Shown: positions 1-64,000, numbered from the stretch's first letter. The stretch: 64,000 nt of DNA from Patescibacteria group bacterium (GCA_038065815.1 JBBTQF010000012.1:1663-65662); one strand, 5' to 3'. Program-made: numbers and translations. Notes: generated by a model from the letters alone, not told the origin.

Positions 1-119
1 TTCCTCGACAACTTCCAACGGTGGCTCTGGCCGTCTCACGAATAACAAAATCAGAATAATCGCAATCAGGATCAAAAGACCGGCGGTAAATACTTTCGCG
101 CGATTGGAAATCGTCATAC
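1..119 (-). CDS. Partial CDS with the N-terminus in the window (MTISNRAKVFTAGLLILIAIILILLFVRRPEPPLEVVEE...). It is a small membrane-anchored protein and its start abuts the stop of the VirB4-like gene.
   Basis: ATG at 117-119 on the minus strand is followed by a hydrophobic TM-like stretch. The ORF continues past the window edge and is directly downstream of the VirB4-like ATPase in the same orientation. Confidence 0.3.
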
Positions 120-2042
120 TTAAGATTCCTCTTTTTTAGAAAGTTCGAGATCTTTCTCAAACTCTTTTTTCGCCGCCTCAATCTCAAGGAGTTGTCGCGG
201 ATCCGTCGTGATAATTTGATCTTCCGCGTAGGAAGCAACAACTTTGATTGCCGCATGATTACGCCCTGCAAAAAAAACGCCCTCGCCAACGTCCGAGCTC
301 AACAACAAATACTTTTCTCCATCTGTAAGATTAAACGTCTTTTGTACGAGATCAATTGACGCAGTAGATTGCTTGAGCAAAAGCAAAAGTTGTGAGTTTG
401 TCACAATCGCCTGTCCATACTGCGAAAGCAAAAAGTCATTGACATCCTGCGTAATCGTGGTGATGCCGAGATAGTATTTGCGACAACGCTTCACGAGCGC
501 AAAAATAAATTTTGCCGAATCGTCATGTTGCATGAGCCACCAAGCCTCGTCAATAATGAGAATACGCTTTTTGCGTTCCGAACGGATGATGTTCCAGATG
601 TAGCTGATGATCGCATAAATCGCCATTGGACGCAGTTCGTCCTCCAAATCGCGCACCGAGAACACGACCAGTTGATTCTTTGTTTCCACCGTCGTCGCCG
701 AATTGAGAAACCCTGAAAATGTCCCTTCGGTGTACTTCATCAGGCGTGCCACGAGCTGTTCGGCCCCTTCCATCCCCTCAAGAACATCTTGCAAATCCTG
801 CAACACCGGCGCCTCAATGCCAGTGAGGTCGCGTGTGTCGGCGGTGATATCATTCTTGGCGTACGTTTCCAAAAGCGCGCGATCGAGAATCGAATCCTCT
901 TCCGGTGTAAATCCAAGTTTGGATTTTTCTCCCATTGGAACTCCAATCATGATCCGCAAGAGCCCCTTGACTGTAATGACGGCATTGCGAATCGTGTCCT
1001 CAATGCTTTCGTCCTGAAGAATCTTATGCGGGAGTTCAAACGGATTAACTTTAGATTCCGACGCGAGGGAAATGTTGACATACGCACCGCCAACCGCGTC
1101 CGACAAATGTTTGTACTCCATTTCAGGATCAATAATCAGCACCTCCGTTCCCATCATGAGCGAACGCAGTACCTCGAGTTTTACGGCATAACTTTTTCCA
1201 GCTCCGGAAGTGGCAAAACAACAGGCGTTGGCGTTTGGCAGAGAAAAACGATCAAACAGAATGAGAGAATTGTTATGGCGATTAATGCCGTACAAAATGC
1301 CGTTGTCGCTCGTAAGATCGGCCGAGATAAATGGGAACGAGCTCGCGATCGGCGAGGTGTTCATGTTAAACGTGATCATCAGCTCATCATTACCAAGTGG
1401 GAGCGTGGAATTGAAGCCTTGCTCGGCCTGATAATATCCGCGCTTGGAATGAATCAGCTTACTGCCAAAAATAGACTCGACCTCGCTTGAAATCTGATCG
1501 AGCTCATCTTTTGACTTCGCATACAAAGTCACGTAAAAGGCGAACTGGAAAAAATGCTCAATACCTTGAGTGAGATTGTCGCGCAGTTGCTCGATGTCCT
1601 TAAGCGCGGTCTCCCGAATTGGATCGCGCGCGGCACCCTTTTCTGCATCTCCCATAATCGTCGCCTCAAGTATACCAACTTTCTTTTTGAGCTGTTTCAA
1701 AATAATCTCGGCCTTGACTGGATAGAAAAACATGGCAATGTCGAGTGTCGCGTTCAAATTGAGAACTGGCGCGGACCAGCCGATGCCAATATAGCGCGGA
1801 TAACTCAAAACAAACACCGTCCGTAAAAAGGCATCTCCGAGTTTAATAAAGTCCGGATTCACCGCAAACGAAGCTGGTGCGATTAAATCCTTAATCGTAA
1901 CGACGCCTTTGCGATAGACTCGCTCTTCCTCAAGCGCCACCCGCTCGGTCGCGGCACGCAACTGTTCCTCGCTAGGTGGTTTGACCACCGCCGGCTGTTT
2001 GACTTCCTTGGAAAAATCTAATTTTTGTATCTCAATCGCCAT
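120..2042 (-). CDS. virB4: VirB4/TrbE/CagE-family type IV secretion or conjugation ATPase (ATPase portion).
   Basis: Walker A is FATSGAGKSY and Walker B is RILIIDEAWW; the DEAW box is characteristic of VirB4/TraC-type ATPases. The 640 aa sit directly downstream of a VirB3-like gene. Confidence 0.7.
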   Translation of the reverse strand: MAIEIQKLDFSKEVKQPAVVKPPSEEQLRAATERVALEEERVYRKGVVTIKDLIAPASFAVNPDFIKLGDAFLRTVFVLSYPRYIGIGWSAPVLNLNATLDIAMFFYPVKAEIILKQLKKKVGILEATIMGDAEKGAARDPIRETALKDIEQLRDNLTQGIEHFFQFAFYVTLYAKSKDELDQISSEVESIFGSKLIHSKRGYYQAEQGFNSTLPLGNDELMITFNMNTSPIASSFPFISADLTSDNGILYGINRHNNSLILFDRFSLPNANACCFATSGAGKSYAVKLEVLRSLMMGTEVLIIDPEMEYKHLSDAVGGAYVNISLASESKVNPFELPHKILQDESIEDTIRNAVITVKGLLRIMIGVPMGEKSKLGFTPEEDSILDRALLETYAKNDITADTRDLTGIEAPVLQDLQDVLEGMEGAEQLVARLMKYTEGTFSGFLNSATTVETKNQLVVFSVRDLEDELRPMAIYAIISYIWNIIRSERKKRILIIDEAWWLMQHDDSAKFIFALVKRCRKYYLGITTITQDVNDFLLSQYGQAIVTNSQLLLLLKQSTASIDLVQKTFNLTDGEKYLLLSSDVGEGVFFAGRNHAAIKVVASYAEDQIITTDPRQLLEIEAAKKEFEKDLELSKKEES

Positions 2043-2050
2043 AAGGTAAA

Positions 2051-2764
2051 TTAGGATGATCCGTAATCGGTAATAATGGTCCCCATATCCTCCACCTGAA
2101 GTTTATTCAAATCGCCTGCGCTTTGCACTTCGGCAACCTCTGGGTTATATACACGGTAGTACATCTCGATCAGGCCTTGAGTATCGAGCCGTTCCGTGTT
2201 GAGACTCATGCTCTCCATCTGACCGCGAATATATTCAACACGCTTTGAGAGTTCGCGCTTGCGTTCCTCATATTGCTTGCCTTTGAGCTTCAGCGTTGAA
2301 ATCGGCGTCAAGGCACTTGTGAGGCGATAGATGAAATTGCGCGTTTTGTTCGTCAACGGATCATACGGGATCACCACGAAAAATCGTTTTGACATAATCT
2401 GCCCGAGCTCCACCAACTGCTTTACAAATGCGACATAATCCTGAATCTGTGCGCGCAGGAGTTCATTTTTTTGAATGCGATATTGTTCCTGCAACGCCCC
2501 GATGTAGGCATCAATGTTCATTTTGCGCGATTGAATCACAACTTGCAATGGATGATCGAGGCCGTTCAAAAACTGCATATACGCCTGAACGAGCGCCTGC
2601 TGTTCATCCTCGGACTTAAGCGCGAAATTGATGCTACCGACCATCAAAACTGCGCGTACCGTGCCATCTTTCAAAATCACCATACCCTCGCGGATTTCGG
2701 CAATATCAAGATAGCGCTGTGTCGCTGGCCCTGGTTTTGGTTTGGCAAGTTTTTTCGACTGCAT
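2051..2764 (-). CDS. VirB4 N-terminal (CagE_TrbE_VirB-like) domain protein. It may be the N-terminal part of a split or frameshifted virB4, or a naturally separate subunit.
   Basis: The 237 aa end 8 nt before the ATG of the ATPase ORF and are in a different frame. Together the two ORFs total about 877 aa, typical for VirB4. The composition resembles N-terminal VirB4 regions; this is pattern-based, not searched. Confidence 0.4.
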   Translation of the reverse strand: MQSKKLAKPKPGPATQRYLDIAEIREGMVILKDGTVRAVLMVGSINFALKSEDEQQALVQAYMQFLNGLDHPLQVVIQSRKMNIDAYIGALQEQYRIQKNELLRAQIQDYVAFVKQLVELGQIMSKRFFVVIPYDPLTNKTRNFIYRLTSALTPISTLKLKGKQYEERKRELSKRVEYIRGQMESMSLNTERLDTQGLIEMYYRVYNPEVAEVQSAGDLNKLQVEDMGTIITDYGSS

Positions 2765-2770
2765 AAGTTG

Positions 2771-3202
2771 CTACTCTTCTGGTTGATACACTCCTCCAGT
2801 ATTCACAATCAGCGATAATTCCTGCAACCGACTGCTTGTCACCGGTTCTCTTGTCGCAACAACCGCGACAGGAGCAACAGCATCGCCTTTCAAGTATGGC
2901 TTAAGCTCCGCGTCTGTAAGCTTTTTGTCCCACACCCGAAGTAATGGTTTGCGAAAAGTCTGAATCATATTTAACACGAAAAAGTGAAACGGCTGGCCGT
3001 TGATACGAATGAAGGCAAATGTGACGCCAATCAGAAAAATTGGCACACCGAACAAGAGAAACTTCCAAAAGGTGAGCAATGAGTACAGAAGCGTATCCGT
3101 CAATCCCATCGCCAGCACAATAAGAAATTGTCGCACCGAAAGTGGTCCGAGAATCTTGTCCTCGATATCAATAAATTGCGGAACCGTGAATTGCTGTACC
3201 AT
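2771..3202 (-). CDS. Small two-TM membrane protein, VirB3/PrgI-like, located upstream of VirB4.
   Basis: The 143 aa contain two hydrophobic helices (LIVLAMGLTDTLLYSLL and LLFGVPIFLIGVTFAFI). A 6-nt gap separates it from the VirB4-N ORF, the canonical VirB3-VirB4 arrangement. Confidence 0.45.
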   Translation of the reverse strand: MVQQFTVPQFIDIEDKILGPLSVRQFLIVLAMGLTDTLLYSLLTFWKFLLFGVPIFLIGVTFAFIRINGQPFHFFVLNMIQTFRKPLLRVWDKKLTDAELKPYLKGDAVAPVAVVATREPVTSSRLQELSLIVNTGGVYQPEE

Positions 3203-3225
3203 GAAGAAAATGTCTATCTATTATA

Positions 3226-4668
3226 TCAGAAATGGAGTCCGGCGTTGAGTTGTATAATCGCCTTGACTTCCTCGACTCCAAGCGCTTCCTTACCTTGATC
3301 CTTCCATAAACGCCCGACCTCCGCAACGGGTTTACCTGTTTTAAGCGCCTCCTGCGAGAGCGAAACGTAAAGTTGATTCAATGGCGAAGCTTTCCATGCG
3401 CGTAGGCCAGCGACCTTTTTTTCATAAGTTTCATTGCCAAGTAGATCAATTTTGTCGCGAATCTTCATTATTGCTTCTTGCGGATCGCTCGCGAGTCGTC
3501 GAAAATCCAGTACCGTCATGCGTTCAAGCTCCTCAACAGGCCCTACAAGCTTGGACGTGTACTTAACGTCCGCCATCTGTGGCCTTGTCCCGACGGCTGT
3601 TGTCAGACTCGCGCTTGAGAGACGTGGTACAACTGGCTGAACATCTAATGGAAGCTTTCCTGTAAGCGCCGTGTAGCGCTTCCCAAGTTCTTCCTCTTCT
3701 TTAGCGGGACGCGACGCCACTTCCATCTCGCGTTTACGTTTCTCTTCAAGATAAAGTCGCTTTTGCTCTACCGCATTTTTCTCAAGCTCAACTTTTTGCG
3801 CGGTGTAGAGTTTCTCAACCTGCAGAGCCACTCGTTCGAGTTCATCGCCAGTCAGCCCAAGTCCTCCAGTGAGCACACTCTGCCCCAGCAGAGTCTTCGT
3901 CTGCGTCGCGTTGCGCAAATCCTTAAGACGAGATTGCGTGATGGTCTGAAGGCGTTTTTCCAAATCTGCAGATTTATTCGTCATCTCTATCAAAGATTTC
4001 TCCTTAACCTTTGTCACGTTTGTCTCATTTTTAACCTCTGTCTCTTTCTTCTTTGTCATCTCCTCCATTATCCCAACCGCCCCAGTCTCGATATCAAACG
4101 ACTTGCGACGCTTATCCAAAATCTCGATTAACTGGTGCGCCTGTGCCTCATCAAGCTCAAGCCCTCCAACTTTCACAGCTCGCCCAAGCGCTGAAATAGT
4201 CTGCACAGCACTGCGCCCACCGCCAACATAAGTCGTCAGCAAAAACTCCAAACGATTTTGCAAAGTCGCATCCGACAAATTTAACTTGGCTTCCTTAAGG
4301 GAGTCTTTGACAAACTGATCTGGAGTGAGTTCTTCTTTCTCAACATGCTTAATCTCTTTGGTCTCTGGGTCTCCGCCGAGCCGTTTGAGCTCCTCGCCAA
4401 CGCCGGGTAAATACGCGTCAAGCGGTAGGAGTCTCTGGGTGATGAGCTCACGAGCAAGATCATCCTTGCCAACTTTTGCCGCAAGCTCTGTAAGTTTCAG
4501 CGTACCGAGTAGCACATCTTCCGCAAGTAAAATCAAATCAAACGACTGATCATCATTCAAACCAAATTTTTTCAGCGCCTCAAGCGCTTCCTGCTCCTTA
4601 TCCGAATCAAACAAAAAATCTTGAACAGCTTGAGGAAGTTTTTGGTAATGTGAAAGACGATCCGTCAT
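3226..4668 (-). CDS. Soluble K/E-rich coiled-coil protein of 480 aa with no recognised domain. It is T4SS-associated by position.
   Basis: This long ORF lies in the operon-like minus-strand run between the VirB6-like and VirB3-like genes. It has heptad-like K/E/L-rich stretches and no TM segment. Confidence 0.5.
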   Translation of the reverse strand: MTDRLSHYQKLPQAVQDFLFDSDKEQEALEALKKFGLNDDQSFDLILLAEDVLLGTLKLTELAAKVGKDDLARELITQRLLPLDAYLPGVGEELKRLGGDPETKEIKHVEKEELTPDQFVKDSLKEAKLNLSDATLQNRLEFLLTTYVGGGRSAVQTISALGRAVKVGGLELDEAQAHQLIEILDKRRKSFDIETGAVGIMEEMTKKKETEVKNETNVTKVKEKSLIEMTNKSADLEKRLQTITQSRLKDLRNATQTKTLLGQSVLTGGLGLTGDELERVALQVEKLYTAQKVELEKNAVEQKRLYLEEKRKREMEVASRPAKEEEELGKRYTALTGKLPLDVQPVVPRLSSASLTTAVGTRPQMADVKYTSKLVGPVEELERMTVLDFRRLASDPQEAIMKIRDKIDLLGNETYEKKVAGLRAWKASPLNQLYVSLSQEALKTGKPVAEVGRLWKDQGKEALGVEEVKAIIQLNAGLHF

Positions 4669-4674
4669 AATAAA

Positions 4675-7518
4675 CTAACGACCAAAGCGCTTCTTGGCGT
4701 GTTCCGCGGCGGCGATTTTTCGAATCATGCTTGCGTCATCTTTGAGCGCTTGATAGTTATTCTTAAGAGCAAGAGTCACTTTATCAAGCGTATTGATGAG
4801 ATTAATTTGCTCCGAAGATTGCGATGGTGCGCGACGGATCTTATCTGCGATTCCTGTAATCTTGGTATCGGAGATCGCCTGTGCCACCGCCTTGCCAATC
4901 GCTCCGGCGGCGTCAGCACCGTCTATCTTGAGAATCATTTCCGGATTCTCCGAAATCATACTCTTAAAGCCAGCCTCGGCTGTCTCATCTGTAAAACGCC
5001 CTGCAGTTGAATCAAAATTAATCGCACGCGGAATGGCTGAACCCATCACCAGACGAGTCTTCATTGTTTCAGCAATTTGACGTGCGACTTGCTTTTCCAT
5101 GGCTTGTTTTTGCAAACCATATTCTGTCGATGTTTCTTTTCCGTCTTCATGTTTCGTCGTGGGTTGTTCAAAAGTCCGACCTTCTTCATCCACAAGATTA
5201 TTATCAACAAAAGTTTTAATACTTTTTCTTGCAAGATCATCGCGCTTATCCAATCTCTCATTCACCGCGCTGGTTAGCGCTGGGTTAGTCGTGGCAAGCG
5301 TGGTAAAACCTTTATTTACTGACGGATCAGTAAATTTGCTGAAAAACTCCTTGTTGCCAAGCATTTCAGGCGCAACGATATTTGATTTCAAATCATTAGC
5401 GCTCAACTTGCTAATTGATTCCGTAAGCCGATCAGTTGCTTCTGCAAGTCGCTGTTGTGCCTGCTCATGATCTAAACCAAGTCCAGCCTCTCCTCCTTCA
5501 ACACGAGTTCTAATTTTAGCTTCCTGCTGTTGAGCTGTTACAACAGATTTATGAGCACTCTGCATATCAGTCTGTCTCTTTTTTATATCTGCTTTTTCAT
5601 TCTCATTCCACAGATCAGACGTCTTCTGACCAGCCTTTCCCGCAAGGATATACTCTTCTCCAGTCCTACCTTCACGAGTCTTCTCATTACGCAGTGACTT
5701 GCGCACTCGAGGATCTGAAAGAGCTTTCTCATCTTCACCCCATGCCCGCATCTTACCTGGCGAAGCCAAAATCGTACGGACACGGTTATCAATCTCTGTC
5801 TGCTGGCGTCCTTCATACTGCTTTTCCGTTTCTCCGGGTTTTCTCTCTTTGGCATAGACAGCCGCCAGAGAAGGCGCCGCGTCAACCGCCCGACTAAATT
5901 TATCTTTGGTGGCATCGTCAAAATCGCCAACCATACCGCTATCGCGAATCTTTCCAGTAAGGTCTGTAAGTTCTTCTGGTTTAAGGGCAACACGCTTTTT
6001 CTCATCCATGACAAGTTTCAACTGAGCCGCCTGTATACGATTCTTTTCCCCATACGGCGTAAGTTTATTGATTTTAGTCCCAGCCAACCCCTTCAACTCT
6101 TCAGTCCCAAGTCCGGTCAAGCCCTTCAGAGCTTCCGCGCGGGACTCCTCTTTCTTGGCCTCCACAGCAGAAACCTGACTTAATCCAAGATCACGCACAG
6201 CACGCCCAGCGATGCCTAAACCGGGAACTTTCGCGACACCAGCCCCAACCTTACCCATAAAGCTACCAACCCCTGCTCGTGCTTTCAGAAAAGGAGCCAT
6301 ACCATAAGCTCGCGCTCCAGCTCGTCCAACTGCTAGACCGGCGCCTGCCGGAACGCCGATACCGATACGGGCAATCTGTCTGGAGAGACCTGGGATGCCG
6401 GCGATACCAGAAGTCATAAACTTGCCTGCACTACCACCGATCGAGCTTGCTGTCTGTTGGGAGATTTCGATTCCTGCAAAAATAAGTGCCAACGAGATTA
6501 TCAGACCCGTGAAGTGTGGCAGATCAAAAATTTTTGTAATAATGCCAACAGACTCACTCTCGCCAGCAGTGCCAAGATCAGTTTCAAAACCCTGCGTCTC
6601 TGCAAGCCCACCTGCTCCGGCGGTAGCCAACGCCAGCCACAAGAAAAAAGTCATGATCGGTCCGATGCTCACAGTGCTAGTAAAACGCTTCCACCAGTCC
6701 GAGTAGTATCCTTCTGCCGGCCCAATGACTCCCTTGGCGCCGCCAAGAAAAAATGCCAGAGGCGACAAAATGATGAGTATCCACAACATGACAATACGGA
6801 AAGCAAAAAGCATGGCCATGGTAAGCACGGTACCGAGTACGATAAACGAAATAACAAGACTCAAAAATGCCGCCCCAAGCAAATCCCACACACCATAACC
6901 GTTCTCTTTTTCAATTCCACGCATCGCCGCGTCCTCGCTAAACGTATACATTTTGTCGAGCCCGAACATGGAGATAAAATTTCCTCCAGCAATATCTTTG
7001 ATTGCGTTCACAAACGTAATCATGAACACTTGTCCGAAATCAATAATGAGACCGGCAATAGTGCGTGAAAAGTTGATGACGACGGCCATCAAAAGCAAAC
7101 GCGGAATTTGTTTCTTCCAATCTGCCCGACCAACGCCGAAAATCGTCTGAAAGGCGATGATGAGCAGTATGATGATAAAAAACATGTTCACAACGTCACG
7201 CACGATTGCCCAACCAAGTCCGACGATCTGCGAGGTTGTGAACTTGTCATAGCGCAAAATCGGTATGATGAGCACCTCAATCACTGCCACCACGACTTTG
7301 ACAACTTGTTGAGAAATCCACGCAAGAATTTGAGCCAGCGTAATGCCAACGCTTTCTGCGATGCTTACATCTGTTTTCTCACCGCCATCTTGGGCAAAGA
7401 CTCCTTGTACAAACAGCACGATAGCAAAAACGCAAAACATTCCGACGATCTGATATTTATGATCTCGGAGCCAATGCGTTGCAAAACGCAGACGATGTTG
7501 CAGCGTGTGCATATGCAC
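4675..7518 (-). CDS. Polytopic membrane protein of about 947 aa with a long charged C-terminal extension. It is VirB6/TrbL-like.
   Basis: An N-terminal signal/TM is followed by about eight hydrophobic helices spanning aa 30-400 and then roughly 550 aa of A/K/E/G-rich hydrophilic sequence. It sits between the M23 hydrolase and the coiled-coil gene with a 6-nt spacing to the latter. Confidence 0.4.
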   Translation of the reverse strand: MHMHTLQHRLRFATHWLRDHKYQIVGMFCVFAIVLFVQGVFAQDGGEKTDVSIAESVGITLAQILAWISQQVVKVVVAVIEVLIIPILRYDKFTTSQIVGLGWAIVRDVVNMFFIIILLIIAFQTIFGVGRADWKKQIPRLLLMAVVINFSRTIAGLIIDFGQVFMITFVNAIKDIAGGNFISMFGLDKMYTFSEDAAMRGIEKENGYGVWDLLGAAFLSLVISFIVLGTVLTMAMLFAFRIVMLWILIILSPLAFFLGGAKGVIGPAEGYYSDWWKRFTSTVSIGPIMTFFLWLALATAGAGGLAETQGFETDLGTAGESESVGIITKIFDLPHFTGLIISLALIFAGIEISQQTASSIGGSAGKFMTSGIAGIPGLSRQIARIGIGVPAGAGLAVGRAGARAYGMAPFLKARAGVGSFMGKVGAGVAKVPGLGIAGRAVRDLGLSQVSAVEAKKEESRAEALKGLTGLGTEELKGLAGTKINKLTPYGEKNRIQAAQLKLVMDEKKRVALKPEELTDLTGKIRDSGMVGDFDDATKDKFSRAVDAAPSLAAVYAKERKPGETEKQYEGRQQTEIDNRVRTILASPGKMRAWGEDEKALSDPRVRKSLRNEKTREGRTGEEYILAGKAGQKTSDLWNENEKADIKKRQTDMQSAHKSVVTAQQQEAKIRTRVEGGEAGLGLDHEQAQQRLAEATDRLTESISKLSANDLKSNIVAPEMLGNKEFFSKFTDPSVNKGFTTLATTNPALTSAVNERLDKRDDLARKSIKTFVDNNLVDEEGRTFEQPTTKHEDGKETSTEYGLQKQAMEKQVARQIAETMKTRLVMGSAIPRAINFDSTAGRFTDETAEAGFKSMISENPEMILKIDGADAAGAIGKAVAQAISDTKITGIADKIRRAPSQSSEQINLINTLDKVTLALKNNYQALKDDASMIRKIAAAEHAKKRFGR

Positions 7519-7613
7519 GCAGATTGTAACACGATTTGAGACGTTTGAACGGGCAGAGGTGGGGATAGAAACTTATAAGAGCGGGGCGGTCAGTGTGACC
7601 GCCCCGCGAAACG

Positions 7614-9380
7614 TTAAGGCACCTCGAAATATGCATCGCCACCGATGGAGCACGGATCGGTCGCCCAAACCGACGCGCTCCACGGGTCGGTATCAACCGT
7701 CACGGAAACACCGTCCACCTCAACCGTGCCACGCATGTCGATCGAGAGGCAATCGTTGTTGTATGCGGCCCAGTAGACGTCACCGCTAGAGCTCGTCTGG
7801 TACCACGCGTTGAGTTTGATCTCCTCGCCACTTTCCGCCTCTACCGACACACACATCGCGGTATCGCCGTTGTCGGCATCGTCCGCAACAGGCGAACCCC
7901 AGTAAGTGAAGGTGTTGCCGTCAAGGTAGAGGTTGCCGTCGTACATGGTGACGCCCGGCAAGTAGCAGACCTCCACGGTCGTGTCCTCGTAGGTCACAAC
8001 CTCGTCCGTCTCACTAGTATCGAGCTCTTCTTCCTCGTCGTCGGGCTCGTCCGACTCCTCCTCATCAGCACTGCCGGTATCGAATTCCTCTTCCTCGTTC
8101 TCCGCTTCTCCACCGGTATCCTCTTTCTCGTTCGGGAGTTCCTCGTCGTCATACGTATCGCCGGTATCGAGCTCGTCGGTGTCGTTGCGCTCATCGTCGT
8201 CATCGTTCTCCGCTCCGCCAATGCCAGCGACGCTACCGCCACAAGTCTCGATCATCTCCGCGTCAATGCAACCGTAGTCCGACGAACAACTACCCATCGG
8301 CAGTCCCGTGTCCGCGATCGTCCCGTCGCCAACCGTGACGATGTAGCGCGAACTGAACCCGAGCCGCAGGAAGATATCCCACGTCTCAATCGGCAGGGCC
8401 ATGCCATCGCTCACGACGTACAGGTCGGAACGGCTCGCCTCTTTCACGATGTCGCCATCGCGGAAGTACGCATTGTCCACGCGCCAGCTGACGTCACTTG
8501 TCTCGTCAATCGCCTCGCCGACGTCCATGCAGTCAAGCTCGTCAGGGGAGATGAGCACGACCTCGCTGAAATCGTAGCCGAGGTCCCAGAATACGTCCTC
8601 GCTCTCGATCCAACGGCGCTCACCGTCCTCCACGAGGTAGACGTTGTTGTCGTCCGGGGTCTTCACGAGCGTACCGTTCGGATGCCAGTTCGTGACTGGC
8701 AAAAGCGACCTGTAGGTTTCACCAGCGCCATCAAGCCCGCAGACGAAATCCTCACTTTCGAGCACGAGCTCGGACTCACCAGTACTCACGTTGTCCACGA
8801 AGTAGCCGACCTCGATCGACTCTCCGTATTCGGCCATGAGGCGTCCGTCGCCCTCGTGCAGACCGATATGCACATGGTCACCACTGCACTTGCCAGTACA
8901 ACCCTCGTAACCGAGAATCTGACCCGCCGCGACCTCAAACCCATCGCTCACGAAGATGTCGGACATGTGCGCGAGAACGACGTAGGTGCCGTCACCGAGC
9001 ACGATGTTGACGTGGTAGCCGAAGTTGAGGCTCGCTGACTCCATGTGGACGTAGGCCGTTCCGCCAATCGGCGCGTACACGATGTCGGACTCACCGTTTG
9101 GGGTGTCGAAGTCCAGATCAAGCTCCGTGCTGTCGCCAGCGTGCGAGTAGGTGTCGAAAGGCCCCTGCGTGCAGAGCGTCTTGTAACCGTCATGAAACGG
9201 CAGGTCAATGACGACTCCATCATAGCCACCCTGATCTGTGGACGAGCCGGGGTTTTCGAGCGACTCGATGAACTCTCTGTAGAGTGGATCCATCATCAAA
9301 CATCCGACCATGCCTGATGCGAAGATGAAGGTGATGATGGGAACTGCGTAGAGACGCAATTGGAACTCTTTGTGACTCAC
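7614..9380 (-). CDS. Membrane-anchored M23 (LytM) family peptidoglycan peptidase with a poly-acidic linker and a C-terminal domain. It is the cell-wall hydrolase of the T4SS-like cluster and a VirB1 analogue.
   Basis: The M23 motifs HxxxD (HAGDSTELDLD) and HxH (GDHVHIGLHEG) are present. An N-terminal signal-anchor is present. An acidic run of about 80 aa reads DDDDERNDTDELDTGDTYDDEELPNEKED...EEEEFDTGSADEEESDEPDDEEEELD. Confidence 0.7.
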   Translation of the reverse strand: MSHKEFQLRLYAVPIITFIFASGMVGCLMMDPLYREFIESLENPGSSTDQGGYDGVVIDLPFHDGYKTLCTQGPFDTYSHAGDSTELDLDFDTPNGESDIVYAPIGGTAYVHMESASLNFGYHVNIVLGDGTYVVLAHMSDIFVSDGFEVAAGQILGYEGCTGKCSGDHVHIGLHEGDGRLMAEYGESIEVGYFVDNVSTGESELVLESEDFVCGLDGAGETYRSLLPVTNWHPNGTLVKTPDDNNVYLVEDGERRWIESEDVFWDLGYDFSEVVLISPDELDCMDVGEAIDETSDVSWRVDNAYFRDGDIVKEASRSDLYVVSDGMALPIETWDIFLRLGFSSRYIVTVGDGTIADTGLPMGSCSSDYGCIDAEMIETCGGSVAGIGGAENDDDDERNDTDELDTGDTYDDEELPNEKEDTGGEAENEEEEFDTGSADEEESDEPDDEEEELDTSETDEVVTYEDTTVEVCYLPGVTMYDGNLYLDGNTFTYWGSPVADDADNGDTAMCVSVEAESGEEIKLNAWYQTSSSGDVYWAAYNNDCLSIDMRGTVEVDGVSVTVDTDPWSASVWATDPCSIGGDAYFEVP

Positions 9381-9734
9381 GTTTTTCTCCGTTTGAGAGC
9401 GGAATGCCCTCCCGCGTCGCGCCAGTACTTTCGCAACGTGCGGAGAGCAGCGATCGGCTCCGAAACTCCGTTCGGATGAGGGAAAGAATCTATGAAAACC
9501 AACTCATCAGTGACGTAAGGTTAAGAGGACGATCGACTGGAGGCTCTTTTGAAGTTTCTCTGCCCGTCGACAGGACTTCATTGCATCCAATCTATCGCAA
9601 AAACAGTGTGATGTCAATCGTTTTTTAGCTAAAATTAGCCAAGATGTTGACAACTTTTTCTGACAAACGCAAATAAAAAATCTCTTTTTAGGCTCAATAA
9701 AGCGCAAAGAACTCTGTCAGAACTCATTGACAAT

Positions 9735-9762
9735 GTGATGGGGGTGATGGGGTCAGGTCCCG
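9735..9762 (+). repeat. REP-like palindromic repeat copy (GTGATGGGGTCAGGTCC).
   Basis: It shares the GGGGTCAGG core with 11 other copies in the window. Confidence 0.5.
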
Positions 9763-9875
9763 CCGTCGCTGAAGCTTTGGCGGGCAGGCGGGCTACGTAC
9801 CTGATCCATATTGCGCGGATCCAAGGTTCGCCTAGTCGTTCCTTGGGTAACGAATGTTTGGTGCTTATCGAAACA

Positions 9876-9900
9876 GGTCAAACGCACTAAAGCACTGAAC
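9876..9900 (-). terminator. Hairpin (GAGGGCGCT-ataca-CGAGCGCCCTC) just downstream of the NUDIX remnant. It is a possible terminator.
   Basis: An 8-9-bp GC stem lies 12 nt after the stop of 9912..10184. No clear T-tract follows. Confidence 0.25.
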
Positions 9901-9911
9901 TCCTGAGGGCG

Positions 9912-10265
9912 CTATACACGAGCGCCCTCTTCTACTTTTTGGTAGACAGATGCAAAATATTTTTTTAGATTATTTTGAGTCAATACGTTCATGACTTCGT
10001 CGATCGGGAACCAGCATATTTTGTCCTCATAATGTTCCGTTCGTGTTTGCGCGTCCATTTTTGCTTCAACAAGGTACATGTTGAGTTCAACGGGCTCCTG
10101 CTTGTCATTTTTATAACTAAATAAAGGCAACACCGTTTTTATTTTTCCCTCTATCCCTGTCTCTTCCAAAAGTTCTCGCTTCATAGCTTCTTCTGTCGTT
10201 TCGCTGGATTCGATTTGCCCCTTGGGAAAACTCCAGTCGTTTTGTTGACGGTCAATGCCCGGGGT
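9912..10265 (-). pseudogene. 5'-truncated NUDIX hydrolase remnant.
   Basis: The Nudix box G-x5-E-x7-REUxEExGU reads GQIESSETTEEAMKRELLEETGI. It is intact only when the frame is extended upstream of the annotated ATG. That open frame hits a TAG at 10266-10268, only about 8 codons before the box, whereas normal NUDIX proteins have 30-40 aa there. A REP copy lies 40 nt further upstream. Confidence 0.45.
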
Positions 10266-10308
10266 CTATGATTTGGTACTTTCTGAACAACTTTTGTGCT
10301 CAAAAAAT

Positions 10309-10335
10309 CACACATCACAGGCCTGACCCTGTCAC
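10309..10335 (-). repeat. REP-like repeat copy (CACATCACAGGCCTGACCCTGTC).
   Basis: It is the reverse-orientation copy of the GGGGTCAGGCCTGTGATGTG family. Confidence 0.5.
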
Positions 10336-10364
10336 TACAATTACCATGTCGGCAATGGTGTCTG

Positions 10365-11201
10365 CTACGAGCGACGCACGGAGCGGGCGACGGCCATGAA
10401 GTCAGCAATTTTTTGCGCGTCATATCGACGGGCGGCGACCACGATATTTGGACCAAGACGTTTGCTCAGGTCGACATCGCCCTCTTTGAAAGCGGTACCG
10501 ACAATTGTCGCGTCAAGGTACGGTGCAAACCGAGTGAAGTTCTCCGCGGTCATGCCGCTTCCCGTGAGCACGGCCGCGTCACCCGCCTCACGCACTGCCT
10601 CCGCACATTGTTCCACTGATGGAGGGTCACCGGTCCACTGCCCCGTGACAATAACACCATCCGCGCCAGACGCAGACGCCTCGCGCACAGACTCAACGAA
10701 TGGTCGCGGCGTGAGCATCGTCGCATGCTTCACCTGTACGTCCGCGAGAATTGCCACGCCCTCCGCGCCAAGCGCCGCGCGGGCGGCGAGCACAGCCGCT
10801 GGGTTGGCATAAAACTTCCCGTAGACCGTCTCGACAGAATCAACAAACACTGGCACGCGCACCATCACGCCGCCAAGCTTTTTGCATGCTTCGAACCCGA
10901 ACGCAAAATCGTTCCAGAGCGGCGTAATGCCCCAGGAGACATGCGTTTCTGGCACCAACACCTCAAGTAACTCCATGAAATGGGCACGCGTCTCTGGACG
11001 CATCTTCTCGTGCTTAGGCTTATCAAAATTGTTTTCAAAAAGAATGGCATCCACGCCGCCTTTCTGAAGGGCGCGTAGGTCCTGTTGCGCGCGCCCAAGG
11101 ACAACCGCCTTATCGCCCTCATAGTCTTCCGTCCCCTCAAGGGGGGAAAAGTGAATCATGCTGATCACCGCTGGCCGTACCTTCAAGGAGAATTTCTTCA
11201 T
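10365..11201 (-). CDS. BtpA/SgcQ-family TIM-barrel protein.
   Basis: The 278 aa start with an IHFSPLEG N-terminus and carry a GGVDAILFENNFDKP motif typical of the BtpA family. The gene is GC-rich, about 63 %. Confidence 0.5.
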   Translation of the reverse strand: MKKFSLKVRPAVISMIHFSPLEGTEDYEGDKAVVLGRAQQDLRALQKGGVDAILFENNFDKPKHEKMRPETRAHFMELLEVLVPETHVSWGITPLWNDFAFGFEACKKLGGVMVRVPVFVDSVETVYGKFYANPAAVLAARAALGAEGVAILADVQVKHATMLTPRPFVESVREASASGADGVIVTGQWTGDPPSVEQCAEAVREAGDAAVLTGSGMTAENFTRFAPYLDATIVGTAFKEGDVDLSKRLGPNIVVAARRYDAQKIADFMAVARSVRRS

Positions 11202-11261
11202 ATGATGACAGTATAGTATGGAAAAGGGCGCTCCGCGAGGGAGCGCCCGATTGAGTGCGGG

Positions 11262-12707
11262 CTACTGGGCGTTGAAGCGTCCGGAGGCCTTGCAAGTGAG
11301 CTGGACCTGGCTGGCGAGGAAAGCGGACACACGGCCTTCACGGAGCGCCTCGAGACAAATCCATGCGCAGTGCGCGAGTTTCTCGGAGTCCGGACCACGG
11401 CCAGCACGGAAACGCGCCAAATCATCGTCCATCATGCCGTTCGTGAGGTAGAGCGCGAGACCAGCGTTCATGGCGAGGTACTCCACGAGCTGACGGTCGC
11501 GGTCATCACAGCCAAGATGGACAGCAATACGATTGGCCTCCATGATCATGGCTTCTTCGTTGGGCACGAAGACGCTCATGGGGTCGCGGAACATAAGGCC
11601 AAAGCTCGCGGGCGTGAGCACCACGTTGGCGAGAAACTCGTCGCGCGCAGTGAAAGACATGAGCGAGGCAAAGGGCGAGAGCTCATCGAGCACGGCGAGG
11701 TCGCGGATGTGGCGGCTGTTGATCGCCTCATGCGCGTCGATGTGCTGGCTGAGGCCGCATACCACCGCGACGTTGCCGACGTTGTAGACGCCGTCCGCGT
11801 GCAGACGAGCGTAGGCGCGAGCAATTGTCTCCGGGTGCATCTTCTCGTTGACGCCGATCACCTTGTCCAAACGCGTGGCCGGGGACACGGGTGGCGTCAT
11901 GGGGCCGATGACGTGGTTGACGGTCTCACGGCGCGGCAGCAGGTGCGACAGGTCATGGATCGTCTTCCATGCGTGGGCGTCCGTGAAGTGGAAGCCGCTC
12001 ATCGCGAGCTCCTCCTGGACATCCCTCTTGGGGATGTCCACGATCACGCCCAGATTCTCGATCGCCTCCGTGGAGCCGACAGCCGAGGTGTTGCTGTACG
12101 AGCCGTGCTTGGCCGTGCGGTGGCCGAGGCTCGCGACCGTGAGGGCCGAGAGCGTGGAGCAGTTGATGGTCTTGCGGCGCACCGGGTCGCCGTTGACCAT
12201 CATCCCGCGGTCGCCACCCATGCCGCAGGTCTCGAGGACGCGTGGGCCGTAGTCCGGGAAGTGGATGATGTCCATCTGCGCGGCGGTCACCATACCAGCG
12301 ACCTCGTCCGGCGTAAGCTCGGCCCATGCCTCCTTCATGGCGAGGCCGGAGAGCATCTCGCGGGCGGCCATGCAGTCGCCGTCAGGACCCAGCGAGGCAT
12401 CCTTGAGGCAGTGGAACCGACGCTCGAGGTGGCCGTTGCTAGCGCGAAGAATGTAGCAGGTGGCAGCGAAGGCCTCCTGGAAGGTGAGGTGGCCACCGAG
12501 GGACGCCTTCACGAGCTGGCTGTAGCCGAACTCGCTCAGACAGCCAATGAGGCTGAGCTGCTTCGCGTTGGGCTGGCAGGGGTCATAGAGCGCCTCGCGC
12601 ATGGGGATCTTGGCCAGATAGCGCGCGCGGGCAGCCGCGAACTCAGGGCCGTGCATCCCCTGAACGAGATTGATCTTGCTGAGGGGCCTGCTGGCATGGT
12701 CGTTCAT
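11262..12707 (-). CDS. TrpD-family (glycosyltransferase family 3; anthranilate PRTase / nucleoside phosphorylase fold) protein with an N-terminal extension of about 130 aa.
   Basis: The motif CGMGGDRG...TINCSTLSALTVASLGHRTAKHGSYSNTSAVGSTEAIENLGV matches the TrpD GTGGD/KHGN region. It is 481 aa, about 65 % GC, with an AGGAGA Shine-Dalgarno 5 nt before the ATG. Confidence 0.6.
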   Translation of the reverse strand: MNDHASRPLSKINLVQGMHGPEFAAARARYLAKIPMREALYDPCQPNAKQLSLIGCLSEFGYSQLVKASLGGHLTFQEAFAATCYILRASNGHLERRFHCLKDASLGPDGDCMAAREMLSGLAMKEAWAELTPDEVAGMVTAAQMDIIHFPDYGPRVLETCGMGGDRGMMVNGDPVRRKTINCSTLSALTVASLGHRTAKHGSYSNTSAVGSTEAIENLGVIVDIPKRDVQEELAMSGFHFTDAHAWKTIHDLSHLLPRRETVNHVIGPMTPPVSPATRLDKVIGVNEKMHPETIARAYARLHADGVYNVGNVAVVCGLSQHIDAHEAINSRHIRDLAVLDELSPFASLMSFTARDEFLANVVLTPASFGLMFRDPMSVFVPNEEAMIMEANRIAVHLGCDDRDRQLVEYLAMNAGLALYLTNGMMDDDLARFRAGRGPDSEKLAHCAWICLEALREGRVSAFLASQVQLTCKASGRFNAQ

Positions 12708-13099
12708 GATGTCTCCTGGGGGCGTGAAAAGGAACGGTCGATCTGAGGCTTCCTAAACATAAAAGCCCCATCATCGCAAGCCTATGGGAATATAGGCTCA
12801 AGAGGACGGAGCTTCTCCGTGGTGCCACCTCTGATTATCCTCACGCGCGCCAAAACGCGCTTTGAGAAACTTTACGCACTCCGTGGATATGCGTTAGCCC
12901 TTGGTTACGGGGGCGTCCGGTCGGCCACAATAGCAGCCGACGTCTCACCGGGTCCAATTTCACGATCGCACCAGACAGGGCTCACACTATCTCCTGTTCG
13001 CTTTGCTGGCTCACGCTCGCTACTAACTCCCGGATCAATGACGTTGTCGATGAGAAGGAACTAAATTAACGATAGCAGGTCGAAAAAATCGTGTCAAAT

Positions 13100-13810
13100 C
13101 TATGCCTTGTTCTCGAGGAATTGGCATGTTTGTTCCAAAGCTACGGCAATAGCGGTTTCTAGACTATCACCAAGAATTATTCTTGCCACTGTGTGCGCAA
13201 AAAATGTGTCGCCTGCTCCAATCGTATCCTTCGTAGAGACAACGCGCGGTGGCTGAAACGACATGTGTCTTCCTTCTGTGTAAGCGTCGACCCCATTAGC
13301 CCCCTTTGTCACCAATAAAATACGCGTTTTTTGATCTTCAACACTTTCAGCTGGAATAAATGAAAGCTCCAGCTCGGTTGCTTTTAAGCACCGCACGTTT
13401 TTTATCCAATCTCCTTCAAATTCCTTCCAGAGTCGTTTCTGACCCGGAATATTTGGTGCACGGACAAAACCTTGAACATCCAGGTACAGCTCGTTGCATG
13501 TTTCAAAAACAGCAACTGGATCCCATTCACGGGACAGTGTTGATATAAGGGCTGATCCGCTTTTGCAGACAGGTACATTTTTATTCTGTGCAACTGGAGT
13601 GACACTACCAATCTCGCCTTGTTCGTTCACTTCGATACATACTTCAACAACTGGACCGACATGACAATGCTCCTCTATGCCCTGCATTTTCATAACGGCA
13701 GAAATAAACGTCGCCGGCCCCCCGATACGTTCGGAGGTTTTCCCCTGTTTATGGTCAATAACAACATCGTGAGCTACTGTTGAATACACGTCAATCGATG
13801 GTTGATTCAT
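13100..13810 (-). CDS. PfkB-family carbohydrate/nucleoside kinase (ribokinase-like), short form.
   Basis: PfkB signature-2 is DTIGAGDTFFAHTV and the length is 236 aa. Confidence 0.6.
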   Translation of the reverse strand: MNQPSIDVYSTVAHDVVIDHKQGKTSERIGGPATFISAVMKMQGIEEHCHVGPVVEVCIEVNEQGEIGSVTPVAQNKNVPVCKSGSALISTLSREWDPVAVFETCNELYLDVQGFVRAPNIPGQKRLWKEFEGDWIKNVRCLKATELELSFIPAESVEDQKTRILLVTKGANGVDAYTEGRHMSFQPPRVVSTKDTIGAGDTFFAHTVARIILGDSLETAIAVALEQTCQFLENKA

Positions 13811-13852
13811 AGGAAGAAATGAAGAGGGGAGCCGAGGGGCTCCCTTTTAAGT

Positions 13853-14662
13853 TCAGAGTTCTCCGCGAAGGATGCGCTCCAAGATGTCAACGACGCCCGT
13901 GGTGTAGTAACCGACGGAAACATAATCGGCACGTCCCTTGTAGTCTGCGTCAGCATTGCCAACCGCCGCATGCGTGACGCCCTTGCCGCAGTAATCGACC
14001 AGCGCATTGCCGATCATGACGATCCGGGAGTCGGGCACATGTATGCGCACGCAGTCCGTGCCCAGTCGCTTGGACGCCTCGGCCGCATGAATGGCGAGCA
14101 CCCCGTGCTGAAAGTTGGTCAGGACCCTGAGCTGGCTACGTTCGGACTTGGACTTGATCCAGGACTCCGCGCGTTCGAGAAGTGTGGTGTCCGGGATCAG
14201 TTCGCCTTTTTCTCCCGTATACCAGCAAAATCCGAGACAACTTGACCGCCGGCGAGTGTTGACCCCGATGATGCGGCGGCCAGTTTCTCCGAACCGTGCG
14301 ACGAGTCGATTTTCGACAACGTCGCCGAGCCAGATGTCTGCCGATTCCGCATCGGCGAGTCCAACCAGATCGTAGCGCAGGTGGTAAAGAAACTTCCGAA
14401 GCTCTTCACCAACTGCATACACAGGTTCTGCGCCCGGGCTGATAGAAACGACGGTGCCGAGCTCGGCAACGGTCGGTCCATCCATTCCAAGTCGTAGCTG
14501 AATGTCTGTGAGCGACCGCAGAGGAGAGTCCGAGTGGAGACCGATGCGGACCCCTTGCTTGCGTGCCCTCTGCACCACTTCGTTGATGCGCGAATCCGTG
14601 GTCTGCTCGGTGCAGACGTCCACCAGTGTTTCGTCTTTGTCGATGAGAACGAGCGTATTCAA
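13853..14662 (-). CDS. HAD-superfamily hydrolase, subfamily IIB (Cof-like phosphatase).
   Basis: HAD motif I is LIDKDETL (DxDxT-like). The C-terminal MIGNALVDY...AVGNA matches the HAD-IIB motif IV region. Confidence 0.5.
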   Translation of the reverse strand: MNTLVLIDKDETLVDVCTEQTTDSRINEVVQRARKQGVRIGLHSDSPLRSLTDIQLRLGMDGPTVAELGTVVSISPGAEPVYAVGEELRKFLYHLRYDLVGLADAESADIWLGDVVENRLVARFGETGRRIIGVNTRRRSSCLGFCWYTGEKGELIPDTTLLERAESWIKSKSERSQLRVLTNFQHGVLAIHAAEASKRLGTDCVRIHVPDSRIVMIGNALVDYCGKGVTHAAVGNADADYKGRADYVSVGYYTTGVVDILERILRGEL

Positions 14663-14718
14663 AGTACCTCTGAATGTGCAAAAGAATCTTAGAACACAAG
14701 AACCGTATTTGTCAAAGA

Positions 14719-15507
14719 CTAGTCCTGCTCCAAAACAGTTTTTCGCACGAGCTCAACTAGGCGCTCATGAAGTACACCATTTGAAGCAATGTGTCCGTGA
14801 ATAGGGCGATCGTAGCGTTGCTCATTTCCATAAACATCCGTCACTCGTCCACCCGCCTCTTCAATGATAATTTTTAACGCGGCACTATCGTGTGGCCTAT
14901 CACCAGGAAAAAGCGTAGCAACAAACTCGCCGCTTGCCACAAGCGCAGCCATGTAGGCAATAGAAGCAACGACCATAATCTTTGCCTGCTCGTTGCGCAA
15001 AAACTCTGTCATTACAGAAAAATTAAATGGTGCGGATTTCCAATAAACGATGCCGAACAACGACTGCTTAAATGTATCGCTCTGAGAAACCTGAATCGTT
15101 TTACCATTCAAAGAAGCACCTTTGCCCTTTTCTGCAACATATATACGATCCATAAACGGATCGTAAATGACACCGAGAACACTTTCACCTTTGTGCGTTA
15201 AGGCAAGTGAAAACGTGCACAACGGAATACCATGAGAAAAAGGTACGGTTCCATCTAGTGGATCACAGACCCATACGAACTCACTCTGCTCACTAAACGC
15301 GTCACCTTCTTCAGCAAGAACACTATGATCTGGAAAAGTGTTCTTTACTGCATCAATAACCATCTGGTTTATCAAAAGGTCTGATTCTGTAAGAGGAGTC
15401 GCATCAGACTTCCACTCTTTCTTCATGCCCAACATAAAGTTGCGCCGAATAACTTCACCGGCGGCGTGGGCGAGATCAACAGCAAATTGTTGATAATCAG
15501 ATGACAT
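14719..15507 (-). CDS. Inositol-monophosphatase family (IMPase/SuhB-like) phosphatase.
   Basis: The WVCDPLDGT motif matches the W-x-DP-x-DGT signature, and the metal-binding EE region is present. The length is 262 aa. Confidence 0.65.
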   Translation of the reverse strand: MSSDYQQFAVDLAHAAGEVIRRNFMLGMKKEWKSDATPLTESDLLINQMVIDAVKNTFPDHSVLAEEGDAFSEQSEFVWVCDPLDGTVPFSHGIPLCTFSLALTHKGESVLGVIYDPFMDRIYVAEKGKGASLNGKTIQVSQSDTFKQSLFGIVYWKSAPFNFSVMTEFLRNEQAKIMVVASIAYMAALVASGEFVATLFPGDRPHDSAALKIIIEEAGGRVTDVYGNEQRYDRPIHGHIASNGVLHERLVELVRKTVLEQD

Positions 15508-15544
15508 ATGTATGCAAATGGGCGGATGAGATCCGCCCGAGAAT

Positions 15545-16453
15545 CTAGGTCAAAAGTTTCATGCAACGACGGGCGTAGAACGCAGACCGCGTAGCGAACA
15601 TTCTCCCTTGTTTTGGATAGGGTTCACGACGGAAACGAGCGGAGAGCGCGCACTGGAGAGACCGACCCAGACTGAAGGCTGCCTCAAGATGTGCAGGCGA
15701 GCCTCCAAGTATCTGAGGCAATTGTTCGACCGCGAAGGTATGGAGGAGACGATACCCGCTGTTTGCCCCGGGTAAACGGTAGGCGTCGCGACATACGCCA
15801 GCGAAACAAGCGAGATCGATCGCAGGACATCCGAGGTTATCTCGAATTGGATCGACTTTTTTCACCCCACCATCCGTGAGAAAAAGATCGTCCGGTTTGA
15901 ACTCGAACGTGGAGAAGCAGGAACACATCCCCCCAAACATCTCGAACTCTGCTGCGCGAAAACGAGATACGAGGTTGGGTGGAATAAGATCTGCAAGGTA
16001 CCCTGCCCACTGTTCAACGACGAGGTCGCGCATGGCGCGAATGGCTGGAACAGGCGACTCTGTACTTAGACTCGCGCGATAGATGGGATCCATCGCAAGA
16101 AGTAGACGAGAGAAGCATTCCACAGGACGAGCCGCCGTCCTTGCGACATCTATGAAGTTCACGCCGCAATCCTCCATCAGGAGACACGGAACGCCCCGCA
16201 CTTGATGAAGGTCGAGCGTATTCGGAAGAAGACCACCAGCACCAATGCGGCGAAGGTTGATGTACCCCTCCCAGTTTGCTTCGACTTCTTTCTGAGCGAG
16301 CTCACCGTAGCCAATCTTTACGACCAGCGAACGACCATCCTGACGAACACGGTAGACCGTCTTGCAATTCTCCACGATGACGATCTGGTCACGAAACTCG
16401 AGATGTAGCGCTTCAGCAACAGAACCAAGAAGTACGTGAAGGTCCATGAGCAC
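15545..16453 (-). CDS. Protein-kinase-like / aminoglycoside-phosphotransferase-like fold protein (putative small-molecule kinase).
   Basis: Among the 302 aa, FEFKPDDLFLTDGG...DPIRDNL resembles the APH catalytic-loop/Brenner region. This is a weak assignment. Confidence 0.3.
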   Translation of the reverse strand: MLMDLHVLLGSVAEALHLEFRDQIVIVENCKTVYRVRQDGRSLVVKIGYGELAQKEVEANWEGYINLRRIGAGGLLPNTLDLHQVRGVPCLLMEDCGVNFIDVARTAARPVECFSRLLLAMDPIYRASLSTESPVPAIRAMRDLVVEQWAGYLADLIPPNLVSRFRAAEFEMFGGMCSCFSTFEFKPDDLFLTDGGVKKVDPIRDNLGCPAIDLACFAGVCRDAYRLPGANSGYRLLHTFAVEQLPQILGGSPAHLEAAFSLGRSLQCALSARFRREPYPKQGRMFATRSAFYARRCMKLLT

Positions 16454-16568
16454 TCCGAATGAACTGCATCTATCGTATCATAACTTTTTTTCTCGTCAAT
16501 GCTCGTCGAACCAAAACCATAGACATTTTTCTACACACCCGCTAGAGTACGTACGTTCCCAGAAACAA

Positions 16569-16595
16569 ATGGGGTCAGGTCTGGGATGTGGGATT
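16569..16595 (+). repeat. REP-like repeat copy (GGGGTCAGGTCTGGGATGTGGGA). It is the left half of an inverted REP doublet.
   Basis: It forms a roughly 22-bp inverted repeat with 16625..16652 across a 32-bp spacer. Confidence 0.55.
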
Positions 16596-16624
16596 TATTG
16601 AGTACAAAAGTTATTCAGAAAATA

Positions 16625-16652
16625 CCACATCACAGGCCTGACCCCATCCGCG
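16625..16652 (-). repeat. REP-like repeat copy (CCACATCACAGGCCTGACCCCATCC). It is the right half of the inverted doublet.
   Basis: See 16569..16595. Confidence 0.55.
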
Positions 16653-16725
16653 CCATCCGCGGCGCGGCGCGGTGTACGGTGTAGATCATCTGCGCGTATT
16701 TTGATACCGTACTAGCATAACATCT

Positions 16726-17388
16726 ATGTATCTAATTGTCCTTTACGGCCCGCCGGCTGTTGGAAAATTCACGGTCGCCCAGCGACTGCAAAAGCAGACA
16801 AATTTTGCGGTTCTGCACAATCATGCGATCGCCGATTTGGCGTCTGCCATTTTTCCGTTTGGGTCAAAAGGATACGGGCCGCTAGCGGAACGCCTACGAC
16901 TGGAATGCATCGACGGCGCTATACGCGCCAAGCTCCCCGGTCTGATCATGACCTTTACATTTGGAGTCGAAACCGCTGGCGGCAAACGTGACGCCAGGGT
17001 ATTGAAAACTATTACGAACCGCGTGAAGAATGCCGGAGGCCGCGTTTCGTTTGTCCGACTTACGTGCGATCACGCGGAACTTTTCAAACGAGTGCGGCAC
17101 GCGGATCGAAAACGATTTCAGAAATTGACGAGCTCGTCTCTTTTGAGACGACTATTAAAGACCTATCATCTCGAAGAAGATATCGCGTTCACCGAGAGTC
17201 TTTCGATTGATACGACGCATCTGTCTCCCGCCCAGACGGCACGGCGGATTATGCAGATTGATCTTTCGTGGCAAAGAACAAGACCGGTCGTTCCCCAAGG
17301 GTATGACAAGGCTAAATCTGTAGACGTACGAAACACTATCAAACCAGCCAGCCGTGGAACGTTGTCCGAGGCCGGTCGAATGCAATAA
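16726..17388 (+). CDS. P-loop NTPase / small-molecule kinase-like protein (AAA_33-like) with a degenerate Walker A (GPPAVGKF).
   Basis: The N-terminus reads LIVLYGPPAVGKFTVAQRL. It is 220 aa and bounded by REP copies on both sides. Confidence 0.4.
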   Translation: MYLIVLYGPPAVGKFTVAQRLQKQTNFAVLHNHAIADLASAIFPFGSKGYGPLAERLRLECIDGAIRAKLPGLIMTFTFGVETAGGKRDARVLKTITNRVKNAGGRVSFVRLTCDHAELFKRVRHADRKRFQKLTSSSLLRRLLKTYHLEEDIAFTESLSIDTTHLSPAQTARRIMQIDLSWQRTRPVVPQGYDKAKSVDVRNTIKPASRGTLSEAGRMQ

Positions 17389-17389
17389 T

Positions 17390-17410
17390 AAAGACCTGAC
17401 CCCATTTGTA
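17390..17410 (-). repeat. Partial REP-like copy (AGACCTGACCCCATTTG).
   Basis: It shares the CCTGACCCCAT core. Confidence 0.35.
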
Positions 17411-17421
17411 CAAAACTGCTT

Positions 17422-17691
17422 CTAGGAACGATAGACATCATGATCACCTACCGTCAACAAGACAGCCTGATCTTTGTTTAGGTACATAAATACAATCCGC
17501 GTCGCGTAGTTCACGGAAAAACTGTATCTCCCCTGCAATCTCCCTTCCAACTTGTGCACGCGTAATCGTTCATGAGTAGCCGGATTTTGAAAATCGGTGA
17601 TTGCCCGCTTTACTTCTTCCTGAAGAAGCGGCGTAAATTTTTTATACGCGCGAACAAACCTTGCCGCGTAAGAAACCTCCAACATAGCCAA
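17422..17691 (-). CDS. Type II toxin, RelE/ParE family.
   Basis: The 89 aa contain HKLEGRLQGRYSFSVNYATRIVFMYLNKDQAVLLTVGDHDVY, which matches the RelE/ParE fold signature region. It directly follows the antitoxin ORF, stop abutting start. Confidence 0.6.
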   Translation of the reverse strand: MAMLEVSYAARFVRAYKKFTPLLQEEVKRAITDFQNPATHERLRVHKLEGRLQGRYSFSVNYATRIVFMYLNKDQAVLLTVGDHDVYRS

Positions 17692-17910
17692 CTATAAACT
17701 AGCCGCTAGGGCATCTAGGTCTCCGCGCAAAATCTTCCCTTCTTTTACCTCTTGCTCAGCGGCCAATACCTCAAACACGGCCTGATCTTCTATGTATTGC
17801 ACAATAGCCTTGCGAACGAATCCCGCTTTGGAATCAGCAATACCGCTTTTGACCATTTGATCAATGCTTAATTCAATTGCGGGGGTTAATGGGACAGACA
17901 ATGTAGACAT
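17692..17910 (-). CDS. Type II antitoxin (ribbon-helix-helix / ParD-like). The likely true start is MSTLSVPL at 17910; the listed ORF extends to 17982.
   Basis: It is a small acidic protein immediately upstream of the RelE/ParE toxin, and its stop abuts the toxin start. An operator palindrome lies in its promoter. Confidence 0.5.
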   Translation of the reverse strand: MSTLSVPLTPAIELSIDQMVKSGIADSKAGFVRKAIVQYIEDQAVFEVLAAEQEVKEGKILRGDLDALAASL

Positions 17911-17952
17911 AATCAGATGAATATATTTCAATATTAAATTATCATACATCTT

Positions 17953-17980
17953 TTGACCTGTCAACTTCAGGTGTCGACAC
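17953..17980 (-). promoter_or_regulatory. Promoter and operator of the TA operon. The palindrome TTGACCTGTCAA overlaps a -35 (TTGACA), there is a 17-nt spacer to the -10 TAATTT, and the 10-bp palindrome GTGTCGACAC lies adjacent.
   Basis: Read on the minus strand it is TTGACAggtcaaaagatgtatgaTAATTT about 25 nt before the antitoxin ATG. Confidence 0.4.
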
Positions 17981-18040
17981 AAGATAACTTTCTTAAAATG
18001 ACATTTTGGCTAAAGTTAGCCACTTCTTTAGACAAATCCA

Positions 18041-18068
18041 TTGACAAAAGGCCTTTTTGTGCTATATT
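18041..18068 (+). promoter_or_regulatory. Sigma70-like promoter TTGACA-16nt-TATATT, about 25 nt upstream of the 18092 ORF.
   Basis: Near-consensus hexamers are seen directly. Confidence 0.4.
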
Positions 18069-18091
18069 ATGTCTCCACCTAGAGGTCAATC

Positions 18092-18367
18092 ATGTCTTAC
18101 ATCCGCCAGAACGTGTCCGGTCTCGTCTACTGCGCCCTTCAGCTCTGGATCAACGTCGTCGGCCTCGGCCAACAGACGTTCAACCTCTTCCAGACGGGCG
18201 ATGTCGGATCGATGTCCCTCAGCTTCTTCCTCCCCTGTAGCATCGCCATCCTGACCCTCAGGATCCGGACCACGCGGGAGAAGCCAGACCTCCTGACGTT
18301 CCTCCCGTCCCTGCCGGCCCTTCTGCTCTACCCCATCCTGGTGCGCCTCATCTTCTACTACAACTAG
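18092..18367 (+). CDS. Small hydrophobic membrane protein of 91 aa, unknown function.
   Basis: It lies downstream of a strong promoter in a GC-rich patch. Two or three predicted TM helices are present. Confidence 0.3.
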   Translation: MSYIRQNVSGLVYCALQLWINVVGLGQQTFNLFQTGDVGSMSLSFFLPCSIAILTLRIRTTREKPDLLTFLPSLPALLLYPILVRLIFYYN

Positions 18368-18425
18368 CCCAGCTTCCGCCCGCTCTCGCAACCGCATCTC
18401 GTCTGAGATGCGGTTCGTGCGTTAA

Positions 18426-18971
18426 AAAGAGCTCGCGGCCGGAATCGCGGGTGGCGTGAAGAGCACAACTTGCGGGATTGGCACCAATAGGGCTGTCTAC
18501 GTAAAAGCAGACGGTTCGCTCTACCCCTGCGCAGATACCGCGGTGCCTCAATTCCGCCTCGGTAACCTGCGCACTGACTCCCTTCGCGAAATTTGGGAAC
18601 ATTCACCTGCCCTGCATGAGCTTCGGTCCCTCAACATCGACACCCTGAACCCACAATGCGCCGCCTGCGATGTCCGCTACCTCTGCGCTGGAAATTGCCG
18701 CGGAGAAAACTACCAGACGACCAAAGACCTGCGAAGCCCACACTTCAAGTGTGCCGAGATCCGCGATTCCATCCTGGAGCTGATGTGGATACTCACGGAA
18801 GCGCCCGACCTCTTCAAGTGCAAATCGAATCTCTGCACGAGACGGTTGCGGGCCCCTACGCCACCTCTGCATGACGTGCGACGCACAAATAGACGCCTAC
18901 CTGCCTGGACTACTCGGTCCGGGCAGTTTCTTTACAATCAAAATCAATCTGGGGCTTGTGAGCCTGTATGA
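18426..18971 (+). pseudogene. Remnant of a radical-SAM maturase; only the C-terminal SPASM/twitch auxiliary Fe-S domain survives.
   Basis: CGIGTNRAVYVKADGSLYPCADTAVPQFRLGNLRTDSLREIWEHSP...CAACDVRYLCAGNCRGENY carries the SPASM Cys pattern. The upstream in-frame stop is at 18423 and no CxxxCxxC radical-SAM core is present. The annotated start is GTG. Confidence 0.45.
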
Positions 18972-19598
18972 ATGAAATTGATAATCTCCCACGACCGATT
19001 CAATGCGAAGCCCAGCCTTACGAAGCCACACTTGCCACATGGGGAGGACAGGATATGGCACGACCAGACCATGACGCTTATCCACCAGTTCCAGTCGTTG
19101 CGCATCGAAGATGTAATTGGATTTTGGATTTTTTTGTAAATAACTCATAAGACTAAAAATGTTGTCTGTGTCCAAAAGAAGGCGGCCGCCGATCTTCATG
19201 TTGCGACTGATAGATAAGAGCGCTTTCTCTGGATCGATGCTCGCCAGGTCGGAAAAAAACCAGTAGGCACGGTCGTATTTTTTTTGAGGACGAGGTTAGT
19301 CACATCCGCCCAGAAGAACGTCGGTTGATGTTTGAGCGTCTTGTCGCTCGATTTTTTTGCCAGGGTGAGAAGATACGGGGAAAAATCAACCCCGTCCACG
19401 GAATATCCACGACGCGCCAGCGCCAGCACGTGGCGTCCTTGGCCGCAAGCGATATCTAATATCGATTGGCGTTTGTTCAACCCAAGTGCTTTACTAAAAA
19501 CGCAGTATCTTTTCCCACGTCTGCTTCTTGCAGAAATCGGGCATGTTCGCGCAAGTATGCCCCGTGCATCCCGTAATAATATTTTGTTCCTTTCGTCA
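18897..19598 (-). pseudogene. Class I SAM-dependent methyltransferase interrupted by two frameshifts.
   Basis: Frame A reads MTKGTKYYYGMHGAYLREHARFLQEADVGKDTAFLVKHLG* from the ATG at 19598. Frame B continues ...NKRQSILDIACGQGRHVLALARRGYSVDGVDF (motif I/post-I). Frame C (18897..19199) carries KIGGRLLLDT (motif III). Confidence 0.45.
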
Positions 19599-19648
19599 TA
19601 TCGGATGCGGGCTTTCGGGAGATAGTATAACACGGCTTTAGGCAGAAA

Positions 19649-19670
19649 TCGGGTCAGGCCGGGAATCCAA
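19649..19670 (+). repeat. REP-like copy (GGGTCAGGCCGGGAATCC).
   Basis: It shares the core. Confidence 0.45.
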
Positions 19671-19693
19671 ATTCCTGATTCCAATGCCTGATT

Positions 19694-19714
19694 CCAGACC
19701 TGACCCAATCCCTT
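19694..19714 (-). repeat. REP-like copy (AGACCTGACCCAATCCC).
   Basis: It shares the core. Confidence 0.45.
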
Positions 19715-19728
19715 ACAACGCACAATAA

Positions 19729-19775
19729 ACGGCCTGACCCCATTACTCCGACCCCATTACTCCCATCATCACAAC
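19729..19775 (-). repeat. REP-like copy with a duplicated tail (GGCCTGACCCCATTACTCCGACCCCATTACTCCCATCATCAC).
   Basis: It shares the core plus a CCCCATYAYTC sub-repeat also seen at 23941-23970. Confidence 0.45.
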
Positions 19776-20548
19776 GTGGACAAACACCATTCCTCCAATT
19801 GCGTGCGCGGAGTTGCGAGCAGTGCTTGTAAATCTAGTCCTCGAGTCGCCACAATTGATTCAATGATAGACAGGGCTATGAAATATCCCGCGCGATAGCG
19901 ATAAATATCGTCCGGATCGTTGGCAAAAAATAAGTCTAGCGCGAGTCCGTCAATGTCATTCCAGTGTTCGCGCATGAAGGTACGAAGAGCCGGCTGCTCC
20001 TGTACACAGGCATTCATCCAAACCATGCATTCTGCTTCGGGAATATAATCCGCCCAAAGAGCATCCTCGGCAGAAAAGCTCATCAGCGTTTTTGTCACAT
20101 ACAGAGCAACCCCCTCTGTCATCAGCTGCCTGCCGAGATGATTTTTCTCTTCGTGTGTGTGGAAAAAATATTCAGGGCGTGAGAGATAGTGAAGACCATG
20201 CACAATTTCGTGCGTTAAAAAAACGCCTACCTGCCGCTCGGTGGAGTAGGCCTCAAGCGGAATCCACACCAATGCGCGGTCGTCCTCAATAATGGCATGT
20301 CCGTTACTCGTTCCCTGACCGATCATCAAAACGAGGTCAATTTTATCAAGAGCAAAACCGTTTTCGGAAAAAGCTCTCTGTATATAAGGAAGGCGCGAGG
20401 ATATAAGAACGCGTGACTGTTGTATACGCTCCGTCTCATACGCAGGAATCTCACGCGTCTTTCGTTTGCCCCAATAGGAAAAGTAGTGCTCGAAAAGTTG
20501 AGTTCGGACAGGAGACGGCTGCTGATGCGTAAAATCAATAATGCGCAT
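19769..20548 (-). CDS. Putative zinc metallopeptidase (HExxH).
   Basis: THEIVHGLH within the 259 aa. Confidence 0.4.
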   Translation of the reverse strand: MRIIDFTHQQPSPVRTQLFEHYFSYWGKRKTREIPAYETERIQQSRVLISSRLPYIQRAFSENGFALDKIDLVLMIGQGTSNGHAIIEDDRALVWIPLEAYSTERQVGVFLTHEIVHGLHYLSRPEYFFHTHEEKNHLGRQLMTEGVALYVTKTLMSFSAEDALWADYIPEAECMVWMNACVQEQPALRTFMREHWNDIDGLALDLFFANDPDDIYRYRAGYFIALSIIESIVATRGLDLQALLATPRTQLEEWCLSTL

Positions 20549-20604
20549 AAAGGATGAGCCCGGCCCGCGCGTAACGCGGACCGGGCATGAGGTGGGTCGC
20601 TACT

Positions 20605-21270
20605 TCACGCCACCCGGCGGTTCGCCAGGTCGTCGGTGAGGGACCCGAAGTTGTTGAAGCTGTACCACAGCTCGGTCGAGATGAGCGCCGAGGCAAGGAA
20701 CAGGGCGTGGAAGTTGTGCCAGCCGGTGTAGAGCTTGGCGAACGCGGGGCGGATGTTGCCCACGCGGTTTTCCTCGAGCACCCGATGCACCTGGCCGGGG
20801 AGGGCCACGACGATCTCGATCTGCGTGATGAGGCGCTCGGTGTCGGACCTGAGCATCGCGATGCGCTCGTCGAACGTGTCGAGCATGCGGTAGAAGCCAC
20901 CGGAGCACATGATCTCCTGCGCCTCGTTCCACCTGATCTGGTCGACGCGCTGGCTCGTGACGAGGGAGTCGCCGACCGCCGCCAGGTCCACCGTCTTGAG
21001 CGACGGCAGATCCTCGTAGCCGTTCTCGTCCATCTGGCCGCGCAGGTCGGCGACACAGGCGGACATGCTGTTGAGCTCGTCGATGGAGGCGCGCAGGTTC
21101 TCGATGATGGGCGCCGTGTCACCGGTCTCACCGTCGAGCTCGCACAGGATGACGTCCTCCAGTCTCACGTTGGCCGTCTCCAGCCGCACGGTCGCGAGCG
21201 ACAGGAAGCGCGAGAGACGCGTCGAGTTCTTCAGGTAGCTACTACACGGTTGGTGATTTTTACCACCCAT
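20605..21270 (-). CDS. Hypothetical protein in a GC-rich island with a C-terminal hydrophobic helix.
   Basis: The 221 aa have a sensible amino-acid composition and an AAGGA Shine-Dalgarno 9 nt upstream. The overlapping plus-strand ORF 20587..21348 is Arg/Val/Gly-rich antisense-like. Confidence 0.3.
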   Translation of the reverse strand: MGGKNHQPCSSYLKNSTRLSRFLSLATVRLETANVRLEDVILCELDGETGDTAPIIENLRASIDELNSMSACVADLRGQMDENGYEDLPSLKTVDLAAVGDSLVTSQRVDQIRWNEAQEIMCSGGFYRMLDTFDERIAMLRSDTERLITQIEIVVALPGQVHRVLEENRVGNIRPAFAKLYTGWHNFHALFLASALISTELWYSFNNFGSLTDDLANRRVA

Positions 21271-21502
21271 GGCGGTTTATCCTTTTCCCCGATTGGGGAC
21301 GTTATGCACGAGAATGTACCCTTTCATTTTCACACACGTTTCCAATAGATGTCAACGACAAAGAAATGGGGGTGAGGCACGGATAACGGGTTTCGGGTAA
21401 CTCGAATAACCGCCGTCCTCGAGGTACGGGCGGGGGCTTGATTCTATTGGTCCATCCCATGCCTCGGGGACGGGATTGGGCAGTGCAAGTGATTCCCGAT
21501 TC

Positions 21503-21525
21503 CCGGCCTGACCCCATCTGCACTA
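21503..21525 (-). repeat. REP-like copy (GGCCTGACCCCATCTGCAC).
   Basis: It shares the core. Confidence 0.45.
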
Positions 21526-21530
21526 AAACC

Positions 21531-21556
21531 CAAGACCTGATCCCATTCCCGCACCA
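21531..21556 (-). repeat. REP-like copy (AGACCTGATCCCATTCCCGCAC).
   Basis: It shares the core. Confidence 0.4.
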
Positions 21557-21786
21557 GATTCAACGATCTGGGCGAACTCGTAGAAGCCAACCACACCCAG
21601 ATGCGGTACTATAATCATCGATGGATCCACTCGAGCCTCAAAATGCCGCCAGTAGCCTTCCGAACCAGGCACGAAAATAAAACAACGGCCATGATGGCCG
21701 CCTAACTCAACTCATTCATCGTCGGTTTAAGGAAACAAAAGTGTCTAAAAAATGAGGGCCATACCACTCCGCCTTCGTCGTGTTGA

Positions 21787-23004
21787 TTGTTGCAAAACCT
21801 TGTGAACCAAACTGTCGTTAAAAAGAACATTTTAAACTACTATCTTGCGCACGTGTTTAGTGGTGTATCTTTTATTTTACCAATTACCGTTCTTTACTAC
21901 TCTTCTTTTGGGTTGTCTTTTCTCGCCATTGGTTCGTTGGAATCTATTTTCCTTCTTGTCGGTTTGGTCTTCGAAATACCTACAGGCGTTATTGCGGATC
22001 TTATTGGTCGCAGGCGAATGAGCGGATTGGGTATGCTTTTGATCGCCTTTGGAATGCTCGTTGTTGGTCTTGGTAGCACTTATCTGGCTTTTGTTGTTGG
22101 ACAACTTCTTTTTGGAATTGGAGCAGCAATGCGATCCGGTGCCGACGCGGCACTTATGTATGATTCTTTGGACGCTCATAATCAGGCCGATCGCTACGGT
22201 CGTGTTGAAGGTCGCAGTTTTGCTTTATTTAGTATCTTTGGGGCCATAGCCGCTCCAATAGGGGCTTGGCTTTTTGTTATTAACCGTCGACTACCATTTT
22301 TTTTGGACGCCATTTTTATTACTATTGCCGCTCTATTTTATGGGCTAATGGTGGAGGTGAGGCGGCTGAAGTTAGAACAGCGGCCCAAACCTTTTAAGCA
22401 AATTTTTCTGGAGGGCATCAAAGATATTATTACTAAACCGATTGTCGGATGGTACATTGCGACGACAGTCTTTCTCTCATTGATTGCTGCTGTCTTTGTC
22501 AGTCTCATCAACCAGCCACTATTGGTTGCTAGCGGGCTTTCCGTTCAAGAAATTGGGTACCTCTTTGTTCCTGTCTTGATACTACAGGCCATTGTGTCCG
22601 TTTTCGCTGAGAAGGTAGAGAAGCGATTAAAGGAGCGGCTGTGTCTTTTTATTATCATTCTTCTTCCTGGGATTTCTTTATTGCTGATGGGGACAAAAGT
22701 TGCTTTGCTCATTTTTCTCGGTCTTCTTCTTTTTAGCGGCAACAAGGGTTTCCACTATCCTATTATGAAACAATTTCTTCAACACCGTCTTAATACAGGC
22801 ACTCGAGCCACAACGTTGTCAATACAAAACTTTATTGATAGTCTCGCTGGGATTATTTTCTTGCCGGTGTTTGGATTTTTGCTTGATTCGGCCTCGATTG
22901 TGACAAGTACTCGTTGGATCGGTGTAGGCGCACTAATTGTTGGACTGTTTCTTTTATTATCTCGAAAATGGAGTCAGATCACTGGTATTTTTAGAAGGAT
23001 CTAA
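21787..23004 (+). CDS. MFS-family transporter.
   Basis: The 405 aa contain about 12 TM segments and the MFS motif GVIADLIGRRRMSGLG between TM2 and TM3. Confidence 0.65.
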   Translation: MLQNLVNQTVVKKNILNYYLAHVFSGVSFILPITVLYYSSFGLSFLAIGSLESIFLLVGLVFEIPTGVIADLIGRRRMSGLGMLLIAFGMLVVGLGSTYLAFVVGQLLFGIGAAMRSGADAALMYDSLDAHNQADRYGRVEGRSFALFSIFGAIAAPIGAWLFVINRRLPFFLDAIFITIAALFYGLMVEVRRLKLEQRPKPFKQIFLEGIKDIITKPIVGWYIATTVFLSLIAAVFVSLINQPLLVASGLSVQEIGYLFVPVLILQAIVSVFAEKVEKRLKERLCLFIIILLPGISLLLMGTKVALLIFLGLLLFSGNKGFHYPIMKQFLQHRLNTGTRATTLSIQNFIDSLAGIIFLPVFGFLLDSASIVTSTRWIGVGALIVGLFLLLSRKWSQITGIFRRI

Positions 23005-23032
23005 GCGCCGACGCACTTAGATCCTTATTTCG
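22997..23032 (+). terminator. Rho-independent terminator of the MFS gene (GGATCTAAG-cgccgacgca-CTTAGATCC then TTATTT).
   Basis: The 9-bp stem includes the stop codon and is followed by a T-rich run. Confidence 0.5.
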
Positions 23033-23036
23033 AACC

Positions 23037-23970
23037 GGATGGGGTCAGGCCTGTGATCTGTGATGAGATAGCTTGGCTATGCGACAAACAGTAGTTCCTG
23101 CCAAGCCCAAAAACTTTGCTACTGCTTTCCCGGAATACTCAAAATAATTAAGTGCCAGCGCGATCGCCGCATCACGCTCCTGTTGAGTCGCAACTCCATC
23201 AAACAAAACTTTCAATGTTGGCCTACCGTCCATCCTTTGTGCGGCAACAATCTCATCTGCTGAGACACTCATATCAACTCGATCGCGCACTTCATGAATG
23301 AACTGCTCCGATCCTAAAATTCCACCCTTGCCAACAGCATCAAAAGGCGACGTACGCCCGATGCCGTCTTGAATAAAACTTCGATATGCTTTCTCCCTGC
23401 CTTGTTTACGATTGCTAAAATGTCCCAATGCATCCTTCTTCGCCAACCAATCTGGCGCCACCTCCAGACCAGCCAAGGCTCGATAGCTGCTCCATTGATA
23501 ATCCGACGGGTCATCAACCATTTTTGCCCGCACAGGATTAAGCACCACATAACGAATAACCTCGAGAAGATATTCCTGCTCCTCAACCAAAAAAGCCTTA
23601 AATCGCCCTTGAAATAAGTGGCCGACGTGTTTGTGTTTGGCGTTGTACCATTGCGTGTAAGTCGCGTTAAGATTTTGCATTCCTTTGGACAACGTGGGAT
23701 CGATCGTCTCAATAACAAAATGATAGTGATTGCCCATCAAACAATAACTGTAGCAACGCCAATTAAACTTTTTCAGTACTGACGAAAAAATGAAAAGAAA
23801 CTGTTCGCGATCTTGATCGGAAAGAAAAATTGAACTCCTTGCGTTGCCGCGAGTAGTGATGTGATAAAAAGCACCTGGAAATTCGATGCGTAGAGGGCGC
23901 ATTAATGTATGGTATCACACATCACAGACCTGACCCCATCATTCTCATCCCACCGACCCCATCCCTGTGG
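23037..23970 (-). mobile_element. REP-RAYT-REP unit: a REP-associated tyrosine transposase gene flanked by inverted REP copies.
   Basis: The forward REP is 23041-23067 (GGGGTCAGGCCTGTGATCTGTGATGAG) and the reverse REP is 23916-23970. The Y1 HuH transposase lies between them. Its stop codon TGA is supplied by the REP itself. Confidence 0.65.
23045..23902 (-). CDS. rayT: REP-associated tyrosine transposase (RAYT; IS200/IS605-like Y1 HuH transposase, PF01797-like).
   Basis: The N-terminal FYHITTRGN, the HuH motif GNHYHFVIE, and the catalytic-Tyr region YVVLNPVRAKMV...YQWSSYRA match the widespread MARPLRIEYPGAVYHVTSRGN...DNHYHLL...NPVRAGMV transposase family. Confidence 0.7.
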   Translation of the reverse strand: MRPLRIEFPGAFYHITTRGNARSSIFLSDQDREQFLFIFSSVLKKFNWRCYSYCLMGNHYHFVIETIDPTLSKGMQNLNATYTQWYNAKHKHVGHLFQGRFKAFLVEEQEYLLEVIRYVVLNPVRAKMVDDPSDYQWSSYRALAGLEVAPDWLAKKDALGHFSNRKQGREKAYRSFIQDGIGRTSPFDAVGKGGILGSEQFIHEVRDRVDMSVSADEIVAAQRMDGRPTLKVLFDGVATQQERDAAIALALNYFEYSGKAVAKFLGLAGTTVCRIAKLSHHRSQA

Positions 23971-24068
23971 ATAAACTGCTATTGACGAAGGGGGATTGAT
24001 TTATTTGATGAAATATGGTACGTTCAAATCGAGGCAATCAACCAATGCTGGCCTCCACAGCATCAATC

Positions 24069-24087
24069 TTCCGGAAACCTTCCGGAA
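24069..24087 (+). promoter_or_regulatory. Tandem self-complementary octamers TTCCGGAA-acc-TTCCGGAA immediately upstream of the Shine-Dalgarno (AGAGGTGA) of the lipoprotein gene. It is an operator-like site.
   Basis: Seen directly at 24069-24076 and 24080-24087. Confidence 0.35.
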
Positions 24088-24098
24088 AGAGGTGAGTC

Positions 24099-24740
24099 AT
24101 GAGCAACCTGCTCCTCGCCCTGCTGATCTTCGGATGCCAGGGCCCCATCAACGGCTCGGAGAACCCGGGCGATACCAACCCGTCCGACGCGGACACCGAC
24201 GCCGACGCGGATGCGGACGAGACGGAAGTCACGTTCACGTCCACGGTCACCTACGCGCAGCGCGTCGACGAAGAGATTGTCGTCAGCGTAGTGGAGACCG
24301 ACGGAATCGGCTTCAACGTGCTCGATGGCGACGACACGGACGACGATGTCCTGTGGAACGCACAGACGGTCTACACCGACATGATCGTGCTCGACGAATC
24401 CTGGGCGCGGGTCGACCACACGGACAGCTACGGCGTGCACTGGGTGAGCGATCTGGTGGACGTCAACAGCGCCGCGGTGCAGCTCAAGCCCTGCGTGGAC
24501 CTCACCGGCACGTGGAACTGCTACAACCCCGAACGGCCCGAAGGCGCCGACGACGAAGAGTTCGAGATGAGCTCCTGCACCGCGAACACGACGATGGACG
24601 AAGACGTGAAGACGGACGGATACCACTTCACTTCGGAAGACAACGACGGGTTCATGTCGCAGGACGGCAAGATGCTCGACCTCAACGCATACGGCGACAC
24701 AGGCAACCTGCTCGGCCAGATGATCTGCGACAAGCAGTAG
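24099..24740 (+). CDS. Acidic lipoprotein (lipobox LIFGC) in a GC-rich patch.
   Basis: MSNLLLALLIFGCQG carries the signal and lipobox, a strong Shine-Dalgarno is present, and a DADTDADADADETE acidic run follows. The overlapping Arg-rich ORFs are rejected. Confidence 0.5.
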   Translation: MSNLLLALLIFGCQGPINGSENPGDTNPSDADTDADADADETEVTFTSTVTYAQRVDEEIVVSVVETDGIGFNVLDGDDTDDDVLWNAQTVYTDMIVLDESWARVDHTDSYGVHWVSDLVDVNSAAVQLKPCVDLTGTWNCYNPERPEGADDEEFEMSSCTANTTMDEDVKTDGYHFTSEDNDGFMSQDGKMLDLNAYGDTGNLLGQMICDKQ

Positions 24741-24871
24741 TCAGGCCTACCGAGCGCACCTTCAACGACATCTCAATCGCGCTTCACCCACCGCTCCAAG
24801 GTTCACCTTGGAGCGGTTTCGCGTCTAAAGACATAGGCGGGGCATGGTAACCCCGCCTATCTGCTTTCGAT

Positions 24872-27800
24872 CTACGGCTCCACTCGGATTACCCCTTCGT
24901 AATATACCCACGGATCGTCCTCGGCAAACGAATCAAAATCCATATTACCGTCTGGTCGTTCAAGTTCACATTCATTATCCGCACTACTCGTATCCATATC
25001 TTCCATAGATCCATAGCAACTATCCCCATTACCAGGATTGGTTTCCGTATCCGGACACTCCCCCGTACACCACCCCCAATTATCACGCACGTGAATGCGA
25101 GGGCGGTAGACGCAGGCGGTGCCGTCAGCACATGGGGTTGAGTCTGGCAGACCATCACCGTCTTCATCTAGATTGTCGCAAGTCTCAAGTGTTACTACGA
25201 AACTCTCCGTGCAGGTATAGACATGGGAATAATTGTAGTAAGCGGATGTACAGGCGTCTGCCTCTTCGCCCCAATTCTCCGGACTCTCACCACAAAACTC
25301 TTCATTGTATTCATCCAACCCTCGAGCATTCTTGTAATAGTTGTTACTGCTTGTACTGCCAAACTGATCCGATCCGTCATCTTCATCTTGCCAGTCAATG
25401 ATCATACGGCGAATCGGCATCTGGTTGGCGTTAGCCTCCACGTAGAACTTGATGTCAGCTAGGAACTGCCCACTTGTTCCTGTGAGATTCTCATCATCAT
25501 AGCCATTGATAGAGAAAGAGTCGTTGGAGCCTTCTTGGCAGAGGTCGTCTACACAAGTGGAGCCGATGGAACGGACGATGGGGGCGGATGGGGTCGTCTC
25601 ATCTTGGTAGCTATCGCCAGTTGCTGTTACGTCAGAATAATGATCGGCCGGCGACAAATCTGCAGAACCGCTAGAACTGGTGTTAGAGCTTGATATCTCA
25701 ACTCCATCTCCATAACCCCCCGTTCCATCTCCACCATCCTTATCCCATGAGAAAAGCGTCAAAGTTTTGGCAAAGATTTGGCTTATGCCAGTCAAAAAGT
25801 CATTTAAATTTATTACTGCACTATCATACATATTATATGCACGAGCCTCCGGGTCGCTTGAGTCACCCAGCCCATCTTCGTAATAAGGTGCAAAACCATA
25901 ATATGAAGAAGAGTCGCATGTCCCATCAGCCTCTGTAAGGTAACTTGCTGTGCCAGACTCACTCACCACACAGGACAATATGCGAGCTGGAGCGGGATCA
26001 TTCCAGTCTGTCTCATTCAGCTCATCTGGAGACCATGCCGCGCCGAACGGAGCGCGGGCTGTTTTATTTGTATACTCGAATCTATCGTCCACAGCGCTGA
26101 TCTGATATGTCTCATACAACAAACGATTCGTCCACGCACGATTCCCTTCCGTAGACGCAACATTTACAAGCGTGGTACAGGCTGGATATACCCCTTGATC
26201 AAAATACAAACCCGACCAATATTTTGGACACGTAGTCCATGACCACGTTGGGCAATTGTTAAAATAAGAATCGAAATTTACATCAAAAATTGCATCGGTT
26301 CCCCCGGCTTCCATAGCCGCATAATCAAATCCCATGATCTTGCAATCCGCATAATACTCAAGCAGATTAGCAAATTCATCCGTACCGGACATCATCTTGT
26401 AAACACGATTTCCATCGGAACTTAATGGGCTGAAATACCCAGCTTCATAATCAACATCACTCTTTTTTAACGCATAAACACCCTCACCGCCGTCAATATC
26501 GTCCAAGATTCCCATGTCTTCCAGCGCCTGCGGATCATAACACGGCTCACCAAAATAATCACTCTCTTTATCCGTGTGAAACGGAACATATCCGCGTGTG
26601 GCGGTTTCATTATATAAATCCCTAACGTCATCATCATCTTCTCCACCGAGCTGTTCCGGATCTCCCGGGACACAAATATACGGATGATCGTTATAATCTG
26701 ACGTTGCTCCTCTGTCATTTTGACATTCGGCAAAATAGTTGTCACCATCTTCCGCGCTGTCCGTATCACCGGTATCGGGATCGGCATCGGTATAGATACA
26801 GCGCCCGAGAACGGCGTAATCACCTTTCGGGCAGACCGCGTTACCGTCACCGCGCAAAAGATCTTTCCAAGAGAAAACTCTATCGCCGTCGTCGTTCTCC
26901 TCTAGAGACCAGCAATCATGCGATGATTCATGCTCCGCACATGCAATACCACTCGTGCCACTCGTTTCCTCAATACTAAAATCTGAAACCGGGACATCAA
27001 CATAATAATCACTTTCTCCGCAATAGTACGTATTCGTCAGCGGATACCCCGCCTCCTCATACTTACCATAGATGTCGCTTGCGCCTGAAAGTTGATCAAG
27101 AGGCAACCAAGTTAGGCAGGCATCACTGTTAGAGTCCCCATTGACTTGCGTGCGTGCGTCGCGTTCAAGACAGTACCCTTGCCAACCCACAAGAGCCTGT
27201 TGGCCAGTAATAAATTGGCATGATCCTCCCGCTTCTTCACAGGTGGTATCCATGACATTGTAAATCGTGTTGTCAACCGCGCTGTCTATGCAAACAGCGC
27301 CGTCATACGTTCCGCCACTGCACACGCGACTGGCCGCATTTTCCGCGCCTTCGTCATAATAACGCGTAAGCGAACCATAGCTCACTTTGTCATACGAACA
27401 ATCACACTCCTCGCCTGCGACGCACAATGTTACGCGCTCAAACGTGGACTTTCGCTCGTAGGCTTTTGAGGAGTTTACCGTAGGGTCTTCCGAATCAATA
27501 CCAATCGCAGAATCACTGCTCTTCGTATTCGTATCCGTACGTTCCTTCGGGCCCAGAGCAGAATTCGCCCACGTCTCCACCACGCTATTTCCAAACGGCG
27601 CGTTAGCCTCCGGCCACCCACGGCAGTCGAGCTCTTCTCCTTCTGCCGGCTCAAATGTCTCGGCTTCACCGCTACCATCATCATCCTTTGGATCGAGCAA
27701 GCACTTGTCGTTATAACAGGCACCTGTCTGCGTTGAGGCTGACTGAACGCACGAAGCCGTGCCAATGCCAGAACACTTTAGAGTGTCGCCTTCACACGCT

Positions 27801-30800
27801 GTGCTCGTCAGATTTTGACAGACCCCGTCAATGCATGACGTGGCGCTTGTCTGGCCTGAACAATCTACGTCTGTCACGCACTTAACACTGCTTGATGGCT
27901 CATACGCACAATAACCTGTCGCGCAGAACTCACTACTGTCACACTCATCATCACTGCCACACGCGGAACCCGTGTCGCTACAAAAACCAATAGAGCAGGA
28001 CTCGCCGTCCTCCGTGCCGTCACACGCGCCAGCATAGTACACAAGACGATAATCTTCACCTGCAGATTGACATGAATAAGCGGCTCCAATATCTCCACAC
28101 TCCTCCTCTCCTTCCGTTGTGTCGCAACTCAAATAACTTCCGTCCTCATACGGTTCGTATATCTCATCAGTAGCTCCGTTTACGCACCATTTCGACGGAT
28201 TGATGTTGACTTGCGAAAGAAACTGCGCCGGAATCTGGTTTGGAATTGAGTAGCCGGCGTACTCATAACCGTACCAACCAACATCACGCGATGAATAAAG
28301 GTCAGCGGTCAGAATGTCCGGCGTCTTATCCTGCGACCAGCTTGAGCAGAAACTCGAGTCCGAAAAAGCCGAATACTCGTTACATGCGTCCACGCTGTCA
28401 CAGCTAATTTCGTATGAATTCGTGGACGTGTCCCAAACCGTTCGTGTCGAGTCGCATGCAAGCCATTCGGCGCAAGCGCGATCAAGATTTACCTTCTGCA
28501 CCATGTTCGTGTCATCCTCAAGCGCCGTCGCGTCGGACTCGCATGAACCAGAAACCAAATCACCGCCATCGCTCTCAACATCAGGACAATCCGCATCAAT
28601 CAGACACGAACCGGTGTACGTTGTTCCAGTATTATTATCGTATGGGTGCAGTAGCGCCGTATCATAACCGCAACGTTGCGTACACAAATCCACTTCAGTT
28701 CCGTCCGCCAGCACAACCTCGCCGTCATCTGGACAGGAGAGCGGATCAACCAAATCATAACTATCCGCACCAGCGTCAAACTTTGGCGCGTGCACACTGC
28801 GAATGTAGCTTGCGCTGGCATTATATGTGAGCTCGCCTTGAACGATGTCGTTAAAGAGCACACAGCCACGCTTCTGACTCACCATGCCGTTGCACTGTTT
28901 AGAAGTCGAGAGATTGGAATCATCGAGGAGCTCATCATTGATGAAGAAATACGACTCGCCTTCGTCCTGCCCGTAGAGTTCATCGCCGGTGTCGGCTGGG
29001 TCAATAAACTCGGTACAGAAATCATACTGTGCAGAGCATGTCCCACCCCAGCCATCGTAAGCGCTGTCGCCATTCCGCCAAATACTGCTTGCTGTACCGC
29101 CGGAAAGATAAGTGCCTGTATCAATTTCACACTCATCAGTTTCCTCATCAGTTGAACTTGTGCAATCCGAGTCCGTCTCACAGTCGGCACCTGACACGGT
29201 GCAAGTGCCGGTCCCATAACAGAACTCTGACGTGCCCGTACGGAACCAGCCGGAATAAGACGTGCCGTTCAAGCTCACGCTCGTTTTATACTCACAAGTT
29301 TTGTCGTTTGGATTTTTGAAAAAATACGTTGAGCCGTCAGTCGTATCCCACGCCTCGCAAAACAACGCTTCGGCCTGACAGAGTTGATCATCATACTCAT
29401 CAGGCTGGTTGAGCAGATAAGTTGACTCCCACGACGCCACAACTGTCTGATCCATACTGAACGTCGGCGCACCAGTCTCCACACAACCCATAACCGAACT
29501 CTCACATTCAAACTCGCTATTCGCGACAAAGTATACTTTCTCATCTGCATTCACCACTTGCGTCTCCGGACCAAAAACGATGCTCATATCGGCGTCGTCT
29601 GGCGCAAGCGGATTACCGTCTTCATCACGAGGCTCCCCGCCCTCCCAATCAAATAAACAATCCTTTGAGCCGGCCGTAATCGTACAAACGGTCTCCCCTT
29701 CAATCTCACAAACCACTGACGAGCTCGCCTGATCTGGTACGCCATCGCCGTCATCGTCCGCGTTGTCACAACGCACGTTATAGGAGACACCATAAGCCGA
29801 CTCCGAAGCTTGCGTATCAAAGAACCCCGCGCACCCCACCAACTCTTCCGAGCAGAGTCTGGTGAACGATTTCAAATCAGCAATATCTCCATTGGAGTCC
29901 GTGTATTCCTGACAGCCAAGATAATACAGCGGAGATTCCGCGCCATCTGCGGTCTCGTCGCACGTAGACGGCGTCACCCATGAGTCCCTAATGACTGTAA
30001 TATTCTCCTCGGTCTGGCGCAGAGTGATATTGTCAATGTAGAAATCATCACCGGACGCGTCGCCAGCAAAGGCAAGCACGGCCGTCTCGTCAAAATCCGT
30101 ATCCGTGGTGTCGAGCGGGCCGACTGTGAACTCTTCCCAGTTGGTTGAGAGATCAACACTCTCAAACGCCTGCACTGTCCCACTGCCACCGTCGTAAACA
30201 AACTTTGGTGTAATGCTGGTGCTGTTGTCCGATGCTTTTGCCCAAAAGTTGAGCACATACACCTTATCTTCGGCGAGCGCATCAGCGAGCGTTCCACAAT
30301 CATCCTCGTCCTTTTCAACCGTGCACTCAAACCCAAGTGTGCTGTCCGAGGCTTCACAGCCGTCCTCTGTTACACAAGTTGAACCGTAATCAATGTAAGC
30401 AGTGAACAACGCACCGCCAGCAATGGTCGTCACAATGTGAATCGAACGGCCATCTGTTGCAACAGACTCGTTGCTCACTTCGGCCGTGGCTCCGTCCAAA
30501 TCGTACTCATCAATATCTTCGTCTTCGACGTCATCATCGTAGACAATTGAAGAGTTACGACCGGCACCACCAGTGTATTCACGACAACCGTTTTGCGAAC
30601 TCGGACAGGAATCAGACTCATCCGTATATCCGTAAAAACGGCAATTGCCAGTTGTGGAGTCGAAGTACCCGCGTGCCGATTCACAACTTATTTCGCGCTC
30701 GCTTGAGTCTACGCCAGAAATCTCGGTTTTACGATAAGCTATACAAGAATCAGTAACGCTCACAGTATCGTCAAAACGACGATAAGAGATGTCTCCACCT

Positions 30801-33800
30801 TCATCGTAGAACTCACGGCAGTCTGGCTCATCAAAAATGTCATCATGCTCGTCGCAGGCAGAATCCGTATCCGCCGAGCCGTCGCTGTCCGCGTCCACGT
30901 CAGAGCAATATATGCCATCACTCTTCGTTTCCCAACTCGTACACGGCGCACCATCCAAATCACTCTTGAGCAAATTCCATGACTGCAGTTTGAAGCCTTC
31001 CAAATCCGATCCTTCCCACGTATAGTAAACCGCTTCATTCGTAGTCTGACTGCCTGTCACGCAGGCGCGCAAATAAGTGTAGTACTCCTGACTTTCATCC
31101 GACAGATTAGTAAACTCATCACAACCAACGTACTGCTCACTGCACGAGATGGCAGTATCCGAAATAAAATACACCGGAAATTCGCCGTCAGGTTCGTAAA
31201 GCGTCGGCTCCTGCTTGTAAGTGTCATAGCCCACGCACTCGGACGGACATTCATCAAGATCGCCTGTGATTCCAGGCACCGATGGATTGCCGTTCACTGG
31301 AGTATAAAGCAGACAACCAGCATCTTGCGCCGTACACATCTGCGAATAACTATCGCACTCCTCCGGATCGTCAGCAGAACCTTCACAACCAAGATACGAT
31401 GGCGGGAGTTTATAATAAACAAGCTGTAAATCATCAATAGCACTTCCGTAACCCTCACGGAAGTTGTCAACATCCTCATCTGCTTCAAGTTGTACCGCAT
31501 CCACGAGCAAGTCACCTCCAAAATCAAGGGAGGCTACGCGCACGCCAATCGTAGGATCGTCAAGTGTTGGCGAGGTGAATGTACAGGTGAAGCGTTCATA
31601 CTCATCAGAGTCAGGCGTGACCGACATCTGCAAAGATTCTGGTTTAGCATTCCCATCAAGACTTACAAGCTCGCAATTATCACTGTCATAACTTGTGCCG
31701 ATCAGATTAACTTCTTCAGAACCATCGCTTGAGTCTGTCACCAGATAGACAGTGAGCTCATTACTGTCACTTGAGCTCGGTTGGGCCGCATAAAACGAAA
31801 GCGTATAAAACATCGAGGCTTGGATCGAGATGTTGCGCTGGTAGATAAAGTTGCCAGACCCGGGATTCACGGCCGAGTCGCCAGAAATCGAATAGTCGCC
31901 ACTGATATCGTAGCCCGGCGTGCCGGTTGAAAGCCAGAAATCCGGTTGATCATCGCTGTTATCATCATCCTCAAAACTTGGATTGATGATGAGGTTAAGC
32001 TCGGTGTCATCATCGTCAATGACAAAACGACGGCAACCAGCATCCGAGCTGTCGCAATCTTCTACTTCACTGTTGAAATAGACACGCTCCGCGTATGTAA
32101 ACTCTGCGTCGTCATCTGTCGGAACATCAGTGATCGTCGGCCAATCAAACACGCCATCACTATCCTCTTCTTTGGTCGTTTCATACCACAGACAGCCGGC
32201 GTTATTACTATCGCACACTGACTCATCAACGGTATTAAACAGCAAATCCGAATCATCGCCATCTTCGCTAGTAAAACTTAAACACGTTCCATACTGCTCC
32301 GGACAATCTTGCCCACGGAACTGATATACGTTCTTCTCTTGCGTGCAATAACCATACCCTCCAACACATGCCCCACTCGCGTCTTCCTGAATACAGCTTG
32401 GCGCGTCAACACATTCGTCTTGACGATCTGCTCCGCTAATGGAAACGAGCTGGCCGGCCACTTGAGCCTCACATTGTGTTGAAGGATATTTCAGCACCCA
32501 GTTTGGATCAATGAGATGGCAATAAGGATATTCGGTATCGCGTTCGCCGTCCGCATTGCAGTTATCAAACGCAGAGACAACGTCCTGCAGTGTATCAGGG
32601 TCGCTACTTTGGAGATCTGCGGCTATCTCCCAACCTATCGGAATGATACGCGCCTTACGCAGTTTCACGAGGTTGCTGTAACAGTAGCCGTAAGAGTAAC
32701 AATCGCGGTCCAGATTGCGCGAATCACTGCTCGAAATGAGTGGCCGGTCTCCGTTGATGTAGCCTTCTTCAATCGCTTCCTGCACAGTGAAAGGACTGCC
32801 TGCGTCAGCGCTTCCGACAGCCGTTGCAAAACTGTCGTCCATCGTACAGTTATTCAAGCTGATAGCGTTGGTGGTTGGACACAAAATAAACTCACTCACG
32901 GCGTTATACGTATCAAGGCTGATAGGTGTTGTCGTATAAATCGTTTTGTAAAAATCTTCCGCGCCTTCAACTCCACCGCGTGTACCAACCGAGCCGACAT
33001 CAAATGAATCGGACACGCTGTCCACTGTCACGTCGTATAGTCCAGTAAACACATTATCGAGAAATGTACTCACGAATGTGTTGGCAAAGACACTTAAGGC
33101 CGATAAGCCTAAATTCTGCCAAATTTCAGGATTGTTGACGAGTAGAGCCCAATAATCTTTGGCATTTTCCTTCGGATCAAGATAAAGCTGTTTTTTCCCA
33201 GACTCAAGAGCAATGACTGTCGCAGGGGTTTTAATATTTCCAGAAATAAAATCCGCAACATCCTTATATCCCTGCTTTGCTAAAAGCTCGGCAAGCTTAA
33301 CTTTTTCCTTTTTATTAACATTCTCAAACACTTGACTGTAGATGGTCATTGAGGCAGTCAATTCTGTCTCGCGCGGATTAATCGCATCAGCAAAATATCC
33401 AAGAACGTATTTAGTCGGATCCTCGTCAAACGCATTATATTCATTCACGATCCCCGTATACGCATTTGTCCAGTTGGTCAAGGCCTTCTGAAAATCACAC
33501 CTCGGTTTCGGCTTAAATACTTGACTCAAACCGAGCTGAAGGTTGATTCTACCAAGCGCGGAAGGAGCGCACAGATCAAAATGCAATCCAGCAATATTAG
33601 CCCCCTCGCTCAATGCGGCAATGGCCTCCCCAACGATGTCGTACACAATTGAGTTGCTAAAATCCTCGAGCGAGCGCAACTCTAAAAGCGGTTCCCCTCC
33701 GGCTGCCCCAGTGGCAAGACGCACGGCAAATTCATACGAAACGCGGTTAAGAGAATACTGCAAAAGATTCCAGATGATCATGCCAAAAGCGACCTGAAAC

Positions 33801-33979
33801 GGTTTTTTGTATGCCTCTACCTCTACCTCTTTAATTACCCCCGGTATGTCCTCCACAATAATCGTCGTTATCCCCGGCGCCACCGCAAATACCTTCATTG
33901 GTGTCCCAACAAAAAGAAAAGAAAAGGACACGAGCAGTCCCAAAAAAACAAGTTTAATTCGAATCTTGTGAGGCAACAT
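24872..33979 (-). CDS. Giant (about 3035-3050 aa) secreted Cys-, Asp-, Ser/Thr-, Gly-rich surface protein with an N-terminal signal and a presumed extracellular multi-domain body.
   Basis: It is a single uninterrupted 9.1-kb ORF. The signal/TM is MLPHKIRIKLVFLGLLVSFSFLFVG; the listed ORF starts 15 codons earlier at 34024. The body has pervasive Cys with Asp-rich DxDxDG-like calcium-binding-like motifs, for example DGDGVPD and DEDGDGLPD. GC content is genome-like. Confidence 0.7.
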   Translation of the reverse strand: MLPHKIRIKLVFLGLLVSFSFLFVGTPMKVFAVAPGITTIIVEDIPGVIKEVEVEAYKKPFQVAFGMIIWNLLQYSLNRVSYEFAVRLATGAAGGEPLLELRSLEDFSNSIVYDIVGEAIAALSEGANIAGLHFDLCAPSALGRINLQLGLSQVFKPKPRCDFQKALTNWTNAYTGIVNEYNAFDEDPTKYVLGYFADAINPRETELTASMTIYSQVFENVNKKEKVKLAELLAKQGYKDVADFISGNIKTPATVIALESGKKQLYLDPKENAKDYWALLVNNPEIWQNLGLSALSVFANTFVSTFLDNVFTGLYDVTVDSVSDSFDVGSVGTRGGVEGAEDFYKTIYTTTPISLDTYNAVSEFILCPTTNAISLNNCTMDDSFATAVGSADAGSPFTVQEAIEEGYINGDRPLISSSDSRNLDRDCYSYGYCYSNLVKLRKARIIPIGWEIAADLQSSDPDTLQDVVSAFDNCNADGERDTEYPYCHLIDPNWVLKYPSTQCEAQVAGQLVSISGADRQDECVDAPSCIQEDASGACVGGYGYCTQEKNVYQFRGQDCPEQYGTCLSFTSEDGDDSDLLFNTVDESVCDSNNAGCLWYETTKEEDSDGVFDWPTITDVPTDDDAEFTYAERVYFNSEVEDCDSSDAGCRRFVIDDDDTELNLIINPSFEDDDNSDDQPDFWLSTGTPGYDISGDYSISGDSAVNPGSGNFIYQRNISIQASMFYTLSFYAAQPSSSDSNELTVYLVTDSSDGSEEVNLIGTSYDSDNCELVSLDGNAKPESLQMSVTPDSDEYERFTCTFTSPTLDDPTIGVRVASLDFGGDLLVDAVQLEADEDVDNFREGYGSAIDDLQLVYYKLPPSYLGCEGSADDPEECDSYSQMCTAQDAGCLLYTPVNGNPSVPGITGDLDECPSECVGYDTYKQEPTLYEPDGEFPVYFISDTAISCSEQYVGCDEFTNLSDESQEYYTYLRACVTGSQTTNEAVYYTWEGSDLEGFKLQSWNLLKSDLDGAPCTSWETKSDGIYCSDVDADSDGSADTDSACDEHDDIFDEPDCREFYDEGGDISYRRFDDTVSVTDSCIAYRKTEISGVDSSEREISCESARGYFDSTTGNCRFYGYTDESDSCPSSQNGCREYTGGAGRNSSIVYDDDVEDEDIDEYDLDGATAEVSNESVATDGRSIHIVTTIAGGALFTAYIDYGSTCVTEDGCEASDSTLGFECTVEKDEDDCGTLADALAEDKVYVLNFWAKASDNSTSITPKFVYDGGSGTVQAFESVDLSTNWEEFTVGPLDTTDTDFDETAVLAFAGDASGDDFYIDNITLRQTEENITVIRDSWVTPSTCDETADGAESPLYYLGCQEYTDSNGDIADLKSFTRLCSEELVGCAGFFDTQASESAYGVSYNVRCDNADDDGDGVPDQASSSVVCEIEGETVCTITAGSKDCLFDWEGGEPRDEDGNPLAPDDADMSIVFGPETQVVNADEKVYFVANSEFECESSVMGCVETGAPTFSMDQTVVASWESTYLLNQPDEYDDQLCQAEALFCEAWDTTDGSTYFFKNPNDKTCEYKTSVSLNGTSYSGWFRTGTSEFCYGTGTCTVSGADCETDSDCTSSTDEETDECEIDTGTYLSGGTASSIWRNGDSAYDGWGGTCSAQYDFCTEFIDPADTGDELYGQDEGESYFFINDELLDDSNLSTSKQCNGMVSQKRGCVLFNDIVQGELTYNASASYIRSVHAPKFDAGADSYDLVDPLSCPDDGEVVLADGTEVDLCTQRCGYDTALLHPYDNNTGTTYTGSCLIDADCPDVESDGGDLVSGSCESDATALEDDTNMVQKVNLDRACAEWLACDSTRTVWDTSTNSYEISCDSVDACNEYSAFSDSSFCSSWSQDKTPDILTADLYSSRDVGWYGYEYAGYSIPNQIPAQFLSQVNINPSKWCVNGATDEIYEPYEDGSYLSCDTTEGEEECGDIGAAYSCQSAGEDYRLVYYAGACDGTEDGESCSIGFCSDTGSACGSDDECDSSEFCATGYCAYEPSSSVKCVTDVDCSGQTSATSCIDGVCQNLTSTACEGDTLKCSGIGTASCVQSASTQTGACYNDKCLLDPKDDDGSGEAETFEPAEGEELDCRGWPEANAPFGNSVVETWANSALGPKERTDTNTKSSDSAIGIDSEDPTVNSSKAYERKSTFERVTLCVAGEECDCSYDKVSYGSLTRYYDEGAENAASRVCSGGTYDGAVCIDSAVDNTIYNVMDTTCEEAGGSCQFITGQQALVGWQGYCLERDARTQVNGDSNSDACLTWLPLDQLSGASDIYGKYEEAGYPLTNTYYCGESDYYVDVPVSDFSIEETSGTSGIACAEHESSHDCWSLEENDDGDRVFSWKDLLRGDGNAVCPKGDYAVLGRCIYTDADPDTGDTDSAEDGDNYFAECQNDRGATSDYNDHPYICVPGDPEQLGGEDDDDVRDLYNETATRGYVPFHTDKESDYFGEPCYDPQALEDMGILDDIDGGEGVYALKKSDVDYEAGYFSPLSSDGNRVYKMMSGTDEFANLLEYYADCKIMGFDYAAMEAGGTDAIFDVNFDSYFNNCPTWSWTTCPKYWSGLYFDQGVYPACTTLVNVASTEGNRAWTNRLLYETYQISAVDDRFEYTNKTARAPFGAAWSPDELNETDWNDPAPARILSCVVSESGTASYLTEADGTCDSSSYYGFAPYYEDGLGDSSDPEARAYNMYDSAVINLNDFLTGISQIFAKTLTLFSWDKDGGDGTGGYGDGVEISSSNTSSSGSADLSPADHYSDVTATGDSYQDETTPSAPIVRSIGSTCVDDLCQEGSNDSFSINGYDDENLTGTSGQFLADIKFYVEANANQMPIRRMIIDWQDEDDGSDQFGSTSSNNYYKNARGLDEYNEEFCGESPENWGEEADACTSAYYNYSHVYTCTESFVVTLETCDNLDEDGDGLPDSTPCADGTACVYRPRIHVRDNWGWCTGECPDTETNPGNGDSCYGSMEDMDTSSADNECELERPDGNMDFDSFAEDDPWVYYEGVIRVEP

Positions 33980-34607
33980 ACTCGGCAAGGACTTGGTTAT
34001 ACAATTCAATAAGCTCATCATCACTATAGTTCGCCAACATATCAGACGTCACCCCATTTTGTGAGAGCAATTCGCGCAATGACGCTGGATCCATGTTCTC
34101 AATAAGCGCTTGAACGCTAGCTGGGTCGCTTCCGGACTCGATGAGTTGCTGAAGAAAGGCGGAGTTGTCCTCTGGCGCTTCAATCGAGGAGGCAACTTCT
34201 TCACCGATATCAACGGAGATCTCGTTGGTTCTGGAACATTCACTGTCAATCGGACAGTTTGGATCGTTTCCAGAATTGAGCTCCTGCGCATCGTCATAAC
34301 CGTCAGAGTCAGAGTCAGAGAGATACGGCGAGGTGCCGTAGACTTCCTGCTCATCATAATCGTTGAGTCCATCACTGTCCGTATCGCGCACCTTCATTGC
34401 ATTCTTCTCTGCCTCTTCTTGCTGTACAACAAACGATTCGTCATCTGTCAGCGTCAGCTGGAAAGGCAGTGATAAATTTTTTCCAATGTAGCGCGTGCCT
34501 AGTGTGATGCCTCCGATGCCCGCAATGATAAGCAACAACAAAGCCGCCCTTTCTGGACCAGAAAATGGCGAGCGAGGTTCACTCGGAATAACCGGCTGAT
34601 TTTGCAT
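33954..34607 (-). CDS. Membrane-anchored protein with thrombospondin-type-3-like Asp-rich calcium-binding repeats.
   Basis: There is an N-terminal TM (AALLLLIIAGIGGITLG). DTDSDGLNDYDE and SDSDSDGYDDAQE fit DxDxDGxxDxxD. Its 3' end overlaps the giant gene start by about 26-70 nt. Confidence 0.5.
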   Translation of the reverse strand: MQNQPVIPSEPRSPFSGPERAALLLLIIAGIGGITLGTRYIGKNLSLPFQLTLTDDESFVVQQEEAEKNAMKVRDTDSDGLNDYDEQEVYGTSPYLSDSDSDGYDDAQELNSGNDPNCPIDSECSRTNEISVDIGEEVASSIEAPEDNSAFLQQLIESGSDPASVQALIENMDPASLRELLSQNGVTSDMLANYSDDELIELYNQVLAEYVASQDSN

Positions 34608-34684
34608 AAATCAGTCGCAATTATTATAACAAAAATAGACAGTAGACAGTAGATGGTGAAAAGGATTACGGGGGATAACATCTC

Positions 34685-35542
34685 TCATATGGAGAGTCTG
34701 CTATCTACGAGTCGCTCCCAAAGCTCTATCCATTGATCAACAGAAAGCTCTTGCGCACGAGCTTTGTCGTTCAATCCGATATCACAAAGAGTCATTTTCA
34801 CACGCTCTGTACCATATTTTTTCCCCAAATTGCCTTGCAACTGCTTGCGTCGCGATACAAAGCCGAGCTTTGCAAGCTGTATCACTTGCTCTACATTGTT
34901 CCTATTTGTCACAGATCTCTTATCCATTCTTAATGACCTATCCAACTGCACCACGGTTGAATCCACTTTTGGCATTGGATGAAACGCGCCCGGAAAAACG
35001 TTACATACGCGCTTCACGTCCGCATACAACTGACAAGCCACGGAAAGCACACTCATATCACCAGGTTTGGCGAGGATTCTGTCCGCGACTTCGCGCTGAA
35101 CCATCACGACCATGCGAGTCGGAGAATGTTCGTCCGCGAGAAACTTTTCCAGCACGGCAGAGGCGATGTTGTAGGGAAGATTTGAGACGAGTTTATAATT
35201 TGGTAATTTGATAATTGGGTAATTGAGCAACTTGGCCGTAGAAAATTTCAAAACATCACCAAAAAGGAGATGAGCGCGATTGCCAAATTTTTCTTTGAGA
35301 TCAGGGATTAAATCCCTGTCGGCTTCAATAGCAATGACGCTGGCTCCAGCATCAACAAGAGCTTGGGTGAGGATGCCGTGACCCGGGCCGATCTCGAGAA
35401 TTGTCTCTCGTGGAGTGATTTCAGCCGCCGTGATAATTTTTTTTATCACGCTTTTATCATGCAAAAAATGCTGACCAAAAGATTTTTTTGCAAACATACG
35501 CTCTATATTTTTATTGATCCTCGACGCAACACCTCCACACAA
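34685..35542 (-). CDS. rsmA: 16S rRNA (adenine1518/1519-N6)-dimethyltransferase RsmA/KsgA.
   Basis: FGQHFLHD...ILEIGPGHGILTQAL is a classic KsgA N-terminus and SAM motif. The start is likely the internal MFAKKSFGQHF at about 35497. Confidence 0.8.
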   Translation of the reverse strand: MCGGVASRINKNIERMFAKKSFGQHFLHDKSVIKKIITAAEITPRETILEIGPGHGILTQALVDAGASVIAIEADRDLIPDLKEKFGNRAHLLFGDVLKFSTAKLLNYPIIKLPNYKLVSNLPYNIASAVLEKFLADEHSPTRMVVMVQREVADRILAKPGDMSVLSVACQLYADVKRVCNVFPGAFHPMPKVDSTVVQLDRSLRMDKRSVTNRNNVEQVIQLAKLGFVSRRKQLQGNLGKKYGTERVKMTLCDIGLNDKARAQELSVDQWIELWERLVDSRLSI

Positions 35543-36111
35543 TCACCAATAACCCGAGCAAGGGTTGACGGCTTGCGTTTTGGAAGCGTGCCTGCATTAA
35601 GGATGTAAATTCGGGCCGTCTCCCGATGACGGCCACCGTCATCGGAAGACAACCCGAATCGTGGGAGGTCTAGAATACGAAATGCTGGAGGTTCACCAGA
35701 ACGATTCGCCGAGGTCGCGATGATAGGTCGGCCTAACCCTCGCGCGAGAGCTCTAGCTGTGGGATCGCTCGAGACACGTAAAGCCACAGTACTGTCCTGC
35801 AAGACACTCTTCGCAAGTGGTAATCGCACTAATTTAGTCTCGCCTATTGGAAGCACGAGCGTCAACGGCCCAGGCCAATGCTTTTTTGCAAGCGCGAGCG
35901 CGGTTGGCGAAAACACGGCATAGCGTCTCGCCATCGCCAGCGAGCTCACAATGAGCGGTGTCCCCTTCTTATTTGAGCGCCCTTTCATCTCAAAAACACG
36001 GCGCACCGCTTTGGCATTCGTCGCGTCACAACCAATCCCATAGCTCGTCTCGGTTGGAAAAACAACGACTCCCCCAGATTTCAAAACTCTAACTGCACTT
36101 TTTATTTTCAT
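35503..36111 (-). CDS. tsaC: L-threonylcarbamoyladenylate synthase, YrdC/TsaC (Sua5) family.
   Basis: VVVFPTETSYGIGCDATNAKAVRRVFEMKGRSNKKGTPLIV is the YrdC-domain signature. The length is 202 aa. Confidence 0.7.
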   Translation of the reverse strand: MKIKSAVRVLKSGGVVVFPTETSYGIGCDATNAKAVRRVFEMKGRSNKKGTPLIVSSLAMARRYAVFSPTALALAKKHWPGPLTLVLPIGETKLVRLPLAKSVLQDSTVALRVSSDPTARALARGLGRPIIATSANRSGEPPAFRILDLPRFGLSSDDGGRHRETARIYILNAGTLPKRKPSTLARVIGDCVEVLRRGSIKI

Positions 36112-37042
36112 ACATACGAAGCCACTCCACCGTTCTCTTCAGTCCTTCGTCAAGTGGCACTTTCGCTGCCCAACCAAGAACTTTTCGAGCCAAACGCACA
36201 TCGAGCACCGAGCGCATGATCTCGCCTGGATTGGCCGCCATATGCTTTTCAAGAGCTTCACTCGCGGTCATCTTTTTGAGTTTACGAAATAGCACGTTGA
36301 CGTCCGTCTCTTTGCCGGTACCAATGTTAAAAATCCCGCTCAAGGATTTATCCATCGCCAACACAGCCGCTCGCACGCAATCCTCAACGTAGACAAAATC
36401 GCGCGTCTGTTTTCCAGAGCCAAAAATCTTAGCAGGCTTCCCCGTCAACATAGCCTGGGCAAAAATCGAGACAACCCCTCCTTCCCCACCGCCATCCTGT
36501 CGTGGTCCATAAACGTTCGCGTAACGCAACGCCACAAATGGAATACCATAAACCTCGCGACTAAAATTGAAATAGAGTTCTCCGGCGCGTTTTGCAACGC
36601 CGTATGGCGAGACAGGCTCATCAACAACTTCTTCAGACCACGGGGCTTTGTGTTTGTGTGAATCCGCGTACATTGCCCCGCCAGTTGAGGCGAAGACAAA
36701 TTTTTTCACGCCGGCTTTTTGTCCTGCTTCAATAAGGGCGAGCGTCCCGAGCACATTGACCTCGGCGTCATAAATTGGATTCTTAAGCGATTCGCGCACA
36801 TTTTTGAGCGCGGCATAATGGAAAATAATGTCCGGCTGAATTTTCTTCACGACAGCAGTGAGCTTCGGACTTGTTATTGACATCTGAATAAACTCCGCGT
36901 TCGGATTCACAAACGCTTTTTTGCCGTACGATAAATCATCGAGCACCACTACTTTGATACGACGCCGAATTAGCGCGTCAACAAGGTGTGAGCCGATAAA
37001 TCCCGCGCCACCGGTCACCAATGCTTTTTTATACATTGCCAT
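36089..37042 (-). CDS. NAD-dependent epimerase/dehydratase (UDP-glucose 4-epimerase-like).
   Basis: The Rossmann motif is VTGGAGFIGSHLV and the catalytic YxxxK region is present (YGVAKRAGE). The length is 317 aa. Confidence 0.7.
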   Translation of the reverse strand: MAMYKKALVTGGAGFIGSHLVDALIRRRIKVVVLDDLSYGKKAFVNPNAEFIQMSITSPKLTAVVKKIQPDIIFHYAALKNVRESLKNPIYDAEVNVLGTLALIEAGQKAGVKKFVFASTGGAMYADSHKHKAPWSEEVVDEPVSPYGVAKRAGELYFNFSREVYGIPFVALRYANVYGPRQDGGGEGGVVSIFAQAMLTGKPAKIFGSGKQTRDFVYVEDCVRAAVLAMDKSLSGIFNIGTGKETDVNVLFRKLKKMTASEALEKHMAANPGEIMRSVLDVRLARKVLGWAAKVPLDEGLKRTVEWLRMYENKKCS

Positions 37043-37043
37043 A

Positions 37044-38139
37044 TTATAATTTTTTTACGCTCCAGCGCAGATACGCCTCCACAAATCCATCGAGCTCACC
37101 ATTGAGCACGGCTTGCGCATCTGCTGTCTCGAAATCTGTACGATGATCCTTCACGAGTTTGTAAGGATGCAATACATACGATCGCGCTTGATTTCCCCAC
37201 TCCGCGCTGGTGTACTCTCCGCGCAACGCCTGTTTCTCTTTTCGTTGTTCCTGAAGCGCCAACTGATGCAGTTTGGATTTGAGCACCTTGAGCGCTGTCT
37301 CCTTATTTTGCAACTGCGAACGCTCGTTCTGGCAACTCACCGTGATACCGGTTGGAATGTGCACAACACGCACGGCTGAATACGTCGTCTGCACGCTCTG
37401 CCCTCCATGTCCGCCAGCGAGAAATGTATCAATGCGCAAATCCTTCGGATCAATCTCCATCTCTTTAAGATTTTCAAACTCTGGCAGAACCTCGACAAGC
37501 GCAAAAGTAGTATGACGCATCTTCTCTGCATCGAAAGGCGAAATGCGCACAAGCCGATGCACACCAGCCTCTGATTTTAAATAACCAAAGGCATAACGTC
37601 CAACGACTCGTAGCATCACACTCTTGATCCCCGCCTCCTCCCCGCGTGATTCAGAAAGCACATCAATACGCATCCCTTTTCGCTCCACGTAACGCATGTA
37701 CATACGTAGGAGCATTTCTGTCCAATCGTTTGCCTCTGTTCCGCCACTACCAGCATGAATCGCGATAATCGCGTTACTCGGATCATGCTCACCAGAAAAT
37801 AATGTTTGAAACTCAAGCCTAGAGAATCGTTCTACAAGATCGCGCGTTTTTCCTTCAATCTCTTCTTTGAGACTCGAATCGTCCAATCGTTCTAGCTCCA
37901 TGAGCTCTTCGAGCTCCTTATGAAGCGTCTCCCATGTCTCAATCTCACGACGAAGATCCGCAGTCTGCTGACTCACATCCGCAGCCCTGCGCGTATCTAC
38001 CCAAAAATCCGCCATCGCCATTGTCGCTTCGAGCTCTATGAGCTCGGCCTTTTTCTTTGGAAGGTCAAAGCAACCCCCACGTTTGGTGGAGGCGATGTTG
38101 GAGTGTCGTTAAGGTATTAGAGCTTAATCTCTCGAGCAT
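37044..38139 (-). CDS. prfB: Peptide chain release factor 2 with a programmed +1 ribosomal frameshift.
   Basis: The main ORF (37044..38021) carries the GGQ motif (AGGHGGQSVQTT) and the RF2 SPF motif (RISPFDAEKMRHTTFA). Upstream, the short frame-0 ORF MLERLSSNTLTTLQHRLHQTWGLL ends in CTT TGA C (38065-38070). It is preceded by an internal Shine-Dalgarno GGGGG (38074-38078), 3 nt away. A +1 shift at CTT-T joins it to the main frame. The ATG is at 38137-38139. Confidence 0.8.
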
Positions 38140-38464
38140 ACTTTCCAAAGAACGGCATTTCCCAATACTTGCCTGCAAGGGCGTTCATAATACCGAGGAT
38201 CGCCAGAATAAGTAGCGTAATCCATAAAATCAACATCACCAACCAGCCGAGGATTGGAATGAGGCCGAGAATGAAGCTCGCAAACCACAAAAGTACCGAG
38301 GCGATGGTGAGCACAAGGCCTTGCTTGCCGTGAAATTGGGCGAATTTAGAGTCTTTACGCATCGTTAGTGGTAATAGACAGAGAATAAACAGATAGCCGA
38401 CGGCGGCAATGATGCGGTTGTATCGAATGTCTGGGTCGTGAAATTTTTGTGGTTGCATAAGCAA
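38117..38464 (-). CDS. Small multi-TM membrane protein, DUF4870-like.
   Basis: The 115 aa contain an FHGKQGL motif and three hydrophobic helices. It overlaps the prfB leader ORF by 23 nt. Confidence 0.45.
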   Translation of the reverse strand: MLMQPQKFHDPDIRYNRIIAAVGYLFILCLLPLTMRKDSKFAQFHGKQGLVLTIASVLLWFASFILGLIPILGWLVMLILWITLLILAILGIMNALAGKYWEMPFFGKYAREIKL

Positions 38465-38467
38465 AAG

Positions 38468-38497
38468 GCGGGGGAAACCCCGCCTTTAGGATAGCAT
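38468..38497 (-). terminator. Rho-independent terminator of groEL (AAAGGCGGGG-gaaa-CCCCGCCTTT followed by TTTTGC on the minus strand).
   Basis: A perfect 10-bp GC-rich stem lies directly after the groEL stop and is followed by a T-tract on the coding strand. Confidence 0.6.
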
Positions 38498-40132
<1,635 letters not shown>

Positions 40133-40155
40133 TCATTAAGTCGTAGAGTCCGGAG

Positions 40156-40443
40156 CTACTCGATAATTGCGACGACATCGTCCATGCGAATCACGAGATA
40201 TTCTTGGTCGTCAACTTTGATTTCATCAGGCGCATATTTCTTAAACACGACCTTATCCCCGATCTTCACCTCCATGCTAGAGCGTGAGCCATTATCAAGC
40301 ACCTTGCCCGGACCAACAGCGATCACCTCACCGCGCTCCTGACGTTCCTTATCAACGGTATCAGGCAAAATAATCCCCGATTTTGTCACCTCTTCTTTGG
40401 AAAGACCACGGACAATTACATGATCACCTAGCGGTTTCAACAT
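40156..40443 (-). CDS. groES: Co-chaperonin GroES.
   Basis: The 95 aa begin MLKPLGDHVIVR and carry a GxxxxxGxxxL mobile loop. It lies immediately upstream of groEL. Confidence 0.9.
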   Translation of the reverse strand: MLKPLGDHVIVRGLSKEEVTKSGIILPDTVDKERQERGEVIAVGPGKVLDNGSRSSMEVKIGDKVVFKKYAPDEIKVDDQEYLVIRMDDVVAIIE

Positions 40444-40502
40444 AACTATAAAATAATGAGTTAGGTACCCTATTTAGACATAATTAAGCATAGTTCGTCA
40501 AG

Positions 40503-40665
40503 GGGGTCTGTCGCCAAATGTGCTTTTGATACGAAACTTCAGATGTTCGAGACAGAATTGCTGAATAAACTTTGCGGTTTAACTATAGTTAAGCCAAAAA
40601 GTTTTGAAGCGATTATGGCCGGACAGATGAGGTTGTAGTCAAAATGACATTTGGCGACAGACCCC
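40503..40665. repeat. An 18-bp perfect inverted repeat (GGGGTCTGTCGCCAAATG / CATTTGGCGACAGACCCC) flanks a 127-bp spacer. The spacer contains the perfect 14-bp palindrome TTAACTATAGTTAA (40579-40592). The element sits in the groES upstream region.
   Basis: Seen directly. No CIRCE (TTAGCACTC-N9-GAGTGCTAA) is present. Confidence 0.5.
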
Positions 40666-40685
40666 AAGGGTAGAAAAACGACAAG

Positions 40686-40722
40686 ACACGAGGGAGTGCC
40701 TCGTGTCGTGGTTAGATCGAAA
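40686..40722 (-). terminator. Terminator of the 40730..41113 gene (GACACGAGG-gagtg-CCTCGTGTC followed by GTCGTTTTTCT on the minus strand).
   Basis: A perfect 9-bp stem lies next to the stop and is followed by a T-run. Confidence 0.5.
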
Positions 40723-40729
40723 AGAATGA

Positions 40730-41113
40730 TCATTGATGATGGATGCAGAGGAGGATGTCGGCCACCTCGCAGGATGACGTCATTGCGATTCGGATTTTAT
40801 CCGACCCCGCGTAGACGACGAGCGGAAGGAAGTCCTTGTCGAAGAGACCAGCACACGGCACTACCTTCACGCCCCTCATGTCGTGACTCATACGGGCAAA
40901 AACACGCTCCAGCAGTTTGCACGACTCGCCAGCGCTGTCAGTGTAGATCTCTTCACGGACACGAGTGAATCGTTCCGCGAGTTCCGTGATTACCGAAGAA
41001 GCGTTGTGGCGGATGAAGATACGAAAGACGTCCACTTTGGTTTTCATGGTGCCTCCAAGGACGAGACGGTTATATCGTAAAACACCCGCGTAGTCAAGAG
41101 TGTGTGTGATCAT
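40730..41113 (-). CDS. Hypothetical protein of 127 aa.
   Basis: It is an ORF with its own terminator. No motif is recognised. Confidence 0.35.
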   Translation of the reverse strand: MITHTLDYAGVLRYNRLVLGGTMKTKVDVFRIFIRHNASSVITELAERFTRVREEIYTDSAGESCKLLERVFARMSHDMRGVKVVPCAGLFDKDFLPLVVYAGSDKIRIAMTSSCEVADILLCIHHQ

Positions 41114-42353
41114 CAGAAAGCCGTAGTGTCATTGCCATAGAAAAGGCAAGAAGAGCAAGGCCACTCCAAGAACTCCATAAATAGTGATCGAGCATGGCAA
41201 CAACCAGTAGAATGGTTCCAAAACCGATGGCTGTAATCGCGCGTACCGAGCCACGACGAATTGCTGTGTAATTAATTTTATCTATACTCCATGCCCACGC
41301 AAACAAGACAAGAGCTACAACAAAACCGACTTCGACAAGAATGAGTAGCAGGCTGTTGTGAATTGGCTGATAACTCCACTCTGGTTTGCCGGGATTGAGC
41401 TGTTCAAGCGCGAGCGGATAACCACCGACACCTATGCCAGTGAACGGTTGCTGAAGAAACACATCTGGAAACTGTTGATACTCACTCGTGCGCTCTGCGA
41501 GAGAGCGGGCCTCAAGACGAAGTTCGGGCGAAAAGCGAGAAAAAACAGGATCTGCAAAGACGCCGACGAATATAGCAAGCAACAACAACGTGAGCGAAAG
41601 AAATGGGAGTCCTGCCACAGCACGCACGCGATTTTTCCAGAGTAGCAGTGAGCCAGAGACAAGCAGAGCAAGAAAAAACGCGAGCCACGCGGAGCGAGAA
41701 AAAGAAATAACAAGAGCAAAAGAAAAAATGGAGAGCAGAGAGAGAAAAATTATTTTGTAGTGGCGAGGTCTCCTAGACTGTCGCGAAAGAAGCGCCAAGA
41801 TGCAGAACAGCGCGGTGGCGACGTACCCGCCAAACACGTTCGGATGATCAAACGTGCCATACGCACGCAACCAACGACTGGCTGTGCCTTCGATGACTGA
41901 TGTCCCAAGCATGTTTACGTCATGCTCCGCAAGACCAAACCAGCTCGATGAAAACGCGTCGCCAGTCAACACCTGATAAATCCCGATCCCGATTGGAATT
42001 AAAAGACCGAGACAGAAAGTGTGAAGCACTCTCAACGGCTGTACACGTTGATCAAGCAGGAGTAAAAAAAACAACGCCGCGAATAACAAATGCAACCACA
42101 GAAAAAAGGAAAGCTCGCGGTTTATTGCAAAGACGACGGACACGAGACTCGCAAGAAGTACAAAACCGAGCCAGCGCGCGGGAATTTGATGTTCCTTACG
42201 AATATGGAGCCTCAACCCAAAGAAAAATGTAACTAAAATCAACAACTCAACAGTATAAATACTAGTCACGCCATCATCAAAAATGTAGCGCGTCTGCCAC
42301 GGAAGCAAAAAAAGAATGAGTAAGACTAGACGCTCAAACATATCGCTTTCCAA
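41094..42353 (-). CDS. O-antigen-ligase / Wzy_C-like polytopic membrane protein.
   Basis: The 419 aa have about 10 TM helices with a larger periplasmic loop, an arrangement typical of the WaaL/O-antigen polymerase family. Confidence 0.45.
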   Translation of the reverse strand: MESDMFERLVLLILFLLPWQTRYIFDDGVTSIYTVELLILVTFFFGLRLHIRKEHQIPARWLGFVLLASLVSVVFAINRELSFFLWLHLLFAALFFLLLLDQRVQPLRVLHTFCLGLLIPIGIGIYQVLTGDAFSSSWFGLAEHDVNMLGTSVIEGTASRWLRAYGTFDHPNVFGGYVATALFCILALLSRQSRRPRHYKIIFLSLLSIFSFALVISFSRSAWLAFFLALLVSGSLLLWKNRVRAVAGLPFLSLTLLLLAIFVGVFADPVFSRFSPELRLEARSLAERTSEYQQFPDVFLQQPFTGIGVGGYPLALEQLNPGKPEWSYQPIHNSLLLILVEVGFVVALVLFAWAWSIDKINYTAIRRGSVRAITAIGFGTILLVVAMLDHYLWSSWSGLALLAFSMAMTLRLSDDHTHS

Positions 42354-43270
42354 CGACGCAAAAACTCTTCACGCCGATCGTTAGGATGAAACTTGAGCAT
42401 ATCGTCTGTCACGATGACGCGAGTGTCGAGATTTGCCACAGATTGAAGTTCTGATGGAAGACGGCGACGCTGAAGGATACGCGCGAGAGATTCAAAAATG
42501 TTCCTCCCAACGCGCTTACCAATGGCGTGACAGTTAGTTGGTTTATAAACGCGCCGAGCAGAGGCAAGACGCACGCCGAAACTGTTCGGAAATAATCCGT
42601 TCACCCATCCATTCTCGTGCACAAAATACTCAAAAAGACCATGATCAAACAACGGAACGCAGGAACGAATCCATTGAGCAAGATATAAATCACTTTTATG
42701 CAAACGGAGTGAGGAAAAATCGCGATGTGTCTCGCTTACAAAAAAACTAAAACAGAAAGGATCAATCACCCCAGTCGCGGGACGGCGACCAAACAACGCA
42801 AAAGGTGCGATCGTCAGAAGCCGTGTCAGCCACAAGGTGCCAGCACGCGTTATCACAAATAGATCAATGTCGCTCTCCGATTTAGTATTCGACCACGCCA
42901 ACGTGTTGCAGGCGATGACCGCCCGAATACTTGGAATGCGAGATAGATAGATAAGCGCGCGTTGCAAACAATGATATTTTCTACTCGCAAAAATGAAGCG
43001 CCTATGACGCAAAGCGGTCAGCTCTCTCACATTACTCAAGATAAAAAATCCGCCTTCTCGTTCGACTCGCTGAAAAAGCCAATCGCTCGTTTCAAGAACT
43101 TCTGTGACCTGTTCCAGCCGATACGGAGTCAAAGGTTCAATGAGCCATTTCCAAATCTCAAAGGATGTGACTGGAAACTCAAAAAGCGAAAACCAAGCAA
43201 CGGTTCGGAAAATCGCGCGTTCAAGATCCGTTTGGTTGAGCCTTAACTCGACCATACCCTTTGAACACAA
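42326..43270 (-). CDS. Hypothetical protein of 314 aa, possibly a nucleotidyltransferase-fold protein.
   Basis: SDIDLFVITRAG resembles a pol-beta NTase DxD segment. This is weak. Confidence 0.3.
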   Translation of the reverse strand: MCSKGMVELRLNQTDLERAIFRTVAWFSLFEFPVTSFEIWKWLIEPLTPYRLEQVTEVLETSDWLFQRVEREGGFFILSNVRELTALRHRRFIFASRKYHCLQRALIYLSRIPSIRAVIACNTLAWSNTKSESDIDLFVITRAGTLWLTRLLTIAPFALFGRRPATGVIDPFCFSFFVSETHRDFSSLRLHKSDLYLAQWIRSCVPLFDHGLFEYFVHENGWVNGLFPNSFGVRLASARRVYKPTNCHAIGKRVGRNIFESLARILQRRRLPSELQSVANLDTRVIVTDDMLKFHPNDRREEFLRRWKAICLSV

Positions 43271-43961
43271 TCATCTGTTGACCAATGGAAAACAGATTCG
43301 ACATAAGCCAGTATAATGCCAGACCGCCTGGCAACGAAGCACCAATAAGCACAGTGAGCACAGGCATAAAATATGTCATGGAACGATTCATCGCCACCAT
43401 CATTTCTTCGTCCTTTGAGCCGGTACTGCCCTCAACTGGTTTTGGTGGCTTCTGACGTGGCAACATCTTCGCCTGCACAAACTGCACAGCACCTGCAAGC
43501 ACGGCAAGCAGAATGCTCGGAGTCGTGAGATTAAACGTGTTCAAAAACATGCCGTCTATATGACCCGGATTTTGCACAAAATTGTAGAGCACGTCAAAAT
43601 TTGCTGTTCCTAATCCGTCCATCAACACTTTATACAGCACAATCAGAATCGGCAGTTGAACAATTAACGGCAAACACGACGCCAGCGGATTCACCTTCTC
43701 CTGCTTGTACAACTCCATCATCGCCTTTGCCTGTTCCTGTTTGTCAGTGTATTTCGCCTTGAGTTCCTTAATCTTCGGTTGTAGTTGTTGCATTGCGCGT
43801 TGCGACACAAGTGTCTTGTGCGAAAGTGGCGCAAGCAAAAATTTGAGTATGATCGTCAAAACGATGATCGCAAATCCAATGTCATTGCCCGGAAGCACAT
43901 CATACAACCAGACAAGCAGGTTAAACATTGGCTGATAGAGAATCGTGAAAAAAGGCGACAT
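43221..43961 (-). CDS. yidC: Membrane protein insertase YidC/Oxa1 (short, Gram-positive/CPR-type).
   Basis: The 246 aa have five TM segments and the conserved region LLAPLSHKTLVSQRAMQQLQPKIKELKAKY...ELYKQEKVNPLASCLPLIVQLPI. Confidence 0.75.
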   Translation of the reverse strand: MSPFFTILYQPMFNLLVWLYDVLPGNDIGFAIIVLTIILKFLLAPLSHKTLVSQRAMQQLQPKIKELKAKYTDKQEQAKAMMELYKQEKVNPLASCLPLIVQLPILIVLYKVLMDGLGTANFDVLYNFVQNPGHIDGMFLNTFNLTTPSILLAVLAGAVQFVQAKMLPRQKPPKPVEGSTGSKDEEMMVAMNRSMTYFMPVLTVLIGASLPGGLALYWLMSNLFSIGQQMIVFKGYGRVKAQPNGS

Positions 43962-43967
43962 AGCGAA

Positions 43968-45167
43968 TTACTCTTGCATTTGAGTTACCTCAATATTTTC
44001 TTCCGCGACTTTTTCCTCACCAGCAATATTAATTTTCCACTCTGTGAGTTTTGCCGCGAGGCGCACGTTCTGTCCACCGCGACCAATAGCAAGAGAAAGT
44101 TGATCTGCCACCACTTTCACCGTCGCTGTTTTCTCTTCTGAATTGAGTTCAACTGCAAGCACTTTCGCCGGCGAAAGTGCTGCCATAATGAACGCCTTCG
44201 AATCTTCATTCCACTCAATGATGTCAACTTTTTCTCCGCCAAGCTCGGCGATGATCGTCTGAATGCGCGTGCCACGCTGGCCGATGCAGGCGCCAACCGG
44301 ATCAATGGCGTCATCAGACGTCCATACGGCGACTTTCGAGCGAGAACCGGCTTCGCGGGCAATGCCTTTGACTACCACGCTTCCATCACCAATTTCAGGT
44401 ATCTCCATCTCGAACAGACGGCGAACAAACTCTTCGCTGGCGCGTGTGACAAGCAACTCCGGTCCGCGTGCTCCAAGCTCCACCTCGCGCAAAAGAACTT
44501 TGATGCGATCGCCGGTGTTATAACGCTCGGTCGGCACTTGGTCTTCGGATCTCATCACGCCTGTCGCGCGACCAATATCCACGAGCACGATATGCCCTTC
44601 GCGTCGCTGTACCGTGCCGTTCAAAATCTGCCCCTTCTCATCCTTGAATTCCTTAAAGATAATTTCACGTTCGGCCTCACGCAACTTCTGCGTGACCACC
44701 TGCTTGGCGGTCTGTGCGGCCATGCGACCAAACGCGCCCGGCACGACGAGCTCCATACGAATCACCTTACCAAGCTCTGTCTCATCATCAATCAATCGGG
44801 CCTGCAAAAGCATAATTTCTGTTTTTGGATTGAAACGCTTCTGCTCTTCCTCCGACTTTGGCTGTAATTCAGCAGGCACTTCGGCACCGGGCGACAATGC
44901 CGCGAGCGCCTCTTTGCGAGTTACCTCTTCCTGATGCTGACGCTCAAGTTCTTCATCGGAGATATCTTCGACAACAATCTTCACATCAAAAGCGCGAATC
45001 TTTCCAGACTCGGGATCAAATTCCGTTTCGACGTTCTGATTTTTCTCGCCAAAATCTTTACGATAAGCGGCGGCGAGCGCGGCCTCAATTGTCTTAAGCA
45101 CGTCGTCGTACGCAAGACCTTTTTCGTCGCAAATCTGCCGGATCGCTTGTTCAATGAGACTGGACAT
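43968..45167 (-). CDS. nusA: Transcription termination/antitermination factor NusA.
   Basis: The 399 aa have an N-terminal domain, S1 and tandem KH domains, ending GQRGTRIQTIIAELGGEKVDII...GRGGQNVRLAAKLTEWKIN. Confidence 0.85.
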   Translation of the reverse strand: MSSLIEQAIRQICDEKGLAYDDVLKTIEAALAAAYRKDFGEKNQNVETEFDPESGKIRAFDVKIVVEDISDEELERQHQEEVTRKEALAALSPGAEVPAELQPKSEEEQKRFNPKTEIMLLQARLIDDETELGKVIRMELVVPGAFGRMAAQTAKQVVTQKLREAEREIIFKEFKDEKGQILNGTVQRREGHIVLVDIGRATGVMRSEDQVPTERYNTGDRIKVLLREVELGARGPELLVTRASEEFVRRLFEMEIPEIGDGSVVVKGIAREAGSRSKVAVWTSDDAIDPVGACIGQRGTRIQTIIAELGGEKVDIIEWNEDSKAFIMAALSPAKVLAVELNSEEKTATVKVVADQLSLAIGRGGQNVRLAAKLTEWKINIAGEEKVAEENIEVTQMQE

Positions 45168-45251
45168 AATAACTTCTTAACAAATTGAACCCGTCTAGCC
45201 TGACGAGTTCTGTCTATGGAAGGATACCACAAGCCGTAATGACGCGCAACC

Positions 45252-45611
45252 TCATACGCCTTTAAGGTGGACTAAATTATACTGCTCTCCCGGCAATGTA
45301 GAGATGGCAATGACATCAAAGCGATAAAGTCGCTCGCTCCAATTGCGCTCTTCCAAAAAACATTCGGCGCTAGCCTCCAAGTGTCGGAGTTTCTGTGGCG
45401 TCACGGAATCTTCTGGATAACCACTACCCAGCGATTGTCGCGTCTTTACCTCAACAAAAACTACCTCGCCCTCTGTTCTGTCCAAACACACCAGATCAAT
45501 CTCTCCAAATGGCGAGCGCCACTGCGTATCAAGGATGTCGTACCCGAGTGAAGCAAGAAATCGAGCTGCTTCCTCTTCGCCTTGATTTCCAAACCTTCGC
45601 CGCTCGTCCAT
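45252..45611 (-). CDS. yraN: YraN/UPF0102-family endonuclease-like protein.
   Basis: EEAARFLASLGYDILDTQWRSPFGEIDLVCLD...VVFVEVKTR is the YraN signature. The probable start is MDERRRFG at 45611; the listed ORF extends to 45686. Confidence 0.6.
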   Translation of the reverse strand: MDERRRFGNQGEEEAARFLASLGYDILDTQWRSPFGEIDLVCLDRTEGEVVFVEVKTRQSLGSGYPEDSVTPQKLRHLEASAECFLEERNWSERLYRFDVIAISTLPGEQYNLVHLKGV

Positions 45612-45612
45612 A

Positions 45613-46029
45613 TTATTTCTTTGGCTTTGGCAGATATTTTTCACGAATAGCCCGTTCGGCCATGTTGGCGCGCTCCGCTGGCACAATTTTTTTCACCCAA
45701 CGCACGATAAAACCGAGCCAAACAAGGAAACCAGCCCCCAACAGCAAAAACCACAATCGCATACCAAGAAATGGAATCTGTTGATAGGTGAAAAAAAAGA
45801 AAACTAATCCAGCAATCCCCATTGTAACGCATAACTGTCCGATACGACGGAACAGACCGAGAGTGAAGCGGTCCTCGGTACGACGAGTGGCAACGACGCG
45901 AACGATCACTCCAAACGTAAAGAGGATAGCAAACAACGCGAACAAGAGCCTTGAACTGCCAGCAAGAAGCGGGCTGGGGTCGCGGTCAAACCAGAACGAG
46001 GATGAGATCAATGGGCGAATGTCGAACAT
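45613..46029 (-). CDS. Hypothetical membrane protein of 138 aa with three or four TM segments.
   Basis: It is a hydrophobic ORF whose stop overlaps the yraN start. Confidence 0.4.
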   Translation of the reverse strand: MFDIRPLISSSFWFDRDPSPLLAGSSRLLFALFAILFTFGVIVRVVATRRTEDRFTLGLFRRIGQLCVTMGIAGLVFFFFTYQQIPFLGMRLWFLLLGAGFLVWLGFIVRWVKKIVPAERANMAERAIREKYLPKPKK

Positions 46030-46036
46030 AAAAAAA

Positions 46037-46582
46037 TTATTTGCGAAAAACTAAACCCCAATGATACTGCCCTGCCTTGAACGAATGGTCAAGTTGAAAG
46101 CCGAATCGAGTGAAAAGATCACCCACGAGCTCCTTACCAACACGCTGATCAATTGGAGGACCAATTGGTGTCTTGCTGGTCAACCAATCCACGACGACAA
46201 GCGCCCCATCACTCTTGAGCGTGCGCTTTATCTCCTTAACGAGCAGTTCACGATTTTTTACAAGATAAAAATTGTTGACGAGGAGGATCGTATCCAAACT
46301 AGCGTCAGTAACACGCACACCGCCAATGCGTTCAATGTCGCCCCATAAAGGCTCAATGTTGGTAAAGCCATTCAGGCTGGCGTAACTTCGTATGGAGGTG
46401 ATGACTTGTTTTTGAATATCAACCGCATACACGCGCCCCTTCGGCCCGACAGCCGTAGCGGCAGGAAAAACAAAATGGCCACCGGGGCCACAACCAAAAT
46501 CTGCGACAACAAATCCTTCGCGCAAATGCGCCTCTCGCAAAATGCATCGAGCGTCTAACAACATCGAGGATGAGAACACCAT
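46037..46582 (-). CDS. Class I SAM-dependent methyltransferase.
   Basis: Motif I is VVADFGCGPGGH and the acidic post-I residue is YAVDI. The length is 181 aa. Confidence 0.6.
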   Translation of the reverse strand: MVFSSSMLLDARCILREAHLREGFVVADFGCGPGGHFVFPAATAVGPKGRVYAVDIQKQVITSIRSYASLNGFTNIEPLWGDIERIGGVRVTDASLDTILLVNNFYLVKNRELLVKEIKRTLKSDGALVVVDWLTSKTPIGPPIDQRVGKELVGDLFTRFGFQLDHSFKAGQYHWGLVFRK

Positions 46583-46596
46583 AGAGACCTCTGTAG

Positions 46597-46851
46597 TTAT
46601 TCAAGCGAGGAAAACATAGGGCCAAACACGCTGATTACCATTCCCTGAAGAATATTAGTCGCAATGAATACGCCAAGAAAACATAAAGCGACTCCAATGA
46701 GTTTGTAAAACAGGCGACTACCACCCTCAAAACCTAAATGTTGCTCTGCAAATGTGCTACGGCCAAAAAAACTCAAATAAGCCTCCGTCTTCCACACCAT
46801 GTGAAATCCAACAGCTGTAATAAGAAGACCTAAAATAATGCGACCGACCAT
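46597..46851 (-). CDS. Small membrane protein of 84 aa.
   Basis: It has two hydrophobic helices and is weakly supported. Confidence 0.3.
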   Translation of the reverse strand: MVGRIILGLLITAVGFHMVWKTEAYLSFFGRSTFAEQHLGFEGGSRLFYKLIGVALCFLGVFIATNILQGMVISVFGPMFSSLE

Positions 46852-46877
46852 ACCGCCTCAAGTATACCAAAAATGAT

Positions 46878-46954
46878 TGGTGGGCGCTGTAGGGCTCGAA
46901 CCTACGACCTTCGCGGTGTAAACGCGACGCTCTAACCAACTGAGCTAAGCGCCC
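46878..46954 (-). tRNA. tRNA-Val (anticodon TAC), CCA encoded.
   Basis: The reverse complement reads GGGCGCTTAGCTCAGTTGGTTAGAGCGTCGCGTTTACACCGCGAAGGTCGTAGGTTCGAGCCCTACAGCGCCCACCA. This shows a 7-bp acceptor stem, GTTCGAG T-loop, and anticodon loop TTTACAC. Confidence 0.85.
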
Positions 46955-47015
46955 TGACAGCAGTAGCGTACAGGGGCTTGTCAGAGGCGTCAAAATGATT
47001 TAGCATCATCCACAC

Positions 47016-47099
47016 GCGGACGTGGTGAAATGGTAGACACGCTGGCTCGAGGGGCCAGTGCCGCAAGGCGTGGAGGTTCGAGTCCTCTCGTCCGCACCA
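47016..47099 (+). tRNA. tRNA-Leu (anticodon GAG) with a long variable arm, CCA encoded.
   Basis: The sequence is GCGGACGTGGTGAAATGGTAGACACGCTGGCTCGAGGGGCCAGTGCCGCAAGGCGTGGAGGTTCGAGTCCTCTCGTCCGCACCA. It has a 3-bp D-stem and a 13-nt variable arm typical of Leu, and the anticodon loop reads TCGAGGG. Confidence 0.75.
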
Positions 47100-47134
47100 A
47101 AACATTGATTCCAATTTGGAATCAATGTTTTTTT

Positions 47135-47665
47135 CTAGAACGGTAATCGGTCTTGGTACGCCTCCCACAAGCTCAAAAATGGTAGGGAAAATTTAGCTGG
47201 ATCGCTCTTTATAAGATGCTCAACCTCTTTTCGCGTAAGCTCAACTAGCTCATCTTGCTCCTGCGGATTTTGCATGACAGGCTCTTTATGGGTGCAATAA
47301 AAAACGGCGACTAGTCGCCGTACTTCGTCCTCGTAACACTCCATCTTTTCGCCGAGCATAGCGAGGTCGGCGTAGTCTATGAACAACTCGGTCGCGAGCA
47401 CCCGCCGAGCCGCGACTTCCAACGGCTCACGATGGCGCACGATAGTTGCGGCTGTGGCCCCAAGCCGACCAGCATACAATTTTTTTTGTTTTGCGGCCTG
47501 CGGAATACGACACAACACGAGCTTTTTATCTTTAGAAAAAACGAGTACGTATACACCATGCAAAAAGTCCATGCGCTTGTCAACGTCCTTACGCTTCTTT
47601 GTGCCAACGACCTCCCCTCGCTCGTTGAGGAGCTCCACATAAAACTCTTCATGAGACGACAACAT
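47135..47665 (-). CDS. NUDIX-family hydrolase (degenerate Nudix box).
   Basis: GRLGATAATIVRHREPLEVAARRVLATELFI approximates Gx5Ex7REUxEExGU. The length is 176 aa. Confidence 0.4.
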   Translation of the reverse strand: MLSSHEEFYVELLNERGEVVGTKKRKDVDKRMDFLHGVYVLVFSKDKKLVLCRIPQAAKQKKLYAGRLGATAATIVRHREPLEVAARRVLATELFIDYADLAMLGEKMECYEDEVRRLVAVFYCTHKEPVMQNPQEQDELVELTRKEVEHLIKSDPAKFSLPFLSLWEAYQDRLPF

Positions 47666-47720
47666 ATGAGACTAGTATACCAGAACGAGACAATACACGA
47701 CAGGCCACTAAGTGGCAGGC

Positions 47721-48470
47721 CTAAAATTTTCGCGCTCGCCCGGTGATGACTTTCAGCGTTCCCTCTTCCACGCCGATCTGAAATTGATCCGCTCGCATCT
47801 CCTCTCCATCACACAAAACGCGGATTGGGTGCTTGGATTGCAAAAAGGCAGTATGGATTGGCAGACGCGTCTGACAACTCTGCTTTCGACGAAAAAAAGA
47901 TCTACGTCCGTCAGTACGGATAACAGCGTCAAGCGTGCCGTCTTGTGGGTTGCCGACCTCCTCCTGTTCGATGGCATCAAATGTTGTAAAGTTGTGAATC
48001 TCCATCGTACCGCGATCTGTGAGCGTCACCCGATAACGCCCATCGCAGAAGAGTTCGGCTTCAGGCGTGAGCACACGCAGTCCGGCCACAAAGCGCTTGC
48101 CATTTAAAAGACCAACATCAACTTGCTGAATAACCCGCGCCGAGAGCACATCACAAGAGGCCACTCCGCTTGATACGCCAATCATCCGAGCAAATGCGCT
48201 TTCGCCACCAACTGGAATCATCCCAAGCGGTAAGCCGACCTCAACAACTGCATCAAGCACTTTACGCACGGTGTGATCATTCCCGACCACAACGACCGTC
48301 GAGACGCCACGACGCGCCTCATCACGAATCTGCTCGTCGGCACGCTTAAACAATGCGAGGCGGATGATTTTGCCGGTGATGCCAAGATCGGTCAAACGAT
48401 TTTCTATTGACGCCACCTCGCGCTCGTGTCGCTTCTCCTGAACAAATTCGTCGTAGATATAAAGATACAT
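47721..48470 (-). CDS. Diacylglycerol-kinase catalytic-domain lipid kinase (YegS/BmrU-like).
   Basis: The DAGK_cat arrangement is present (VVVVGNDHTVRKVL) with a C-terminal beta-sandwich, and the length is 249 aa. Confidence 0.55.
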   Translation of the reverse strand: MYLYIYDEFVQEKRHEREVASIENRLTDLGITGKIIRLALFKRADEQIRDEARRGVSTVVVVGNDHTVRKVLDAVVEVGLPLGMIPVGGESAFARMIGVSSGVASCDVLSARVIQQVDVGLLNGKRFVAGLRVLTPEAELFCDGRYRVTLTDRGTMEIHNFTTFDAIEQEEVGNPQDGTLDAVIRTDGRRSFFRRKQSCQTRLPIHTAFLQSKHPIRVLCDGEEMRADQFQIGVEEGTLKVITGRARKF

Positions 48471-48481
48471 TATTTCATCCG

Positions 48482-48853
48482 CTACTCGTTGACCTTCTTT
48501 CCTCCAACTTTCTCCCCCATACTCACTCGCCCATTAATCATGGCGCCCGCTGCAACCGAGAGCACTTGCGCTTCAATGTCTCCCATCACCCGCGACGACT
48601 CGACAAGCTCAAGACGGTCGGCCACACGCATATTCCCGCCAATCTCGCCTGCGACCATCGCGTTTTGCGCGGACACGTCGGCATGAATGCGCGCTGATGG
48701 CCCTACGTGTAAATCTCCGGCCACGACGACCGATCCTGTAACTTCCCCCTCAATAATCACGTTTCCATTGCTGGTGAATTCCCCATCAACTTTCACTCCT
48801 TGTGCGATCACCGTTTCACCGCCTGGTGAGGCACCCGCTTCGCGTTTGAACAT
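48482..48853 (-). CDS. Bactofilin (DUF583) cytoskeletal protein.
   Basis: Repetitive beta-helical G/V/I-rich turns (IIEGEVTGSVVVAGDLHVGPSARIHADVSAQNAMVAGEIGGNMRV) are present and the length is 123 aa. Confidence 0.6.
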   Translation of the reverse strand: MFKREAGASPGGETVIAQGVKVDGEFTSNGNVIIEGEVTGSVVVAGDLHVGPSARIHADVSAQNAMVAGEIGGNMRVADRLELVESSRVMGDIEAQVLSVAAGAMINGRVSMGEKVGGKKVNE

Positions 48854-48907
48854 AAGCTCGTGGATAATAGACGATAGATAGAAGTTATGGATTAGACAAC
48901 AGGTCTA

Positions 48908-50647
48908 TTACATCTCGCGGACCGATTCAATCCCAAGGACAGAAAGAGCTTTGATGAGCGTCCGATGCGTCGCCTCACACAAAGCGAGACGCGCCTCGCG
49001 CACGGCACCTGTCGCCTTGAGGACAGGAACATCTTGATAAAAATCAGCAAAGGACTTGGCCAGATCAAAGGCATATTGGGCAATCGCCGAAATCTGATAC
49101 GTCCGAACGACACGCTGTAAGACGTCTGGATACTCGGCAATTTTGCGCAAAAGTTCAGCTTCTTTGGTTTTTCCGAAAGGTGTTTCGTGAGCCCCAGACT
49201 TATCCACACCTTTTTTAGCACCCCTCTTACGGAGGATACTCTGAATCCGCGCCATGGTATAGAGCACATAAGGGCCGGTAAATCCATCAAATGCTAACGC
49301 CTGTTTCGTCTCAAAAATGACAATTTTATCGAGGTCCTGTTTGAGAATGTAAAACTTTAGTGCCGCAAAGGCAATGTGATGAGCGATCTCGTCTACTTTT
49401 TTGTCACTCCAGTCTGAATGACGGGCGCGCGTCTCTTGACGCGCCGACTGCATGACCTTATCACGCAAATCTTCGTAGCGAATCACGTTCCCTTTGCGCG
49501 ATGACATAACACCATCTGGCAGAGTGACAATCTCGTAGGAGAGGTGTTGCAATGTGCGGTTGAATCCCATGCGCTTAAGCGTCGCAAACAGTTGCTTCAT
49601 AGCCAACGACTGGCGCACATCAACAACGTATAAACTCAAATCCGCGCGATAGTCTTCTTCTTTTTGAAACGCAAGGGCCAAATCTTTTGCGTTATACAAA
49701 AGCGTTCCGTCAGTGCGCTCAAGCAAATTCACACCAAGCTTTTCTTCTTCAAGAGGCACAATCACGGCGCCATCACTGCGCTTTGCAATTCCTCTACGCA
49801 TTAAATCCTCAACAATAGCCTTTGAGCTTTTCACGAGATCACTTTCAAAATACCACTGCTCAATGGTTAGGCCGAGATCCTTAAACACTCCGCGAATCAT
49901 CGTCATGGACCAGCCGCGCGTTTTCTTCCAAAGCATGCGCCAGCCACGGTGACCATTTTCAAGGCTCTGAAAAATCTTCTGAATATCCACCTTCTCTTCT
50001 GGATTGGCATCGAGCCACTGCGTCGCCTCGGTGTACACCTTGGCGAGAAAAATATTTTCCTCCCCCTTTTCCGGCTTCTCGCCCGGATGAAACTTTTGAA
50101 TACCCCACAAACATTTGGCAACGTGCGCGCCAAGATCATTGATGTAGGACGTCGGAATCACACGCGCTCCATGCGCACGCAACAATTCAACAACCACTTG
50201 ACCGACAAGGGCGTTGCGCAAATGGCCGACGTGTACTTCCTTGTGAGTGTTTGGTTGGGCGTACTCGACCATGATTGTTTTAGCAGTAAGCGTTGAGCTC
50301 GTGCCGTATGTCTCTTGCCTTGCCTCATCAATGACACGCTCTGCAAGCGCTGGTGTGCTCAAACGAAAATTAATGTATGGACCGTTGGCATCCACGGATG
50401 CAATCATCCCTTGCGGTTTGATTTTAGGAGCGATCTCGCTGGTAATCTCAACCGGCGAGCGCTTAAAACCTTTGGCCAAGCCAAAACACGGGAAGGCGAT
50501 GTCCCCGTGACTGGCAATCTTTGGCGCTTCAAGCTCATCAAGCGTGGGAGAATATGTTTTCCCAAGCGCGGTTTTGAGCGCGAGCAATACCTCTTGTCGT
50601 GCTTGTTGAAGGGCGTACATAGGACGATTAAGAGATGAGCCTGACAA
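48908..50647 (-). CDS. argS: Arginyl-tRNA synthetase.
   Basis: The HIGH motif is HVGH and ArgRS N-terminal, catalytic and DALR anticodon-binding regions are present. The length is 579 aa. Confidence 0.9.
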   Translation of the reverse strand: MSGSSLNRPMYALQQARQEVLLALKTALGKTYSPTLDELEAPKIASHGDIAFPCFGLAKGFKRSPVEITSEIAPKIKPQGMIASVDANGPYINFRLSTPALAERVIDEARQETYGTSSTLTAKTIMVEYAQPNTHKEVHVGHLRNALVGQVVVELLRAHGARVIPTSYINDLGAHVAKCLWGIQKFHPGEKPEKGEENIFLAKVYTEATQWLDANPEEKVDIQKIFQSLENGHRGWRMLWKKTRGWSMTMIRGVFKDLGLTIEQWYFESDLVKSSKAIVEDLMRRGIAKRSDGAVIVPLEEEKLGVNLLERTDGTLLYNAKDLALAFQKEEDYRADLSLYVVDVRQSLAMKQLFATLKRMGFNRTLQHLSYEIVTLPDGVMSSRKGNVIRYEDLRDKVMQSARQETRARHSDWSDKKVDEIAHHIAFAALKFYILKQDLDKIVIFETKQALAFDGFTGPYVLYTMARIQSILRKRGAKKGVDKSGAHETPFGKTKEAELLRKIAEYPDVLQRVVRTYQISAIAQYAFDLAKSFADFYQDVPVLKATGAVREARLALCEATHRTLIKALSVLGIESVREM

Positions 50648-51815
50648 AATGACGCTTGCCTTTTTGGATAACGGAACCAGAACGAACCTCGCGTTTTACG
50701 TCTTTGACAACCTTGCCATCCACTTTCACACCGCCTTCCTCAAGCACTCGACGCGCCTCGGACTTCGAGGCAACCAGCTTTGCAAGAACAAGCGCACCAA
50801 CAAGTGACACGGGACCTTTCACGCGCACCTCCCGCATCTCCTCTGGCGCTTCGTGTTCTCGAAACATTTTGTTGAACGCCTCAACCGCTTGATCTGCGAC
50901 CTTTGCGGAATGATACATGCGCACAATCTCACGCGCCAAACGAATTTTAATATCGCGAGGATTTGTACCTGATTTCATCGCTCCTTCCATCTTTGAAATC
51001 TCCGCCATTGGCACACGCGTAAAATATGTAAAATATTTTACAATCAACTCGTCCGAGATTGACATAATTTTTCCAAACATCTCACTAGGCGCGTCAGTAA
51101 AATTAATCGTGTTACCCCAGCTTGAACTCATCTTGCGACCGTCGGTTCCATCAATGAGAGGATTCATGATGATATTTTGAGAATTCTGATGAAAATGCGG
51201 TTGCATTTCGCGTCCAGCCAACAAATTAAAACGTTGATCAGTCCCTCCAAGCTCGACGTCAGCCTTCACCGCAACCGAATCATACCCCTGCATGAGAGGA
51301 TAAAGCACCTCTCGCAGAGACACGCGCGTACCGGCATCTAGACGACGTCGAATATTCTCACGAGCAATAAACTCCGCCAACGAAAAAAAGTCTGCTTGTT
51401 CCGCAACATCAACGTAATTTAATTTTTTTAACCATTCAGAATTGAAACGGATTTCCGCTTTTTTAATATCAAGTATCTTTTCCGCTTGCGTCACGTAATG
51501 CTTTAAATTGATTTTTACCGTTTTCGGATCAAGCATCGGACGTTCAGATTCTTTATCTGATGTGTCCCCAATCACTCCTGTAAAATCTCCAACAATGAAG
51601 ACGACCTTGTGACCGAGCTCTTGAAAATCACGTAGCTTTAGCAAAGGCACGGATCGGCCTAAGTGCAAATTCGGACTTGTCGGATCAATGCCGAGCTTGA
51701 CGCGCAAAACAGCTCCCGAAAGCATCCGCTCTCGTAACTGATTTTTAACAATGACTTCATCAACACCGCGTGACAAAACTTCGTCAATGGCTTTTGGATT
51801 CGTGTTCACTTTCAT
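50628..51815 (-). CDS. tyrS: Tyrosyl-tRNA synthetase (with a C-terminal S4 domain).
   Basis: The class I motifs are LHLGR (HIGH-like) and KMSSS. The C-terminal S4-like RVLEEGGVKVDG stretch is present and the length is 395 aa. Confidence 0.85.
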   Translation of the reverse strand: MKVNTNPKAIDEVLSRGVDEVIVKNQLRERMLSGAVLRVKLGIDPTSPNLHLGRSVPLLKLRDFQELGHKVVFIVGDFTGVIGDTSDKESERPMLDPKTVKINLKHYVTQAEKILDIKKAEIRFNSEWLKKLNYVDVAEQADFFSLAEFIARENIRRRLDAGTRVSLREVLYPLMQGYDSVAVKADVELGGTDQRFNLLAGREMQPHFHQNSQNIIMNPLIDGTDGRKMSSSWGNTINFTDAPSEMFGKIMSISDELIVKYFTYFTRVPMAEISKMEGAMKSGTNPRDIKIRLAREIVRMYHSAKVADQAVEAFNKMFREHEAPEEMREVRVKGPVSLVGALVLAKLVASKSEARRVLEEGGVKVDGKVVKDVKREVRSGSVIQKGKRHFVRLIS

Positions 51816-51833
51816 ACATAAGTTATCTTACCG

Positions 51834-54602
51834 CTATTTCTTGAGCACGGCGAGTTGAGACTGTAGGGCGCGAGATCGCTCATGTGCCTCGCTCAAATTC
51901 GTCCGCATTTTTTTAACAACATTCGCTGGAGCTTTTGATGTGAACTCCGCGTTGTCGAGTTTCGCAGAGAGTGTGCTGGCATAGTCTTGAGCTCCTTGAA
52001 GCTCCTTCGTGAGACGCATCCTTTCTTTTTCAAGATCAAGCAGACCGGCGAGTGAGAGAAAGATAGAGGCCTCGCCGAGCACGGCCGAAGCGCTCTGCAC
52101 AGGAGCGGTGCCGTTCGCTGTCACTGTGAGACTCCCCACGCGCGCCAGATGCTTGATGAGCTCGGCTTGTTCATCAATAAATGTCGCACGTTTTCCACTG
52201 ACAATGGTAACACTAACCATCTTCGCAGGCTCCACGTTATACTGCGAACGCAAATTGCGAATAGCCCCGACCACATCTTGCACCAGAGTAAACTCACCAG
52301 CCACGCGTGGATCCATGTTCCCTCCGGATTTAGGCCACTCCGCAATCATCAAGAAATCTTTCGACAGCCCCATCTCTTTCCAAATCACCTCCGTCACAAA
52401 GGGCATGAACGGATGCCAGAGTTTGAGCAAAGTCGACAAGACGTGCAATAAAACGCGATCAGTGTTTTCCGACTTCTGCAACTTGGAGATCTCCAAATAC
52501 CAATCTGCAAACTCGCTCCATGTAAAGTCTCGCAACAGCTCACCGGCGGCCGAGAACTCATAGCGCTCAAGGTGCGCCGTGACCCGATCGGTGACCTCGG
52601 CGAGGCGACCGAGTATCCATCGGTCGGCAAGGGTCACCGCACAGACCCCACCCCAACCCTCCCCTTGGGTAAGGGGAGGGAGATGAGCACTCGAGAGAAC
52701 AAACCGCGCAATGTTCCAAAGTTTATTTGTAAAGTTGCGATAACCGGCAATTTTTTCTTCCGAAAGTTTTGAGTCATTCCCCGGCGTCCCACCAATAACA
52801 AGCGACAGACGCGTCGCATCCGCGCCAAACTTACCAATCATGTCCAATGGATCAATAATGTTGTCGAGCGACTTACTCATCTTGCGCCCCTTTTCATCGC
52901 GAACGAGGCCATGCAAATAGACCTGCTTAAATGGAATCTCCCCAACCGCATACGTTGTCATCAAAATCATGCGCGCCACCCAGAAAAACAAAATATCGTA
53001 GCCTGTCTCGAGAACCGAAGTCGGATGAAATTGCTCAAAATCACTAGGCTTGCCCTCCGAAGCCTTGGCGGAGGAGGGCCACCCAAGCGTCGAGATCGTC
53101 CACAACCCCGAGCTAAACCACGTGTCGAGCGTGTCCGGGTCCTGCTCCCACCCATCTCCCTCTAGCGCTTCTACACTCACAGAAATTTCCTCCCCGCGAT
53201 ACCACACCGGCACGCGATGGCCAAACCAAATCTGACGACTGATGTTCCAATCACGCAAATTATCAATCCAGTGAAAATACGTTTTCTCAAATCGCTCCGG
53301 AATAATCTCAATCTGCTTTGAGCGCACGACGTGTTGCATGATCTCCTTCAGCGAGATCATCTGCCCATCATTGATTCCATCAATCGGCGCGTGCGAGCTC
53401 GCACGAAAGGCAAACGGTTTGTTGACGTCAATAAACCATTGCAACTTTGGCAGTGGCTCAACCGGTGATTCACACCGGTAGCAGACAGAGAGATTATGCG
53501 TGTAATTCTCGTCAACGTGATCCACGAGACCCTTCTTCTGCAACTGCTCGACGATTGCCGTGCGTGCATCATGCGCGTCCTGTCCGGCAAATGAACCTGC
53601 CGCATTGGTGAGCTTCCCATCCTCACCAATAATTTGGACAACCTCGAATCCATATTTCTTCGCAAGATCAAAATCAACAAAACTGTGTGCAGGAGTGATC
53701 GTCATGGCACCAGAACCCATATCCATATCCGCAACTTCATCAGCAACTACTTTTGCTTTCACCAATCCATCAATCCACTCAACCTCCATCTCTTTTCCAA
53801 CAAGCTCTTTGTACCGCGCATCATTCGGATGAACAACTATTACCTTGTCAGCGAATTTAGTTTCAGGACGCGCGGTCCCAATCACAACTGGACCATATTT
53901 GAAATAATAAAACTTCGTCTTCTGCTCAATGTATTCCACTTCGTCGTCCGCGAGTGTGGATTTGCATCTCGGACACCAATTCACCATCCTGTCACCGCGA
54001 TAGATGAGACCGTCGTCATACATCATCTTAAACGCCGTGCGCACGGCAGTAGAACGAGCCGAATCAAGTGTGTACGCCTCACGCGACCAATCAAGTGACG
54101 CTCCCATCTTCTTACACTGTTTAACAATGACATCGTGCGACTCGGTCGCAAACGTTTTCACGCGCTCCAAAAACGCTCCGCGTCCAAGCTCTGCTCGAGG
54201 GTCCTTCATACCACCCGCAATGAGAAGTTTCTCAACTTTTGTCTGCGTGGCAATGGCCGCGTGATCTGTCCCTGGAAGCCAAAGCGTTTTCTTGCCACGC
54301 ATGCGGGCAAAACGAACCATAATATCCTCGATCGCCAGCATCACCGCGTGTCCCATGTGCAGGGTGCCAGTCACGTTGGGTGGTGGCAAAACAATAGAAA
54401 ACATCTCTTTGCGCTCATCTGGCAAGTTGTCCGGATTAAAAAACCCGCTCTGCTCCCATGCGGCGTAGACGGCGTCTTCGTGCGCCTTTGGATCGTAGGC
54501 TTTGGGAATCTCGTGATCGGCCATAATGGGATAAGTGTACGGAAATAAAGGGTATTTGGCAATTAGAGATCTTCGTTTAAAATTTTCGTTGTAGATGTCC
54601 AA
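51834..54602 (-). CDS. valS: Valyl-tRNA synthetase.
   Basis: The HIGH motif is PNVTGTLHMGHA, KMSKS is present, and there is a C-terminal coiled coil. The length is 922 aa. The start is possibly the internal MADHEIPKAYDP at about 54524. Confidence 0.9.
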   Translation of the reverse strand: MDIYNENFKRRSLIAKYPLFPYTYPIMADHEIPKAYDPKAHEDAVYAAWEQSGFFNPDNLPDERKEMFSIVLPPPNVTGTLHMGHAVMLAIEDIMVRFARMRGKKTLWLPGTDHAAIATQTKVEKLLIAGGMKDPRAELGRGAFLERVKTFATESHDVIVKQCKKMGASLDWSREAYTLDSARSTAVRTAFKMMYDDGLIYRGDRMVNWCPRCKSTLADDEVEYIEQKTKFYYFKYGPVVIGTARPETKFADKVIVVHPNDARYKELVGKEMEVEWIDGLVKAKVVADEVADMDMGSGAMTITPAHSFVDFDLAKKYGFEVVQIIGEDGKLTNAAGSFAGQDAHDARTAIVEQLQKKGLVDHVDENYTHNLSVCYRCESPVEPLPKLQWFIDVNKPFAFRASSHAPIDGINDGQMISLKEIMQHVVRSKQIEIIPERFEKTYFHWIDNLRDWNISRQIWFGHRVPVWYRGEEISVSVEALEGDGWEQDPDTLDTWFSSGLWTISTLGWPSSAKASEGKPSDFEQFHPTSVLETGYDILFFWVARMILMTTYAVGEIPFKQVYLHGLVRDEKGRKMSKSLDNIIDPLDMIGKFGADATRLSLVIGGTPGNDSKLSEEKIAGYRNFTNKLWNIARFVLSSAHLPPLTQGEGWGGVCAVTLADRWILGRLAEVTDRVTAHLERYEFSAAGELLRDFTWSEFADWYLEISKLQKSENTDRVLLHVLSTLLKLWHPFMPFVTEVIWKEMGLSKDFLMIAEWPKSGGNMDPRVAGEFTLVQDVVGAIRNLRSQYNVEPAKMVSVTIVSGKRATFIDEQAELIKHLARVGSLTVTANGTAPVQSASAVLGEASIFLSLAGLLDLEKERMRLTKELQGAQDYASTLSAKLDNAEFTSKAPANVVKKMRTNLSEAHERSRALQSQLAVLKK

Positions 54603-54650
54603 AAACGAAACGCCGCTCTGGTGGACCCAGAGCGGACGCTGTAAAAGGAG

Positions 54651-56204
54651 CTATTCACGGTTGCAACGGGCGAATGCCGAATCACAGACGATTACGACCG
54701 GCTTGTCTTTGACCTCGATCTGCCTGATCACTGTGACTGGATCGGGCGTATCCTGAAACGTTGCAGTAACGCGATAGAAACCTGGAGGAATGCTAGTCGG
54801 AAGTGTGAATGACCCGTTGTCTCCGATCAGACGAACCTGCGTGGCGTCGCCCCTCACTGTCGCGCGAGTCTCAAGTTGTTCAACGGCCACGGATGGCTGG
54901 ACAGCCTTGACACGTGGCTCTACTTTCGTCGCTTTCGTTTTCGGGTCGTTCTTGCCAACCACCTTACCCCTATCCTTCTCACTGGAAAGACCGATGACTG
55001 ACGTGACTGGTTCATCAACTGGTGAAGCGGTAGGTTCAGCGACCGACTCGATCCTCGAAGAAGTGATGGCTTCTGGATACGCTTGCCATGCTTGTACAGG
55101 AGGAGACCTAGGATCACGCATCCAGAAGCCATACACTAAGAGAGAGATAACAAGGGTCACGGTGCCAACAATGGCGATCATGCCACCGTGTGGCAAGCGT
55201 TCCCTGCGTGGCTCGACCGCAACACTCACGACGACAGGAGGTGCAACTTCATGTTCAGAACTCACTTGTCCGTCAGCATTAGAAGATGACGAACTGAAGT
55301 CAAACCGTGTTCCAATAACTTCACCCTCGATTTCAGGAACCATGGTGTGAAATGAAACACGCCGTGTCTCACTTTCTTCACTGACCGTTGGCAGTTGGTT
55401 CAAAACGCTTTCGATGGCCTCAATCATCTCCATAGCACTCGCATACCGATTCTGTGGCTGATGCGCCGTCGCCTTGCAAATGATCGGACGCAGTACGTCA
55501 GGGATAGGATCCATGATGTCCGGGTCTTCATGGAGTGTCGAGTAGAAAAATGGCGCGGTTGGCTTGACGATCCCAGCGATCAGTGCATGAAGCATCACAC
55601 CAGTCGCGTACAGATCCGCCCGCAAGTCTGTACGAACAGAGCTCCAGTGTTGCTCCGGTGCCATGTACCAGAACGTACCGATTATGCCCCCTGTCTGTGT
55701 GAAACCGTGACTCTCACCACTCGCGCGAGCGATCCCGAAATCACAAATCTTCGGAACCCCATCAGCGCCGAGCAGGACGTTGTCTGGCTTCACATCACGA
55801 TGCACGATTCCATTGTTGTGTGCACACTCGAGGCCACGTAGGACGTCCATCACGATACTCGCGGCTTCCCTACTCGGAATATACGCCTTTCGACGTTGAA
55901 GATCGCGCAGAGAACCGCCAGACACGAAGTCCATGATGATGTAAATCTGTCCTTCATGCTCGTCTAGGTCATGTACAGCTACGATGTTGCCGTGTTGTGC
56001 ACGCTCCATCGCGACGGCTTCTTTCTTAAGACGTTGACGCAACGCCTCTTTCCCACTCATTTGCCACTTGAGAACCTTCAAGGCGTACTGACGCCCGAGA
56101 CTCGTATGCTCAACAAGATAGACATACGCCATGCCTCCCTCGCCGAGCAATCTAATGATGCGATATCGTCGTGCGAACAGATCGCCAGACTTCAGCTGTA
56201 ACAT
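54651..56204 (-). CDS. Hanks-type Ser/Thr protein kinase with a single TM and an extracellular C-terminal domain.
   Basis: LGEGGMAYVY...ALKVL, HRDVKPDNVLL and DFGIA are present. A TM helix (MIAIVGTVTLVISLLVYGFW) follows. The probable start is MLQLKSG at 56204, overlapping the upstream stop as TAATG; the listed ORF extends to 56441. Confidence 0.8.
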   Translation of the reverse strand: MLQLKSGDLFARRYRIIRLLGEGGMAYVYLVEHTSLGRQYALKVLKWQMSGKEALRQRLKKEAVAMERAQHGNIVAVHDLDEHEGQIYIIMDFVSGGSLRDLQRRKAYIPSREAASIVMDVLRGLECAHNNGIVHRDVKPDNVLLGADGVPKICDFGIARASGESHGFTQTGGIIGTFWYMAPEQHWSSVRTDLRADLYATGVMLHALIAGIVKPTAPFFYSTLHEDPDIMDPIPDVLRPIICKATAHQPQNRYASAMEMIEAIESVLNQLPTVSEESETRRVSFHTMVPEIEGEVIGTRFDFSSSSSNADGQVSSEHEVAPPVVVSVAVEPRRERLPHGGMIAIVGTVTLVISLLVYGFWMRDPRSPPVQAWQAYPEAITSSRIESVAEPTASPVDEPVTSVIGLSSEKDRGKVVGKNDPKTKATKVEPRVKAVQPSVAVEQLETRATVRGDATQVRLIGDNGSFTLPTSIPPGFYRVTATFQDTPDPVTVIRQIEVKDKPVVIVCDSAFARCNRE

Positions 56205-57115
56205 TAGCGTCCACCTTTGTGGTTGGGAATTACCACGGTGAATGTGATGATGCCGAGCGTAGCCGTGAGCGCAGAACTTGCGACCCACGCCACACCGAGC
56301 GTGTTCGTCGTATCCCGCAGTGCAGAAAGCTCGTCGTCGGAAATAGGATTTTCGGTATTCTCGAAACGTTCTTTCTCGATCATACCCACAGTGTACAACC
56401 CGCCAGAGATCAACAGGCTCGTACCGGTCGCGATGAGCCACGGCGTCGGAGAGCCCTGGAAGATCCCCCTGGGCACAGGGACGACTAGCTCCATGTTGTA
56501 CGCCGTCAGATCGAACTTCGGCAGTAGATCAAGCGGACGCACGAATGAAGACTCGACAACGACACCGTGCGCATTCATGATCTGAATGATCGCGCTCGCG
56601 CTCGACAGCCGTGTGTCAGTGCGTACGCCGTCAACCGTTGCCCAACCGCCGATCGGTGCGAGCACGACCTGAAGTTCGCCTGACAGCTCTACGACTTTCG
56701 CCTTTTCGTACAGCCGTGCGACAGGATGATCTGCCGGCACGATCCCTTCCGGGAACTCGTAGTGAGGTTCGAGCTTGTTGCTCACATGGAATTCGCTCTG
56801 CACGAGATCACGATCCCTTGCGACGAAAGCGACAAGTGCGAGCAAGCGGTGGAACCGAGCCGCATCGCTCATGGCGATCTGCTCATTGAGGCAGTTGATC
56901 TGACCGATCGCCGTGTCACGAGATGACGCGATCCCATCACGATCCATCTGAACGAAGGCGGTCTCGCCCGCCGTGATAGTGGCGAGCAGATCAGTAACCG
57001 CAACGGCCTGTGGACAGGTCTCCTCGGCAGGCGGAGCCGTTGGCTCATCAGCCTGCGCAGGTTGCGGAAGACCCAGCAAAAAAAGGACTGAAAGAATACG
57101 TGGCATGTGGTACAA
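56204..57115 (-). CDS. Secreted or membrane-anchored protein of 303 aa (signal peptide, extracellular domain, C-terminal TM), translationally coupled to the kinase.
   Basis: The signal peptide is MPRILSVLFLLGLPQPAQA, the C-terminal TM is TLGIITFTVVI, and the stop/start overlap with the kinase gene reads TAATG. Confidence 0.45.
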   Translation of the reverse strand: MYHMPRILSVLFLLGLPQPAQADEPTAPPAEETCPQAVAVTDLLATITAGETAFVQMDRDGIASSRDTAIGQINCLNEQIAMSDAARFHRLLALVAFVARDRDLVQSEFHVSNKLEPHYEFPEGIVPADHPVARLYEKAKVVELSGELQVVLAPIGGWATVDGVRTDTRLSSASAIIQIMNAHGVVVESSFVRPLDLLPKFDLTAYNMELVVPVPRGIFQGSPTPWLIATGTSLLISGGLYTVGMIEKERFENTENPISDDELSALRDTTNTLGVAWVASSALTATLGIITFTVVIPNHKGGR

Positions 57116-57219
57116 GCCTCCATCGCAATCTCACCATTTTTTTCCGTCAGAGTCAATCGGTTCAGCCGACCCAATTGACAAAACCCTCAAAAAAAGGGAA
57201 AAAGGAGGTGAGGTGACCA

Positions 57220-59406
57220 ATGACCGCTACTTCCCTCTTGCTCCTTACACTTTCGGGTTGTGAGTTTCTGCCTTTCATTAGCGATGCGGGCTTCACAGAT
57301 CGCTTTGACCTGGACCGAGATGGTGCCCCGCGACCTGACGACTGCGACGACCAAGACGCGGCTGTGAGCCCGAGCGCGGATGAAATCTGCGACGGCACAG
57401 ACAACGATTGCGACGGAGACGTTGATGAAAACGACTCCGTTGACGCTACGTCATGGTACGCGGACAGCGACAGCGACGGCTACGGGTTCGGGGTCGCCAT
57501 CGTACAATGCGACGACATCGCTGGCTACGCGACAACCGATGGCGACTGCGACGATCAAGACGCGGACATCAATCCAGACGCGTCCGAAGTCTGCGACGAG
57601 ACCGACAATGACTGCGACGATGAGGCAGACAACGATCCGATTGATGGGACGCTCTGGTACCCCGATGCTGACGATGACTCATTCGGAGATGCGTCGGGAG
57701 TTGTGAATGTCTGTACGCAACCTGACGGCTACGTGAGTGACGCGACAGACTGTGACGATCAGAATCCGGCCGTGAACCCAAACGCGATCGAACTCTGTGA
57801 AGACGAGGTTGACAACAACTGCAATGGTGAGACGGATGAAGACGCATCCTACACCACGCAGTACGCCGATGCTGACGACGACGAGTACGGCGATGTGAAC
57901 AATCAAGTCGTTGCCTGTAACATCATCGATGGCTATGTGAGCGATGCGACGGATTGCGATGACAACGACGCGAATGTGAACCCAGGCGTGACCGAAGTCT
58001 GCAACAACGGTGTTGATGACAACTGCGATGGAGGCGCAGGTGACTGCGTGTTCGAAGGCGAAATCGTCGCTTCAGACGCGATCGCTATTCTCGCTGGAGA
58101 GTCGTCAGAAGATAGGGCTGGCGTAAGCGTGGCGGGTGTTGGCGATATAGACGGTGATGGATATGACGACGTGCTGGTCGGTGCGAACATGAACGATCGT
58201 GCTGCACAACAAGCCGGAATCGTCTACCTCGTCCGCGGACCGATCACTATGGAGAGTAACCTTTCCGACGCATACGCAACCTTCATCGGAGTTTCAACAA
58301 ATGACTACTCTGGCACTAGCGTTGCAAGCGCTGGTGATCTAAACAACGACGGATATACGGACTTCATCATCGGCGCACCATCCAGCTCCCTCAATGGGAG
58401 TCAATCAGGCGCTGTTTACATAGTCAATGGGCCAGTGAGTGGAACTCAAAGTCTAAGCGATGCCGATCGTATACTTACTGGTCATGCGGAGTCCGATTTT
58501 ACTGGCTATAGCATTGCCGGTATTGGAGACCTGAACAGCGACGGCTACGATGATGTACTCATCGGTGCCTATATGGGCGATACTACCGCAACGGACGCAG
58601 GCGTGATCTACGTTGACTTTGGGCCTGGTGCGACCGTGACGGAAGATCTAACAACATCTGGCGGACTCATCCTCAACGGCGAGCAAGCAAGCGACTTGGC
58701 CGGCATCAGTGTCGCAAGCGCCGGGGATATCAACACCGACGGCGTACCCGACATCCTAGTCGGGGCAAGTAGTAACGATTACGCAGGATCTGGAGCCGGA
58801 GCGGCCTATCTGCTCTACGGTCCGCGATCAGGTGGAATAACCATCTCGCTCGCTGATGCAGATATGAAACTCACAGGAGAAGATGCTGGTGATTCATTCG
58901 GCCGCGCGACGAGCGGTGCTGGAGACATAAACAATGATGGCTACGACGACTTCCTTGTTGGTGCTCCAAATGAAAGTAGTGCTGGTGATAGTTTTGGTGC
59001 CGCGTACCTAATAGTGAACGCCACATACGGTACAGAAAATATCGCAACAAACGGACAAAAATTCATCGGTGAAAATGGTGGAGATTTAGCAGGAACGAGT
59101 CTCTCTGGCGCAGGTGACATCGACCTGGACGGCAATGATGATCTGCTCATCGGTGCTTATGGAAGTGATGGGTACGGTCTAGACGTAGGCACGGTCTACT
59201 GCATCTTTGGACCTGTTACTGCCGTCAGTAATCAACTTTCAAGCAGTAGAACAATCATGTACGGAGAAGCCGTGAGTGACTATTTCGGCGTTGGGATAGC
59301 TCCTGCAGGCGACACGAACGCGGACGGCTTCACTGACATCATCATTGGCGCTCACTATAACGATAACACCGGCTCCGCCTACATCTTCAGCTGGCTCGAA
59401 CTCTAG
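57220..59406 (+). CDS. Surface lipoprotein with about six Cys/Asp-rich metal-binding-like repeats followed by an FG-GAP (integrin-alpha-like) beta-propeller.
   Basis: The lipobox is LLLTLSGC. The repeats follow CDDQDAxxxPxAxExCDGxDNDCDGxxDE, and the FG-GAP-like units follow GDxNxDGYDDxLxGA. Confidence 0.65.
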   Translation: MTATSLLLLTLSGCEFLPFISDAGFTDRFDLDRDGAPRPDDCDDQDAAVSPSADEICDGTDNDCDGDVDENDSVDATSWYADSDSDGYGFGVAIVQCDDIAGYATTDGDCDDQDADINPDASEVCDETDNDCDDEADNDPIDGTLWYPDADDDSFGDASGVVNVCTQPDGYVSDATDCDDQNPAVNPNAIELCEDEVDNNCNGETDEDASYTTQYADADDDEYGDVNNQVVACNIIDGYVSDATDCDDNDANVNPGVTEVCNNGVDDNCDGGAGDCVFEGEIVASDAIAILAGESSEDRAGVSVAGVGDIDGDGYDDVLVGANMNDRAAQQAGIVYLVRGPITMESNLSDAYATFIGVSTNDYSGTSVASAGDLNNDGYTDFIIGAPSSSLNGSQSGAVYIVNGPVSGTQSLSDADRILTGHAESDFTGYSIAGIGDLNSDGYDDVLIGAYMGDTTATDAGVIYVDFGPGATVTEDLTTSGGLILNGEQASDLAGISVASAGDINTDGVPDILVGASSNDYAGSGAGAAYLLYGPRSGGITISLADADMKLTGEDAGDSFGRATSGAGDINNDGYDDFLVGAPNESSAGDSFGAAYLIVNATYGTENIATNGQKFIGENGGDLAGTSLSGAGDIDLDGNDDLLIGAYGSDGYGLDVGTVYCIFGPVTAVSNQLSSSRTIMYGEAVSDYFGVGIAPAGDTNADGFTDIIIGAHYNDNTGSAYIFSWLEL

Positions 59407-59422
59407 CAAGACAAAACAACTG

Positions 59423-59445
59423 GCCCTCGTCGTACGGACGGGGGC
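59423..59445 (+). terminator. Hairpin GCCCTCGTC-gtacg-GACGGGGGC downstream of the FG-GAP gene. It is a terminator candidate that abuts the next start codon.
   Basis: It has a 9-bp stem with one G-T pair and is followed by TTGATGATTTTAATC. Confidence 0.35.
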
Positions 59446-59448
59446 TTG

Positions 59449-60609
59449 ATGATTTTAATCGCAACGTGTACACTCCCATATTCCATTATGTCGCTTACAG
59501 AAACCGCGCAAATCCAACAGATCATCACGCGAAGCCAACATCCGTTGGTCGTTGTTGCAAAACACGGAGGGATTGACGCGTTTGCCTCTGCGATTGGCAT
59601 GAAATTTGCGCTCGCAAAGATGAACAAGCCTGTAACTGTTGTGAGTTCCGCACCAGTCCCAAAGGCACTCGGTCGCATTGTGATCGGCGATCATGTACGA
59701 TCCGATCTCCCAAACATGCGAACGCTCGTCGTTGAACTAGACACGAGAGCGGTGCAAGCGACAGAAATCAAAAGGGAGGATGCGGACGGCCGCATCCGTT
59801 TTTTATTCACGCCAAATGTTGGAACGTGGAGCGAACAGGATATCAATGTCTCAACATCACCGTATCCGTATGACCTTGTAATATGCATTGGAGCAAGTGA
59901 TCTTGCGGGATGCGGAGAGATTCATACTGCCCATGCAGATTTTTTGTACCGCACACCTATCATTAATATTGATCACTCAACAACAAACGAACATTTTGGT
60001 CAGATGAACATCGTTGATTTGACAGCGACCTCTTGCGCGGAAGTTTGTCATAATTTGGTGAATGAGCTGTACTCGGAAATTATGGACGAGGAAATTGCAA
60101 CTCTTTTTTTAACAGGGATGATTGCAAAGACGAAGAGTTTTAAGGCGCGCAATGTCACACCAAAAACCTTAAACACTGTGAGCGCGCTGATCGAGAAAGG
60201 AGCGCGACGAGAAGAGATAATTACAAACCTTTATCGCGTACGTTCTGTCTCGACATTACGTCTCTGGGGCCGTGCGCTTGCTAGATTGAAGCATAATGTA
60301 GAATGCAATTTAGTCTGGACGCTTTTGTCTCAACAAGATTTTTTGCACGCTGGAGCTCAAGATGATGACCTGCTTGAGGTCGTTGATGAACTCATCTTTT
60401 CATCACCAGATGCAGAGATGGCCTTACTGCTATATGAAGATCATGATCGCAATATCAGATGCATTCTGCGCGTAAATCCTCCACATCACGCCACTCAACT
60501 TTTGAAATCTTTTTCTCCTTCAGGCACACACGAAGAGGCTCATGTCCGTCTGCAGAACATGAGCCTCGTGGAAGCTGAACGAATAATCCTTGACGCGTTT
60601 ACTCAGTGA
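59449..60609 (+). CDS. DHH/DHHA1-family phosphoesterase (NrnA-like nanoRNase / pAp phosphatase).
   Basis: It has the DHH-family layout with a C-terminal DHHA1-like region. The listed ORF starts at TTG 59446, and ATG 59449 is preferred. Confidence 0.6.
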   Translation: MILIATCTLPYSIMSLTETAQIQQIITRSQHPLVVVAKHGGIDAFASAIGMKFALAKMNKPVTVVSSAPVPKALGRIVIGDHVRSDLPNMRTLVVELDTRAVQATEIKREDADGRIRFLFTPNVGTWSEQDINVSTSPYPYDLVICIGASDLAGCGEIHTAHADFLYRTPIINIDHSTTNEHFGQMNIVDLTATSCAEVCHNLVNELYSEIMDEEIATLFLTGMIAKTKSFKARNVTPKTLNTVSALIEKGARREEIITNLYRVRSVSTLRLWGRALARLKHNVECNLVWTLLSQQDFLHAGAQDDDLLEVVDELIFSSPDAEMALLLYEDHDRNIRCILRVNPPHHATQLLKSFSPSGTHEEAHVRLQNMSLVEAERIILDAFTQ

Positions 60610-63088
60610 CCTCTTCATCAACCGTAACTTCCCCATCCTCCACTTCCGTTGCGGACTCCTCTCCTTCCTCAACTGGAGGCGGAATCGTTGTGGTGGATTG
60701 TCCTGACTTTAGGCGAGAGAGTCGCTCGATAACGAACTCATTTTCTGGGTTCAGATCAGCGACTTTTTGAATCTGTTCAATGGCGGCTGTGGAGTTTCCA
60801 CTGATCTCATACATGGAAGCAAGGTACCAACGAGCATTGGAGTAGTTTGAATTTAACCCGACCAAACGCTCCAGTTCCGCCTGCGCCAAGCTGTATTTCT
60901 GTTGACGGATGTACAACTGGGAAAGCTGAAAACCGATGCCAATGTCGAGTGGGGCGTAATCGCGTAGAGCGACCATGCGAGCAACTGCGTCATCAAGACG
61001 GCCTTGTCGCTCAAATACTGCCGCAAGATAATAGTGAGCTGGCGCGTAATTTTGTTTATAAATGATTGCTTTGTTAAACGCCTCTTCTGCAAGTGTAAGA
61101 TATTTCTTCTCCGACTCAACGGCTTGAGTCGCAAGCTCGGCATTTTCAGAACTCTTCAAGTCACTCGCGCGATCAGCTGTAACAAGATAGATACGTCCAA
61201 GGTCTGTATAGTGCTTTGGATTCGTTGGCTCCAATTCTCCTGCGCGGATAAAGGAAGCCGCGGCCAGATCTTCAGCTCCATTCACAAGTGGCATGAGTTC
61301 TCGATAGACCATCCCTCGCACAGACCAGTTATCAACGTTATATGGCTCGAGTGCGGTTGTTCGTGCCGCCGCATTGATGCTTGCGTTAACAAGAGCTTGA
61401 ATGAGCTGTGTCTGTTCCGGTGTTGCAGGAACGCCTGTCGCATTGATCTCCTGATAGACGTCTCGCACGCGCAGAAGAAGCGCGGAGCTCAAGTTTCGAT
61501 AGTAGACATCGCTCAACTGATTAAATGATGTCGCGGTCGCCAGTTTATTTACCACCTCCTCTGCAGAGGCTCCACTCCTATCCATGCGAACAGCTTGAGC
61601 AAATGCGACTTCTGAAGCATAGCGCTGACCTGTCACAAAGAGTCCACCAACAACGGCAACGGCCACAAGGATAAATCCAAATGATGTTGCAAGGCCAAGT
61701 TTTGGAGAACGTCCGAAATCTGTCTCCTTTACACGAACCATCACCTGACTTGCGATCAAACCAGAGAAGAGCCAGAACAAGAAGCTCAATGTCATGTTTG
61801 ATGTGTACAAAAATTGCAAAAGTAGAATGGTAGCCCACGCACAAAAGACGACATACGTCACACGCCACTCTTCATGATCTCGCTCACGCAACAAGCGACT
61901 CAAGGCCATAAGGGCGACCCAAGCGACAAAGGCAAGCCATCCAACTAACCCAAGAACGCCCATGGTCGTGAGAATTGTCAACGCATGCGACTTGGCACGG
62001 TCAAAATTCGTATTCCAGAAATCTGTCTGGCTCACGGCAGTGTCCTTAAACTCTGCGTAATCAAATGCGTACGTACCCGGACCAGAACCGACCAAGATCG
62101 AACCGATATTGCGCCCAAGAGTTTCTTTTGCAATAGAAAGACTCGCTCCAAACGACGGAGATACGACCGCTGGAAAATCCCAACGCAATGGCGATGGAAC
62201 GAACAGAAACAGAACACTCACAACCAACAAGAACAATGGGAGCGAGAAACGCGTTGTCCCCGGGAAATCTTTTTGTTGGATGAAAGCGAAAGCTGAAAGA
62301 AGAAGGATACCGAAGATCGTCACAATCCACATCACCCAATAATCTATCGCCACAAGCGCAAGGATCGTCAGAATAACCTGAACGATCATAAGGATGCGCA
62401 TCGTCTTGCCCCTACCACCATCTGGCATGATCGCGTCCTTCCCCGGACGGGTAACCAACCAGAGACCGAGACCAAGAATCATGACAACGACCATGTATGC
62501 AACAAAGCTGTTCATCGTGCCAACAAGGTTGAATCCACTAAACTTCGCGAATGAAAACGGTAGGATTCCGATCCCAATGAAACTCAAGATTGTGATGATG
62601 CCAGAGAGAACGGATGAAAGGACGGTTGCGAAAAAGAGATTACGTTGGGTAGATGTCTCGCTCATCGTATTCATGACAACGAAGAACAATACGAGGAACG
62701 TGGTAAGCGTCAAGAAGCTGGTATATTCCTGTGATGCTTGTCCAACCCATGATTGATAGCCAGACAGCGAAAGAATCGAAGAGGCCAGAACTATCAAAAA
62801 CCAGACACCTGGTACGACGTTTAACCAACCAGTACGAAACGACAACCTCTTCTCAATCACCATTGCGCCAAGCCATGCGACCAAACCTACTAACGTGAGC
62901 AGTACAAGCACTGTCTGTTTATTTATCTCTAGGTAGTTGGACGTGAATGGCAAAAAGAAGACCGGCAACAGAAATGTAAGCAAATACAGCGACCAACGAG
63001 TGATCACTTGATACATTCCGACATTCGTAAACGGCACTTTTCTCCTCCGTTGGGCCACACCGAGCCCGGAACTTGTAAGTGGTTCCAT
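60599..63088 (-). CDS. Large membrane protein: an O-antigen-ligase-like polytopic domain plus C-terminal TPR repeats.
   Basis: Among the 829 aa, more than 12 TM helices occupy the N-terminal 480 aa. TPR-like repeats follow (YYLAAVFERQGRLDDAVARMVALRDYAP...). Confidence 0.55.
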   Translation of the reverse strand: MEPLTSSGLGVAQRRRKVPFTNVGMYQVITRWSLYLLTFLLPVFFLPFTSNYLEINKQTVLVLLTLVGLVAWLGAMVIEKRLSFRTGWLNVVPGVWFLIVLASSILSLSGYQSWVGQASQEYTSFLTLTTFLVLFFVVMNTMSETSTQRNLFFATVLSSVLSGIITILSFIGIGILPFSFAKFSGFNLVGTMNSFVAYMVVVMILGLGLWLVTRPGKDAIMPDGGRGKTMRILMIVQVILTILALVAIDYWVMWIVTIFGILLLSAFAFIQQKDFPGTTRFSLPLFLLVVSVLFLFVPSPLRWDFPAVVSPSFGASLSIAKETLGRNIGSILVGSGPGTYAFDYAEFKDTAVSQTDFWNTNFDRAKSHALTILTTMGVLGLVGWLAFVAWVALMALSRLLRERDHEEWRVTYVVFCAWATILLLQFLYTSNMTLSFLFWLFSGLIASQVMVRVKETDFGRSPKLGLATSFGFILVAVAVVGGLFVTGQRYASEVAFAQAVRMDRSGASAEEVVNKLATATSFNQLSDVYYRNLSSALLLRVRDVYQEINATGVPATPEQTQLIQALVNASINAAARTTALEPYNVDNWSVRGMVYRELMPLVNGAEDLAAASFIRAGELEPTNPKHYTDLGRIYLVTADRASDLKSSENAELATQAVESEKKYLTLAEEAFNKAIIYKQNYAPAHYYLAAVFERQGRLDDAVARMVALRDYAPLDIGIGFQLSQLYIRQQKYSLAQAELERLVGLNSNYSNARWYLASMYEISGNSTAAIEQIQKVADLNPENEFVIERLSRLKSGQSTTTIPPPVEEGEESATEVEDGEVTVDEEVTE

Positions 63089-63172
63089 AACAGTACGGTT
63101 GATTAAGATGGGTTAAAGTTAGAGGCAGTTTAGCAAATATTTGCCAAATGGACTGTGGATAAGATGTTGACG

Positions 63173-63688
63173 CTACTCCCCAGATTTATACTGTGCAATC
63201 GCCTGTACAACCTTGGAATCAGGCTTCATCTCCTCAATAAACAGTATGTGATCCTTGTTGATGTCCATATAGTCCTGCGGACCATGGGCCTCGTTACCAA
63301 GTTTCACGAGCGACGTACCGGCTCCGGCCGATGTATCCTGCGGATTTTGTCGTGTGTCCAGATAAAAGACGTCAGTTAAGCGATAAAAATCGCCGTCTCG
63401 ATCATCGAGTAGGCCAAAATAGACCTGGCTATTATCAAGGAAAACTGCGTAATAGGTTCCCTCTACAACTGGAATTGACTCACCCGTCGTCCCTTGCAGA
63501 TCTCCAAGTAGATCATCGGGGCTCTCAAAGAGATACGTTTTCCCAAAATAAATGGCGGCGGCTATAAGAGCGAGAACAAAGAGAATAAGGAAAAATTTGC
63601 CAACTCGACTCTTTTTTGGTGGTATCGGCATTGGCTCATCAGGCCGACCAAACGGCATCGGACGACGAATCTTTGATTCGATGGACAT
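63173..63688 (-). CDS. Hypothetical N-terminally membrane-anchored protein of 171 aa.
   Basis: The TM is FFLILFVLALIAAAIYF and no motif is recognised. Confidence 0.4.
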   Translation of the reverse strand: MSIESKIRRPMPFGRPDEPMPIPPKKSRVGKFFLILFVLALIAAAIYFGKTYLFESPDDLLGDLQGTTGESIPVVEGTYYAVFLDNSQVYFGLLDDRDGDFYRLTDVFYLDTRQNPQDTSAGAGTSLVKLGNEAHGPQDYMDINKDHILFIEEMKPDSKVVQAIAQYKSGE

Positions 63689-63758
63689 ACTTTAAACATT
63701 TGAAATTAAGAGCAGAGAACACTTTATGATGTTCATTTTACACCAGCTCACCAAAAAC

Positions 63759-63795
63759 CAAAACCCCGCCATCGGGCGGGGTTTTGGTTCCCTAT
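63759..63795. terminator. Bidirectional rho-independent terminator (AAAACCCCGCC-atcg-GGCGGGGTTTT).
   Basis: A perfect 11-bp stem is flanked by T-runs on both strands, directly after the stop (63805-63807) of the partial minus-strand gene. Confidence 0.6.
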
Positions 63796-63804
63796 TCTGT
63801 GGGA

Positions 63805-64000
63805 TTACTCGCTAACTGGCGCGCTATCGGCTGGAGCCTCAACGGCCGGCTCCTCGGCTACTGGCTCTTCGGCTACTGGTTCCTCGGCTGGAGCCTCAAC
63901 TACTGGCTCTTCGGCTACTGGTTCCTCGGCTGGAGCCTCAACTGCTGGCTCTTCGGCTACTGGTTCCTCGGCTGGAGCTTCAACGGCCGGCTCCTCGACT
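63805..64000 (-). CDS. Partial CDS (C-terminal end in window) encoding a Glu/Pro/Val/Ala-rich tandem repeat (...EEPVAEEPVAVEAPAEEPVA...EAPADSAPVSE*).
   Basis: A 15/12-nt DNA tandem repeat (GGCTACTGGTTCCTC / GGCTGGAGCCTCAAC units) translates on the minus strand into (EEPVA)n. The stop is TAA at 63805-63807 and the gene continues beyond the window. Confidence 0.4.
   Translation of the reverse strand, partial: VEEPAVEAPAEEPVAEEPAVEAPAEEPVAEEPVVEAPAEEPVAEEPVAEEPAVEAPADSAPVSE

Follow-up and report, generated by a model that had tools for sequence, protein, structure and literature searches.

Does a transmembrane kinase, together with the membrane protein encoded in overlap with it and a Cys-rich lipoprotein encoded next door, make up a single surface system? 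The question is raised by one locus in the window, by which we mean the whole 64-kb stretch of DNA analysed here. The source genome is that of a groundwater member of the Patescibacteria (CPR), near Candidatus Uhrbacteria. We suggest that the kinase (K), its partner (A) and the integrin-like lipoprotein (L) are probably a real, so far undescribed cell-surface sensing module.

Gene structure and predicted proteins of the locus

The features of the locus, by position in the window, are the following.

54613..54635, minus strand: terminator-like hairpin in the gap that separates the end of K from the ValRS gene, with a 9 bp stem (7 of the pairs GC) and a T-rich tail behind it
54651..56204, minus strand: K, a 517-aa Hanks-type Ser/Thr kinase (Pkinase)
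54654..54863, minus strand: C-terminal outside domain of K (aa 448-517), consensus V..GDA..V.L.G..G.F.LP..VP.G.Y.V.A.F…V.V.C…F..C
56202..56206, minus strand: TAATG stop/start overlap of A and K, with one shared base (56204)
56204..57106, minus strand: gene A, a 300-aa secreted membrane protein (from ORF and translation)
56219..56446, minus strand: TM helical hairpin and short cytoplasmic loop of A (aa 221-296)
57107..57219, no strand: divergent A/L intergenic region of 113 nt
57220..59406, plus strand: L, a 728-aa lipoprotein with lipobox LSGC, MopE repeats and an FG-GAP propeller
57343..58047, plus strand: four MopE or 'putative metal-binding' repeats of L (aa 42-276; PF11617 stretches)
58072..59403, plus strand: seven FG-GAP blades of L (aa ~285-728), period ~64 aa
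59422..59446, plus strand: terminator-like hairpin 3' of the lipoprotein gene

The first-pass annotation had the start of the kinase gene overlap the stop of the gene before it, and this is what we find: the kinase ATG (56204..56202) shares one nucleotide with the TAA of A (56206..56204), and a Shine-Dalgarno-like GGTGG lies 7 nt upstream of the TAATG, inside A. The ATG, the 1-nt overlap and the GGTGG together identify 54651..56204 as the true kinase gene, while a 596-aa ORF starting at GTG was discarded as only a longest-ORF extension. A length of 303 aa had been given for A; an ORF of that length does exist, as the longest one, from a TTG at 57115, but the ATG at 57106, 10 nt past a GGAGG, gives a protein of 300 aa, which is also the form held in public databases (P0001). 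Outside the window, A and K overlap or lie at most 1 nt apart in 8 further loci: an identical 1-nt overlap is annotated in L001 and L005, and overlaps of 4–11 nt or gaps of 0–1 nt are seen in L089, L091, L092, L094, L097, L100 and L102.

The hairpin at 54613..54635, between the kinase and ValRS genes, suggests that A and K are a two-gene unit of their own; terminator-like sites in the region are not more numerous than expected from shuffled sequence, and it is only the position of this hairpin that is suggestive. L, which had been placed downstream of the kinase, in fact lies upstream of A and is divergent from it, across the 113-nt intergenic region. A palindrome within that region (GTCAATCGGTTC/GACCCAATTGAC, 57152-57179) reads as back-to-back -35-like TTGAC boxes and may act as a promoter; in L001 its half-sites are kept, with an IS200-like element inserted between them.

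K matches Pfam PF00069 Pkinase with 153.6 bits (cut-off 31.7, E = 8.7e-45), and its catalytic motifs are intact in translation (GEGGMA, YALKV, KKEAVAME with the alphaC Glu, HRDVKPDN, DFG and MAPE). It belongs to the RD kinases and has a TQT activation loop like that of PknB, and its closest solved kinase domains are those of StkP (2e-43) and PknB (4e-41); the motifs and this similarity favour a predicted active kinase. The catalytic domain (aa ~13-275) is followed by one TM segment (~337-363) and then by 154 outside residues, in agreement with the extracellular C-terminal domain originally attributed to the kinase. This outside part consists of a linker of Pro, Ala and charged residues and a ~70-aa C-terminal beta domain with C-x6-C at its end. 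The beta domain has no significant match in Pfam, where weak beta-sandwich matches are all that appear (CarboxypepD_reg, E~0.035), and it is common to 8 of the 9 A-adjacent kinases examined; the partner kinases form a subtype of their own, characterised by this outside domain.

A carries a signal peptide (aa 1-19, cleaved after …PAQA and before DE), some 200 aa of outside domain and, at its C-terminus, a pair of TM helices. It was described at the outset as extracytoplasmic and anchored by its C-terminus, of which the secreted outside domain holds, but the single anchor gives way to a hairpin of two helices. In an AlphaFold2 model (pLDDT 90.6), aa ~37-136 fold into a TPR-like helical domain and aa ~145-189 into a small beta-sandwich, with the TM helical hairpin (aa 221-249 and 257-296) after them; this model needed an alignment of 125 sequences, the model from 5 close homologues alone being unusable (pLDDT 41). 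Exhaustive profile search (E<=1e-3) recovered 1666 clusters at 50% identity and was equally needed, as a word-indexed search, its candidates swamped by Ala-rich words, returned 5–8 relatives only. A genome-contig scan with the A alignment found nothing, a metagenome scan for the family gave a single 1.7-kb locus, and plasmid tblastn with a family member gave no match.

Neither the window protein nor the 125 family members match a Pfam or NCBIfam model, with the sole exception of one weak TPR_2 match; A is here the founding member of a large family for which no model has been published. TPR sequence profiles in particular do not match the window protein, and the one member of the 125 that matches TPR_2 does so at 0.0068. 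Foldseek aligns the N-terminal domain partially, over ~100 residues, with designed and natural TPRs at a probability of 0.9-0.99 and a target TM-score of at most 0.65, but with E >= 0.3. C31 and C72, in or near the TPR-like domain, are a near-invariant Cys pair, which fits an extracytoplasmic and probably disulfide-bonded domain. Two further readings of A were rejected: a conserved Cys after the signal peptide is not a lipobox, its context (AxA-x-C) being signal-peptidase-I-like, and the beta-sandwich is not homologous to the C-terminal beta domain of K (hhalign probability <1%).

L is a predicted lipoprotein, with a lipobox (MTATSLLLLTLSGC: L-S-G-C14) after an N-terminal hydrophobic region. 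A Cys occupies the equivalent N-terminal position in the L orthologues and partner MopE proteins examined, preceded in most by a canonical lipobox (L013, with V-Q-C, is an exception); neither Lgt nor LspA is among the scanned ORFs of the window. Four stretches match Cu-binding_MopE PF11617 (116.1 bits, cut-off 27, E 7.2e-34) and seven match FG-GAP PF01839 (E = 1.3e-47). With both models well over threshold and the lipobox in place, the protein proposed earlier, a 728-aa lipoprotein whose Cys-rich repeats recall putative metal-binding motifs and lead into an FG-GAP propeller, is upheld; the repeats number four, not about six, and each has 4 Cys in a 68-aa period (starts at C42, C110, C178 and C246). 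All 7 blades contain the Ca-loop motif D-x-[DN]-x-D-G-x-x-D (starts at aa 309, 373, 437, 503, 569, 633 and 698), and their best solved relatives are integrin alpha propellers (E~1e-15), with alignment to the Ca-binding blades of alphaV, alpha6 and alphaIIb. From these matches, a seven-blade propeller of the Ca-loop FG-GAP type is predicted.

Recurrence of the three genes in distant bacteria

Close CPR relatives say little about whether the three genes belong together: L001 has A, K and L, but the entire region is syntenic there, and in the nearest outgroups (L009, L010 and L013) L stands beside ValRS with no A or K. Genomic context was read from a sample of 12 loci, picked partly by length of available sequence, 10 of which are distant A-family loci, mostly of 66–73% GC and with an A only 23–36% identical. 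In nine of these ten, a Pkinase gene is no more than two genes away from A (adjacent in eight, and usually overlapping A); six have, within that range, a MopE-repeat protein with a lipobox, and three of the six combine MopE repeats with FG-GAP as L does. No MopE or Pkinase gene was found in these loci more than two genes away from A (Fisher p = 0.0024 for MopE and 0.00014 for Pkinase). The genes come in several orders (L-A-K, A-L-K, A-K-L, and L-A with a convergent K after it), and all-against-all BLAST between loci showed nothing in common but A, K and the MopE protein. L092 and L099 are examples of distant trios, and in L097 and L100 the A-K pair is next to SerRS. All partner MopE proteins begin with a lipobox and a D-x-D-G-D-G motif.

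Genomic linkage of the three genes is shown: the overlapping genes of A and K are translated together, in a pairing kept across the whole A family, and time and again the gene next to them is one for a MopE-repeat lipoprotein, in many cases with an FG-GAP propeller at its end. The co-conservation that had been anticipated for the trio holds in the distant loci and is ambiguous in the close CPR relatives. Neither of the results that would have spoken against the initial proposal of an envelope signalling or adhesion module, a trio confined to this locus or repeats foreign to all metal-binding and FG-GAP models, was obtained, and the proposal is supported. A first reading based on the latter, with L merely syntenic and A-K a later insertion, was overturned by the distant loci; recurrence in very distant bacteria with a shuffled gene order makes the trio probably a real module. 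The module is also separable, as L095 has A and MopE proteins with no kinase within 8 kb.

It could be argued that only A and K are a functional pair, L being an independent surface adhesin whose adjacency reflects local synteny or chance. The outgroups that keep an orthologous L by ValRS fit this explanation, as do L094 and L100, which have A-K and no MopE protein in the sequence available (in L094 the sequence stops shortly past the kinase). Propellers of the integrin type have been documented in bacteria (PMC3192720), and Cys-rich FG-GAP proteins occur in CPR genomes with no reported kinase link (PMC4736985); neither paper mentions a kinase or an A-family link for such propeller or Cys-rich proteins, and our literature searches found no paper linking the A, K and L components. 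However, the confinement of the MopE lipoprotein to the immediate surroundings of A in six distant loci, through four gene orders, and the N-terminal motif common to the partner lipoproteins speak against this, and we consider an unrelated L rather unlikely.

A proposed receptor kinase and other roles for its parts

By a narrow balance, we favour the reading that A, K and L are three parts of one conserved envelope receptor-kinase module, and we infer its function as follows. All three proteins would expose domains at the outer side of the cytoplasmic membrane; CPR cells are not known to have an outer membrane. L would be the ligand- or surface-binding element, with disulfide-rich repeats that hold out its Ca-loop propeller of integrin-alpha-like type, and A a co-receptor whose TPR-like and beta-sandwich ectodomain may touch L, the small ectodomain of K, or both. 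The TM hairpin of A would pack against the single TM helix of K, and engagement could alter K oligomerisation and activation-loop autophosphorylation, upon which K would phosphorylate cytoplasmic targets. For a CPR bacterium living as an episymbiont, contact with a host-cell or matrix surface would be the likely input. Survival of the module in genome-reduced Patescibacteria, among aminoacyl-tRNA synthetase genes, suggests a use in surface-attached, host-dependent life, and the trio is a candidate means of contact sensing in such cells.

More speculatively, and as an extension that we hold only tentatively, the trio may be a widespread undescribed bacterial 'outside-in' adhesion-signalling system, apparently passed between lineages of high GC, which are probably myxobacteria-like, and CPR episymbionts with reduced genomes. 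A Ca-dependent integrin-alpha-like propeller lipoprotein would then bind the partner surface, the co-receptor A (a new family) would pass the contact on through its TM hairpin, and a dedicated Hanks kinase subtype would receive the signal; if so, in CPR episymbionts the trio would report host-cell attachment. As far as we know, the input is unknown for most bacterial Hanks-type receptor kinases. One subtype now has a concrete, testable input hypothesis, with a dedicated co-translated membrane partner (a family of >1600 sequence clusters with no Pfam or NCBIfam model) and an integrin-like Cys-rich lipoprotein as recurrent neighbour. Both the A family and the C-terminal domain of the kinase could be defined as new domain families.

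The strong PF11617 matches in all four repeats, the very acidic composition of L and its many DxDxDG loops could instead point to a module that senses or handles metal, the MopE repeats binding copper or another metal and K reporting metal status. This we regard as improbable: the Pfam name of PF11617 is based on resemblance, the four Cys of each repeat, at regular spacing, resemble structural disulfides, DxDxDG loops serve integrin-type propellers as Ca-binding sites, and no metal transporter or metallochaperone gene was found nearby among the scanned ORFs of the window.

There is a similarly small chance that the main role of A is that of a substrate or membrane scaffold, phosphorylated by K on its cytoplasmic loop, and not a sensor partner. 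The loop is short, and its sequence 'LRDTTNTLG' offers three Thr by the membrane where the kinase domain sits; 'TFTVVIPNH', in the hairpin region, is invariant in the close clade. Across the family, however, Thr267 is Thr in just 55% of members (Ala in 21%, Asn in 12%), for which it was downgraded as a conserved phospho-acceptor, and the best-conserved residues of A all lie in the ectodomain, except N268 (conserved in 85%). Finally, a role of K in anti-phage defence, as a PD-T4-6 or MADS kinase, suggested by matches to PADLOC PD-T4-6 models (up to 1.5e-73), mad6 and NCBIfam antiphage_MADS6 (3e-41), is very improbable, as the PADLOC matches cover mainly the generic kinase domain, the antiphage_MADS6 score (141.7) is far under its cut-off of 460, A and L have no PADLOC match, K spans the membrane and continues in an outside domain, and the neighbours are housekeeping aaRS genes and no defence island.

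Comparison with known systems

The proposed receptor-kinase module is closest, in its kinase, to the transmembrane Hanks kinases PknB, StkP and PrkC of monoderm bacteria, which, like K, have a cytoplasmic kinase domain at the N-terminus, a juxtamembrane linker, one TM segment and an extracellular sensor part; the kinase domain, that of an RD kinase with a Thr-containing activation loop, is most similar to those of StkP and PknB. Unlike these kinases, K has no PASTA repeats: the Pfam scan gave no PASTA match, and against the PASTA equivalog NF033483 (PknB_PASTA_kin) K scores 262.8, under the cut-off of 450, with residues 8-381 only in the match. Its ectodomain is a low-complexity linker with the ~70-aa Cys-pair beta domain, and its gene overlaps that of a dedicated membrane partner.

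PknD of Mycobacterium tuberculosis is a Hanks kinase fused to an extracellular NHL-type six-blade beta-propeller sensor, and resembles the trio in bringing together a Hanks kinase and an extracellular beta-propeller at the cell surface. In the trio, however, the propeller is of the seven-blade FG-GAP (integrin alpha) type and sits on a separate lipoprotein, and PknD has no known counterpart of A. Such a counterpart in concept is found in YycH/YycI-WalK, LpqB-MtrB and LiaF-LiaS, where a sensor kinase is controlled, via TM or ectodomain contacts, by membrane-anchored or lipoprotein partners whose genes adjoin its own. These are histidine kinases with unrelated partner proteins, and A has no sequence or whole-fold match to YycH/YycI, LpqB or LiaF.

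As for the lipoprotein, it differs from integrins in lacking an integrin beta partner, a TM and a cytoplasmic tail, and is predicted to be lipid-anchored instead. Its seven FG-GAP blades with Ca-loops are most similar to those of integrin alphaV, alpha6 and alphaIIb, and L also shares its PF11617 repeats with the Cys-rich repeat proteins of the Myxococcus type.

Gene arrangement and proteins of the trio

The trio comprises a secreted membrane protein (A), a transmembrane kinase (K) and a lipoprotein (L):

57106..56204, minus strand: gene A, 300 aa, ATG preceded by GGAGG
56204..54651, minus strand: K, Hanks-type Ser/Thr kinase, 517 aa (Pfam Pkinase, 8.7e-45)
54635..54613: terminator-like hairpin (pattern match) between K and the same-strand ValRS-TyrRS-ArgRS genes
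57220..59406, plus strand: L, lipoprotein, 728 aa, divergent from A with 113 nt between

The longest open reading frame form of A, starting from a TTG at 57115, would give 303 aa. The TAATG overlap described in the first-pass annotation can be read directly from the sequence: the TAA stop of A (56206..56204) shares its final base with the ATG of K, which is preceded, at a distance of 7 nt, by a GGTGG Shine-Dalgarno-like motif. That annotation had also placed the lipoprotein directly downstream of the kinase, which is wrong, since L lies upstream of A, 113 nt away and in divergent orientation.

The window A protein has no matches in Pfam or NCBIfam and no sequence match in the PDB; the identical protein, annotated as hypothetical, has been deposited from a 'Patescibacteria group bacterium' MAG, and Hainich groundwater contigs carry it. 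A profile built from five close sequences and searched against 1.84 billion cluster representatives recovered 1666 clusters at E <= 1e-3 and 968 at E <= 1e-10, nearly all full-length matches of 260-300 aa, with no meaningful Pfam or NCBIfam match in any of 125 members. Most members have the Ala/Gly/Arg/Pro-rich composition typical of high-GC genomes, while 24 of 168 sampled are of low-GC type and are spread over at least two clades in an approximate neighbour-joining tree. Two cysteines are almost invariant (C31, 97%; C72, 99%; window numbering), and H86, R87, P114, P151, D159, G160, R166, Q175 and N268 are also conserved. A confident AlphaFold2 model (mean pLDDT 90.6, 125-sequence alignment) predicts a signal peptide, helices at 37-112 and 128-136, a small beta-sandwich at 145-189, and two long helices (221-249 and 257-296) forming a transmembrane hairpin with a short cytoplasmic turn.

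Pfam bears out the kinase assignment of K, in which the catalytic motifs GEGGMA, ALK, HRDVKPDN, DFG and APE are intact; the nearest solved kinase domains are those of StkP and PknB. A single transmembrane segment is located at about residues 337-363, and the expected extracytoplasmic C-terminal part is predicted to leave 154 residues outside the membrane.

L carries the lipobox LSGC14. Its Cys-rich repeats do match PF11617 (MopE) in Pfam, as had been anticipated, but they number four and not six, each with four Cys and a period of 68 aa. The proposed FG-GAP propeller is likewise found by Pfam, with seven blades, all seven with a DxDxDG calcium loop, and integrin alpha propellers are the best solved relatives of these blades.

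The divergent A/L intergenic region contains a palindrome with 12-nt arms (GTCAATCGGTTC / GACCCAATTGAC; 57152-57179), which by pattern match we read as putative back-to-back -35-like TTGAC boxes, an operator for a shared regulator being the conceivable alternative. Elsewhere in the window (23038-23940) an IS200-like element encodes a 285-aa Y1 transposase and is flanked by 27-nt inverted repeats (GATGGGGTCAGGCCTG…). In the close relative L001, a 60%-identical copy with similar ends (7533-8438) sits exactly between the lipoprotein gene and A, disrupting the palindrome.

Gene order at distant loci

The context sample covered 12 loci in all. Distant contexts came from ten A-family members, 23-36% identical to the window protein; GC content was 66-73% in six of the nine loci with DNA, and two were Uhrbacteria-like.

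Genes at the ten distant loci
L089: A > K > MopE protein (1561 aa)
L091: A > K; 2.2 kb of sequence
L092: MopE+FG-GAP (692 aa) > A > K > second kinase
L094: A > K
L095: LamG > A > two MopE+PKD proteins; without kinase
L097: A > K > SerRS
L099: A > MopE+FG-GAP (666 aa) > K
L100: A > K
L102: MopE/PKD/beta-helix (1476 aa), histidine kinase, A > K
P0022 locus: FG-GAP+MopE (563 aa) > A, then K convergent

The trio thus recurs outside the window, as the first-pass annotation required of a module: at 9/10 loci a kinase gene is found no more than two genes from A (directly adjacent at 8/10, usually overlapping by 1-11 nt) and a MopE-repeat protein at 6/10, two of the four loci lacking it covering less than 4.5 kb. 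Farther than two genes from A, these loci contain neither Pkinase nor MopE genes (kinase, 10/36 near versus 0/45 far, Fisher p = 0.00014; MopE, 7/36 versus 0/45, p = 0.0024), and all-against-all BLAST of the ORFs returned A, K and the MopE protein as the sole genes common to these loci. Permutation of the gene order points to selection for function and away from inherited synteny. We conclude that A and K are a co-translated pair kept throughout a very large family, with MopE-repeat lipoproteins as its recurrent genomic neighbours.

The A-adjacent kinases are a dedicated subtype. A common layout of kinase domain, transmembrane segment, Pro/Ala-rich linker and C-terminal domain of ~65-70 aa is present in eight of the nine that could be examined, and the terminal domain follows the consensus V..GDA..V.L.G..G.F.LP..VP.G.Y.V.A.F…V.V.C…F..C, both Cys being invariant. 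Its similarities are weak and all to beta-sandwiches (e.g. CarboxypepD_reg, E~0.035). Homology of the K domain to the beta-sandwich of A was considered and rejected on comparison.

All seven MopE proteins read (L001, L009, L089, L092, L095, L099 and L102) have an N-terminal lipobox, and all except that of L095 have a D-x-D-G-D-G-type motif 10-20 residues past the lipid-modified Cys, immediately ahead of the first repeat. The N-terminus of window L has the identical layout of lipobox, motif and repeats. The C-terminal part varies (FG-GAP propeller, PKD or beta-helix).

FGE-sulfatase domains recur near high-GC A-K loci (L092 10768-12948, L094 1323-2303, L102 12704-13510); in L092 the domain is fused to the second kinase, immediately after K.

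Close relatives and surroundings in the window

With the ValRS of a Candidatus Uhrbacteria MAG the window enzyme shares 66% identity, and almost all of the best 80 ValRS loci are from CPR. The remaining gene content (a TraG/VirB4-like ATPase, an M23 peptidase, a Glycos_transf_3-family protein, a 3050-aa surface protein, the IS200-like element and housekeeping genes) fits a CPR, Uhrbacteria-related origin. The 3050-aa protein (24872-34024, minus) has a weak CBM_4_9 as its sole Pfam match; a similar giant of 3384 aa is encoded in Uhrbacteria L100 (1-5004), ~3 kb from A-K, where a PaaX_M-domain gene lies upstream of the pair.

In one close relative (L001-L004), A is 54% identical to window A and the order is TPR - DHH - L - A - K - ValRS - TyrRS - ArgRS; trio linkage there is uninformative because the whole region is syntenic with the window. 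At the same locus in L009, L010 and L013, A and K are absent and TPR - DHH - L is directly divergent from ValRS; in more distant ABY1-type genomes DHH adjoins ValRS directly. By themselves, the close relatives would point to separate insertions of L and of A-K into a single site. In view of the linkage across lineages, the pattern in L009, L010 and L013 can be read in two ways: acquisition of the trio at the DHH/ValRS junction, with A-K subsequently lost or moved, or later joining of A-K to a cognate lipoprotein. Since A-K stands beside SerRS in other Uhrbacteria (L097, L100), the L009, L010 and L013 genomes may carry the pair elsewhere. L013 has a 222-aa ORF (9229-9897) between the lipoprotein gene and ValRS, where the window carries A-K.

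CPR-type A-K pairs adjoin aminoacyl-tRNA synthetase genes in two arrangements, beside SerRS (L097 321-4253, L100 8001-13424) or beside ValRS-TyrRS-ArgRS (window 48908-57106, also L001). Between window 48908-54602 and L001 11121-16815 identities are discordant inside one syntenic block (ArgRS 81%, DHH 78%, ValRS 58%, TyrRS 46%), and window TyrRS is closer to Uhrbacteria UBA9568 (L014; 65%). This discordance suggests in-place replacement of TyrRS, perhaps of ValRS too, by a foreign copy.

The TPR gene (60599-63088, minus) encodes an 829-aa protein with ~12 predicted transmembrane segments, C-terminal TPR repeats and no catalytic Pfam match; it accompanies the DHH-like gene and lipoprotein in L001, L009, L010 and L013 and could be a glycosyltransferase-like envelope enzyme.

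Proposed signalling role and relation to known systems

The bulk of A, the K tail and all of L are extracytoplasmic. We suggest that A, K and L assemble into, or signal to one another within, a single envelope complex, in which L, with its integrin-alpha-like propeller and calcium-binding-type loops, would be the surface- or ligand-binding part. A would act as co-receptor, its hairpin or ectodomain providing the coupling to K, at the single transmembrane helix or the small ectodomain of the kinase, and K would be activated by phosphorylation of its activation loop. CPR cells have no outer membrane and are episymbiotic, and sensing of host-surface contact is an attractive candidate role.

That L acts independently of A-K agrees with the existence of separable cases but is at odds with the MopE enrichment near A. 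A metal sensor would have the Pfam name of the repeats as its sole basis, and A as a substrate of K sits poorly with the low conservation of its loop Thr. An anti-phage function of K, prompted by PADLOC and NCBIfam matches, is unlikely, as these fall mainly in the generic kinase domain or under cut-off, and the partner proteins and gene context are unlike defence.

Among known systems, L is a member of the established bacterial FG-GAP and MopE-repeat groups. One paper noted Cys-rich FG-GAP proteins of this type in Peribacteria (PMC4736985) and another analysed bacterial integrin-type propellers (PMC3192720); neither mentions a kinase link. K is a Hanks kinase, but not a PASTA kinase, as its score against the NCBIfam PASTA-kinase model is below the cut-off. 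Histidine kinases are well known to have accessory regulators that are membrane proteins or lipoproteins, as in YycHI-WalK and LpqB-MtrB; A is unrelated to these regulators. Full-text searches found no description of the trio or of the A family; we therefore rate the A family and the kinase ectodomain as undescribed components of what would be a form of receptor Ser/Thr kinase signalling, itself a known kind.
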